A stretch of 59,040 nucleotides of DNA, filler included, from Sphacelaria rigidula (taxonomy: Eukaryota): the NCBI GenBank assembly GCA_964200075.2. It is 5 parts of 5 records of this genome, joined end to end, with 100 filler letters (N's around TTAATTAATTAA, not from the genome) between each part and the next. Parts side by side here need not be neighbours in the genome. Positions count along the whole stretch, not along the records: positions 1 to 11,728 come from CAXNAA020004580.1; 4 more parts are not named here. One strand, 5' to 3'. Shown piece by piece: positions 1-59,040 of this stretch; the first letter of the stretch is position 1; each line of letters opens with the position of its first letter. Below the pieces are notes generated by a model that worked only from the letters and a program-made list of their open reading frames with translations, made no database searches and was not told where the DNA came from. The position numbers were made by a program, and so were the translations under genes.

Positions 1-523
1 GGGCATGTCTGGCGGATGGAGCGACTCGAAGCGCTGCACGAAACTAGAAACAGCGAAGTGCATGGTTTAAGGTTCCTTCCTGTCCTTTGGGGACAAAAAA
101 AAAGCATGATAAAAATCAATGCCATGTACGAAGTTTAAATTCAAGCTCTTGTTGACCAGTTCCCACCGCAAACACGCGCAGTGATCGAGTACGATATCCT
201 TGGAATGAGCGTCGTGCGTCTTGGATGAACAGTGATACGTGTGCAGTGTATAACTATCAACTTTTGCTTTTTTCAGATATAAGCGACGTGATGGTGACAC
301 TTTCTTGTCTTGGATAGTGGTGATTCTGGCCTCGTTTGCCAAAAGGGTGACGACATGAGAGTATTCGCTCAGCCTATTTTTGATGTTGATACACACATCT
401 CAGCGTTTTTCACATGTACTTCGTTTGAGGAGATCGCTCTCTGTTAAACTTCAATTATTATAGATCGGAATAGGACTTGCCTAACCGGCAGCACCTTCGT
501 CTATGCCCCTGCCATCGGTTCAG

Positions 524-3500
524 ATCCAGCAGACGGACGTCAACGCCGGAGGCGTCGGAAGCACCATTTCTGTCGTGGCCGCTGGCGTTGACCGCAAAGT
601 CAGCATTGAGTCCTCAGTGTCCGAGTCTTTCGAAGCTGTTTCGTCGATACTGCTGGGTGAGAGCTCCGTCGCAAGACTGGTCTTTTTCCAAAAAATTATT
701 ACTAGGCAGAATCTCCACGCTCAATTTGTCATGTTTTTTGCCTGTTGTTCTCCCCGTCTGCAGCAGTCGTTTTGAGCAGTATGAAGCCCGCGAAGTACCG
801 AATCAGGGAAGTGGTGCTGCCTGTCAGCAGCGTTTCTCTCGCGAACGATATGGGTAACATCTGTCAATGCGTCGCATCCCCATACACTCACTTCACGTCT
901 AGGCCCTCCGATGCCTACAAGATATTTCATGATAGTGACGATTCCTCGAGACATTTGATGACTCACGGTCAACATGCATGGCTTTTGAAATTCAATATCG
1001 TTGACTAGAATTCAAAACCCTGACCGTTGACGTTGTCATCATCCGCGTATTAGAATATCTGCTATAAAGTACGTTGGTCGATGCACTGCGACTGTTAATA
1101 TCCCTTCAGTACTTTATCCGAGGTCAGCTGCTGTTTTGGTAGATATATTCCCCTGAGATGTATTTCGCGGTGGTGACGGCTGATCCAACGCGCGGGCAAG
1201 GGATAACTATGATGTGAAAATAAGATTATCATATCTGACAGTGATAGCCATGTCTCCGCATAGACGTTCAAAAAAGGCGTTGAACTGCAGGTCACAACTC
1301 CGATCCATTACCCCCCATATCTTGGAACCATATCTTGGAAACGAATGACTCTTCATAGGGTGCTTTAGAAATTCTCATCATTGGGTACAGCACAGTACGT
1401 CTTGGAACATCATGTGTATCTCACGGCAGAACATCGACCGTGAGTAGGGCTGCATCTTGCCATACACCTGTAAAACCGAGTAGGCAGCGCGTGCAGCGTA
1501 ATGGCCCATTTCAATCCCATAAATACCGATTTGGTCGAGCTGTTCTATCTTGCCCGGGATATATCGACTGCACCAGCCTTTATCATTTGTCTAGGTCCTC
1601 TGATCCTTAACGGCATCGCCTCCATGTGTCTCCCGCGCCGATAGGCTGAAGGGTTATTTTCATGTGAACGAATACCATATCCACCTCTGTATTTGGCTGC
1701 ACCCATTGTTTCTGTGACAACGGATCAGGTGGATTCATTGTTTCCGAACATTGAAGTAATCATTTGTTTTTCCTGAACAAAGGTAGCGATCGTGCGGGGT
1801 AAAACTGTATATTAGGCCACTAGATATAGAAGCATGGAAAAGCTAATGGGGTTCAGATCGAAACCATTAAGGCAACACTGAACATCTGTGAAAGCATGAT
1901 CATGGCCGTAGAAAGCACAACTTCTGATGAAAGCCGTGTTGCATACTTGTTGTACGTCGCGATCACTCCTGACAACAGAGTCGATGGCGACAATCGACAC
2001 CAGAGGCGACGGCATCCTCAGTGCTGGCGACACCGTCGAATACGCTGTGTTCATCACGAACACGGGAACTACTTGCCTCACGAATGTTGACGTGAAGGCT
2101 TCGGCTCTACAAAGAGTGACGTGCAACGCGAATCACACAGGTTTGTCGACTGCAACACTTGTATCTCTGCTGCTCTGTTTTCGTACCCCTGAGGGTACCG
2201 AGAACGTGACGTGCGGATGTTTTGAGCCTACGATTCATATACCATGAGCATTTTCGCTCGACGCTGGCGTTGTCGAGGCTGGGTTCTTGAGACGTAGAAA
2301 ATGCTGGTAACACCGTTCGGTTACAGCCTGAAATCAGTGTTGCAGAATTGTCAGGTAACCTGCACGTAGTGTCCAAGCGAGAACACGAAGCACTTCCACT
2401 TACCCAGAGTGTTTCGCAAATTGCTGCAGTATGAAGGGCAAGGTGTGCCAGAAGATTCTCCCTTCTCTAGGCGAGTTCTTGTGAATTGTTCATCTCCAAC
2501 GGTTTGGGGGCCAAAACAACGGCTCCTTGAACTACAAAGGATAATCTTCATCACATAATCTTCGTCATATACTTCTTTCGTGCGAACGCTCCAGCCGCCC
2601 GACGACTCTGTAACCTTCACGGCTAAACGGTCGACACGGATTGAGCCGCTTGATCATTTTTTGGGGTTTTATTTTGGTCTGGCGTGCCTTTGACCTGACT
2701 GAACTGATGCTTCGGCTTCTGCACAAAAGAGCCGAAATGGCAATACTCGAGACCTGAAACAATATTCGATTTCAACCACTGCCTATTTGTTTGTTCAATA
2801 CTTGACAATATTGCCTCTCATAAGCGCTGCGTGCCGACGAATATTTGAACAGGTTCGGTAGATCTGGAGGACATGTTCTGTCCGGAAGACAACAATTTCA
2901 TGTGCAAGGGAAACTACACCATCAGCCAGTATGACATGGACAGGGGTTACTATCGAGCGCTATTCTTCGTGACCTCGTCTAGCCCTAGTGGGGCGAATAT
3001 TTCATCCGATCTTGAGTACTCGGTCGATCTGGTTGGGGCGGCCGGCATCGTCGTATGTGAGCAAACCACTGCATGACAGACTCGAAGCAAGGCGAAACAT
3101 CATTACTCACCGTTGTGTTTGTCTAATAGATGCAGAGTTCGAGGCAAAGTGTCCGTGCTGTCTTTTCGTCGGTGGGGACTGCGTTGTCCATCCATCCATC
3201 CATGATACGTTGGAGATGAGCGAAATCCTCTCGCCGCACATTGGGCGCTTGGATTCCTATACAGGCTAACTCAAAGGCTCGTGAAACGGGCAAGACGTAC
3301 CTACGGAAATTGATTATGCTAATAGTGGGGTGGCGATCAGCCTCGTGCTGCATTGATATAATCAGAACTCACATTCACGAATATTCTTCGCGCTTGTTTA
3401 TTTGTTACTTTTTGTCACACATGCCCATCACATCCATAAATGTGACATTAGCACAACGTAAGCTCAGCTTATCTACGCAAACGTGGCACACTGCAGATCA

Positions 3501-6500
3501 ATCTCGTACATCAGCGTTCGAAAAAATCATCTGAATATAAAACGTGGCTCACAGCCCAGCACCATACCAAACGGAGAGCGCCACGGTACCTTTGGGAGAC
3601 GAATCATCGACGCAGCGCGGAAGGGACTATGGGCATCCCTGTGGCAGTAAAATTGTCATTTTGAAGTGGTTCATATGCTGAATCCAGACGATCTCATTCA
3701 TTCACTTGTCGAAAAAAAAAGCCTGCGAACCAAAAAAGAGGTTCATTTCTTCGCAATGCATGGGACAAGCGACGCTGAGTGCGTCATCAACCGCACCGAA
3801 CGACCACCCTGTCGGTACGTAGCCTGATAGTCGACCCTAACCATTGCCGCAGCCCTTAGTCGGACCATAGCCGTAACCCTAACCCTATTCCTAACCCTAA
3901 CTCTGACCTTGCCTCTAACGTTACTGTAGATATACACGGAGACTATGAACCGACAAGCGGCAACGACAACGCAGCTGTGGGTGATATTGTCCGTTACACG
4001 TTTGCCATCAGAAACAATGGCAGCATCACGTTGGACACCATTGACTTGGTCACATATCCAGCGGTGAGTGTAAAATCCAACTGTGGCGTCCACCGACCGG
4101 TCTGAGTTTCGGGGGGCGTATTTATTTGTTGCTTGCCTTAGTCGTTTGACCATTGACCACGCATCCCTTTCGAGTTTGGAAGGGGAGGGGGAAGGATATT
4201 TTTCAATAGAAGTGATGTTTGGTCACGTATTAACTCAATGTGGACCAGTAGGCCCCCACGGCTGGAATTGCTATATATGTCGCGATCGTAGCGTGTATTG
4301 CTGATTGAGATCCCGAGAAGCTCGCATCAATCGCAAACTGCCCAAAATGTGCAGCACACGGGTTCGTTCAATCATACACCAAACCGTATCGGGTTTATCT
4401 AAAACTGCAAGAATATGAATTGCATAGCATAAAGGTCAAAATTACTCAGCTTGATCGCGGTAGTCTTCATAGCTGGTACCTTGGTACATCACTATTAACA
4501 CACGAGCCTCGTGAATTCCTAGAAAATGAGACCCATCCGACGAAAGTCGCGAGGAATTTGGGGCTCTTCGATTACATGTGGCCATCGCATCGCGTGCAAC
4601 CTGCCGTTGCCATCCGGTGTCATTTTCATTTCTCGTCACAGCTGTCGGATCTCATGTGCACACCGGACGTACTCAACGGGGCCAACTTGACGCTTCAGGA
4701 GCACGCAACATGCGCCGGGTACCACACCATTACACAGGAGGATATCGATCGGGGACACGTGAGTAATCGCGTGTACACCTACGCGCAGAACAAACCCGTG
4801 TAATATTTACTACACTCCGATCAGCCGCAAGTTTTACAGCAGTTCTACTTCTGTCAGACGTTATTTTAATTGTGTTACGTGTACCTCTCATCGATTGACT
4901 TGCTCTTGGCACCTACACCCCACGTCTACATGTGTATCCGAAGAGAAACAAGCATATCAGTATGGTAGCATCTACTCGAAACGGAGTCGAGTGTAGCCTC
5001 CCCGGGTTTTCAGGGTTCACGGCTGATCCACCTGGTGTAGTGCAGTGTTGACGGGTACACTGTAGATTTTTCCGTAACCCTTCTCCTTCCGCTCGTACTC
5101 TTGGGATGCAGGCTACGACATCCGCCACCGTGAGTGCCGAAAGCCCCCTCGGCGGTGTATCTGCCCTAAACTCCAGTACTCATCGGCTTACATATCACGC
5201 GAGCGTGGCGATCGGTGAGACTCAGCGCATAGGACTGATGTTGTGGATCTTGCGCCTCGGCGCGTCTTCCGTGCCGGTCGATGTGTATTTCGAGGCGAAA
5301 GGGATGACCTCATTCAGGAAACAGTTGACGAAAAAGGGCATATCAGTGAAGTTGCAGGCGCTGCCACGTCGGTATGTTTCCACTGGGGTATGCTCTTGGC
5401 TAAGTAGTTTGAACACACCACCGATAAGAAATCCTTTTGCGAACATTTTTTTGTTGTTGTGCCGTCGTCGGTGGTTCAGCTGTATACGTTTCGATAATGG
5501 CACCGGGTAGTGCGCTTCCTTCAAGCAATTGAAAATCTACAACTGCGGTGTCATGTGTTCAGAAGACCGTGAAAAGTGTCAAGGTTCCTATCGTCCTATA
5601 CTGCTCATTCCACGTCGTTCGCCGTAGGCAAATACCTGCTCAAGCCGCAATCGCAAAGTGTGATCAAAATACCAAACAACCGAATAACAACCTCATCAAT
5701 TACCCAAGTAACCGTCCAACCCCGACATCAACAACCGACCAGTTGGTTTTTTAATTTTCATTGGATTCATTTCGCTGCTCCCTTCTTCGGCGTGAAATCG
5801 CATGCCCATCTTTGACATCATTCAGAAACTTCCGGCACCTGGCACGATGGCAACCAAGAGGATTCTCTCGCAGCACCACACGAGAAAATTAGCTACATCT
5901 ACAATATCACCAACGCGGGAACAGTCACGCTGAGTAATATAACTGTTCACGACAGCGCTGTAAGCGACGCAGTGTGTTCGAAGCCAACACTGGCACCGGA
6001 GGAAGTTTTCACCTGTGGCGACCACTTTTACCTGGTACGCAACGGAAACCGACACGTTGCGGTATTACAACGATATGTTTGCAGCCAAGCAAGCGGCGAA
6101 GGAAATCCGTGTACATGCGAGACGGCGTCTGAGAACGTACAATATCAAGTTGGCCTGCACTGGCTCATCTGCTCCGGCTTTCATATATGCTCAGTGCTCT
6201 TGGCCTTTCTCCCACAATTCATGGGTGTGTACTGTACATGGAGAAAGTGGAGCTCGGAGTCCCCTCCTTCTTCACGACACCCTAGCGCAAGCAGTACCAC
6301 GTGATGAATCGCGGTCTAGATAGCCGATTCAAAACATTCTCCTACGGCATTGTGTTCTGTGCGGGCTCCTTTTCTAAACCCTGGCAGAGACCTGTCATGA
6401 CCTTTTTCGGGACCAACAATAGATTTTAGAGTGGCGTATCCCGCCCCCTATTTTCCCCTTTCTTCGGTGATCTTTTCGTTTTGCTCAGTCTTTGTTTCTT

Positions 6501-9500
6501 CGTCTATCCGTTCTTTCCGTTTTCACTGCCCTTCTTTCGAGTTTCCAGCAGCGAGTGCATCCGTACAGTTACCTCAGGTTCGCGTATCTCGTGAGCACGG
6601 CTGGATTTGTGACAGATCTGTTATACTCCAATACCTAATTAATCAACCCGCCACGCCAAATCAATCGATCGTGTGGGAAAGGAGGCACGACCTTCCCAGC
6701 CCTCTCACACATGACAATTTTTACTCAATCGTCGTCAATAATGTTGCAGATTAGTCAAGCTGATATCGATACCGGGACGGTGGAAAATGGGGCAACCGTG
6801 ACGGCGATAGATGCCTTGATGGTGCCGGTATCTGCTGACGTTATCGACAAGGTTCCGCTCAAGCGGACATGGAGCGTCATCATTGGTGAGTTAGCATCAT
6901 ATTCTGTTAGGTTAAGTTGATATCTGGGCTTCACACCTGTCCGATGACTTGTTGGCCACACGAGCCTTACCAGCGGCACGATCAACGCGAGGCAATGGAC
7001 TACCCGGAAATGCGGTTCAAGTTTCAAATGGCTCACCGGTCATAAGCAAATTCTCTCGCGGTTAGCCAGCCGTAGCTCACCCACAGCTCGTGATTTTTGC
7101 CCTTTCAACAGCAGCTGTTCGCGTCGCGTGTAACTGCTGTACGCGTCTGAAAGGAGCTAATTGATGCCTCGTTTTCGATGCGTGTGGATGAAGATCACCT
7201 TGCGGAAATCTATACTTTGCACAGCGTAGCAGATGTTGCTAGTTTGTTGATGAGCCCCTCACAAAAAGCGCCGTAAATGACCCTACATACGATTACCCAA
7301 TGCGAAATACGAGATGTCGGAGAATACACAGTACTTTCCTCAGCATGACATATTTCTTCATAGTAGGATTCGAGTAGGTTCCCTTCCTATACATGGTGTC
7401 ATTTTTCGTGTTTCCCCCCGTAGATCACGGGGGGAATAGGATTACATTGTTCGTCCCAAAGCCTACGTAATACGGGGCCCGCTCTACTTTCTTCAGACGG
7501 TGCAGTGGGGCATCATCTGCTGATCGCTTCCTGTGTACTGAGTCGAAAATACACCGAAATCACAAAATGATCTCGTATGCCGCGCGTAGCATGAAACGAT
7601 TTGTGTAGCATTCCAAGCTCAAGTCTTAGGTTTGCTGGGCCGGCCATTTTTACCGTGTCGCATTCCCATGGATCACAGGACCCAATGGAGAGTGTTGTGT
7701 AAGCCCTACACGTGACGAGAACTGCGGGTCGTACCATTTGCGCGCGAAACATGGAAGTGAAGGCAGGCCAAGAAGTCATGCGAAACCGTATTGCTGTTCT
7801 AAACTGCCGATCCGCCCCCGCGCTCTTTTTTTCCGTAGAGAAAAACTCCACGTTCATGGGCGACGCCCTTCGAGCTAGCGTCGGCGATCAAGTACAGTAC
7901 GACTTCGTCGTTGAAAACAACGGCACGACAACTTTGTCGGGAGCGGCTATCTTGGACGACAAAGTAAGTGCAAGTCGCAGCTGCGCGGTACGCTCTCCGC
8001 AGTGCATTTTTATGGTAGATTTGTGTACACATAACGGCATACTTTACCCACAACTCCTGACCCATCCCATCATCTGGGATTCTTGCTGGAGAAACAGTCG
8101 CGCTGGTTGAAAGCGTCAAGTACACATACAGTCAGTTGTCATGCATACTAGCAAATGAGTCATTTGGTAGGCTTGAAGGTGAACTTCCGACAAGTTTTTG
8201 GAGACCGTTGTGTCAACATGCGGGGCAGACTTTATCACAAATCAACGGTTTTCGTGGTTCTTGCACCGTTGGGTTCGCTCCCAACGTCAAACGTGTTTTG
8301 TTTCATTCCCACTTGTTTCGTCAAGTATGCAAACAGACACTCATAAACTTACACTTGGAAAATATTCGTCAACAGCAACACACTCTGGTGTTGTGGATAC
8401 CCGCAAAGGGAGAAATATGATATATTTCTGTGTTGTGGGTATAATGGCATCATCGCTCGGGATCAAAACGGTCGAGTGTGGACGTTCAGGTGCCGGATAA
8501 CGGTCGTCAGAGTGCCCCGAGGAGGAATGACTATCTTAAAATACATCAAGAGTGGGGGGGACTTGATCGTACCAGAGATGAGAATATCAAGTAACAACGT
8601 GAGGGGGTGCTGCGTACTCTGTAGCAATTGACGTATATCTTCCCGCTGAACTTAATCGTGTCCAGCTGCATTCAATGTTTGTCCTTTTCGATCCATAGGT
8701 ATCTACCTCCCCGGATGAACTAAGCTGTAGTGGAACTCTGGAGTCCATACCGCCGCACTCAAGTGTCACCTGCCAAGGGATGAACGCATACGAGATTACA
8801 CAGGTACCACTACTAAGCATCCACGGCTACGGGTAGCGTAGACCTTTCATCATAGTGCACAATCGACGTGTTGTCTCGCCATACCAGGTTCATGAATCGC
8901 TTGAGACATTGCAGAAACTGTCCGACAGTGTCGTGATCACTAGCTACGGTGCGTGAATCTTGCCGGAAAAGATTTCTCGACTTCTGTACCGTAGGATTGC
9001 GGCGTTCATCGCAATGCAATCAAGGTGAAGTACATGGGTAATATAAATATATACCACATCACGAATATTCACGCCACGTAGGCACTCTCGTTCAAACTTG
9101 GGTTCTATTTTGCTATCAAAGTGGCAACGCTTTCAGATGAGCCTCGTCCACACTTTTTAGCTGCTTATTTGCGCTTTTTTTTTACCGCAGTAAAGGTCTT
9201 GTTACCTTTTTAACCCTGGTATTTGTCAACTAGCGTAAGGAAGGCATCCCAACCTCGAAGCGTCCACACTCTATCCTCGTAGCTCCATCTCTCTCTCCCC
9301 AACTTCGTGCGGTTGATTTAGTCAGATATCACTGATATTCAACTTGCCACACGCGACAAAGTTTTAACTTCGCGCGATCGCTACTCTGCTCTCGCGTCGA
9401 CAACAAACTGGCACACCCAAGTGTTTACATATCATAGCTGCCACTGTAAATTGTCAACCTTCTGCGCTCATTGTGATTCCCAAGTCCCACCCCTCAATCG

Positions 9501-10728
9501 AGGCCTTATAACTGGAACTATTTGCGTTTACCTTCTGTATTCGGCTTCCTCAAAGTTCTCCAACGAACTCATGGTCCACATGCTAGTACTTGGCTTTCTC
9601 TACATCATTTTTCGCTTGTTCCTTTTTCCCTCCTTTCCTCTTGGTTTGTCTTTGAGTTGTGTTCCTGGTTTGTTTTTTCTTGGTTCACTTTTTGTTTTGT
9701 TTTGTCCTGTTCTGCTGTGTTGTGTTCTCTGTATTTCCCTCGTTGTAGGGCTCGTTCTTGGATCCCATCATCCTTTGTCCCTTGTAGCGTCGCCTTGCCG
9801 TGGCTTCGCTTGCGTTGCCTTGCTTTACTTTGCCTTGCTGTGCCTTGCCGAGCCTTACCCTGATCTGCCTTGTTCGTTGTGCCGAGCTACGTTTCTCCTT
9901 ATAATGGCTGTTCGGCCTCTTATGACCTGCCCGCCATGTAGCCGACGAATGCTTCATATTTAACTTTGTTCTTTCGAGCTGTACCATTATTGTTGTATAT
10001 TGTTTCATCACTAGCGTATTCGTAAAGTCCCGTCCTTCCGGACACCGTGTTTTCTTGTCCTTGAGCGATGTTGTTTTCCCCATTTTATGCTGTCTTTTCG
10101 TGCCATGGCTATGTGACCATGGACGCTAGATCCCCGGAAAAGGGCTGATGTAAAAGACAACAACAACGCAACATTTGTAACTCCAAAGTTACCAATTCTC
10201 TTCGTGGGCGTCGTAAGTCCTCGTTCATGTTATCACGAAAATGGTAAAGTAAATATCTCGTTGCTTAGTGAAACTATTTTTTATTCCCCCATTTTCTGTT
10301 TTTTCCTGCAACAGGATGACATTGACTCTGGCAGCTCTGTCAGCACGGCCTCCGTCAACGCCGCATCTGCTTCCTTGGATGCCGCAAATGTCACACACTG
10401 GGTATCGTCAGAAGTGCACATCCCCCGAGATCCACGCGTTTCCATACTCGTAGAGAATTCAAGCCGCACAACTGATCGAGGACTCCTTTTGGCCACTGTC
10501 GATGCCAATGATACGCTATCGTTCACCATCACGATATCTAATGACGGCAACACATGGCTCAGCGCAGTTGAGGTGTCCGATACGCTTCTGGAAGGCATTG
10601 ACTGCGCACCGAACATGTCCGGCGTTGATTCTCGGTTCGCCCCCACCGACGAAGACATTGTGTGTACGGCTCGGGTGACGTTGACACAGTCTATGGTTGA
10701 CGCGGGCTTCGTGGAAACCACGATCAAG
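524..10728 (+). CDS. Partial multi-exon gene for a putative secreted/cell-surface protein of tandem DUF11/DUF7507-like ('conserved repeat domain') Ig-fold repeats; exons 524-656, 1979-2140, 2853-3056, 3930-4063, 4642-4758, 5112-5214, 5826-6034, 6750-6885, 7839-7963, 8699-8803, 10315-10728
   Basis: All 11 exons have AG/GT borders and chain with matching phases into one stop-free 1842-nt (614 aa) frame. A repeat motif recurs: GDTVEYAVFITNTGTTCLTNV / GDIVRYTFAIRNNGSITLDTI / HEKISYIYNITNAGTVTLSNI / GDQVQYDFVVENNGTTTLSGA / NDTLSFTITISNDGNTWLSAV. Each is followed by a Cys pair and then YTISQYDMDRG / HTITQEDIDRG / YLISQADIDTG / YEITQDDIDSG / VTLTQSMVDAG. This fits the remembered consensus GdtitYtftVtNtGnvtL...tytvTqaDidaG.v.NtAtv. 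Start and stop are not in this piece. Confidence 0.88.
3835..3920 (+). repeat. Degenerate telomere-like (CCCTAA)n tract in an intron
   Basis: accctaacc...taaccctaaccctattcctaaccctaactctgacc, ending just upstream of the acceptor for exon 3930. Confidence 0.5.
4113..4190 (+). repeat. Short (~70 bp) dispersed element flanked by G-runs; other copies at ~15051-15120, ~47150-47212 (-), ~49562-49628 and ~49641-49708
   Basis: Shared core gcgtac(t/c)tatttgttgcttgccttagtcgtttgaccattgaccacgcatccctttcgagacggag in four of the five pieces. Confidence 0.8.
9540..10167 (+). mobile_element. Probable 5'-truncated non-LTR retrotransposon 3' UTR remnant in an intron
   Basis: T-rich body ending atgtgaccatggacgctagatccccggaaaagggctgatgtaaaaga + (CAA)n tail. 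It resembles the catgagaccacggctggaccc family ends elsewhere in the window. The left edge is approximate. Confidence 0.5.
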
Positions 10729-11120
10729 GTGAGAATAAGAATGAAATATATGAATGACAATGCCATTTACGTAATTGACCGGTGAGAATGCTACGATGTG
10801 GATATTCTGTGGATATTCTATTTTTTCGGTGAAACTCACTGCGCAAATGGTGTACGGAGACGAACGGATGGATGCGGAAAAGCAAGCCACAATGGAGAAG
10901 CAGCATACTAAAAAAAAGTATGAGAAAATATATCCCCATATTAATCCGGCACTTCTGCCCCCCCCGGGCTTATGATAAACGATGTGTTACGTTTTGATGA
11001 AATCGTATCGTATTTACTGCGTCTGAGTGCGTGCATACCTATTTTCTGGCCTTCTCCTGTGCAGTATCGTCAATTGTATATTATATCGCCACTCTGATTT
11101 GGTACAGACTCCACGTCTAT

Positions 11121-11172
11121 CATGTGACCACGACTGGACCCCTGGGGGGTCAGTTAAAGTGCGACATTCAAT
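11121..11172 (+). mobile_element. LINE-type 3'-terminal motif; related copies at ~26110-26226, ~49888-49950, ~53595-53655 and ~56455-56530 (-)
   Basis: catg(t/a)gacc(a/g)cg(a/g)ctggaccc...gggtcagt(t/g)aaagtgcgaca, followed in most copies by an (AATC)n tail. A related end closes the RTE copy at ~39020-39073. Confidence 0.65.
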
Positions 11173-11521
11173 GTATCACATCAAAACACATTTTACCCAC
11201 TCACCCCTGATACCGAGTATCACTTGCCGGGAGGCTAAAGTACATGGAGGAAATACAGAACTGTACTGCAAGAGCACGGGTACCCAGGTGCGATGGCGAC
11301 ACGCCGTATCGCAGGATAGTACAGCGCACCGTTGTCTGTGGCACGTCTGGAACGTGTAGCGACAATGCGACGCATGTCAGTGATCCACGGTCGATACAGA
11401 AAGGGGCGAAACGTTCAGAAAGATATTTGTGGGCGCTTCGTGCTTTGACTGCTCCTAAAGTTCTATTTCGTGTATCATGGTTCGCATAAACTATGACTGG
11501 CAAGCATGCCGAGGGAAATGT

Positions 11522-11529
11522 TTGTTGTC

Positions 11530-11596
<67 letters not shown>

Positions 11597-11622
11597 GATG
11601 TTGCTGTTGTTGTTGATGTTGC

Positions 11623-11695
<73 letters not shown>

Positions 11696-11728
11696 GATGT
11701 TGCTGTTGTTGTTGTTGTGGTTGTTGTT
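11522..11728 (+). repeat. (GTT)n microsatellite at the end of piece 1
   Basis: Long gtt run with occasional gat/gct variants, reaching the linker. Confidence 0.95.
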
Positions 11729-11828
11729 NNNNNNNNNNNNNNNNNNNNNNNNNNNNNNNNNNNNNNNNNNNNTTAATTAATTAANNNNNNNNNNNNNNNN
11801 NNNNNNNNNNNNNNNNNNNNNNNNNNNN
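11729..11828. other. Artificial linker N44-TTAATTAATTAA-N44
   Basis: 100 nt with a six-frame stop cassette in the middle. Confidence 0.97.
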
Positions 11829-11950
11829 CATGAAGGGTGAGCTGCATCCTGCTAAGATTGCTCGGCCCGAAGCCTACTGATTATCTTGCATTCGGATGAC
11901 AGTCAACAATGAGTTGTTTTATTCTGTGGTATCGCCACTTCCAGAGACAG
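11829..11950 (+). repeat. Dispersed repeat, homologous to ~54987-55105
   Basis: Both copies share gggtgagctgcatcctgctaagatt...tactgattatcttgcat...ggtatcgccacttccagagacag. Confidence 0.8.
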
Positions 11951-12111
11951 GCATGGCTTTTACACTGCTTCACGGGTGTCTAATCAGTGTAGGGGGGGGG
12001 GGGGTTGACGTAGGCATGCCGTGTATTGCCGACAGGCTCCTCTCTACACGCATATCGAGCAACACTGGCAATCCGGCCTCTATCTGATGCCGCAGCACGT
12101 GCGCATCTTAC

Positions 12112-15100
12112 CGTGTGCACCAGAAGCCGCTGGTGGGTATATCGTGCGAAGGAGTGACAGCCTAAAAAAAGCATCTGACGAGTGCGGCGCACCGTTCGTA
12201 GATCTGCATGAGCTCAAACCGGTGACTGCAGCCACCTTTGCGATCGCTAGAACGAAGCACATCGTGTTTGATGGAAACCAGGCAGTACGTTTGCTTCAAG
12301 GTGGATGGCGAACGGCAAGCGTCCTTCCACACACCTTTACCGGTGATGACGATCCTCCCGGCGAGTCCTGCGCCCCCCGCATCTTCAAAATGTAGGGGAA
12401 CACCGCGCCTTGGGTGAAGAGGTCCACCACATCCAGCTGCATCAAGCTAAAGTGCATCAACTGCAGTGTTTGGTTATACGATGAAAAAATGTATTTGTGT
12501 TTGTGTATACGAGTTTTGCGCGGACGTCGGTGGCACCGGAAAAGGGGGAAATGTTGACGTAGGGTTAGTGTGGGTTTAAGGTGGTGGTGGTGGTGGACGC
12601 TGAAGGTGGGCAAGCGTAGAGCAAAGGTAACTCGCACAGTGGCTGCGAGGTCGGTGAAGGTAAAGGTGTATCTCGGCCATTGCCCATTCTCGGTGATCAT
12701 TCGCACCCTTTGCAGTGCAATCAAACTCACGAGCGAGCTATTCCCTTGCATTTCCAAGTCGGCCGCGGTGTCAACCTTCGCCTCCAGCAGCGGTACATCC
12801 CGACGGCCGTACAGTCTGAATGCTCCGCAGCACCTAGCAGCCGCCCGTATTTGCACGTAGTCCGGCGGTACCTGCTCCGGAAACATTCGCCGTACGTGGG
12901 ACACACGGCATTACGGTCAGTGCAGACGGCGATATCCTACCAATTGCGTGCAAAATTAGAACGGGCAGCGCACGCCACCCAGCCCCCTGTACCCTCTGAG
13001 CCATTTTTGGCTGCTGCTGATTGGTGTTGATGCAGTTGCCAGCCTTCGGCTGCCATGTTTGAGTTTGACACGGCGCTGTGCTGCCCTCCACCGCCGCCCG
13101 TACCCTTCATGCAGCACCCATCACCCAGCCCACCCCCTGCAGCACTGTCCAGCCCCCTTCCATATCACCTGGTCTTGCTCACTATCTGGGTGGTTCCTGG
13201 TCTTTTCTTCCGCATTTTCCCGTGAATGCCCGTTGTAGTCTTTTGTAGTCGACGCACATGGGGTTCATATGTAAAACAAAGCACAAATCGTTTTGGACGA
13301 AAATAGCATGATGGGTGTACAGTCATATCTCGAACGGTCTGAACACCTCCGACAGTCCCCGACCAAACCAAGTGCTCTCCCCGTACGTCTTCGTATCCAT
13401 TGCGCAGTTACAGATGAAGCTTGTGGCTGACAGTACCGAGATCACACCCTACAAGTTCCCCCCCGAAACATCCCTCGACATGTCGATCCAATTTGACCCT
13501 CACGCTGACTGGATTGCTTCGATATCACCCTCACCAACACGCACAACGATCAGAAGAACAACCCACGAAGTCCCTGCCGAAGATGCCCATTGACCTTTCC
13601 ACATACCTCCTTGGGCTTATCCTTCTCCGCGATGAAGGCGCCCAGGTCGTCGATGGATACGTCTCCGTCCTGTTTGGCCTTGTCATCACGGGTCAAATTG
13701 CCCCACCACCCAAACCAACCTTGTTGCTTCTTCTTTTTCTGCTTGTTCTTCTTGTGTTCATTACACGTGTTACCATCTGTGCGTTCTTCGACCTTCGTGT
13801 ATTGGCCGGCTCGTTCCGCTTCGTCGCGGAGGCGCTTTAGCTGTTCGCCAGCGAACCGGCCCCATTGGCATGAACGGCACATGAAAGACACGGCCAGGAA
13901 ATTCAAAAAGGGAACAGATAGACAGGTACAACGAAGCACGAACCAGCGGTGACGGAGAGGAGAGGTAGAGAGGGTTGTGTCCGCCTTCGCGGAGCACATG
14001 ATGAATCAATCCCGATAGAGTACAAGTCTCTGCGCAAACCAATTGGTGCAGAATCTTTCAATACTTTATCGGCCCAGATCTTGGACATGGACAAACTCCT
14101 GAACAACCACCTGCAATTTTTTATTCGAAACTCGAACGCTGACCAAGAGGAATCATATGGTGAGGTATCATCGTTTTGACTGGTGATTGATTGGTGGAGC
14201 CCAGCTTGTGCCCACAAACCTACCTCCCGACCCACCCATGCATCTATCCGCGAATACTACGGCAACAACCGAAATAGCAGAAACCACAACGGCGAACATG
14301 ACTGCGTCAACGCTCACGTTTCTCCTGGCCATGGTCCTGAACATTAGGATAGCCTCCGCCGGCAAGCTCTCTTCCATAGCGTCCAGCTCAGATCGCTCTT
14401 CATCTTCGAGAGGTCGAAGTAGCCCAATGGCCTCGAACGACGGGGGGGAGCTGTGTTCACTCTCCCAGCTGGCTGCAGCTACCCGTTCGAAAAGAGACAC
14501 ATATTTCTTCCTCGCTGCTATAATCTATCCGATCGGGGTACAAGCAGATGGGAAGGGCAGGGGCTAGTTTCCTGATTTGTTTGCGCAAATTGTGAAGAAA
14601 AAAAAAAGAAGCAGTACAGCCAATCAGTACACCAATCACTGCGGTATTATCCGGCCGAACCTTGTTTAATCACTATAAAGAGCCCGCCGTGGTTCACGTA
14701 TTATTACGCAACAACGCCACACCGACAGTCAACTTCAGTGAGTTCGGGCGTCGAACAGCGACGAACAGAACACTGAAGTCTTGCATGAGGCCTTTGCCAT
14801 TTGGAAAATACGTCCGCGCACCTTCACCAGTTTAGAAACGGCCCCCGGTTTTCCTTTCACGCACACGTACGCGTACCTGCACACGGTGTGGGTGCGCGCA
14901 GGGGGGGGGGGGGGGGCGGACCCCCTTTTTGTTTGCTTTATTCGGGGGCACATATACCACCACTCACTTTAGGGCGGGGGGGGGGGTCGCAAACNNNNNN
15001 NNNNCGCGCGCCGGAGGGGGGTGGGGGGGGGCGGGGGGGGGGGGGGGGGGGGCGTACTCACTTTTTGCTTGCCTTAGTCGTGTGACCATTGATCACGCAT

Positions 15101-17655
15101 CCTTTTCGAGACGGAGGGGGGCTAGCAATGCCAAGGTAATATGCATACTCTGGAAGGGCGAAAGTATAAGGTGGAAGTGACCCAACGCGCGGAAATGAGT
15201 GTGTGGTGGTGTCCTACAACGGAATAGCGGAACAGCTCTCTCGCAACCTGTCAAAGCTAGTGCGAATCCCTACAATGTGCAAAGTTCATCGCGAATGCGA
15301 CTAAAAGAGAGGGCGAGGTTAAGATACCTTGAGTTTGAAACATGATCCAACCTTGTTCGCAAGCGCCGTGGACACAGCAACGCACACATGGCGTAATGTT
15401 GATAACAGCAGCCGACAGAGCGAAAAAAACGACCACTCTTGGCTGTTCGTGAGAGTGAAAAACCAGACGGCGATAGCACCGCTGCCGCTTGTACGACCCC
15501 GCATGGTGCAAATCTCTGAAATAATGTTTCAAGCCGGTTCTTGTGCACCTCCACCAAGCCCTAGGGTCCTGCAATGGGCTGGCCTTCGGACGATACGGAA
15601 AGAATATCTGCCAGTTGGCCAGGGCGACGAAATTGTCCTTGAGCTGCAGAATCTGTTCGTACTGCTCCGCTCGCAAGTCGACCCGGATATCGTCCACCTG
15701 CATTTCGATATGCAACGGCGTTCACACGCACGAAGTGCCCCAAGTTACCGTTTATAGTTCTTGATATTCATCGCCATCAAGTTTGAATGAATGTTTCAAG
15801 ATAATTAACCAGCATTCATCCCTGTAATCGCTTCCCCCCTTCCCCCCCGTACACACCCCAGCACATCGACGAACTTTTCCTCCGGTTGACCAAGGGACCC
15901 CATGTGATGAAATTCTCCACCCTTCGCTTGCGCAAAAACAAAACAAGTTCGAAACTAGATCAAATCAAATCAACCGTACCTCAAGTGAAGCCTCGAACTC
16001 TGGCCCTATCGTATCAGCGGGGTCGTCGTTATGGGTGAGCTTCAGCACAGCACTCATGGGCCTGATCACATCCCCGCGCGCCAGTCCGCCCCAATTTTCC
16101 CCTTCCGGGTCCACCGCCTGGTCGTCTACGAATTCGTTCAGTCCGTAAAACCTGAGCTCTGGGGGTAACAACGCATACCTGGACATCGAGGAAATAGGTG
16201 AACGAGGAAGGCCACGGTGGGGGTGTCGGGGAGGGTGGAAGAAGTAAGAAGGGAGGGAGAAAGGAATGAGAAGAAATGGGCAAGGAAGGGATGCGACTGA
16301 GAGGAATGAAGCTCAACATACGAGCTGCATATGCGGCATACGACAAATCCCCCCAACGCGGGGAGCGAGGCTAGCACGTAGACCGCACAGCGATATCCGT
16401 GACCAAAACATCACCAATCACGGCCGTGACAGAAGCCGTCACGTAGGGGGTGGGCAGGATGCGTACTATTTTTAGTATACTCGATGTAGCCATACAGGGG
16501 GTTGCAATCTTTTGCACGGATACTGGCATTTCCGCCTTTGACTACTCGAAGCAGTATAGGCTGCTTCCACCTGAAAAGCACAGCTTTCCTTCAAAATAAA
16601 AATTTCCCAGGTTAGCGTTCGATTATTATCATTATCATTATTGTTATCATTATTATTGTTATTACAGCACATTAGTCCAATCTCTCGAACCCGTGGTCAC
16701 CGAGGTAGGCTCGTCTTTTCAACATCGTCCCTGCTATTCCTTACAGTACATCGAATTCCCATAATCTTTTCCGAGATCCCAGACTAAAAACAAAACAAAA
16801 ACAACCAATATACATATATATATATATATATATATATTACCAAATAAAAATGAAAAGAGAGACGCCCAGAAAACAGGTGAGAAATATTTTCCCCGGATTC
16901 ATCGGGGTGAAGAAAATAAGCGAACCCTTCAGAGCTGCCAACAAGCATACCGGAAGAAAAGGGACAGACAAGGAAAGACAGATGACAAAAGGATGTTAGC
17001 ACGGTCACCAAGCGGGGGTCAACTCTACAGCCCCAGGCACCCTATATACAAGTACCACAGCTGTTCGGGAAGACGGCAGATGCACCAGCGAATGTACTAC
17101 GCGACGGGCTACAGGTTATTTTTCGAGGGTTCTAGGTAGGCACTGGGGGAACTCTAGTGGTGGCACAGCGAGCGTTTCCTCAGCATGGCGTGCTTTGGTC
17201 CAGACTCGATTATCAACCGAATTTCCACAGTCCTGCCCAACCAGGTGACAGACATTTTCTCTTTGGAACATCTATTGAATCGGGGTCTCTTCTTTCAAGG
17301 CATTCGGATTTCAGTGAAACCGAGCCTCCTTGAGTCGATCTTAATTTCGAATAACGTGAGACTCATCATTTCAATCAATCACGAGTTTCACATCGAAACT
17401 ATCCAAATAGAGTGTTCTATCGATTACAAATTTCTGGCGAGCCTCTTCTATTCCACGACTCAACATGGAGGTCAAAAGTTAGGCAATAACTCGAACACTA
17501 CCTCACCAGTCAGAGCAAAAAATAAACGCTGATTGGCGATGAACCACAAACGATTCGACTCCTCGCTCAGAGCAGCTCCGAATTTTTCGTTCTCATCATC
17601 ACAATTTGAATATGGCGTGATTTCACCATGTGCGCAGATTTTTAAAGTGAGGCAA

Positions 17656-17730
<75 letters not shown>

Positions 17731-18962
17731 GTCGTCCAATCTATTCTGGGCGCCGGTCTACACCTTTCGGCATACATGGGCGCACCAGCCGGGGTCACAC
17801 GGGAGAAAAGCCAACACACGGGGTTTTTTTCTTGTTTGTTTTTATTTATCCACCATCCTTCTGCAGTGCTTGCCTTTTTTTATCGCGAGAGGGGTTCGGC
17901 AGTCCCTTTCCCTCGTCGCGACCATTACGTCGAACTTTAGAGCATGTGGTAGTGCTTTGTAGTTACAAACGCTCCCAACGCTCGGAATTTAGCATTTCGA
18001 TATCAGTGGGAGCAAAACGGCTGCGGTTTTCACTGAAACGCATCATTTCTTCGTATTGGCAGAAAACTGTACCCCACAGCGCGACTAGAATCGCGGCGCT
18101 GTGATCGTTCTATTTTCAGTGGATGGTTTCCAAACCGGCGCCGTTATTGCAGCTATTGTATGTCTCGGAATCGAACCAGCTTGTGAACGAATGCTGCTCC
18201 GATTGATGACGCCGCACGAACAGCAGAACAGCGGAAGTTTCGCCTTTTCCAGATATTCGATCTAGAACGACCGTGCTCTCTCTATTTAGGTCGACCGACT
18301 ATTAATACCAGCACTTGGGAAAGCTGCTCTCATCTCACTTAACACGTTCGGGTCGTTTATTCTAAGCTGTCAGACATTTGGAGATATTCGGAACTCCTGG
18401 CCTGCTCTGATTCTGTGCTGTTCGACCGCTAAAAAAGGACAAGGGTGCCCTGTCCTCATAATAGTGGTTCAAGTGTCACTTCATAGGGAGCTATGAGTTC
18501 GTACTCAGCCTAATAAATACTATTCGCACCAAACCTGACACGTGCGCGCGTAGAACAAAGTAGACATTTGCCGAATCTTGATATTAGGACCTGTGGCGCT
18601 CAGGAGAAAGCGCTCCTGCCATTTTTATATTCATTTTGCAGTTCCACTCTATTCTATTTATGATCCTCTGTGCTGTTGTTGCGTGGCACGCGTGTATGTG
18701 AATTTTTGTGTCAACAGCAGCCTTATCGAACGTCATGTGCGCCATGCATGCACAGCCTACGGTGCTCGATACGTGCGGAATCTCAACCCGAACATCGATG
18801 GAAACGGTGCAAGGGCGCGTCGGGTAGGATATCCAGATACCTCGGACTGCTAAAAAGTCGCACATCACCTGCCCAAGTCGGTCACAATGACTTGGATGAG
18901 CTTTAGAGAGGAGAACAACAGCGCTGGACTAGCTGCTGCTGTGGGAATGGGTTGGATCTCCA
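12112..18962 (-). CDS. VPS13: Partial VPS13/chorein-family lipid-transfer protein, N-terminal region; exons 18962-18869 (tentative), 16178-15980, 15697-15549, 14876-14822, 14524-14318, 13840-13607, 12871-12731, 12460-12335, 12235-12112 (tentative)
   Basis: Phase-compatible GT-AG exons give DVIRPMSAVLKLTHN...VDDIRVDLRAEQYEQIL...YRPKASPLQDPRAWWRYAY...ARKKYVSLF...ELDAMEESLPAEAILMFRTMA...QQGWFGWWG...PPDYV...LDVVDLFTQGAVFPYIL. These are VPS13 hallmarks in the expected order (yRP..prxWWxYA, RxxYxxL, ExxL..IxxxRxxA, GWxxWW). Both ends are unresolved. Confidence 0.85.
16620..16920 (-). mobile_element. Retroposon-like 3' end with (AAT)n tail, homologous to ~54125-54410
   Basis: Both copies read (tat/att)n then gcacattagtcc.at.tctcgaacccgtg...ccctgctattccttaca...agagagacgcc.agaaaa. 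Confidence 0.65.
17659..17729 (+). repeat. (TG)n microsatellite
   Basis: About 35 TG units. Confidence 0.95.
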
Positions 18963-21414
18963 CTTTTCAAAATACCACACTATCGGGTATACCCCTACAC
19001 GACACGCCCTTGTAATGGTGTATCGAGAGCCCGGAACATAGCAACTGCACCGTGCTAGGAACGTATCTGGACAAGAACAGGTTCTGTCTTTGTTATACAT
19101 TTGTAGAAATATATATTTAAAATAATATGTCTGTCCGTGTATAACGAGCTACCACAAAAGAGAAAAAACAAAACATTCCCACAAGTGTCCGCCGAGGTCT
19201 CCCCACCTCTTCACATGGGCACACACGCCCATTTATGTATTTTCTGCTTTATCTTGCTCGTTTTATGAAAGAAAACACTTCGTTGAAGGTCGAATACGTT
19301 ACGCATACGACCATGCACAAAAACAAAATGCTGACTACCTGTCGAGCGGCCAGAACCAACAGAGAGCAACAGGAGCCGGATTCGTGGCTCTTGCCCGCCC
19401 CCCACTTCCCAACATGCACAGTGAAACGAAACGAACGGCGATACCTCGGTACCCCACTACCGCATTGGCATCGACGTGAACCGGAGAGCAACATCACGGC
19501 TCGCTGTGACTGTCGTGGCACGACAGGGGCAGCACTATGGACCTCTCCACACGGGATCTCGTCGGAAAACTGGTTCAAGACCCGCAAATGTCTGACACAC
19601 GCATCGGAAGGACGTTCTACGCTGGCAGAACATCTGGAAATGTTTGGAAAAAGCCGTTCTAAAACTGGCGCATTTTCTGCAAATTCCGAGTCACTTGTTC
19701 TGCGGACGGAGGTGTCTTTCACGTTTGTGCTGTACTCTCTTTCTACAGTGAACGTACTGCTCTACCTTCAGTTATGTCGTTCGTGTGGAAGCTGCTAGCA
19801 CTCCTTGCTTCTTCCCTCGCCGAGGGCAAAGTCGTGAGCTGAAAATCCATCATATGTGCTGGTTCTCGTGGTACAAACAGCCATGCCTCGTCACCTCCAC
19901 TTCGTCCCACGGGAAGGAATTGTATGGACATGCAGTAAAATAATGGAGGATGATCGATAGTACAAAAAATCCCCAATCTGTTGGTTCTCTCAACCCAAGA
20001 AAAACAGAACCAAAACGATGGCGAAGTGCCGTTTGGGGTAGCATGTAGGCAATCGACGTGTGTTCACTCCCACCTAATGAACGTTGAAACTGGGCGAGGG
20101 AAAGGCTTAGTGAAAGATGCTTGCTTCTTCCACGGAAGCGCTAATACACCGACGAACCATTACGCAGTTGTCGGAAGAAGCGACGGGATGAAAGAGAAAA
20201 TGACGAGTAAACGTGAGGCGGCACTTCGGATGTTCCAGAGTACAGCAAGCGCAACCGATTGTACATGGTAGAACGGGCAGCCTACAACGTCAAGACCCCA
20301 GCTGTCCGGGCGGGGCAATAGGCAAGCAGCGCCAAAACTCACTCAAAGCCCGTGAAGGGGGCCCATGACAACGCACGCGGAAATCCTTCCGCGAGTGACC
20401 TCGCACTGCTACAAAGACAGGGATAGGTGCTACACGATGGGTTGGTCCGCCGGTAGAGGATGCGGTTCACGTTGGCTTTACAGTTCCTACAAATGCCAAG
20501 AGGGGGCGATGAGCACCCTGTTTTCCCGTCGAGATAGACTGGAAAATGCGTGTCGCTTTTTCTAGCGTCTCACCTTGCTTTCTCATCAACGCGCCAGCAG
20601 ACGGAGAGTCCATCCACGCGAACCAGTTTGTGCACCTTCCCACACGGTTTCAGATGTCATCGCAGCGGCAGCATAACAGCATCAAATATATCACAACACT
20701 TTAGTCACTCGTACCGAGCCGAGGAGAAACGTAAACGTGTGATAGCAAATTTCGACACGTGGTGCAGCAGCAGAAGGGAATGCGGGGTACTCGTGTCACG
20801 TCCTCCGGCCCTTCTTTTGGACCTTCGCAACGTTCCTGTGAAAAAGTAAAGCTACCAGCATTCACGGATATACTGGATGGACAGGAACCGTCCATATTTC
20901 GCCCAATCTTGAGAGTGATCCATTCAACTAGGAGGCGCAAAATGGCCGTTACTGAGCAAGAGGATCGATCGAAAAATATGCGTGAAAACTTGACAAGCAA
21001 AATGGTAGTATTTTATTCAAGAGCTGGATTTCAAATCGGCTGGCGGCTACGAGATCCGATTTCTTCCATACTATTGAGACCCACGCAACGAACGAGTGCG
21101 AGACAAGACACGGTCGCAAACTACTAGCAGAAACAACGTGGAAGAAAAACTCTACTCATGTGTGATGAAGTAGTCGATTTTCCCACCGAAACTGACTCAC
21201 TTTCGCCTGTTCCTCGCTAAAAATTGAGTCTCATCCGGCAAAATACAGTGCCAAAGAATAATGGGGATGAGCGGGGTGTGTACAAAAGCCACGATAAAAG
21301 CATCCGGCCCGGCGTTGGGTAATACCTAATTGATGCCCGCCCACTTCTAACATCTGTGAGGGTTTTGAAGTTTTCTCGAGTCCTTGTCTCGCTAAGTATT
21401 GCACACGTCGGACA

Positions 21415-21822
21415 GATCAGCTCCCTGTGGCTCCAGCTAGCTATTTTTTAGCGTAGCTCCCTAGTGACCCATGAGAGCTACATGAGCTACGCATGTTTGT
21501 CGCGGGTGAGCTACGAGAGCTGTATCAGCTGCACATGTTTGCTCTGCGTGAGCTATGGGAGCTGTATGAGCTACACACGTTTGCCAAAGGTGAGCTACCG
21601 ACCCGTAGCTTATCAGCTCATATTCACCCTGGGTGAGCAATGAGAGCTGTAACGCATGTTTGCCCTGGATCAGCTACTAACCCGTACCTCATCAGCTCAG
21701 ACTCTCCCTGGGTGAGCTATGAATGCTGCATGAGCTACGCATATTTGTCCTGGGTGAGCTACCAACTCGGAGCTCATCAACTCATATTCGTCCTGGGTGA
21801 GCTAAAGGACGTAGCTCACATG
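21415..21822 (+). repeat. Degenerate GTGAGCTA/AGCT-rich tandem minisatellite, resuming at ~22425-22475 after the MITE
   Basis: Recurrent ggtgagcta, atgagctac, tcagctca units. Confidence 0.6.
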
Positions 21823-21824
21823 TA

Positions 21825-22422
21825 CTTCCTCTGTCCCATAAGTCTGTGCCGTTATGTTCGTTTGATCGTTTGGGTATTTCAATGCTGACGATCATCCTAC
21901 AGTTGGGTTCGTTAGAGAGATAACGCGCAGACAAAGCTGACTCAAGAAAAGGAGAGGGGAAAAAAGTGGTTTTCAATACTAAAATTACATAGATCAAAAT
22001 ATATCCCATTCTGGCCCTTTTTGGTCCACTTACACCAAAATCTTGACCGATTTTGGACGGTTTTACATCGAGTACTAGCGATCACATGCTGAAAATTTGT
22101 TGGATGGGGCGTGCGTAGGTTAACGTCACGGAGATATCCGAATCAGTGGTGGTTTTGCGGTTTTCACACTTCTTTCACGATTTCTCGCGATTCCCGGGTC
22201 TGTGATGCTTTACTGGGGAAAAAAGCAAAAAGTGGCCATATTTTGATCGACCCACTTTTTCTCGATCGCGAGGTTGCACGGGTCAAGCACCCACGTTGCA
22301 GAAAGAGTATTGTTTTTAGCTCAAAACACGCCAACGAATGTAACCAAAAAATCGAAAATCAAGTGGAACATCATTAAGGGCTCAAACAAACATAACGGCA
22401 CAGACTTATGGGACAGAGGAAG
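21825..22422. mobile_element. Stowaway/Tc1-mariner-like MITE, ~600 bp, TA target duplication
   Basis: TA|cttcctctgtcccataagtctgtgccgttatgtt ... aacataacggcacagacttatgggacagaggaag|TA. The 34-bp TIR is perfect and extends further with one mismatch. A related left end begins at ~35320. Confidence 0.9.
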
Positions 22423-23556
22423 TACACGTTTGACTACAAGTGAGCTACGGCCCGCCGATGAGCTAGCTCATGCGCCGTCCGACGTGTGCAGCATTGCGAC
22501 CCAAGTCACAGAATATAGCTCAAATTCACACTGGAAGTAAAGTTGGGCGCGAAAACAAATGCGCGATAAAATGTCTTGCTGTATCATCGAGTCATATTTA
22601 TTTGCTGACCTCTCAATCGTCGCCGCCGGTTGGAAGATGACGTTTTGAGACAGTTGATCCAATATTGGGAGGGTATACATGCTGTGATTTCCGTGATTTT
22701 TACAAGTATTTCGGCACGCGACGGCGCGTACGACTCGCGAGGACAAGGGGCACCATGCCATCACATCCACCACTCGAAAACAAGCATCTGGTAACGACTT
22801 CGCATCCAATTATATGGCACCTCAACGTGCTGGTGGAGCAGCCAAATTTTATACCTGACAACTCTGAACGACCATATCTTGCGAACGACTGCTGTTGTCA
22901 ACAAAACGCGAAGAAAAAATCGGATGCTGCGTCTTGTTTCAGGCTTTCCAACACGCCTGGCCTTTCGGCTAGTTGGTAAAATTCGGATACACCCGATACC
23001 CGGATATTTTGAAAAGTCGTTCTGGTAGTACTCAAAATATTGAGTGAAATACTGAGATCGACCCCGAATTACCCAGTGTTGGGGTAGAATAGTGAGATCT
23101 TACACATCAGACAGCCGCAATTCCCAGACGTCCTGCTATAACGACCACCACGCCCTCGTCGTCATCGTGTGCATCTCATAACGTGCCTAAAAATGCATCG
23201 TGTCTTCTAGAACGAGTGCGAAATGGAAACGAAATCGGCGTTTTTCTCCCGCGATGTATAGCGATGTACATTCGTCTCAGCTATTTACCTCCGTAGCATC
23301 ACATGCTCAATGCGAAAAAGGGGGCACCGACGGTTCTCCAATCAGTTTCGCACACAAAGATTGCGCAGAGTACTGTGCCCCCAAAAATCACAAGATCGTT
23401 TTCCATGATTTCTCGAGTACGGGAATGATGTAGAACAATCAAAACCTGTGAATACTTCGTACAAACTCGCAGTACAGTGAGAACGTAACACAATAATGGG
23501 CCCCACCATGACGTCACGGGTGATACCGCGGAAGCACCTCCCCCCCCCCCCCCCCC

Positions 23557-23656
23557 NNNNNNNNNNNNNNNNNNNNNNNNNNNNNNNNNNNNNNNNNNNN
23601 TTAATTAATTAANNNNNNNNNNNNNNNNNNNNNNNNNNNNNNNNNNNNNNNNNNNN
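23557..23656. other. Artificial linker N44-TTAATTAATTAA-N44
   Basis: Identical 100-nt spacer. Confidence 0.97.
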
Positions 23657-24056
23657 AAACCCAGTCGACTACTTTGTTTACTCACGTTCTCACGCTTTCC
23701 ACGGTGGAAATCATACATTACGAAGAACAAACACAAGACATCGGGAATCGAACCCCCGCTCTCTCCACCCTGATGGCGATAGGTCGACCATTACACTATC
23801 GAGTCACACACTCACACCTAGTCGACTACTTCGTTTACTCACGTTCTCACGCCTTCCACGGTGGAAATAATACATTACGAAGAACAAAAACAAGGCATAG
23901 GGAATTGAACCCCTGCTCTCTCCACGCTGGTGGCGATAATTCGACCATTACACCACCGGGCCGCGACGGTCCATCTACACATCTGAACCCCTGCTCTCTC
24001 CACGCTGGTGGCGATAATTCGACCATTACACCACCGGGCCGCGACGGTCCATCTAC
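23657..24056 (-). mobile_element. Tandem cluster of tRNA-derived SINE 5' portions
   Basis: The minus strand has A-box-like TGGTGTAATGG/TAGTGTAATGG and B-box-like GGTTCGATTCC/GGTTCAATTCC. The body matches the SINE at 45838-46160. 23906-23978 is repeated identically at 23984-24056. Confidence 0.75.
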
Positions 24057-24084
24057 CCAGCTGGGAGCACTTTTGTATTGTATC

Positions 24085-24460
24085 AGGAATCTCAACTACG
24101 AAACGTGGTGGCTATTTCAATCGTTGAAGCAGAGTACGTCGCCTTGTCTCAAGCACGTAGAACAATCCAATGTTTATGTCATTTACTCCTGATGATGAAC
24201 CAAGAACAGACAGAGACTACTGCGGTATGGGAGGACAACCTAGGAGCTTTGAAAACTATGAAATTACCTCGTAGCGAGAAGATGACACCTCGCACACGTC
24301 ATGCGGGCATCGAGTTCCATCACGGTGCGTAGTCTCGTAGCCGAAGAACTGCTTGACGCTACAGGAAGTTTTGTGAATCGCAATATCGAAAAGCGGAATT
24401 CTTCATCAAGAGCTTGGGGACAGCAATGTTCGTCGGAGTAAGCGTTCAATACTGCTGGGT
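24085..24460 (+). pseudogene. Ty1/copia pol RNase H remnant (frameshifted)
   Basis: SQLRNVVAISIVEAEYVALSQA...VWEDNLGA...PRTRHAGIEFHH, then AEFFIKSLG in another frame. These match the copia motifs SxxEAEY, EDNxxA, RTKHID and ADxxTKxL. Confidence 0.85.
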
Positions 24461-36791: not shown

Positions 36792-39073
36792 TTGAGGTTG
36801 GGGTCCTGCTGGAAGAGACGCCGCTGGGGAGGGAGAAACGCGCGGTATGGGGAATGCTGTACGAGGACGATGCAAGCGCAGCGTCGAGGTCCCAAGACGG
36901 GCTTTGCGAGGATGATGGCGGTGATGAGGGTGGTCTGTCAGGAGTTCGGACTGAGGTCCCGTCTCATCAAGACCGCAAATTGAGAATGAGGTCGTGAGAA
37001 TGATAATCAGACTGGCGGTTGAACTTTTTTTTTTTTTATCCTTCTGATCGGTGAATAGCTGTTGTTACGCGATCATCGCCTTCAGAATCACTGTCATAAA
37101 AATTGATCAATTTTGTGAATAAGCTTCCACGGGAACGAGTGAACACTCCGATGCTGATGCGATAGGGAACGGTAAACTGTTGCCCAGCGGTACACTGTTG
37201 CCCAGAATGCCGCAGCGAGTTTTTGTCACCAGTGGCAGCGGGACTCTTTGCGTGCGACGCACTGATTTCTCAACGTGTTGTCACGTTCTCATCTTTATTT
37301 TTTAGCCGTCGATAAGAAAGGCGGGCGATTTCTCGTGATTATGAGGTTGTTTCAAACCGCGACACTCACTCTCGTTCTCATAATCTATTTCCTCATTTTT
37401 ATCTTTCGTTCAGACTGGGGCCAAACGGTATCGGAAAATATGACAGAGATCATGCGCCTACGGTCAGTACGTAGCCCCCTCGAGTCTGCACTGCACACCA
37501 AAGCAGCAGGTCAGCGGTGCAAGCAGACTATCGAGCCTGCCTACCTTGGAGGCACTGTCACCGCGGACGTGAATATTTCCACCGATATCGAGCGCTGCAT
37601 CAGGCTGCGTGGGCATGGCTCCTGAACTACAGCTCCAAACCGTGCGATCGGCCCAAGGTCAAACTCTTTTAGAAAGCTCCGCTGCTCAAAACGGGGGTCG
37701 TGGAAGCTATGCTGCACTGATGTGCTTTATGATCACTGCGCCCAGAGGGCATCGAAAGGTTGTACACTGCCAACCACAAGCTTTACTGCGGACGGTTGGT
37801 TTCCGCAGGAAAGATCGCACTGGACACGAGCCTCTGTCCTGCAGAGCTGCGTTCCAGATGACCAAAAGCGAGGATGTCGAGACGAACACCCGCAAGCAGC
37901 AAACTCTGGTTCGGGGGGTGGGTCATGTCCAGCAGGGCGGGTTGGCCACACACGAGCCCAAGGAGGCTGGCCGAACATCGAGGGGACGCCTGAAGGAGAA
38001 CCTGCGTGTGGTGGAGACTGTCCCACGCAAGGGAGAACGGACGAATCAGTTTGTCTACGGTACGGAAGACAGAAAATTGTGTAAGACTGAGTCATTGCCG
38101 CAGAGAACGTTGGAAAATGACGCATGAGGGTTTAGAAAGGGGCGGAAGAGTTCGAGGAGGCGTGATGACGCGAAAAGCTCCGCCAATCGCAAGTACGCCA
38201 CAAGCAGGAGGCTATTGCGTTGAGAGCCGCCAAGAGGAGAGCCGCAATAGCTTGACACAACAGCAGCAACAGCTCGCGAGGAACCCAAGATGGAGAGGGT
38301 TGAAAGACTGACTCGCTTGGTACCGGACTAGGGATGGGTGGTAGAGGCGGGGGTAACAAAAACCCCGCATGTCCCCCATCGTATCTTATCACATATTGCC
38401 TTCTTTCCTCGGTTGGCAACCTCAGTGATGTCCCTGGCTGTGTTGGCACACATGTTCTGCTTCATCTTTGTGCTCCATCTACATTTTTTGTTCCCTTCCT
38501 CTTCTTATCCATTCTCTCTCTTCTTCCCCCCTCCTCCTTTTTGTCGAGTTTTTCGTGCTTTCTCGTAGTTTTTTGTTTGTACTGTGATGGTGTTTGTGTT
38601 TTGCCCCCGTGAAGCTCGTCGGTAACAGTTTATGCTCAATTAGTGTGGTTTCCACACAGTTCTTCTTTGTATTTCTCTTTGCTCGCACGGTATTTCTCCA
38701 TCTGAACCCATGCTGCAATGCAGATGCAGGACCTGACTATTTCTTGCTCCTTGTTTCTTGCTTGCTTCTTTTCTTCTCGTTTTCCCTTCTCTTTGTCAAC
38801 ATCTGGACTACTTTCATTGGAACCGTTTCTTCTTGTCATTGTTTCGTTTCGTTTCGTTTCGTTTCGTTTCGTCCCCCCCCTTTTCTCTTTTGGTTGTCTC
38901 ACGTTTTTGGTCAGTTTCATGCGTATATTTTATCTTGCTTTCTTTTTCGTCTTCTTCTCCTTTTCTCGAGTTTCTCTCAGCGAGTGTTTCCGTTGTGAAT
39001 ACCTTGGGGACGCCTATCTTATGGCCATGACTAGATGCCTCGCGAATCAGTTAATGTGCGAAAATTAACTAAT
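36792..39073 (+). mobile_element. Decayed 5'-truncated RTE-type LINE (RT C-terminal part + 3' UTR), interrupted by a MITE
   Basis: RAVWGMLYEDDA (YADD motif), RMMAVMRVVCQEFGL|TVSENMTEIMRL...AAGQRCKQT..AYLGGTVTAD, LLRTVGFRRKDRTGHEPLS, VETNTRKQ, with frameshifts and stops. A T-rich UTR ends ...atggccatgactagatgcc...cagttaatgtgcgaaaattaactaatc. Confidence 0.85.
36955..37422. mobile_element. 468-bp insertion, probable PIF/Harbinger-like MITE, inside the LINE RT
   Basis: It splits the conserved FGL-TVSE peptide. Imperfect TIRs ggtcccgtct...aatgagg / cctcatt...agactggggcc. Three extra nt suggest a decayed 3-bp TSD. Confidence 0.6.
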
Positions 39074-39703
39074 CTCACCATCCGAAACACGCCGAAGAAT
39101 CTACGGAAGACAACAGAAAGAAGTAATGTCGCTGAAATTTCATCAAGCAGGTCAGGTGTGGGCGCAAAAACATAACCTCGTGCCGCTCCTTTCCGTCGTC
39201 GTTCAATTGTCCCTGACGCACTACAGGATAGCTCACCAGCACATTCCAGTGCGTGTTAGATCGCTGCATGCATCATACTTTCAGTCAGTACAAGAGAGGC
39301 AGTCCATTCCGTGGCGATGGCACGGGAAATAACACCCCCTCCCGGGGCGGAGATTATTATAATCTCCACTTTCTGAAGAAGCGATACCCCAAATCTACGA
39401 AGAATCTCGTACATCGAAATGTATTGATGGCATATTCCCAGCGACATCACTCTCCGCAGCAGGGATCTCCGCAGTCTTCAACAAAGTCACGTTTGAAATT
39501 CACATCATTGGGGGTGGTATATCCCGTCTCCATGTGGAAGCGCTTCTTTGCGGAACAATTGCACTATCTTGCCTGCAACTGTTGTTTCCCCAGACATTGT
39601 ACTCAGATGCACGTCATCCCTATATGAAGCTAGTAGCAGACTGCAAGCAACAGCAAAGAACAACGATGGTGGCGACGACGACTAGAAACACGCGGAGACT
39701 CAC

Positions 39704-39844
39704 CTCGTAGTCAAGCATAGCAGCCCTGGCTCCCGTTACGGTGTCATGAAACAACGTCAACACGTGCCTGCCGCCGTGGGCGTCTGCAAAGTTCCAATTC
39801 CGGTTAACCTCCCCATCAAGGACACTTACAGCTTGACTGCTCAT
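39704..39844 (-). CDS. First coding exon of a FAIM (Fas apoptotic inhibitory molecule)-like beta-sandwich protein
   Basis: ATG...GAG|GTGAGT. MSSQAVSVLDGEVNRNWNFADAHGGRHVLTLFHDTVTGARAAMLDYE fits the remembered FAIM N-terminal pattern W-x6-8-G-x-H-x-h-x-h-x-H-x3-(S/T)G-x-R-x3-hD. Downstream exons were not resolved. Confidence 0.6.
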
Positions 39845-40649
39845 TTAGATCACGCTGCAAAGACTGTCGTTGCTGTTGCTAATGCTGAACCAACACACTT
39901 CAGCACAACAACCCAGTACGCCGGCGCACTCGCAGCGAAGGATGGAAAGTTTGCTGTGACTGCGGGTCTGCGCAATGGTTCCTGCCCCAAATCGGTCGTC
40001 TTGGACATAATGGGAGTGTACAGTATGCGATGGTCAGGCCGAAGGCGATCCGGGCCTATCATTGGCTATCCATTTTGACATGGACGTTGCTCATCAAATC
40101 CGAATGGAGTGATGCATTCTGCGAAACTTATTTTGGGCTCAAAGGCGGAGTTGCACACACGCGAAAACAGCCGCTGGAGCCGTTTCAGGTCTGCGGTCGT
40201 TACTTTCATCGACAAAAAGATATCAATTCCAGCACTGCTGCAGAGCTTGTTTTTCGTCTGTGGTACTACGTGTTGGTACTATATGGCCGTCAGATTCTTG
40301 ATTCTTGCTACAGTACTGTTGTACTGTTGTTGTATGTTCACATGTACAATATTTTCGCTTCCATGGGCCACAATTTCAAGTGCAGTATCCCGTTAGTGTT
40401 GAGATGGAATAAGGTCCCCAGACTCTGCGGTGGGTGTCCTCACCGCAGGTCTAGAGGACCCTCGCACTCTCGAACTCCCTTGGGAAGCCCATTCAGGAGC
40501 GCGAGGCTTCAGGCCTTGACGCTCTCGTCTCTTGCTGTTGATTTGCAATGTGTATAGGGGGGCAAGATCTTGTCCCGCACGAAAGCCCTCTACAACAGTA
40601 CGAGTATGTTATTTCTACCGTTTTCTTTTTCCAGGGTTGGTTTTCTTTT

Positions 40650-41823
40650 GGGGAGTAGACAGAAATGGATCGAACCACCCCCCTTTTCAGTCAAAACGGC
40701 CTCGTGGCGAAGCACTGTCACAGGCTCTGCCCGTGCTCCTCCCGGATCGATCGAAATCCAATCCTGACGCAAAGGCGAGAAGATCACGGCCCACGAAGAG
40801 CACGAGAATCGACCATCACAAACTTTCGGGCGTGCCTACGGGCGAAACAGTGCCGCCCGCGGGCAACAAATGCAACGCAGGAAATCCCCTTTCGTCCGAA
40901 AACCGGGTGGGTCAACCCACGGTTATTTACTAGTTTGAGCCCTTTCTTTCCACTTTTATCCCCTTCTTTCCACTTTTACTTTTACCCCCATTGAGGGAAT
41001 AAAATATAAAGTGACCGTGGGTCGCCCCACCCGGTTCTCGGACACATGGGGATCTTCGGCGAAGCCCTTGTTGCCCGCGGCGCTGTTTGGGTAGGCGCGC
41101 CCGAAACATAGTGAAAACGGAAAATCCGTGCTCTTCGTAGGCCGTGCCTTTGCGTCAGGATTGGATTCACAGTAGTGGGCGGTCTAACTATTCACTTTGT
41201 GGCATTTTATGATTTGTTCGTTATTGTCAATTTTCTTGGGATTTTTTCGCTTGCCATCGCTCATCACATTGGGGATCTGAAGATATTTGTATCCGCTGCA
41301 CATTCCAAGAAAAAAAAAGTAATCTGTACTCAATATTGAGTGACTTACGGGCTGACCGGTCATCGCGGGTCCTGCGACGTTTCAGCCCAGATTCTCACTC
41401 TTCGATATTTTCGGTCGATTGAGCCTGTCCCGATCATATTTCTCAAGAAATGTAAAGTTCTATTTCTCGGAAATTCTACCTACTCATTGCACTAGAGCCG
41501 AAAAACTGTGTCTCACGGTCAATAACACCCTCCTGATGAACGAGTCTTCACTCATTTCGCCCGATAACACCATTTAACTCTGAGTTGGGCACTGTGTTTC
41601 GAGGATGATCTATTTATTGTACCAGAATATACCGAAGCTAGCAATTTCGAGTTCTACCGAAAAGTAGTACGCGAGGAAAACCCCAAAACACGCCAGAATA
41701 GTTAGACCGGCCACTACTGTAGATCGACCCGGGAGGAGCACGAGCGAAGGGCGTCACTGTGTTTTGCCATGACCCCCTTTTTGCTGAAAGGGGATGGTTC
41801 AACCCATTTCTGTACATTTCCCT
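40650..41823. mobile_element. Foldback/long-TIR non-autonomous DNA element (~280-bp arms) with a nested insertion
   Basis: 40650-40753 pairs with 41720-41823, and 40756-40930 pairs with 41005-41168. Confidence 0.8.
41170..41719. mobile_element. Tc1/pogo-like MITE nested in the right arm of the foldback
   Basis: cagtagtgggcggtctaactattc ... gaatagttagaccggccactactg (24-bp TIR, 1 mismatch), flanked by CA and TA (decayed TA TSD). Confidence 0.85.
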
Positions 41824-42143
41824 TTAAGTTTCACGTACTCTATTTATAGCACTGATTCGTGCTATTTCTCGGTGAGCACGAACCGGTCATCAGTGAAGAG
41901 GTGGTCTTGTGCGGTTATTGAACCACGCTCTATCGTCGAATACTTGCGATGCTAAATACAACAGCGTGTCTTGATGCACCGGAGGAGAGATGGGTTGATC
42001 CCTCGAGACTATTCAAATGATCGTGTTGAGCAGATGACGTTGTAGAAACAACAGCCCCGTGCTGTGTGACCAGACAAAATACTCTCCCCTTGCAGCGTGT
42101 CTCAAGAAGATGGCGATGGTGTGTTTCATGTCTTTATTGCGAT

Positions 42144-42626
42144 TGTTTCCTCCCAACTCGGAGGAAATCGGGTGAAGAGAGGTGTAGGAAAGGAGTGGAC
42201 TGAGATGAGTATTGAGCACCACCCTATCTCGACTGCCCACGAACCGTAGTTTCCAGTCTGCTTGCGACCCATATTGCGCGGTCCATCCACAAGCCACAAA
42301 TCAATTTTATCAATTCTAGGACCAGAAACATTTCCTGTTTTCCGACCACAAGGGACCTTCTCGTAAATATTCCACGCCCTGGACAATATATGGTCAATAG
42401 TTGTAATAGACGCGAAGTGTGCTGCATAAAGTATACGCCTATTGCAACTATTGCCGGCCGACAATAGTCGCAATAAGCTTGTACTTCATGCTGTACGTTT
42501 CTTGTCTATTGCATCTATTGACCATATATATTTGTCAAGGTGTGAAATATTCCTGGACTTCTGGGTATCCCGTCGTTTCCCTTCCACAAATACTGACTTA
42601 TGTTTGTAGATATGCTACGTTGGACA
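42144..42626 (-). repeat. Probable 3' LTR of the copia element
   Basis: On the minus strand a polypurine tract AGGGGGGGG (42635-42627) is followed at once by TGTCCAAC. The likely end is ...GGAAACA at 42144 (tentative). Confidence 0.6.
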
Positions 42627-42747
42627 CCCCCCCCTAGATAAATCCCCTAACAAGTCCTAGGCGTTGGCCTGATTGTTATCAAAGAAACAGTACGCAGTAG
42701 ATCGGACTCCCTGCTGTCATCGCCTACCTCAAATAATGGTGTCCATC

Positions 42748-42783
<36 letters not shown>

Positions 42784-45520
42784 CACGCAGTCCCTCCCCA
42801 AGAGGAAATAGCGGTGTCTTCGGAAACTCTCCCTACTAATGATTTTCGCGACGATATCCGCATCCTGATCTTCTGATCGAAGATACTTTACTGTACAAAG
42901 ATGCCACCATTGGCAGCCACCTCCCCGAGAAAATGGTACCGTGCGTCAATGTGGTTGCTGTTGGACAAAGGGTTCTGCAGCTAAGTCTGTCGCCCCCATG
43001 TTGTCCTCGAAAATGTCAATGCTCATCGGTCCCAAACTAGGCATGAAAAACGTCAGTATCCCCCTCGCATAAAGGGCTTCCTTGACGCCCGTCTGCCAGT
43101 GTTTCGTACATTGCCTCTGTGATAAACAAGGTGACGCACTCCTGCGTCCTCGAGAACCAAGACACTGGCGTACTCCCGCAGCAAATAGCTGCACAATAAA
43201 CGGAACGTCGGTCCTCCACCTTACGGGTGTAGTCTGCGTCAACGTACCTATCCAAGTCAGACTCCACATGAATAGACCCTATTCGCTACCCCTATTGAAG
43301 ATTGAACTTGAATCCGACGTAGGATTCAGGTACTCGAGTATCTTCTGTGGCGCCCATAGTGAATCGGCTTGGAGTCATACCAAAACCGTGCGATTGCCCG
43401 AACTGGATTCGTGATGTCGGACTTCGCGTGGTTTGCAACGCACATCAGGCTCCACACGATCTCACGGAACGAGCATCAGCCACGGTCTCCTCCTCGCTTG
43501 CGTGCCTGAAGTCTAAGAAAGGGGTTACGGGGATGGGGCTGGTCTTCGAGACGTCAAAGCGATTTCTCGCTCTCCGAATGAACTGGGTGTGTGAAATCTC
43601 CGCAGTACGTTTTCCCCGGTCCCTGTTGTACTCACTGCCCATGTACCACTCGTACCCCCCCCCGAGACGTTTGTGGAAAATCTCTGATTGAGGGCACTGC
43701 CTACCACTTCAGTCACCTCCTCAGTAGCTGCGATCTTGATGTCGTCCACATGAAAGATCATCATCGCCACGATGTCACCAGCAACCCTCAGGAAATTACG
43801 AGCGATATACCAAGTATTGCTCGAAACCACGCTTTACCTTACAGGGGTGACAGCAGTTGATACCATGCACGACCACTCTGCTTCAAGCCGTATAAAGCCT
43901 TGTTGAGACGCACTATCTTACCAGACATCGATCCACAAATGGGGGGCAGGCGCAAGTAGATATTGGTGTAACATACAAGTGCCTCAAATCCAAGTCTAGC
44001 TTACATCCATAGCCGCCACCAGCCTGTTTGAAGTGGCAGAGACCGTGGGGACGAATATATCAAATCAGTCTGTTCATTCTACCTGACTGTACACGATAAC
44101 CACCACACGGGCTTTCACCCGGTCAGCCATAACATGCGAATCGCCCTTCCACTTCTACCACCACTTAGCGTCTAGGATGTTGCATCCCTCAGGAATTTCA
44201 ATCACCCCCGCAAACGTTTCGGCAGCCATAAGCCCGTCGAACTCTATCTGCATTGCCACCGCCCACACGTCCGAGTACTGCGACGAGCGTGCCGCAGGAT
44301 ACGACAGTGGCTCCGGCCTCGGTTTCCGGACGAGCCATTAAGGTAGCTCGCCCGGCTTACGGGTAACCAACTTCCTGTACCGCCAGCAACCCATGAATTA
44401 TTTTCCCCTTTATCGGACCCAAATATAGTCACGAGGGCAGCTGCTTCTTGATTGAGCGCTTGCGTCCCGGTCTGCTTCGTCCAAGCTCCTCGCCATTTCG
44501 AGATCCACAAGATGCGACGCAAGTTGGCGCGTCATCGTCCGCGCCACCGTCTGGACGGGACCGCTTTCGTCCAATGAAGACGACTTGCTTCCCTCGACTG
44601 AGAGGTCGCCGTCGGCAGACGGCTCGCTGCTCACCGATGACAAATAAACATCTGGTGGAGCAGTTGCGGTGTCGGGGGCCGGCTGATATTCACCGCCTAC
44701 AGAACTCCGCTCACCTCTACCACCATGACCTGCAGCCTTCGCTGGAGACGTCACTCGGCCCTGGTGGGGGATTCCCCTCCCCAGCAACGGTCAAGGAGTC
44801 GGTGGGGCAGACTCGGAATCATCTAGCCCTCCCGGCTCTAGAGTCTCTCCCAGCTCCGGCGGGGGACGCCCGTCGTCTTCACTACCTTGTTCGCCCGCGT
44901 CAGCATTCGCAAAAAATCGCGGGGGTGGCCAATGCCGGGCCCGAGGTATAAGCTACTCCCACACTTGGGGAACGACTTTGCCGGGCGGTTCAAGTGGCAA
45001 TAACGCAGACGAAGAAACGAATGCGGTGACGCGGTTGTTGCCTTATCATGCCACATCTCGCACAGTGGCTTGTTACCTGGGTTGGAGGTCGTCGCGGTGT
45101 GGTTTCGGGAGTCAGACGCCCAGCGTGCTCCCTCAGCCCAAAGGGTCTCCGATAGTGGCAATTCGACATGTGGAAAGAGGATGGGGGCTTGGATGCGAGC
45201 GGCAAGAATGGCGTATTGAATGATACCTAGGGCTCTCTCTCGGCAACGCCGTTCAGTTCCGGACACGTCGCGCTGGTGAATTACTGAATACACACGTCTA
45301 CGAAATTCCACGAAAAACGCTCCTCCGTCGTCAGACCTTACCATTACTACCTCCGGCGGTACACCATCCCCACGCACATCAGTCAAAAACTTCCTGAAGG
45401 CGTTAGCGGCATCCACAGTGCTTTGGCTACGATGCACTCGGCCCTGTTTTCCGCCGTGGAAACTGCGCATTGGGGTATGCCAGCCCCAAATACATGTTTC
45501 GAACCGTTTCATTTACGGCC
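42144..45520 (-). mobile_element. Decayed Ty1/copia LTR retrotransposon (integrase-RT-RNase H-PPT-LTR), 5' truncated
   Basis: Integrase AANAFRKFLTDVRGDG...VRSDDGG...ERALGII...LWAEG (~45500-45000). RT KARVVV, LNKALYGLKQSGRAW, IFHVDDIKIAA. RNase H YVDADY...DRRSV...VSWFSRTQECVTLFITEAMY, IFEDNMGA. Domain order is copia-type, with many frameshifts. Confidence 0.92.
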
Positions 45521-45837
45521 ACCATTGACTTGCATTGGGTTGCACACCATTGCTCGTCGACGGCACTGTTTTTTCTTTCGGTGGCGGGGTACTTGGCGTC
45601 AGCTCAACGAGTGCTCTGTCACCCATGCTCGTGCCATGCTGTGAATGCTACAGCACCACAGCACAGAAAGTTTTTTTCTGTCGTTTTTCTGTGCTTCGAT
45701 GGAGCCGTTGGGGCTGTCGTTTTTCAGGGCCTTCCTGGGTGAAAAGAAAACACCGCAGAATTCACCAGTACGATACATCGTTTGCGGCACCGGCACCTTT
45801 CGACCAAATCACCCCAGTTTGACTATTACAGTACAAC

Positions 45838-46160
45838 GTCGCCGCCTCGCCATGGTGGTCTGAGAGCCCGCCCGACTGTCATCATTAGGGAGGGAGAGGG
45901 TGGGTTCGATTCCAGATTCGTCTGGTACTTAATCCGAAGCATCTGATGTTCACCGCCGAAAGCGTGAGAAACGCGGGTAAACAAAAACGAGTTGACTGAG
46001 TTAATTTGACGAGAGCTGACGCGGTGCCGGAGTGCTGATCCAATCCGCGAGACCAAAATACAAGGCATGTACCAGGGAGAGATGGATTGATCCATTGAGA
46101 CCACGGACTCGTCCCGAGGAAGGGAAGGCGTTCAAACTGTGACAGAAAAAAAAAAAAAAC
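45838..46160 (+). mobile_element. Near full-length tRNA-derived SINE (~320 bp) with poly(A) tail
   Basis: A-box-like TGGTCTGAGAG, B box GGTTCGATTCC at ~45903, a body shared with at least four other copies, and a terminal A-run at ~46146-46159. Confidence 0.75.
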
Positions 46161-47212
46161 GACGCAGGCAAAGTTCGAGAGAAACAGCTTCTTCCATGAA
46201 TTTTCGTGACGGGAAACTCACGTCAATCTTTCGTTACGGGAAACTCACCGGGATTCTGACACCGATTAATTCATTTAGCGCGCAGAATTACCGTGGGCAT
46301 CCTCGCTTGTAACTTTGAGTTTGGGAATTCGATTCCGCCAAACTGGTTTCGCAGGGTGGGGCCTTGTCGTCACGTCTTATCCCGTCGCATCTCCCGACGG
46401 TACTGAGCGTGTGGGTGATTTCTCGATTTTGATTCTTGTGAGGTAAAAAATCGCAGACAACCCTCGTAGTTTCTTCTTGAGTCTTGTTTGTGCATATACT
46501 GTAGCCCATGCGGAGGGGTGGCTAAATGACAACATGCGTCGCCGAGGATATTTGCGTGCCAGTCGCGTGTGCTAGTCGTATTGGCCCGTTTGATTGTTTC
46601 CATGGAGATATGGTTGATGGTAAAAGGAGGGGGGGGGGGGGGGGGAACAGCACGGGGAAATAATATTTGAAAAAAACGAGATCATCGTGACGCTTCAGTA
46701 CCACTTCCTGGAGTACTGTATACTTATTGGGATTGCGCCCGTGTGTATTTCCGCCCCAAGGCCTGCTTTTACTGGCCACTGCGAGAGGCTAATTGATGCG
46801 TAGCTGTTTGCCTTCGAGAGCTTGCGATAAACCTGAAGTTCTGCATTTCGGTCGCCTCGTGAAATTGAAAAACCGTGCAGGGCATGCCAGGCAATATGGG
46901 GAGAAGGAGGAGGGGGGTGGTTCATCGTTGTGGATGACGCCCTTACTATAACACGGCCGGACACGTCGACGCACTCCCCCATGAGGCCCCGATTTTTCAG
47001 CAACCACATCATCGGCCTTTTCAAGTTCACGAGCCCAACCCTTGCCCGCATTTAACGAACGAGCGAAATGGTTCATTTTTTTTCAGTGAAGTCCTCTCAC
47101 ACCACCGAAAATCTATAGCCTAAGCGTGCCAGCGGAGTTGACCCCCTCCCACCCCCCCTGCTCCGTCTCGAAAGGGATGCGTGGTCAATGGTCAAACGAC
47201 TAAGGCAAGCAA

Positions 47213-47312
47213 NNNNNNNNNNNNNNNNNNNNNNNNNNNNNNNNNNNNNNNNNNNNTTAATTAATTAANNNNNNNNNNNNNNNNNNNNNNNNNNNNNNNN
47301 NNNNNNNNNNNN
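47213..47312. other. Artificial linker N44-TTAATTAATTAA-N44
   Basis: Identical 100-nt spacer. Confidence 0.97.
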
Positions 47313-48579
47313 CCTCCGGGTTCTCATCCTCAATGAAAAGCATCATCCTCAACATAGATGATCGGCTGTTACTGAAACGAATCATTCACTCCCTGACTGC
47401 TTTTCACTCTCGATGGCATCCTCTATTTTCCATCACAGGAAAACATTGTTGGGTGTGACCCATCATTATTTTCGGGAAAAAAAATCCGAACCCGTGCTAG
47501 CATGATGAGTAGAATCGTGACACGACCTCAGCCCTTCGTCCGCTAGGGTGCGTCATAATTTTCAGGTGACAAGCGAATAAATGAACCAGAAGAACCACCC
47601 CAGCGGTCAAACACTGGCGCAAAAACAAGAGCAAAATCAAAAATTAGAAACAACGTCGATTTTCAATGCTGAACTTGCATCTGACGGCAACGGCAGCGGC
47701 AATGCTTCGGGGACCTACGATGCAAGACATGTGGGGCCAGAGCGAAGAAAACTTGACAAGCCGCAGCCGATCCATAGGCTTCAAAGACTGACCGAAAGAT
47801 TTTGACTTTGTACGTCCCCCAAGCAGTGCTCGATAGTCCTCGAGATCGCCCAGTTACGCACGATACGCTTGTCGTTCATGATATGAGGTTCCAATGACTG
47901 CATACTGGTAAAACTGTACACAGCTCAAATGAAAGATGTCAACACTCCACGGTTTGGGACGAGCAGACTCCACTCTGTTCGCACATGTCGTTGATATTCA
48001 CATGTTCACCCAATACAAGACCACCTGCACTCGATCGAAGCATCACTTCTACGAAGTGTGAATCGAGAGACATGTGACGTGTACATGCATTCGTGTTGTT
48101 TTGCTCAATTCTGACGCTGGGAAGCGGGGAGATCACGCGGGGAAACGGGGAGTTTACGGGGAGAAACGGTGAGTTAAAGCGGATAAATGGAGAGCTCACA
48201 AATTGGCACCTCTATTTGTTCACAGGAAGACCCCACCGGACCGATGGTCCGAAACTCTCGGAACCCGAGTTAGATAACCAGCAGCACTCACGTTCACTTT
48301 GTCAGCGAGAAAGAGTCGGATTATTCGCAGCGATGTTACATTCCCCCATCATTTTTTCCCATTTTGTGGCAACTGTCCCTGCTCAGAGTCATCCTGCACA
48401 AAAACGCAGTGCGAGTTGGGTCAGCAAGCGATCTGCTCCTACCATCGAACACACATGAGTAGCACACAGTCAAGCCGTCACAAAACGTGCTCAACATCGC
48501 CTATTTCCGACATATCTGACTACACAGTGGAATCTACCGTGCGTACAACGTCACACCATTGTAACCGTAGTTTCGTCTT

Positions 48580-51500
48580 CTATTTCTGCGCATTTGCGAC
48601 GACAACCGCCGCTTCCCTCTTCCTCTCCACATCACACAAATACTCGTGGTAGTCCTGGGCCCAACTGTAATCGCAGCCTGCCTCTTCCCGACCCTCAAGT
48701 TCCACCCTTCTGTCGTCTTCACTCCGTTCATCCTCTCCCTGCGATGTCTTCTCCGCACAACTGGTAACACCACTACCTTCCTTTTTTTCGAGCTCCCTTC
48801 TGCACAGATACTCATGGTACTCTTGACTCCAGTCGCCACGAACGCTGGATGAGCCCGGCCGCCCGCAATCACGTCCAGCAACAGCACCAGCACCAGCACC
48901 ACCCACTTCACCTCCACTACTCCCACTCAAGATGCTACTTCCCATGATACCCCTCCCACCATCATCGCCATTGTTATGTACTCGCGCTGACTCCCTCGCC
49001 CCCTCCTCCCCAGCTTGAACGACATTATCCTCCTCGCAGCCCATCATGGTAAACCCTCCGCTAACCGTGCCTCTGGCCGCCGTCCCGTCAGCATCTCGGG
49101 ATGTGGCAGCGGAGTTGGGCTGATTCCCTCCCGCTGTCCCTACGGTGGGGCCCCCGAAGCGAGCTAGATGGCTCGTCAGCGCGCTCACAAACTCCGCCCT
49201 TAGGTCCGCGTCGAGTAGAGGTAGTTGGGACAACTGCGGTACGTTGCCTCTGTGGTCGTTTGGAATGCAAGCTGGGAAAGCCTCACCATGCGGCGATGAT
49301 TTTTCAATGATTGTCGCAGATGCAGCCCAGCAGCTACGACCCTCCCCGTGTTGTGGCGATCGCAGCGCTGGCGACAGAGGGCCAATAGGGGTGGAAGCGT
49401 TGTCCGGCTCCAAACGGTCTTGTTCAGGGCAAGAGTTCGCCCCGCTGACTTCGGATACTTGTGACTGCTTCAAAAAAGCGGCCTGGAAACCGTTAGCCGA
49501 GTGGGTGCGGATGATTGCCGTCAACGGGGGGTGCGGTTGTTCGTGGGGTGGGGAGGGGGGGAGCGTACTTATTTGTTGCTTGCCTTAGTTGTTCGACCAT
49601 TGACCACGCATCCCTTTTCGAGACGGAGCATGGGGGCGGCGGCGTACTCATTTGTTGCTTGCCTCATTCGTTTGAGCATTGACCGGGCATCTCTTTTGGG
49701 ACGGAGCACCGTTCCTACTCCTAGTAGAGACACCTCCAACATTCCGGCGCACTATGTTTTTTCCATACATTACATAAAAACATTTTGCATACCGTATTCC
49801 CGGGGAGAGAGAGGGAGCCGTGGTCCAAGCACGGCAAAATATTAAAAAACATCAAGTTTCAGTTTGGTTTTTGTTGGGTACATCCATCATGAGACCACGG
49901 CTGGACCCCTAGGGATCAGTGAAAGTGCGACAATAAATCAATCAATTAAATCAGATCAACCAAGACTGAACTGAAAGAACTTGCCAACAAAAAATTGCGG
50001 GCATATCCATGCTCGGACTCCACCAGCAGCACAGGAATAAGAGCAGCGGAAACGAGCATGCAAGAAAGCATGAAGAGATGGAATCTCAAGCTACTCTGCT
50101 GCATCCAGCATAGCTAGAACGCTTGGCACATAAAACGTAACAAAATGCCTGAGCCAACAGCAAAAAGTGCCGCTAGTATCGAAAAACTGTCGGACACACA
50201 AGCTCACCTCCTCCTCTTCCTTCAATCGCAATTCCAGTATCCTCATAGCTGCAGTCCTGTCCACTGCTCTAAAGCTGGCGGCGAGGGTATCGTCGCCCAA
50301 ATGCTCCTGATCAAACACAACCGAACGATCACCCTCGTGAGACGAAAGCGTACAAGAACTACTGTAATGGCCAATAACTATACTATAGTCAGCGCACCAA
50401 AGGAACTCAACGTACGTACCCGCATATTCTGAACAAAGCACGAGAATATACATCGAACACACGGTATGTCTAGTGCTGCGTTGTCGAACAATCCACGTGG
50501 AAGGACAGCAGCTTACAGCTACGTAGTGATCACTTGAGGCTTGGTTACTTGGTGTAATCCGAGAGAGCGCCACCAGGAGGGGCGTGTCTTAGCACATGAG
50601 TTGTCGATCGAAAATGTGCGGTGGAAACGGAAAACTCCGATCTGATGGGTCGTGATTTCAGCTATTATACTTTGTTTTGGAGGTGGTTGAAGTCACGATC
50701 CCTCAGGCCGTGTCTTATAGGAAAAAAACGATTCGAAAACATGCCGTCGAATCGAACTGGTCGCTACGAGGTCGTATCAGATACGTCCACGGCATTCATG
50801 TTCTTAGATGCCTTCAAATCAACTTTATAATTAGTTGCGCGCGACAGGCAGGGTCAAAAACAGAAAAACTTAGTTTTTTCGAGCCAAACGAACGGCGGAA
50901 TGAACGAAGGGGCACGTAACTCCTGTCGTGGGGAAAACCGTTCCAGATACTACCCTTTCACAGAATTACACAAAACACATACAGTATGGTTCATTCGCAG
51001 TTACCTACTCAACCCTGAGGCATAGATCTGAGCGCAGGGATACATACACTGCGGTGATGGGAAACCGACACCACCACACTGTTGGCATCATGCGTTTCTT
51101 CTTGTTGGCGAAAACTTGGGCATCTCATTTTGTGGCAGGGTCTATCGACTGAGGTGCGTGCTGGGGTGGGCGATCGAAGTGTCAACACGCTCATGAACAG
51201 CAGAGGCGGTGCAAAGCTGCTCGTGGATAAAATCTGCTTCGCATCCTCTGGTATGCAGAGAGTCAGAAAGCTGTGCCGTCTGTATGTCGCATTGCTCGCT
51301 TCTTTAGCACATCGCGCCTGCATGCTGTGCGAAACACACACACACTATCGACACAACAACAGGAGAGGTCGCCACTGTTGTTGTACGGTCTGTACTGTGC
51401 TGTCTATTCAATATAAGTAAAGGAGTACCGCTTCACGAATTTCACTTGGCCTTTTCGATTCAAAGCGCGCGTATTCGCTCGGACCCGAACATAGCAAAGT

Positions 51501-54014
51501 GAACTGAATCAGTTCCGCCGCACGAACTCGTTCGAGTCGAAGAAAATTCGATAAGACACGACCTCAGATCGGAATATTTTGTTTTTCACCGCATGTATTC
51601 CATAAAAAAATTATGTGCTATGACACTGCCCAATTGGCGGTAGGGGTGAAGAAATGGTGTAGTGTTCATGTTTCACCCCTCACTTCCCACGTCATAAACA
51701 GTAGCAGGGGAGTACAGCTTTAGCTATTCCGGATACCCCGCCACGGCCCGGTGGTCTAATGATCCAACTTGATCCAACTGATGATACAATCATACAAGTG
51801 ACACCATTATAATGGGAAAATATTGATTGGATTTCTGCCAGATGCATCTATGATACGAGTAGTTTGGATTCTTCTGAGAAGTATGAAGTTTGAAGTTCGA
51901 AGCGTGAGGACATGAATAGCCAAGAAAACTCTGTTTGACTGAGAGTCTATGCAGAGATTCGACGCGGTTCGATAGTACTTCTCCCACCCACGATACCGAA
52001 GTGTAAGGCGTGTACCGGGGGACAGATATGCTGATCTCTTGAGACAAATAAATTGTCCTGAAAAAAGATGGGGGTCGAAAGTGTGACGAGCTCAAGAAAA
52101 GCATTTGCAACGCCCTCACCACACACTCACCGCCGCTCCTCTGGGTGGCGAGGGCTCCTTCTGCAAGGCCCCCAAGTCCAAGAAGCCCTGTGTATCCACC
52201 TTCAGCTCACTGTCATTCATCGCGCTTCGCTCATCGCTAGCGGCATCTCCACCGACAACCGCGCTAGTTTGTTCGAGATCCTCCTTTATCTCGCGTGGCA
52301 CCTCCCGCCCAGCTGAATATCTTCGGTCATAATCTTTGCCATCGCGGGTTTCAGTAGTACCGCCGTCGTTGACGTCGGTCACCGACACGGCGGAGGTCTG
52401 CCTAGTTGGCGGTGGCGGCGGCGGGCGCGGCGGTGACAAGGCCGATTCATTGGCTTGGCCACCAGCATTATCACGGCGACAAGGTACATGAGAAGAACTC
52501 CGGCTCGTTTCGTTGCTATCACGACTATCATTCCCATCGAGGCCGCTCTTGGCGTCGGCAGGGAGCGCCGTAGAGGCTTGCCTAGACGGTGGCGGCGGGG
52601 GTGGAAGCTGACGGGGCGAAATGGACGATTCATCGGTATTGCTGTCGATCGCGTCGATACGGCGGCGATGGAAGGTCAAAGGTGATGGAGATGGCGATAG
52701 GGGAAGGCCACAGGGTGAAACTCGAGGCGACAGTAGCATAGTCCGTTGCACAGCTGCTTGAACCTTCAGCGAATGTGTTTCCATGGAGTTCACGGACAGC
52801 AAAGGGGGCGACACTTCGCCATCTTGGGCGGCGTGATCTTGGCCATGGATGGGAGCGCCCATAGTGTCACCTTCTCCTTTAGCCAGGTGGCTGTTCGGCG
52901 TATCTTCCTTCCTCCGCAGGCCCTTCGGTGATGTGGGTTCGACGTGTTCCAGGTTTCTCATGTAATGCTGATGGCTTGATGTGCTAATAGATTCGCCGAA
53001 CGTCCCGCATGCACTGGTCGTGACCGTCCAACGGGCCTGTTGTTGCTGATATTCCCCCGCAAGGTGTGTCAAGCCTTCCACCAAGAGAGCCCTGGATTGA
53101 GGAGCGCATCAACGTGGGCGAGGCAGAGTCCGGATGACATGCAAGCCAGCTATTTAATTGAAACAGGTACTGCTACGTTTCCGTCGACACGACGAGCAGT
53201 ATTGGGACGCTTCTGCTGGGGACGGGTGTCGCACGGACTAGGTATAGTTGGTAGGCTGCAGGGAGCGGGGACGCTGCCCTTACTACTGCTGAGGGCAGAC
53301 GAATGCGATTCTCCGTCAAAAGAACATACATGACGAATCCATGGCGTTCAACAAAAGGAAGTGCATCGACGCGGTCCATCAAAACACATATTAGGTTCTA
53401 GCAGAGCATTCTTTTCCTTTTTTTTTTGTTTTCGGTCGGCCATTTCTTTCTGTGCTATGCTTGTATTGACTTTTGTTTTTATTACTATTTTTTGTCACGA
53501 CTTAATCTGCTATGTCGTTCTGTTCGACTTTTTTTTTAATATTCCTTCCTTTCTACAGAGCGTGTTTCAGTTCCGTTGTGTTGGGTACGTCCGTCATGAG
53601 ACCGCGGCTGGACTCCTGGGGGGTCAGTGAGAGTGCGACAATCAATCGATCATTAATCATAACGCAGTAGGTCGCCAGGCCGACATGTCACACTATCCTG
53701 GGACCCTGCACCTGAAGTGGTACAGTGCAATTACTTGGTGTTGGTATGGCGGATGGGACCTGTGACACGTCATTCAAACTGCACTGCGGTGAGCGACGCA
53801 CTTCGTACCAGTCAGTCTCAGGGTCATGTCACGGACCAATTTCCCATCGAAAAATGACGGGTGTCTGTCTTTATTATAGAGAACAGCATACTGTACTATG
53901 CTAACCTGGCGGCGGCATCAGTATGTCTGCCATTAGCCGTAATCCCGATCGCTTCGTCACTCTCTTCCAAGTAGGCCTGCAAGGCTTGTCGGCGCCCCCG
54001 TCCCGACAAGATAC
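48580..54014 (-). CDS. 3' part of an uncharacterised, largely disordered S/P/D/G-rich protein; exons 54014-53906, 53091-52131, 50306-50208, 49482-48580 (stop)
   Basis: Canonical AG/GT sites with matching phases (2, 0, 0) and two long stop-free exons (961 and 903 nt). Joined peptide: ...QALQAYLEESDEA...AAAR|ALLVEGLTHLAGEY...PPRGAA|EHLGDDTLAASF...LKEEEE|AAFLKQ...ANAQK*. No family recognised. Confidence 0.72.
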
Positions 54015-55647
54015 CTGGAAAATCGAACATGCGCAAAGATTCAACACAAACAGCGGCCTAGTTCTGAAAGTGACCTCAGAGGTACGCGTCAAGGTAGATG
54101 CGTTTAACTCGGTTCGGAAAGTTATTTTATTTATTATTAGTAGTATCATCATTAATATCATTATTATTCCCGCACATTAGTCCGATATCTCGAACCCGTG
54201 TTCATGGACGTAGGCCCGTCTTTCCAATGCCGCCCCTGCTATTCCTTACAAGACATGGAGTCCTCCACCACTTATTTTCTGAGACTCCAGCCTAGTTACA
54301 AAAACGAACGTTATCAACAAAAAAATTACCAAAATGAAAATCTGAAGAGAGACGCCAAGAAAAACATGATAGGTAGCTTCCTCGATTTCAACAGGGTGAC
54401 CAGGAGAACAACATCTTCGTATTTACAGAACCATAGAATTTACCGTTCTGCACGAGGACATGGGACCGCTATATTATGTTATCAAGGTGTGCCGAAGAGC
54501 CATTTAGATGATTGCTCAACATGGCTTTTGGTATCCTCCCTTCTTCCAATGGAAGTGCTGCGGTGCTGCAGGCAGGCCGCACGGAAATCGACGATGGTAT
54601 TTTCGCCGTAAACAATCTCAACCACGATAACGCTTTGCTTTTGGCGCGAGAGCGCGATGAACAAAACGTCGGCGGCTGACAGACATTCTCGTGGATTGGG
54701 AGATGATTGGGGGGTGGCCAGTAAATATATCGTGAAGACAGTACAGCACTGGAAGTGAGACTCATTCATTCCTCGTAGCGTCCAGTGGTACACGTAGGTT
54801 ATTGATGGCCAGGCTATCTTGTGATCTTGTGATCTTGTGGGAGGTGTACTCTTGACATTGCAGATCGTACTCATCAAATCGTTCATCTCGCATCCCTGTT
54901 AAGTCGGGACGGAGCACGCCGGGTTTTCGCCGGAATAGGCTCGCGATTATTAAGCGCGAACCGCCGTGGTGTATTCGGCGAGTCGTATGAGGGGTGAGCT
55001 GCATCCTGCTAAGATTCATCCACCCGAAGTGTACTGATTATCTTGCATGGATGACAGCCTACCATGAGTTGCTTCATTTCCTGGTATCGCCACTTCCAGA
55101 GACAGCCACTTTGTTCGGGGGGTCGGAATAATTGTTCTGATGCAAGACACAATGCCCGCATGGACACAGGGGAGTCTGGGCCCACCCGACCGTTGCCACT
55201 TTCGTACACGTCCGTGTTGCATAGTGATTACAGCACAGAATACCCCAGCACCGCACATTTATACATGAGTGAGTGGGAACTACCATGGGCGGTGACCGTT
55301 CCAGCATCGCACGTGTTGGGCATGGGGTGTGGGAAGGTATTCATAGGTGCTAAGGATAGAGTACGGTACTCCGGGTACTCTGAGTTTCCAGAGTACAGTA
55401 CCTGCCGAATCGACTGCCGAAAGTACTGGATACTCTTCCGTAGCTCCAGTATTGAGTGTCGACAATACTGAGTATTGTACATCAGCTGGAGTATCGAGTG
55501 TAGAAAACACCGGGTAATTCTACAGCATCTGAAGTATCGATTGCCGAAAACGCTGGACATTCCAGAGCACCTGGGCTATCGAGTGCTGAAAATACTGCGT
55601 TTTGTACAGTTTGGTATCTGGAAATCGATTTCGGAAAATGCTGAGTA

Positions 55648-55765
55648 CTCGAGCCGGTCGCCCCGGTGGCTCAGTTGATAACCTCGAAACCCTCTGACGG
55701 CTGGGTCGTGGGTTCGAATTTCGGAGCAATCTGGTATTATTTCTCACACAACGCCCAACAGTGGA
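55648..55765 (+). mobile_element. tRNA-like SINE head (second family) or tRNA pseudogene
   Basis: TGGCTCAGTTG (A box) and GGTTCGAATT (B box) at tRNA spacing, without a clean cloverleaf. Confidence 0.5.
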
Positions 55766-56284
55766 GAGCGACTATGTTGTGGGTACACAAAGTTCGACTA
55801 TTCGGTCGAGGAAAAAGAACGGCTGAACTCCTCTTGCGATTAAAAAAAAAAAGGAGCAAGCACCGCAGAAGGAAGATGGCGAACGAAAACAAACATAAAA
55901 GGGGGAAAATCCTGTGTCAGCCTTCCTTCTGTGACCCGGGCTGTTGCGCCCAAATATATCGAAAGGTGCAGACTGACGTTCAGAATAGATGGCATGACAA
56001 CACACACAACAATGTATGCCAGCATAGCATACCTGGAGTGTCGAGTGCCCGAATTACTTTTCCAAGGTTTTCTTCAGAACCGGCTTTTGGAACATGATTA
56101 TCGGATTATCCGGTATGGTACTTGACTGTCGCATTATGACTGCTGTGCACGGTGGTCGGTACATGTGCAACCCGGTACTGTAAGTACGGTGCGGTGCTAT
56201 TTTATCATGGATCCTAAGGTACTATTGTACCTCGCTGTCTGCCTTTTCCAACCAACGTAAGATATGGATGATACGGGCCCGGAC

Positions 56285-57006
56285 GAATGCAGTCGTACAG
56301 TATATGCGGTAAAAAAAAGCTATCGCGGGAACTGCGGAAATCTCAAGCCACGGTACTGCACCCTGTCGCGGAAAATCGCGGTAGATGGCATTTTGTCCTG
56401 TACACGTGTGTTCATGTACGCGTATAATTTTTCAATCAACGAACGTACGAGTGCTTTGATTGATTGATTGATTGTCGCACTTTAGCTGACCCCTCAGGGG
56501 TCCAGCCATGGTCTCATGATAGACGTACCCAAGAAAAACGAAATTCGAACACGCTCTAAGGGAAAAAAAAAAGAGGGGTCGAACAGAACGACATGGCAGA
56601 TTACGTGGTGTAAAAAAAAAGTGATAAAAATTCAACACAAGCAAAGCACAGAAAGAAATCGCCGACCTAAAGCAAGAAAAAGAAAAACAAGAGGAAAGTA
56701 CGAAGCAAACAAAAAATATACAATAAAACGATGGGAAAAAAAAGAAAAGAAAAGAATACTGCGACTCCGAATGTCATTGTTCAAATACAGGAAGGGACTC
56801 GAATGCAGTTGTGCTGTATACGCGGTGAAAAAAAGCTATCTCGGAAACTGCGGCAATCTCAAGCCACGGTACCGTACCCTGGCGCGGAAAATCGCGGTAG
56901 ATGGCATTCTGTCGTGTGCACGTGTGTTCATGTACGCGTTTACATTTTTCAACCAACGAACGTACGAGTACTGCGACTCTGAATGCCATTGTTCAGATAC
57001 AGGAAG
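56285..57006 (+). repeat. Tandem duplication (~210-bp unit x2) whose first copy is split by a LINE 3' fragment (~56453-56756, - strand)
   Basis: 56285-56452 plus 56757-56799 align to 56800-57006. The insert begins with (GATT)n and the reverse-complement LINE terminal motif. Confidence 0.75.
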
Positions 57007-59040
57007 ACCCTCTGGGAAAATACGACGAAAAGTGAAGCTTGTTGCGACAATCGATCAGGCACTCATTTCGTTACAACCAATCCAAAGATATGATTGCAAA
57101 TCTTACATTACAAATTACAACCATCACCCCCAAGAACATACGACACAGAGTAACGCTCAAGTAAATCCACCGAGAACCCCAACAAAAGAAGGAAGCAACG
57201 ACAAAACAACATAATGAAATGCCCCAATGTATTATTATACGTGGGGGAGGGCGACACAAACGAAATAGAAATGTGACTGACACGAAATAAAACTATGGCA
57301 ACTGATACAAACACAGAGACAGCGGATCATGTACCAAATATAGAATCACACAAAACACACAAGTACCAAATACCAAATACCAAATAGCAAACAGCATAGA
57401 CCATCAACCAAAATAACGGGCGAACACGGTTCGCGAAGCATGAGGGATACGTATCTCACGACGGCACGACCTAAAAACGACATCACGCGATCGTCTCCCA
57501 TCACCGCATCAGATATCAAACATAACGCCCTGCGGATATATACTACGTACCGAGTAGTATATATTAATATACTCAAGTCGGGGTGAGCGTGTTGGGATCC
57601 GTACCGTTTGCCTGCATAACTCGTGATGCAGCCGGAGCCAAAGATCGTCACCCTACTCTACGAGCAGGTAGGTAGCTGCCGAGTAGGTATTGCCATATTG
57701 CCGTACCAGTAAAGGTAGTGTTGGCAGGAGAGGGTGAGTGCTTGTCTAATAGCCAATAAGAACTATACGGGCATTCTATTTGTTATACTTAGGTCTGACT
57801 CGCAGTCTCGAGTAAAACTGAAAAAAAAAGAAGTAATTTTATCTTGCATTATCTTTCAGCATGAAGAAAAGCGAACCCGCACGAAAGGGTTACAAGTTAA
57901 AACGCGACGTTGAGTGCCCTCTAGTGCCCATCACAAAAATTAGGTGGTTATCTTATTTTCCTCAATTTTCAAGCTGCGCAACGGGAACTTTGTTTTCGAT
58001 CGCTAGGCCCTCGTATTTCCCTTAGCTTCTGGGCTACACAAATCCGAATGATAGCAGCCGACTGATGAAATGAAATGATTTGCTTCACGTTGAGAGTATG
58101 TACGAACAAACACCAAGACAAAGACAGGTCAACCCTCTCGACACGGATCTGAGTGTATCTGTTATTTTTGCTGCATCCTTTTGTCAGGCTGTATCGACCG
58201 CAACAGAGGTGTTTCACTGTCGAAAACACAAAATGTGGCGCAAAAAAAGACGTGTCTGCATGGAATGGAACACTATCTGTGCCATCGCGAGGACACACGC
58301 GTACTTGTGAGGCCCTCAAGTATCTTATAGAGACGAAAAAAGAGCGGCGAGCAAAGTAACAAGCATATTATTTGATCGCTGCGACAACACCCCACAGAGA
58401 AAAAAAGCGGGGCTTTCCATTTGTCCATTATTTTGGATTTTGTTTCGGCTGTTCGTCCTTCTTCCTGGGGTGTTCGTCAATAAGGGCGTGCCTTAGCACT
58501 TTTCTTTTCGATCGAAAAAATGGGGCGATGGAATCAATTTGAGCGAATTTTTCTCGTTTTAATGCAGTTGGGTCCAGATGGATTTTCAAGCTTTCGATCG
58601 AAAAAGGCAGTGAAATTCGTGAAACGGTACATGGTCACTCGTGTACAGTACAGACAGTCTGTACTGTCTGCACTGCTTGCAAGCAGGATGTCTCAAGTCT
58701 TAAGTGCGTGTGTGCGTGTTTCGTGCAGGAGGATATAAAGGAGAAGCGGGCAACGTGCAGTGCAGTCAGCCCAGGACCATCAGTTCTCTCTGCTTACAAT
58801 GCGACGTGACAAAGACTTGGGGAACGTGCAGCTCTGTACTGCCTGCACTGTCCATGAGCGTGCACGCAACTCGGTTGCCCACCGTACCACGCAGTTCCGT
58901 CGCTGATGCCTACGATGAGAGAAGATGAGCAAGTTTTCGCCGGCAAAAAAAAACGAAGCACACCCTTGTGCTCAACTCGTGCTCTATGCTGCAGGGTTGC
59001 GGTGGTAGCTGAGAATGGGTTGGATGGAGTTTGCATGGCC

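Follow-up and report, generated by a model that had tools for sequence, protein, structure and literature searches.

Positions 524-10728 (+ strand) of the window (the whole stretch of DNA analysed, 59,040 nt) probably hold the 3' part of a nuclear gene, split by introns, from an alga-like eukaryote. Its predicted product is a chain of Ig-like CLIPPER_2 (DUF7507) domains, the stalk domain of giant surface proteins in bacteria and archaea, and we read it as a stalk or matrix protein that would be secreted, stabilised by disulfides and probably bacterial in origin.

A split gene with recurrent intron positions

Eleven exons between 524 and 10728 (Table 1), joined via ten GT-AG introns of 353-1511 nt, give a stop-free frame of 1842 nt (614 aa). 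The model was rebuilt by listing the frame-compatible GT/AG pairs between open pieces, with consensus strength used in the choice of sites, and this enumeration recovered exactly the exons of the 11-exon, 614-aa model proposed in an earlier note on this DNA. The model is open on both sides, where an acceptor (523) and a donor (10729) border it, and exon 1 is a partial start of the gene within the window. An upstream half-domain in ORF 298-447, motif-like by eye, was rejected: it obtains no score with the HMM of the repeat units (unit HMM), and its bases 298-390 lie in a high-copy repeat.

The donors read GT(G/A)AG at 8 of the 11 chosen sites, as against 18 of the 825 GT dinucleotides (2.2%) in bases 1-11700 (binomial P about 8e-12, a value somewhat inflated since consensus strength had guided the choice of sites), and all 11 acceptors are YAG, compared with 47.6% of all AG. 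The GC content is 53.9% in exons (GC3 62.2%) versus 47.2% in introns, and removal of the introns yields collinear, complete repeat units. The open spliced frame, the splice consensus above background and the borders of exon 11, which are kept in homologues, bear out the split, eukaryote-style gene described in the earlier note, and sequence criteria support its predicted exon-intron structure.

The predicted introns fall at recurrent places in the repeat. Introns 1, 3, 6 and 8 are all in phase 1 and all split column 44, at the domain boundary; introns 4 and 9 are both in phase 0 between columns 88 and 89; the junction of columns 114 and 115 is shared by intron 7 and the acceptor of exon 1. The recurrence of a phase-1 intron at the predicted domain boundary in four units is a new observation. 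Dispersed high-copy repeats sit within the introns, and they alone are covered by three presumed-RNA read sets (X8-X10, which have no RNA record), the gene itself being uncovered; neither a spliced joint nor a difference in cover between exons and introns was found in X8-X10 or in the low-depth set X5.

Table 1. Exons of the gene model and the donor that closes it; scores are those of single ORF pieces against DUF7507 (cut-off 27 bits).
Feature	Position	Strand	Content	Donor	DUF7507
Exon 1	524..656	+	End of upstream domain (QQTDVNAG) to domain boundary	GTGAGA, phase 1	
Exon 2	1979..2140	+	N-terminal half of domain 1 (GDTVEYAVFITNTG, first Cys)		25.7 bits, E 1.2e-5
Exon 3	2853..3056	+	C-terminal half of domain 1 (second Cys, SQYDMDRG) to next boundary	GTGAGC, phase 1	
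Exon 4	3930..4063	+	N-terminal half of domain 2 (GDIVRYTFAIRNNG)	GTGAGT, phase 0, columns 88/89	24.3 bits
Exon 5	4642..4758	+	Domain 2 Cys pair and TQEDIDRG	GTGAGT	22.9 bits
Exon 6	5112..5214	+	Final strands of domain 2 to boundary	GTGAGA, phase 1	
Exon 7	5826..6034	+	Domain 3, strand A to second Cys		33.3 bits (above cut-off)
Exon 8	6750..6885	+	SQADIDTG and final strands of domain 3	GTGAGT, phase 1	18.2 bits
Exon 9	7839..7963	+	N-terminal half of domain 4 (GDQVQYDFVVENNG)	GTAAGT, phase 0, columns 88/89	30.5 bits (above cut-off)
Exon 10	8699..8803	+	Domain 4 Cys pair, ends ...YEITQ		Alone no Pfam match (unit HMM, built from these same sequences, E 2e-5)
Exon 11	10315..10728	+	138 aa: end of domain 4 and almost the whole of domain 5, ending in its penultimate strand (...GFVETTIK)		47.3 bits, E 2.2e-12
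Donor after exon 11	10729..10734	+	Readable as Val-Arg	GTGAGA	

Repeat units and family assignment

Once spliced, the predicted protein comprises five complete repeat units plus the beginning of a sixth. The units measure 114-125 aa, in agreement with the tandem repeats of about 110-120 aa proposed before, and share 20-33% identity pairwise. Both motifs that had been proposed for them recur five times, namely T/S-Q-x-D-h-D-x-G (by regular expression, a variant QQTDVNAG at the start of the model being recognised by eye) and G-D-x-h-x-Y-x-h-x-h-x-N-x-G, and the proposed Cys pair is present in 5/5 units. The fold-defining residues Q2, D4, G8, N73, G75, L79, C94 and C109 are retained in all five. 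The predicted protein has a net charge of -55 and carries 14 N-x-S/T sequons versus 6.9 +/- 2.2 in shuffles (P 0.0025); putative N-glycosylation sequons at twice the shuffled expectation are a further new feature.

Nine ORF pieces, from exons 2-5 and 7-11, were put to Pfam. DUF7507 (CLIPPER_2, PF24346) was found at E <= 0.1 in eight of them, with no match in the ninth; the pieces of exons 7, 9 and 11 exceed the cut-off, while the other five remain below it (E 1.2e-5 to 0.086) because each holds half a domain. DUF11 (CLIPPER, PF01345) reaches at best 22.6 bits, with the exon 11 piece, against a cut-off of 24.6, and 14-15 bits with the others. Since DUF11 stays under its Pfam cut-off, we assign the repeats to DUF7507/CLIPPER_2: of the former label "DUF11/DUF7507-like", the second part is retained on the strength of the three pieces above cut-off, and DUF11 itself is not.

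With exon 11 as query, 2276 protein relatives were retrieved, 224 of them with E <= 1e-30, and the bacterial ones include giant surface proteins with up to 51 repeats. The named organisms among the 20 relative clusters looked up are all bacteria, and the nine rows listed from ESM-Atlas are all DUF7507 clusters, eight being Bacteria 100% and one without taxon. These named relatives agree with the earlier view of the repeat as typical of bacterial and archaeal surface proteins, as does a family survey that, in the sections consulted, finds DUF7507 in bacteria and archaea and dismisses its eukaryotic matches (PMC12617251). A metagenome locus with 38% identity (L001, JGI scan) was set aside as bacterial because its ORF runs uninterrupted over at least 1708 aa. 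Exon 11 on its own matched no PDB sequence at E < 0.3, and a search for longer homologous proteins found none, which is weak evidence. Of the fibrillar-adhesin layout, which comprises a signal peptide, tandem stalk domains, a distal adhesive domain and an anchor in the wall or membrane, only the tandem stalk is seen, the 5' end lying beyond base 1.

The CLIPPER_2 stalk domains of giant bacterial surface proteins, such as those of Haematomicrobium sanguinis (WP_026531225.1), Knoellia koreensis (WP_171245074.1), Aeromicrobium sp. Leaf245 (WP_250246802.1), Brevibacterium luteolum and Naumannella, resemble the algal repeat in its length and head-to-tail arrangement. Bacterial and algal repeats have in common the motifs TQxDxDxG, GDxIxYxFxVxNxG and xLxxVxV and two paired Cys spaced by about 15 residues, with 27-42% identity in a search of representatives. 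In contrast to the bacterial genes, the algal one is split by introns, lacks the Lys-Asp-Asn triad (conserved in 86-100% of the bacterial repeats) and is enriched in sequons. In the readable part of the algal gene, which is open at both ends, neither an LPxTG anchor nor a lipoprotein signal is seen.

Predicted fold of the exon 11 domain

The fold expected for DUF7507 is a compact Ig-like (CnaA-like) beta-sandwich of about seven strands. In the AF2 model of exon 11 (mean pLDDT 79.8), residues 41-138 form a confident beta-sandwich minus the last strand. A fold search against 48,161 representative chains ranked first 9IFR, the CLIPPER (DUF11) domain of the Acinetobacter silvestris adhesin B9T28_05395 (Z 6.1, rmsd 3.3 A, 86 residues, 17% identity), a match that lies within 1 Z of generic, unrelated beta-sandwiches; Foldseek with the same model against the PDB returned nothing at E <= 1e-3. 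Among PDB sequences, the family profile (alignment A1) had the CLIPPER crystal structure 9IFR as its sole match (E 0.0047), and the Lys and Asp columns of the profile land on a Lys and an Asp of 9IFR spaced 34 residues apart, the published pair being Lys 715 and Asp 748, with a spacing of 33 (PMC12617251, consulted in part). According to the same sections, a Lys715-Asn806 isopeptide bond has been proven for 9IFR, whose last strand also contains a CTTC disulfide. The algal domains differ from it by the missing triad, by the placement of their Cys pair and by a DUF11 HMM score below cut-off.

Isopeptide triad and Cys pair

The isopeptide triad consists of a Lys in the first strand, a catalytic Asp and an Asn in the penultimate strand. 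In 153 bacterial repeats these Lys, Asp and Asn columns are conserved at 86, 100 and 99%, and their spacing of 41 and 41 fits the published triad Lys72/Asp112/Asn152 (PMC12617251, Table 1; source consulted in part). The complete triad occurs in none of the five algal domains, units 1-5 having S, I, T, K, N / A, Y, D, D, D / S, A, T, N, S in the three columns, and the Cys pair occurs in 5/5 algal units versus 88% of bacterial repeats. The absence of the triad from all five predicted domains, while the Cys pair is kept in all, is likewise new. Because this hallmark is absent, the chain is not simply a bacterial-type adhesin stalk.

The position of the Lys column depends on the register, being column 45 by the unit HMM and two residues earlier by alignment A1 and the close homologues (A2). 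Whichever of three registers is used, Lys is found in at most one of the five units, and the homologue-guided register places a hydrophobic residue (L, V, I, I, V) at its position in each unit. Two homologues, P0180 and P0181, have a Lys and an Asp, without the Asn, at the earlier Lys register of the homologous domain. The Asn column is Thr or Ser in 4/4 domain 5 homologues, and the catalytic-Asp column has Gly in the closest homologue.

Homologues of exon 11 and the downstream end of the gene

Three short homologues of exon 11, with 81, 59 and 44% identity (alignment A2), were the only ones met in a collection of 5.8 billion clusters; the family of such proteins suggested before thus exists, as a small one. 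The homologues retain exon 11 and its flanking splice signals and diverge beyond. The single one that crosses the exon 11 acceptor is unrelated upstream of ...Q/DDIDSG, and on the other side Val-Arg (GTGAG) after the last exon 11 codon is invariant in 4/4 homologues before they diverge. Past exon 11 the window has a stop 18 codons on, and P0162 is open through the same position. Since the sequences diverge right after an invariant GTGAGA donor, we infer that the gene continues to a further exon. With the unit HMM, no further exon 3' of the donor at 10729 was found in 48 kb of the window and no further repeat copy on either of its strands: among six-frame pieces the 11 exon pieces alone were matched, inevitably for a self-built model, and the next best piece had E 2.2. 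The gene could be truncated by repeats, by a microsatellite or by the masked stretch 11729-11828.

Origin of the array and alternative explanations

The domain probably derives from bacteria, and the array would then have grown within the eukaryote through duplication of intron-bounded (phase 1-1) domain modules. The protein would enter the secretory pathway and become N-glycosylated, and each domain would owe its stability to one disulfide and a hydrophobic core in place of the autocatalytic isopeptide bond, the whole chain presumably forming a rigid, acidic extracellular stalk or matrix component for adhesion or in the cell wall. In a more tentative scenario, to which we give somewhat less than an even chance, the stalk domain of a bacterial fibrillar adhesin was captured by an algal ancestor and turned into a eukaryotic matrix family: it acquired phase-1 introns at the domain boundaries and multiplied as an exon module, in the manner of animal matrix proteins, and its isopeptide bond was replaced by a disulfide and glycans, both provided by the secretory pathway of the eukaryote. 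The window may then cover no more than the end of a giant gene that has dozens of repeats. In animal matrix and adhesion proteins, extracellular modules (Ig, FN3, EGF) are bounded by phase 1-1 introns. The algal domains are comparable: in a row of four units they are bounded by phase-1 introns, an arrangement by which whole domains can be duplicated in frame. They belong to an unrelated domain family and lineage and have extra introns inside the domains.

A FastTree phylogeny was built from 63 bacterial and 5 algal repeats; its smallest split with all algal units comprises 19 tips (support 0.73), and it gives no bacterial sister to the algal repeats. The best score per domain is only 30-50 bits, and the bacterial protein that attains it varies between units. 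The missing sister, the high divergence of the units and a diatom gene annotated "DUF11 domain-containing" (PMC12113381, consulted in part), which indicates related domains in another photosynthetic stramenopile, would suit a family that is old in eukaryotes and descended vertically with losses, or a transfer in the opposite direction. We consider this unlikely, given that the named organisms among the 20 clusters are all bacteria, that eight of the nine listed Atlas rows are Bacteria 100%, that the consulted sections of the family survey have DUF7507 in bacteria and archaea and dismiss its eukaryotic matches (PMC12617251), and that no more than three short homologues were met in 5.8 billion clusters. 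The bacterial nature of the nearest relatives could also point to bacterial contamination or a chimeric assembly, which is scarcely credible: ten canonical spliceosomal introns interrupt the domains, host dispersed repeats lie within these introns, 99-100% of the sampled words of 729-10728 are present in three runs from two samples under the same organism label, and one "algae metagenome" run has 68% of them. Because the ten introns interrupt its domains, the locus is not contamination, and the family therefore occurs in a eukaryote, without the isopeptide residues.

Two further explanations concern the state of the gene and of its domains. As a dead or dying relic, the exons might be real remnants of an acquired gene whose locus, truncated or silent, yields no functional protein, as could be suggested by a conserved donor at 10729 with no following exon in the window, by the repeats, microsatellite and masked stretch close by downstream, and by the Gly in the catalytic-Asp column of the closest homologue. 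This is distinctly unlikely with all 11 exons open and their splice signals intact, the fold-defining residues present in 5/5 units despite 20-33% identity, and exon 11 conserved in three homologues whose flanks diverge. It is highly improbable that some domains, or the relatives bearing Lys and Asp, still cross-link covalently as a true CLIPPER_2-like stalk. Unit 4 does have a Lys (column 45) and an Asp (column 86) and supplies an Asn to domain 3, the homologous domain of P0180 and P0181 contains Lys and Asp, and the Lys register is ambiguous by two residues; however, the three residues are never combined in one domain, the Asn column is Thr/Ser in 4/4 domain 5 homologues and the Lys position is hydrophobic in 5/5 units under the homologue-guided register.

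If the capture of a bacterial stalk domain by an algal ancestor is correct, the gene would encode the first well-founded CLIPPER_2 protein of a eukaryote; the eukaryotic matches of this family were earlier dismissed as contamination. The CLIPPER/CLIPPER_2 survey asked whether isopeptide domains occur in eukaryotes and, in the sections consulted, judged all eukaryotic matches to be false positives or contamination (PMC12617251). The gene would offer a natural experiment on what takes the place of a self-forming cross-link when a surface domain from bacteria operates in the eukaryotic secretory pathway, and an independent, non-animal case of a phase-1-bounded, tandem-multiplied domain that bears on the build-up of the extracellular matrix in multicellular algae. 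Its practical value is modest pending expression and the full gene.

No description of such a protein in an alga was found in the full-text literature, and supplementary archives may already list the family. TIGR01451 gave no literature match, and DUF11 combined with brown alga gave no relevant one, one of its two matches being to DUF1118. The main text of a brown-alga genomics preprint (10.1101/2024.02.19.579948), in the portion consulted, contains no DUF or adhesin, and its HGT/InterProScan archives may list the family; the supplementary file of PMC12617251, likewise consulted in part, holds no eukaryote terms. The earlier remark that no characterised family of this kind was recognised stands insofar as no describing paper was found. 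The novelty of the protein is tempered by Phatr3_J48356 of Phaeodactylum tricornutum, a gene selected as induced by low salinity that already carries the annotation "DUF11 domain-containing" (PMC12113381, consulted in part). In that source this gene of a photosynthetic stramenopile, with the sister Pfam family and compared by its annotation line only, spans about 2.4 kb and is far smaller than the algal split gene.

Surroundings of the gene

High-copy repeats, a microsatellite and the masked stretch 11729-11828 lie just downstream of the gene. Rfam reported 0 families in the window, and Pfam searches of the 100 largest ORF pieces past 10.8 kb, and of 96 minus-strand pieces from 10.7-23.1 kb, found a VPS13_N-like piece only, besides two sub-threshold matches at chance level. 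This VPS13_N-like exon, at 15260-15721 (- strand), was counted as a eukaryotic setting.

A predicted spliced gene of tandem CLIPPER_2 repeats

Bases 1-12000 hold short open frames only, among them the pieces used for the gene model, at a GC content of 44-56% in 2-kb bins, and read like eukaryotic DNA. On the + strand, positions 500-10800 carry a run of open pieces with recognisable repeat motifs. Listing of all GT and AG dinucleotides in and around these pieces and enumeration of all frame-compatible pairings gave one chain (Table), which rebuilt the 11 exons and 614 aa of the earlier note exactly. The spliced frame of 1842 nt is free of stops and the introns measure 353-1511 nt. Counting the donor after exon 11, 8 of 11 donors read GT(G/A)AG versus 18 of the 825 GT dinucleotides of bases 1-11700 (2.2%), and 8 of these 18 strong sites fall exactly at exon ends; the binomial P of ~8e-12 is inflated, since consensus strength guided the choice among frame-compatible sites. 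All 11 acceptors are YAG (47.6% of all AG), and GC content is 53.9% in exons (62.2% at third positions) versus 47.2% in introns. Furthermore, intron removal yields complete units collinear with the uninterrupted bacterial repeats, which argues against decayed DNA.

Features of the window, with exons taken from the GT/AG chain
Feature	Position	Strand	Basis
Exon 1	524-656	+	frame-compatible GT/AG chain
Exon 2	1979-2140	+	frame-compatible GT/AG chain
Exon 3	2853-3056	+	frame-compatible GT/AG chain
Exon 4	3930-4063	+	frame-compatible GT/AG chain
Exon 5	4642-4758	+	frame-compatible GT/AG chain
Exon 6	5112-5214	+	frame-compatible GT/AG chain
Exon 7	5826-6034	+	frame-compatible GT/AG chain
Exon 8	6750-6885	+	frame-compatible GT/AG chain
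Exon 9	7839-7963	+	frame-compatible GT/AG chain
Exon 10	8699-8803	+	frame-compatible GT/AG chain
Exon 11	10315-10728	+	frame-compatible GT/AG chain
Dispersed repeat, 51-64 nt	4111-4174 (intron 4)	+	window copies
Dispersed repeat	15047-15110	+	window copies
Dispersed repeat	47167-47212	-	window copies
Dispersed repeat	49557-49622	+	window copies
Dispersed repeat	49638-49696	+	window copies
Paired N runs, 44 bases	11729-11772, 11785-11828		
Paired N runs, 44 bases	23557-23600, 23613-23656		
Paired N runs, 44 bases	35385-35428, 35441-35484		
Paired N runs, 44 bases	47213-47256, 47269-47312		

Three sequencing runs from two samples under one organism label contain 99-100% of the words sampled from bases 729-10728, and an 'algae metagenome' run 68%. 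Three other runs, presumed to be RNA (X8-X10), cover dispersed repeats only. Part of the case for splicing comes from comparison at exon 11. A search of a 5.8-billion-cluster collection gave three ORF fragments akin to this exon, P0162, P0180 and P0181, with 81, 59 and 44% identity in their alignment with it. P0180 spans the acceptor, being conserved from Q/DDIDSG onward (the slash marks the border) and unrelated to the window upstream. At the other end, Val-Arg, the translation of the donor GTGAG, directly follows the last exon 11 codon in 4/4 sequences, with divergence beyond; the window has a stop at 10783, and P0162 stays open through the same position. Comparison thus shows conservation of the two borders of exon 11, and continuation of the gene past 10728 is expected. 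A unit HMM run over both strands of the 59-kb window matched nothing besides the gene's own exon pieces, and hence no exon after the donor at 10729. A 161-aa open frame antisense to exon 11 (10281-10766, - strand), which has no family match of its own, is most simply the mirror of a coding exon and not a gene.

Family identity and predicted fold

The two motifs described in the earlier note, T/S-Q-x-D-h-D-x-G and G-D-x-h-x-Y-x-h-x-h-x-N-x-G, each occur five times in the 614-aa product by regular expression, the former also as a QQTDVNAG variant seen by eye at the model start, and the observation of a spliced gene of tandem repeats is confirmed. Cut at the TQ motif, the five full units (u1-u5) measure 114-125 aa and share only 20-33% pairwise identity, which marks them as old copies, as opposed to a recent array. 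The earlier reading, a possibly horizontally acquired family of long cell-wall or adhesion proteins with DUF11/DUF7507-like repeats, found partial support. In a Pfam search with nine single-exon ORF pieces (exons 1 and 6 left out), eight matched DUF7507 (PF24346) at E <= 0.1 and three exceeded its 27-bit cut-off (47.3, 33.3 and 30.5 bits), whereas the best DUF11 score, 22.6 bits, lies under the 24.6-bit cut-off; the exon 10 piece has no Pfam match by itself. In a recent survey, DUF11 is renamed CLIPPER and DUF7507 CLIPPER_2 (Protein Sci 2025, PMC12617251; preprint 10.1101/2025.04.25.650565).

Among 1.84 billion representatives, exon 11 matches 2276 proteins at E <= 1e-3 and 224 at E <= 1e-30, the top matches being giant proteins that reach 6414 aa and as many as 51 matched stretches. 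Lookup of 20 of the 150 listed clusters gave eight names, seven with an organism: Haematomicrobium, Aeromicrobium, Knoellia, Psychromicrobium, Naumannella and Brevibacterium, genera of the Actinomycetota, and Tenacibaculum, of the Bacteroidota. All nine matches listed from the ESM-Atlas are DUF7507 clusters, eight being 100% Bacteria and one having no recorded taxon. P0020 and P0054, which have the highest identity to exon 11 among the bacterial matches listed (40-42%), start with lipoprotein-type signal sequences (LAAC SGG/SGD).

The AF2 model of exon 11, built on an alignment with one algal homologue and 18 bacterial proteins (A1), has a mean pLDDT of 79.8. Prediction is poor for residues 1-40, which end the preceding domain (block means 41-84, with values below 50 at 1-13 only). 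From 41 to 138 the model is a mostly confident beta-sandwich, in which a short helix covers the TQxxxD motif. Foldseek returned nothing at E <= 1e-3, the CLIPPER crystal structure 9IFR standing at rank 17, and VIA-align placed 9IFR (Z 6.1, rmsd 3.3 A, 86 residues) level with the gamma-adaptin ear and TRAP-beta sandwiches. An independent wide fold search ranked 9IFR first of 48,161 chains, with the isopeptide pilins RrgB, FimA, SpaD and PitA at Z 5.0-5.4. Searched against PDB sequences, the A1 profile matched 9IFR alone (E 0.0047); the columns in which the profile conserves Lys and Asp fall on a Lys-Asp pair of 9IFR 34 residues apart (33 for the published Lys 715-Asp 748). Given the tie with other sandwiches and the Foldseek result, the modelled fold fits the DUF7507 family but is no proof of membership, which rests on the sequence matches.

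Loss of the isopeptide triad and retention of the Cys pair

A Lys-Asn isopeptide bond catalysed by Asp is predicted for CLIPPER and CLIPPER_2 and shown for CLIPPER in 9IFR, with Lys 72, Asp 112 and Asn 152 as a DUF7507 example (PMC12617251). The columns of these three residues were located in an alignment of the five algal units with 153 full repeats from seven bacterial proteins (Table), each structural domain taking Lys and Asp from one unit and Asn from the next. The triad columns are spaced by 41 and 41, matching the published 40/40 residues.

Triad and Cys columns in bacterial and algal repeats
Column	Bacterial repeats	Algal u1-u5
45 (Lys)	K 86%	S, I, T, K, N
86 (Asp)	D 100%	A, Y, D, D, D
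12 of next unit (Asn)	N 99%	S, A, T, N, S; partial sixth unit T
94 and 109 (Cys pair)	C 88%	C 5/5

None of the five algal structural domains has a complete Lys-Asp-Asn triad, while all units keep the Cys pair. Placement of the Lys column carries an uncertainty of two residues, with A1 and the close homologues in favour of column 43; the algal units carry L, V, I, I, V there and E, Y, E, E, E at column 44, so that Lys occurs in at most one unit under each of the three registers. In the domain matching domain 5, P0180 and P0181 have Lys and Asp, P0162 has Gly at the Asp position, and Thr or Ser stands in place of Asn in 4/4 sequences, domain 5 included. The gene appears to be a eukaryotic, intron-split CLIPPER_2 array without the isopeptide triad. 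As disulfides accompany the isopeptide bond in 34.9% of CLIPPER_2 domains according to the survey (PMC12617251), the kept Cys pair and lost triad point to descent from a Cys-bearing kind, with the putative disulfide as the only bond kept. The survey's authors judged eukaryotic CLIPPER/CLIPPER_2 matches likely false positives or contamination (PMC12617251); the present gene corrects this view for CLIPPER_2 and offers a clean case for remodelling of a bacterial stalk domain.

The 614-aa product has 12 Cys, only 1.6% Lys and a net charge of -55, and its N-x-S/T sequons number 14, where 2000 shuffles give 6.9 +/- 2.2 (P 0.0025). This composition, taken from a model open at both ends, would fit a glycosylated, secreted, acidic protein.

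Intron positions and origin of the array

Mapped onto unit columns, four introns (1, 3, 6 and 8) interrupt column 44, each in phase 1; strand A begins at this column, the structural-domain boundary, which has an intron in four successive units and none in unit 5. Phase-0 positions are shared by introns 4 and 9 (columns 88/89) and by intron 7 and the exon 1 acceptor (114/115), whereas 99/100 (phase 1), 9/10 and 2/3 are each used once. In units of such low identity, the common positions are most simply explained by introns that preceded duplication of the whole array or part of it, less simply by parallel insertion at similar sites. Phase-1 introns on either side of a domain allow its duplication in frame; the algal domains resemble the modules of animal matrix proteins, which are flanked by phase-1 introns.

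Regarding the source of the repeat, all relatives with an organism name, among the matches listed and looked up, are bacterial. The listed exon 11 ranking favours many-repeat proteins and so gives no pointer to a donor; the best bacterial scores per unit are only 30-50 bits, on different proteins. A repeat phylogeny run here on 5 algal and 63 bacterial repeats, gave the algal units neither a supported clade nor a sister group. One diatom gene is annotated as DUF11-containing (PMC12113381), so that related domains are not unique to Sphacelaria rigidula among algae. Bacterial-to-alga transfer of the repeat would be the most economical reading.

Genomic setting

A VPS13_N-like exon at 15260-15721 (- strand; 24.2 bits, E 8.9e-6, profile positions 280-336, under the 80-bit cut-off) supports a eukaryotic neighbourhood. 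It was the sole family-level match among 196 further ORF pieces searched against Pfam, and no other VPS13 exon was found among 96 minus-strand pieces at 10.7-23.1 kb.

Repetitive DNA flanks the gene fragment, as indicated by depths of hundreds to thousands in all four runs at 1-390 and 10921-11310. The latter, a high-copy repeat downstream of the donor at 10729, has a look-alike near 56432-56773 (- strand), seen in translation. It is followed by a trinucleotide microsatellite from ~11519, with a GTT/AAC-type run to ~11728 adjoining the first N block. The 51-64-nt dispersed repeat has no Rfam match and reaches a summed contig depth of 50,000-100,000 at 4124-4174 in all four runs, most other bins having a depth of ~1-3 in the low-depth run X5 and zero depth in X8-X10. 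A short, very abundant mobile element may have this repeat as its conserved core. The strict 11828-base period of the paired N runs points to masking or to the handling of records, less to gaps in the assembly; N's also stand at 14995-15004. In the protein collection, the exon 11 ORF sits on a contig of 11728 bases, equal to the stretch ahead of the first N run. Other long microsatellites, TG/CA dinucleotide runs and one long trinucleotide tract, lie at ~17650-17740, ~26960-27350 and ~34950-35384, and long microsatellites account for the homopolymer-like ORF translations.

What the first reader, a model, noticed from the sequence alone, without database searches (positions are those of the whole stretch)
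656..7839. Phase-1 introns sit at four consecutive repeat boundaries (exon-shuffling signature)
Seen: introns 657-1978, 3057-3929, 5215-5825 and 6886-7838 are all phase 1 and fall at the equivalent position, just after the short hydrophobic strand (SILL|E, GIVV|Y, SVAI|E, SVII|E). Introns inside repeats vary in position and are mostly phase 0, and the last boundary (RVSILVE, exon 10315-10728) has no intron. Established: symmetric 1-1 modules typify shuffled extracellular domains in animals, and exon shuffling has been proposed for brown algal LRR-ROCO and NB-ARC-TPR genes. Inference: the repeat was converted into a 1-1 module that can be duplicated, or skipped in frame to vary protein length.
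Basis: partly seen in the sequence, partly recalled or inferred. Interest (0 to 1): 0.7.

Follow-up and report, generated by a model that had tools for sequence, protein, structure and literature searches.

The report
Same-phase introns bound adhesin-like repeats
A eukaryotic gene built from tandem copies of a bacterial-type surface-protein domain has an intron at the same spot and reading-frame phase at four repeat borders in a row, most simply because an intron-bearing repeat was copied in tandem long ago, not because of ongoing exon shuffling.

Summary
A + strand gene (exons 524-10728, cut off at both ends of an 11,728-base piece) reads open for 614 codons across 11 exons with GT-AG introns. 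It encodes at least five DUF7507 (CLIPPER_2) repeats. Introns 657-1978, 3057-3929, 5215-5825 and 6886-7838 are all phase 1 and all split the codon after the first hydrophobic strand, which is position 6 of a profile built from 3,461 bacterial repeats. The fifth border (codon 10453-10455) has no intron.

No RNA evidence was available, so every junction is predicted.

New points:
- Two internal intron positions also recur: 48|49 and 75|76, both phase 0.
- The Lys-Asp-Asn isopeptide triad, present in 2,467 of 2,756 bacterial repeats, is complete in 0 of 5 repeats here.
- The repeats are only 22-34% identical, and each unit spans 2-3 exons.
- Two homologous fragments at about 81-85% identity keep one border intron and the intron-less border.

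Same-phase borders follow automatically from tandem copying of an intron-bearing unit. "Exon shuffling" is therefore only partly supported. Mobility between genes, module skipping and copy-number variation remain untested.

The parts
524..656 (+). Exon: C-terminal part of repeat R0 (IQQTDVN...SSILL). Its predicted acceptor at 524 is phase 0, profile position 75|76. It ends in phase 1.
   Evidence: weak profile match 518-592, E 1.3. The acceptor is the least certain junction.
657..1978 (+). Border intron 1 (R0/R1), phase 1, GTGAGA...CAG, 1322 nt
   Evidence: splits the codon of profile position 6
1979..2140 (+). Exon, N-terminal half of R1 (1-1 exon, 162 nt)
   Evidence: DUF7507 E 4.8e-06; profile 3-61, E 6.3e-11
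2141..2852 (+). Internal intron of R1, phase 1, in the codon of profile position 60, GTTTGT...CAG
2853..3056 (+). Exon, C-terminal half of R1 (1-1 exon, 204 nt), ends ...GIVV
3057..3929 (+). Border intron 2 (R1/R2), phase 1, splits a TAT (Tyr) codon, GTGAGC...TAG, 873 nt. It holds a degenerate CCCTAA-like run near its 3' end.
3930..4063 (+). Exon, start of R2
4064..4641 (+). Internal intron of R2, phase 0, profile 48|49 (same site as 7964-8698). It holds a 64-base dispersed repeat at 4111-4174.
4642..4758 (+). Exon, middle of R2 (0-0, 117 nt)
4759..5111 (+). Internal intron of R2, phase 0, profile 85|86
5112..5214 (+). Exon, end of R2 (...HASVAI)
   Evidence: profile alignment runs on through the 4758/5112 junction
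5215..5825 (+). Border intron 3 (R2/R3), phase 1, GTGAGA...CAG, 611 nt
5826..6034 (+). Exon, N-terminal two thirds of R3
   Evidence: E 1.5e-08; E 1.6e-11
6035..6749 (+). Internal intron of R3, phase 0, profile 75|76
6750..6885 (+). Exon, C-terminal third of R3 (...TWSVII)
6886..7838 (+). Border intron 4 (R3/R4), phase 1, GTGAGT...TAG, 953 nt
   Evidence: The related fragment P0152 also has non-repeat sequence and an AG at the same spot upstream of KNSTF.
7839..7963 (+). Exon, start of R4
   Evidence: It is 34 of 42 residues identical to P0152 (counted by eye).
7964..8698 (+). Internal intron of R4, phase 0, profile 48|49
8699..8803 (+). Exon, middle of R4 (0-0, 105 nt)
8804..10314 (+). Internal intron of R4, phase 0, profile 78|79, 1511 nt
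10315..10728 (+). Largest exon (138 codons): end of R4, the intron-less R4/R5 border (E codon 10453-10455) and most of R5. A GTGAGA donor follows at 10729.
   Evidence: DUF7507 E 5.8e-11, 42.8 bits, cut-off 27; P0151, 85% identical, has the same uninterrupted border and donor

Best explanation
This is a real, intron-rich eukaryotic gene for a tandem array of DUF7507 (CLIPPER_2) Ig-like domains, a family otherwise typical of bacterial and archaeal surface adhesin stalks. An ancestral repeat unit carried a phase-1 intron in codon 6, at the end of its first beta-strand. It probably also carried phase-0 introns at profile positions 48|49 and 75|76. Tandem duplication of that genomic block copied the border intron, so every copy has it at the same site and phase. 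The copies then diverged to 22-34% identity, lost or gained internal introns differentially, and lost the isopeptide Lys-Asp-Asn triad. The R4/R5 border either lost its intron or R5 is an older unit.

Shown: the anatomy, the family, the shared intron sites and the missing triad. Inferred: the order of events. The likely product, also inferred, is a secreted or cell-surface glycoprotein stalk held by one Cys pair per domain rather than by isopeptide bonds. Same-phase borders make in-frame gain or loss of units possible, but nothing shows that this is happening now.
For: Gene model:
- 11 exons read open for 614 codons, and all introns are GT-AG.
- With an intron stop frequency of 0.038 per codon, the chance of 614 open codons is about 4e-11.
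- GC at third codon positions is 0.62, against 0.47 for intron GC.
- 7 of the 12 GTGAG on the + strand of the piece are the predicted donors.
- The spliced product gives five matches of E 1e-18 to 1e-22 to a profile made only from bacterial repeats. Profile positions are consecutive across all 5 phase-0 internal junctions.
- All 10 six-frame profile hits with E<1 are model exons.

Family: 8 of 8 exon translations tested hit Pfam DUF7507 at E 5.8e-11 to 0.082. Three score above the 27-bit cut-off and one sits exactly at it.

Shared intron sites:
- The border site is used in 4 of 5 borders, 48|49 in R2 and R4, and 75|76 in R3 and R0.
- The exon side of the border junctions is TGG|A, TAT|A, TCG|A, TTG|A. 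None has the full MAG|R proto-splice motif.

Related fragments:
- P0152 (about 81% identical in the exon) has intron-like sequence and an AG at the same place before KNSTF.
- P0151 (85% identical) keeps the intron-less border and the donor after TTIK.

Tree: in a FastTree, R1-R4, the four repeats with an intron at their N-terminal border, group together, while R5 sits with bacterial repeats. Support is weak.
Against: - No RNA evidence for any junction.
- Many other in-frame GT/AG pairs are formally possible.
- The four border introns share no detectable similarity, so common descent of the introns themselves is not shown.
- Each window repeat is closer to some bacterial repeat (36-44%) than to its neighbours (22-34%). 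That would also fit an array that was already diverged when it entered the lineage.
- The R1-R4 grouping has support of only 0.42. An IQ-TREE run was unresolved, with 3 of 77 branches starred, and the AU test did not finish.
- The gene is cut at both ends of the piece and the genome is not held, so other copies could not be examined.
Confidence: 0.6

Rival explanations
1. Parallel modularisation. An already diverged multi-repeat array, for example one acquired from a bacterium, received introns independently at the homologous codon of four repeats. This corresponds to the 'modularization hypothesis' for class 1-1 modules.
For: - Repeats are more like bacterial repeats (36-44%) than like each other (22-34%).
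- The border introns share no similarity.
- 3 of 4 border junctions have G at -1 and 4 of 4 have A at +1.
- Patthy 2021 argues that intron insertion at domain borders is biased to phase 1 (PMC8001218, passages).
Against: - Four independent hits on one of about 345 sites per repeat is very unlikely without a strong target motif, and 0 of 4 junctions have the full MAG|R motif.
- Two further intron sites are also shared between repeats, which duplication explains with one mechanism.
- No repeated mobile-element sequence lies in the border introns.
Confidence: 0.15
2. Active module use. The 1-1 units are currently duplicated, lost or skipped in frame to vary protein length.
For: Unit lengths are multiples of three (366, 354, 345 nt) and 4 of 6 possible unit skips stay open. 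Exons 1979-2140, 2853-3056, 4642-4758, 8699-8803 and 10315-10728 are each phase-symmetric on their own.
Against: - Skips from donor 3056 give TAA or TAG, including the example proposed.
- Each unit needs 2-3 exons to be skipped together.
- Repeats are old and diverged.
- No spare repeat exons lie in introns or on the other strand.
- Two related fragments show the same exon ends.
Confidence: 0.1
3. The model is wrong in part, or the locus is a decaying, unexpressed copy, so that phases and positions are artefacts of choosing GT/AG pairs that keep a frame.
For: There is no RNA evidence. 46, 9, 44 and 26 in-frame GT/AG pairs exist at the four borders. The first exon's acceptor and everything upstream of 524 are uncertain.
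Against: - 614 open codons across 10 junctions.
- Profile coordinates are continuous at the junctions.
- GTGAG sits exactly where homology ends at 7 donors.
- Third-position GC is enriched.
- A homologue conserves exons at 81-85%, against 50% in the intron stretch upstream of 7839.
Confidence: 0.1

Closest known systems
[quoted passage not shown]
   Same: Same sequence family. Both are tandem arrays of about 110-residue Ig-like units. The NxG motif and the two Cys positions are conserved. The best library hits are uninterrupted arrays in proteins of up to 6,414 residues.
   Different: Here the array is split by at least 10 GT-AG introns in eukaryote-like DNA. The Lys7-Asp46-Asn88 triad is complete in 0 of 5 repeats, against 2,467 of 2,756 bacterial repeats. 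The preprint judged eukaryotic hits to be likely false positives or contamination. The introns argue against contamination here.
Class 1-1 modules of metazoan extracellular proteins (Patthy; PMC8001218, passages read)
   Same: An all-beta, extracellular-type domain is flanked on both sides by phase-1 introns, so units are 3n and phase-symmetric.
   Different: Mobility between genes is not shown; only one tandem array was seen. The intron lies in the first strand, 5-6 residues into the domain, and not in a linker. Units are 2-3 exons. The split codon is Glu or Tyr, not the Gly expected from the proto-splice argument. The organism is not shown to be an animal.
Exon shuffling of LRR and TPR exons in Ectocarpus ROCO and NB-ARC-TPR genes (PMC3341825, passages and part of the supplements read; PMC11378527, listing only)
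   Same: Repeat units are delimited by introns and have lengths divisible by three.
   Different: In Ectocarpus, one repeat equals one exon of identical length, there are extra intact or non-coding repeat exons in introns and on the other strand, and duplicates are recent. Here units are multi-exon, of unequal length and 22-34% identical, with no stray exons. Whether this window is from a brown alga was not established.
Phatr3_J48356, annotated 'DUF11 domain-containing' in the diatom Phaeodactylum tricornutum (PMC12113381, one table row seen)
   Same: A DUF11-type domain annotated in a nuclear gene of a eukaryotic alga.
   Different: Only the name was seen. No sequence, intron map or relation to this gene was checked.

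Membership tests
DUF7507 / CLIPPER_2 (PF24346) | Match to the Pfam profile at or above the gathering score (27 bits) | tested here: met
   exon 10315-10728 scores 42.8 bits, 5826-6034 scores 35.0, 7839-7963 scores 28.4 and 1979-2140 scores 27.0. The other four exon pieces score 13-25 bits; five repeats of the spliced product match a bacterial-repeat profile at E 1e-18 to 1e-22.
DUF7507 / CLIPPER_2 (PF24346) | Intramolecular isopeptide triad (Lys in the first strand, catalytic Asp, Asn in the penultimate strand) | tested here: not met
   K7/D46/N88 are present together in 2,467 of 2,756 bacterial repeats and in 0 of 5 window repeats. R3 has D and N but Thr at the Lys position (Thr read from the sequence; it lies outside the profile's local match). 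R4 has K and D but Ser at position 88. Assigning these three profile positions to the triad is my inference from the CLIPPER structure described in the preprint. The preprint also says some family members lack the bond.
DUF7507 / CLIPPER_2 (PF24346) | Ig-like (CnaA-like) beta-sandwich fold | not tested
A PDB sequence search gave no hit below E 0.3.
DUF7507 / CLIPPER_2 (PF24346) | Tandem repeats in a secreted or cell-surface protein with a signal peptide and adhesive or sorting domains | tested here: inconclusive
   Tandem arrangement is met, with at least 5 repeats. Both gene ends lie outside the 11,728-base piece. There are 14 N-x-S/T sequons, against 6.9 +/- 2.2 in shuffles, which is only a hint of secretion.
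Class 1-1 exon-shuffling module | Introns of the same phase at both ends of the domain | tested here: met
   phase 1 at four consecutive borders (predicted junctions).
Class 1-1 exon-shuffling module | Intron positions coincide with domain borders | tested here: inconclusive
   The intron splits profile position 6, one residue before the first-strand Lys position. It lies within a few residues of the border but inside the first strand.
Class 1-1 exon-shuffling module | The same module occurs in different genes or domain contexts, flanked by the same-phase introns (mobility) | not testable with these tools
   No genome is held for the window. No other DUF7507 piece lies in the other four pieces. 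The only DNA relative fetched is a prokaryote-type continuous ORF.
Brown-algal dynamic repeat-exon shuffling (Ectocarpus LRR/TPR type) | One repeat per exon, successive exons of identical length divisible by three | tested here: not met
   2-3 exons per repeat; unit lengths are 366, 354 and 345 nt.
Brown-algal dynamic repeat-exon shuffling (Ectocarpus LRR/TPR type) | Extra intact or decayed repeat exons in introns or on the non-coding strand; recent, similar copies | tested here: not met
   all 10 profile hits with E<1 are model exons, and no minus-strand hit in the gene's piece scores better than E 12; repeats are 22-34% identical.

The most novel reading that the evidence does not exclude
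An independent, non-animal case of 'class 1-1 modularisation'. A bacterial-type extracellular Ig-like domain (CLIPPER_2) was taken up by a eukaryote, possibly a multicellular alga, and acquired a phase-1 intron at its border. It then expanded as an intron-bounded module after losing the isopeptide bond that clamps its first strand. If the same codon-6 intron flanks DUF7507 units in other genes of this lineage, exon shuffling of 1-1 beta-modules would not be restricted to Metazoa.
Probability: 0.2. Interest if true: 0.65.

Novelty: new member of a known kind. Interest (0 to 1): 0.35.

Why it matters
Two things give it modest value.

First, it is a clear intron-bearing, and therefore genuinely eukaryotic, member of the DUF7507/CLIPPER_2 family. 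A 2025 survey treated that family's eukaryotic hits as probable contamination. In this member the isopeptide triad is gone.

Second, it is a clean example, not shown to come from an animal, of a beta-sandwich surface domain bounded by phase-1 introns. This is the pattern that Patthy links to metazoan exon shuffling. With a whole genome and cDNA, one could test whether this is just old tandem duplication or a mobile module.

As it stands, the pattern is what tandem duplication of an intron-bearing repeat always produces, so it is not surprising to a specialist.

Tried and rejected
RNA evidence:
- No RNA holder was listed for 900-10890.
- After laying four runs, X4 behaves like low-coverage DNA: short contigs over introns and exons alike, at depth 2-5.
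- X5-X7, labelled RNA only by a guess, hold only three dispersed-repeat stretches (1-103, 4111-4174, 10753-11500) and give no splice joint.

Own genome and cluster data:
- The window's own genome is not held.

Protein and DNA searches:
- The word-based search for longer relatives found none.
- The full library search gave 2,276 hits at E<=0.001. The 150 listed are almost all giant multi-repeat proteins, and the four I read include three uninterrupted arrays. Eukaryotic relatives could not be picked out.
- The metagenome scan gave 1 locus, with a continuous 1,716-codon ORF, so it is of no use for introns.
- The PDB sequence search gave nothing below E 0.3.
- Atlas neighbours are all bacterial DUF7507 clusters.

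Checks on the locus:
- Blastn of all introns against the window found no similarity among border introns, so an introner or transposon origin is unsupported.
- The candidate upstream exon at 298-444 has a Cys pattern like the repeat but no profile or Pfam support, so it was dropped.
- 24 other ORFs in introns, on the opposite strand and in the other pieces have no credible Pfam family (one marginal sub-threshold hit, RIO1, E 0.056).
- Rfam and tRNA scans gave 0 hits.

Tree: IQ-TREE on 80 rows was unresolved, and the AU test of an R1-R4 clade did not finish in two 300-s runs. It was abandoned.

Other:
- Four look-ups of earlier findings returned nothing relevant.
- Literature: the whole-word search for DUF11/DUF7507/'CLIPPER domain' found 50 papers, of which 30 were listed. 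Only one listed title concerns a eukaryote, a diatom table row. A second search with algal terms listed nothing with DUF11.
- In Zambounis supplementary table 2, the word-start search for DUF11 hit only a DUF1126 row. Two of the supplement files were not searchable.
- Structure prediction was not attempted, because a full repeat exists only as a spliced sequence.

Full report
**Setting**

The 59,040-base window is not one stretch. It is five pieces of 11,728 bases joined by 100-base spacers (N44-TTAATTAATTAA-N44), the first at 11729-11828. The finding lies in piece 1 (1-11728), so its context ends there. No whole genome is held for the window.

All four named introns begin with GTGAG and end with YAG exactly at the stated coordinates. 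I built an 11-exon model: 524-656, 1979-2140, 2853-3056, 3930-4063, 4642-4758, 5112-5214, 5826-6034, 6750-6885, 7839-7963, 8699-8803 and 10315-10728. It reads open for 614 codons with canonical GT-AG at every junction. In it, the four named introns are all phase 1.

A self-alignment of the repeats puts all four introns in one column. Each splits the Glu/Tyr codon that follows the short hydrophobic strand (SILL|E, GIVV|Y, SVAI|E, SVII|E). The fifth border (SILV-E, codon 10453-10455) lies inside exon 10315-10728.

For a register independent of the window, I built a profile from 3,461 repeats of 149 library proteins.
- The spliced product matches it five times at E 1e-18 to 1e-22.
- Introns 657-1978 and 6886-7838 fall in the codon of profile position 6.
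- The other two border introns lie just outside the local alignments, because the following loop varies in length.

**How good are the junctions?**

No RNA evidence could be had (see Tried and rejected). The sequence evidence is consistent:
- Profile coordinates are consecutive across all five phase-0 internal junctions: 48|49, 85|86, 75|76, 48|49 and 78|79.
- All 10 six-frame profile hits with E<1 are model exons.
- 7 of the 12 GTGAG on the + strand of the piece are the predicted donors.
- Third-position GC is 0.62, against 0.47 for intron GC.
- The chance of 614 open codons at the intron stop frequency is about 4e-11.

Frame alone is not unique. There are 46, 9, 44 and 26 in-frame GT/AG pairs at the four borders. 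The claim therefore rests on consensus plus homology, not on frame.

Two homologous protein fragments from other assemblies help.
- P0151 is 85% identical. It covers the intron-less R4/R5 border without interruption and reads through the same donor after TTIK.
- P0152 matches exon 7839-7963 at 34 of 42 residues. Upstream of KNSTF it has unrelated-looking sequence (14 of 28 identical) with an AG at the same codon position (counts by eye).

These fragments may come from a close relative or from a recent paralogue. I cannot tell which.

**Corrections and additions to the observation**

The internal introns are indeed mostly phase 0 (phases 1,0,0,0,0,0 for the six complete ones), but they do not all differ in position. 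Position 48|49 is shared by R2 (4064-4641) and R4 (7964-8698). Position 75|76 is shared by R3 (6035-6749) and the predicted acceptor of R0 at 524.

Each unit between border introns holds 2-3 exons and is 366, 354 or 345 nt long.

**What the gene is**

All eight exon translations tested hit Pfam DUF7507 (PF24346), the best at 42.8 bits against a cut-off of 27.

A 2025 preprint renames DUF11 and DUF7507 as CLIPPER and CLIPPER_2. [quoted passage not shown] It regards eukaryotic hits as likely false positives or contamination (passages).

The full library search gave 2,276 hits. The listed ones are giant multi-repeat proteins of up to 6,414 residues, and three that I read are uninterrupted arrays. 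Atlas neighbours with recorded taxa are all bacterial.

In my bacterial repeat set, K7, D46 and N88 are present in 97%, 93% and 97% of repeats, and together in 2,467 of 2,756. In the window, 0 of 5 repeats have all three, while the Cys pair at positions 54 and 70 is kept in 5 of 5. The product has 14 N-x-S/T sequons against 6.9 +/- 2.2 in shuffles.

I infer a secreted or surface glycoprotein stalk that no longer uses isopeptide bonds. This is inference. The gene's ends, and so any signal peptide or anchor, lie outside the piece.

The many GT-AG introns argue against bacterial contamination. A diatom gene annotated 'DUF11 domain-containing' exists in one table I saw.

**Where the intron sits in the fold**

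Position 6 is one residue before the conserved first-strand Lys. The exon-defined unit is therefore shifted by one strand relative to the structural domain. It consists of the rest of domain i plus strand A of domain i+1. Because every unit is cut the same way, adding or removing a unit would still rebuild whole domains with a swapped first strand. No fold was predicted here.

**How it arose**

Any tandem duplication of a block that holds one repeat and one border intron yields borders of identical position and phase. The four introns therefore count as one event copied, and 1-1 rather than 0-0 or 2-2 carries little weight.

Points for duplication after intron gain:
- Three different intron sites are shared between repeats.
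- None of the border junctions has the full MAG|R proto-splice motif. The exon sides read TGG|A, TAT|A, TCG|A and TTG|A.
- In a FastTree of 5 window and 220 bacterial repeats, R1-R4 group together (support 0.42, inside a clade of 8 with 0.93), while R5 sits with bacterial repeats at 0.85-0.87. R5 is the one repeat without an intron at its N-terminal border.

Points against, or neutral:
- That grouping is weak.
- IQ-TREE on 80 rows resolved almost nothing (3 of 77 branches starred), and the AU test did not finish.
- Each repeat is nearer to some bacterial repeat (36-44%) than to its neighbours (22-34%).
- The border introns share no similarity with each other or with anything else in the window.

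I put old tandem duplication at 0.6, parallel gain at 0.15, current functional skipping or shuffling at 0.1, and a flawed model or dead copy at 0.1.

**The skipping idea**

Joining border donors to later border acceptors gives GAT, GAA, GAG and GAG for four skips. Phase symmetry alone does not make every skip viable.

No spare repeat exons lie in introns or on the other strand. Such spare exons are one of the hallmarks reported for Ectocarpus LRR/TPR shuffling, where one repeat is one exon of constant length (PMC3341825, passages). The searchable part of that paper's supplementary table 2 lists no DUF11 locus.

**Comparison and verdict**

The pattern resembles Patthy's class 1-1 modules: a beta-rich extracellular domain with phase-1 introns on both sides (PMC8001218, passages). 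That paper asks why exon shuffling appears restricted to Metazoa. The defining feature of a shuffled module is the same unit in different genes, and that could not be tested.

I file the finding as a new, intron-bearing eukaryotic member of a known domain family, with a known kind of repeat-gene architecture. Interest is moderate to low unless a genome-wide map shows the module in other genes.

Noticed in passing
window 11729-11828, 23557-23656, 35385-35484, 47213-47312: The window is five 11,728-base pieces joined by N44-TTAATTAATTAA-N44 spacers, so pieces 2-5 need not be neighbours of the gene. A separate N10 run lies at 14995-15004.
   Followed up: yes
window 4111-4174 (inside intron 4064-4641); copies at 15047-15110, 49558-49622, 49638-49696, 47167-47212: A 64-base dispersed element at 85-100% identity between copies. 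Summed contig depth is enormous in all four runs laid (70,000-126,000), often with G-runs on its flanks and contigs ending at it. It may be a very high-copy short repeat (MITE/SINE-like). There is no Rfam or tRNA match.
   Followed up: partly
window 11113-11189 (downstream of donor 10729); copies at 56451-56526 (-), 53587-53652, 49880-49956: A second dispersed element of about 77 bases at 80-87% identity. The 10753-11500 stretch also has high depth in all runs.
   Followed up: no
window 1-103: The start of piece 1 matches many high-depth contigs in all four runs, with several variant letters. This is another repeated element at the edge of the piece.
   Followed up: no
window 11522-11728 and 17659-17729: A (TTG)69 microsatellite ends piece 1, and a perfect (TG)35 lies in piece 2.
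   Followed up: no
window about 3860-3905, in border intron 3057-3929: A degenerate telomere-like CCCTAA/AACCCT run lies just upstream of the acceptor (read).
   Followed up: no
window 298-444 (+): A 49-codon open frame has a ...C...FFTC... pattern that resembles the middle of a repeat. It has no profile hit and no Pfam hit. It may be a decayed exon of R0 or chance.
   Followed up: partly
L001 3650-8797 (+): A metagenome contig holds a continuous ORF of at least 1,716 codons with one clear DUF7507-like unit (5648-5956, E 1.6e-08). It is prokaryote-type and has no introns.
   Followed up: partly
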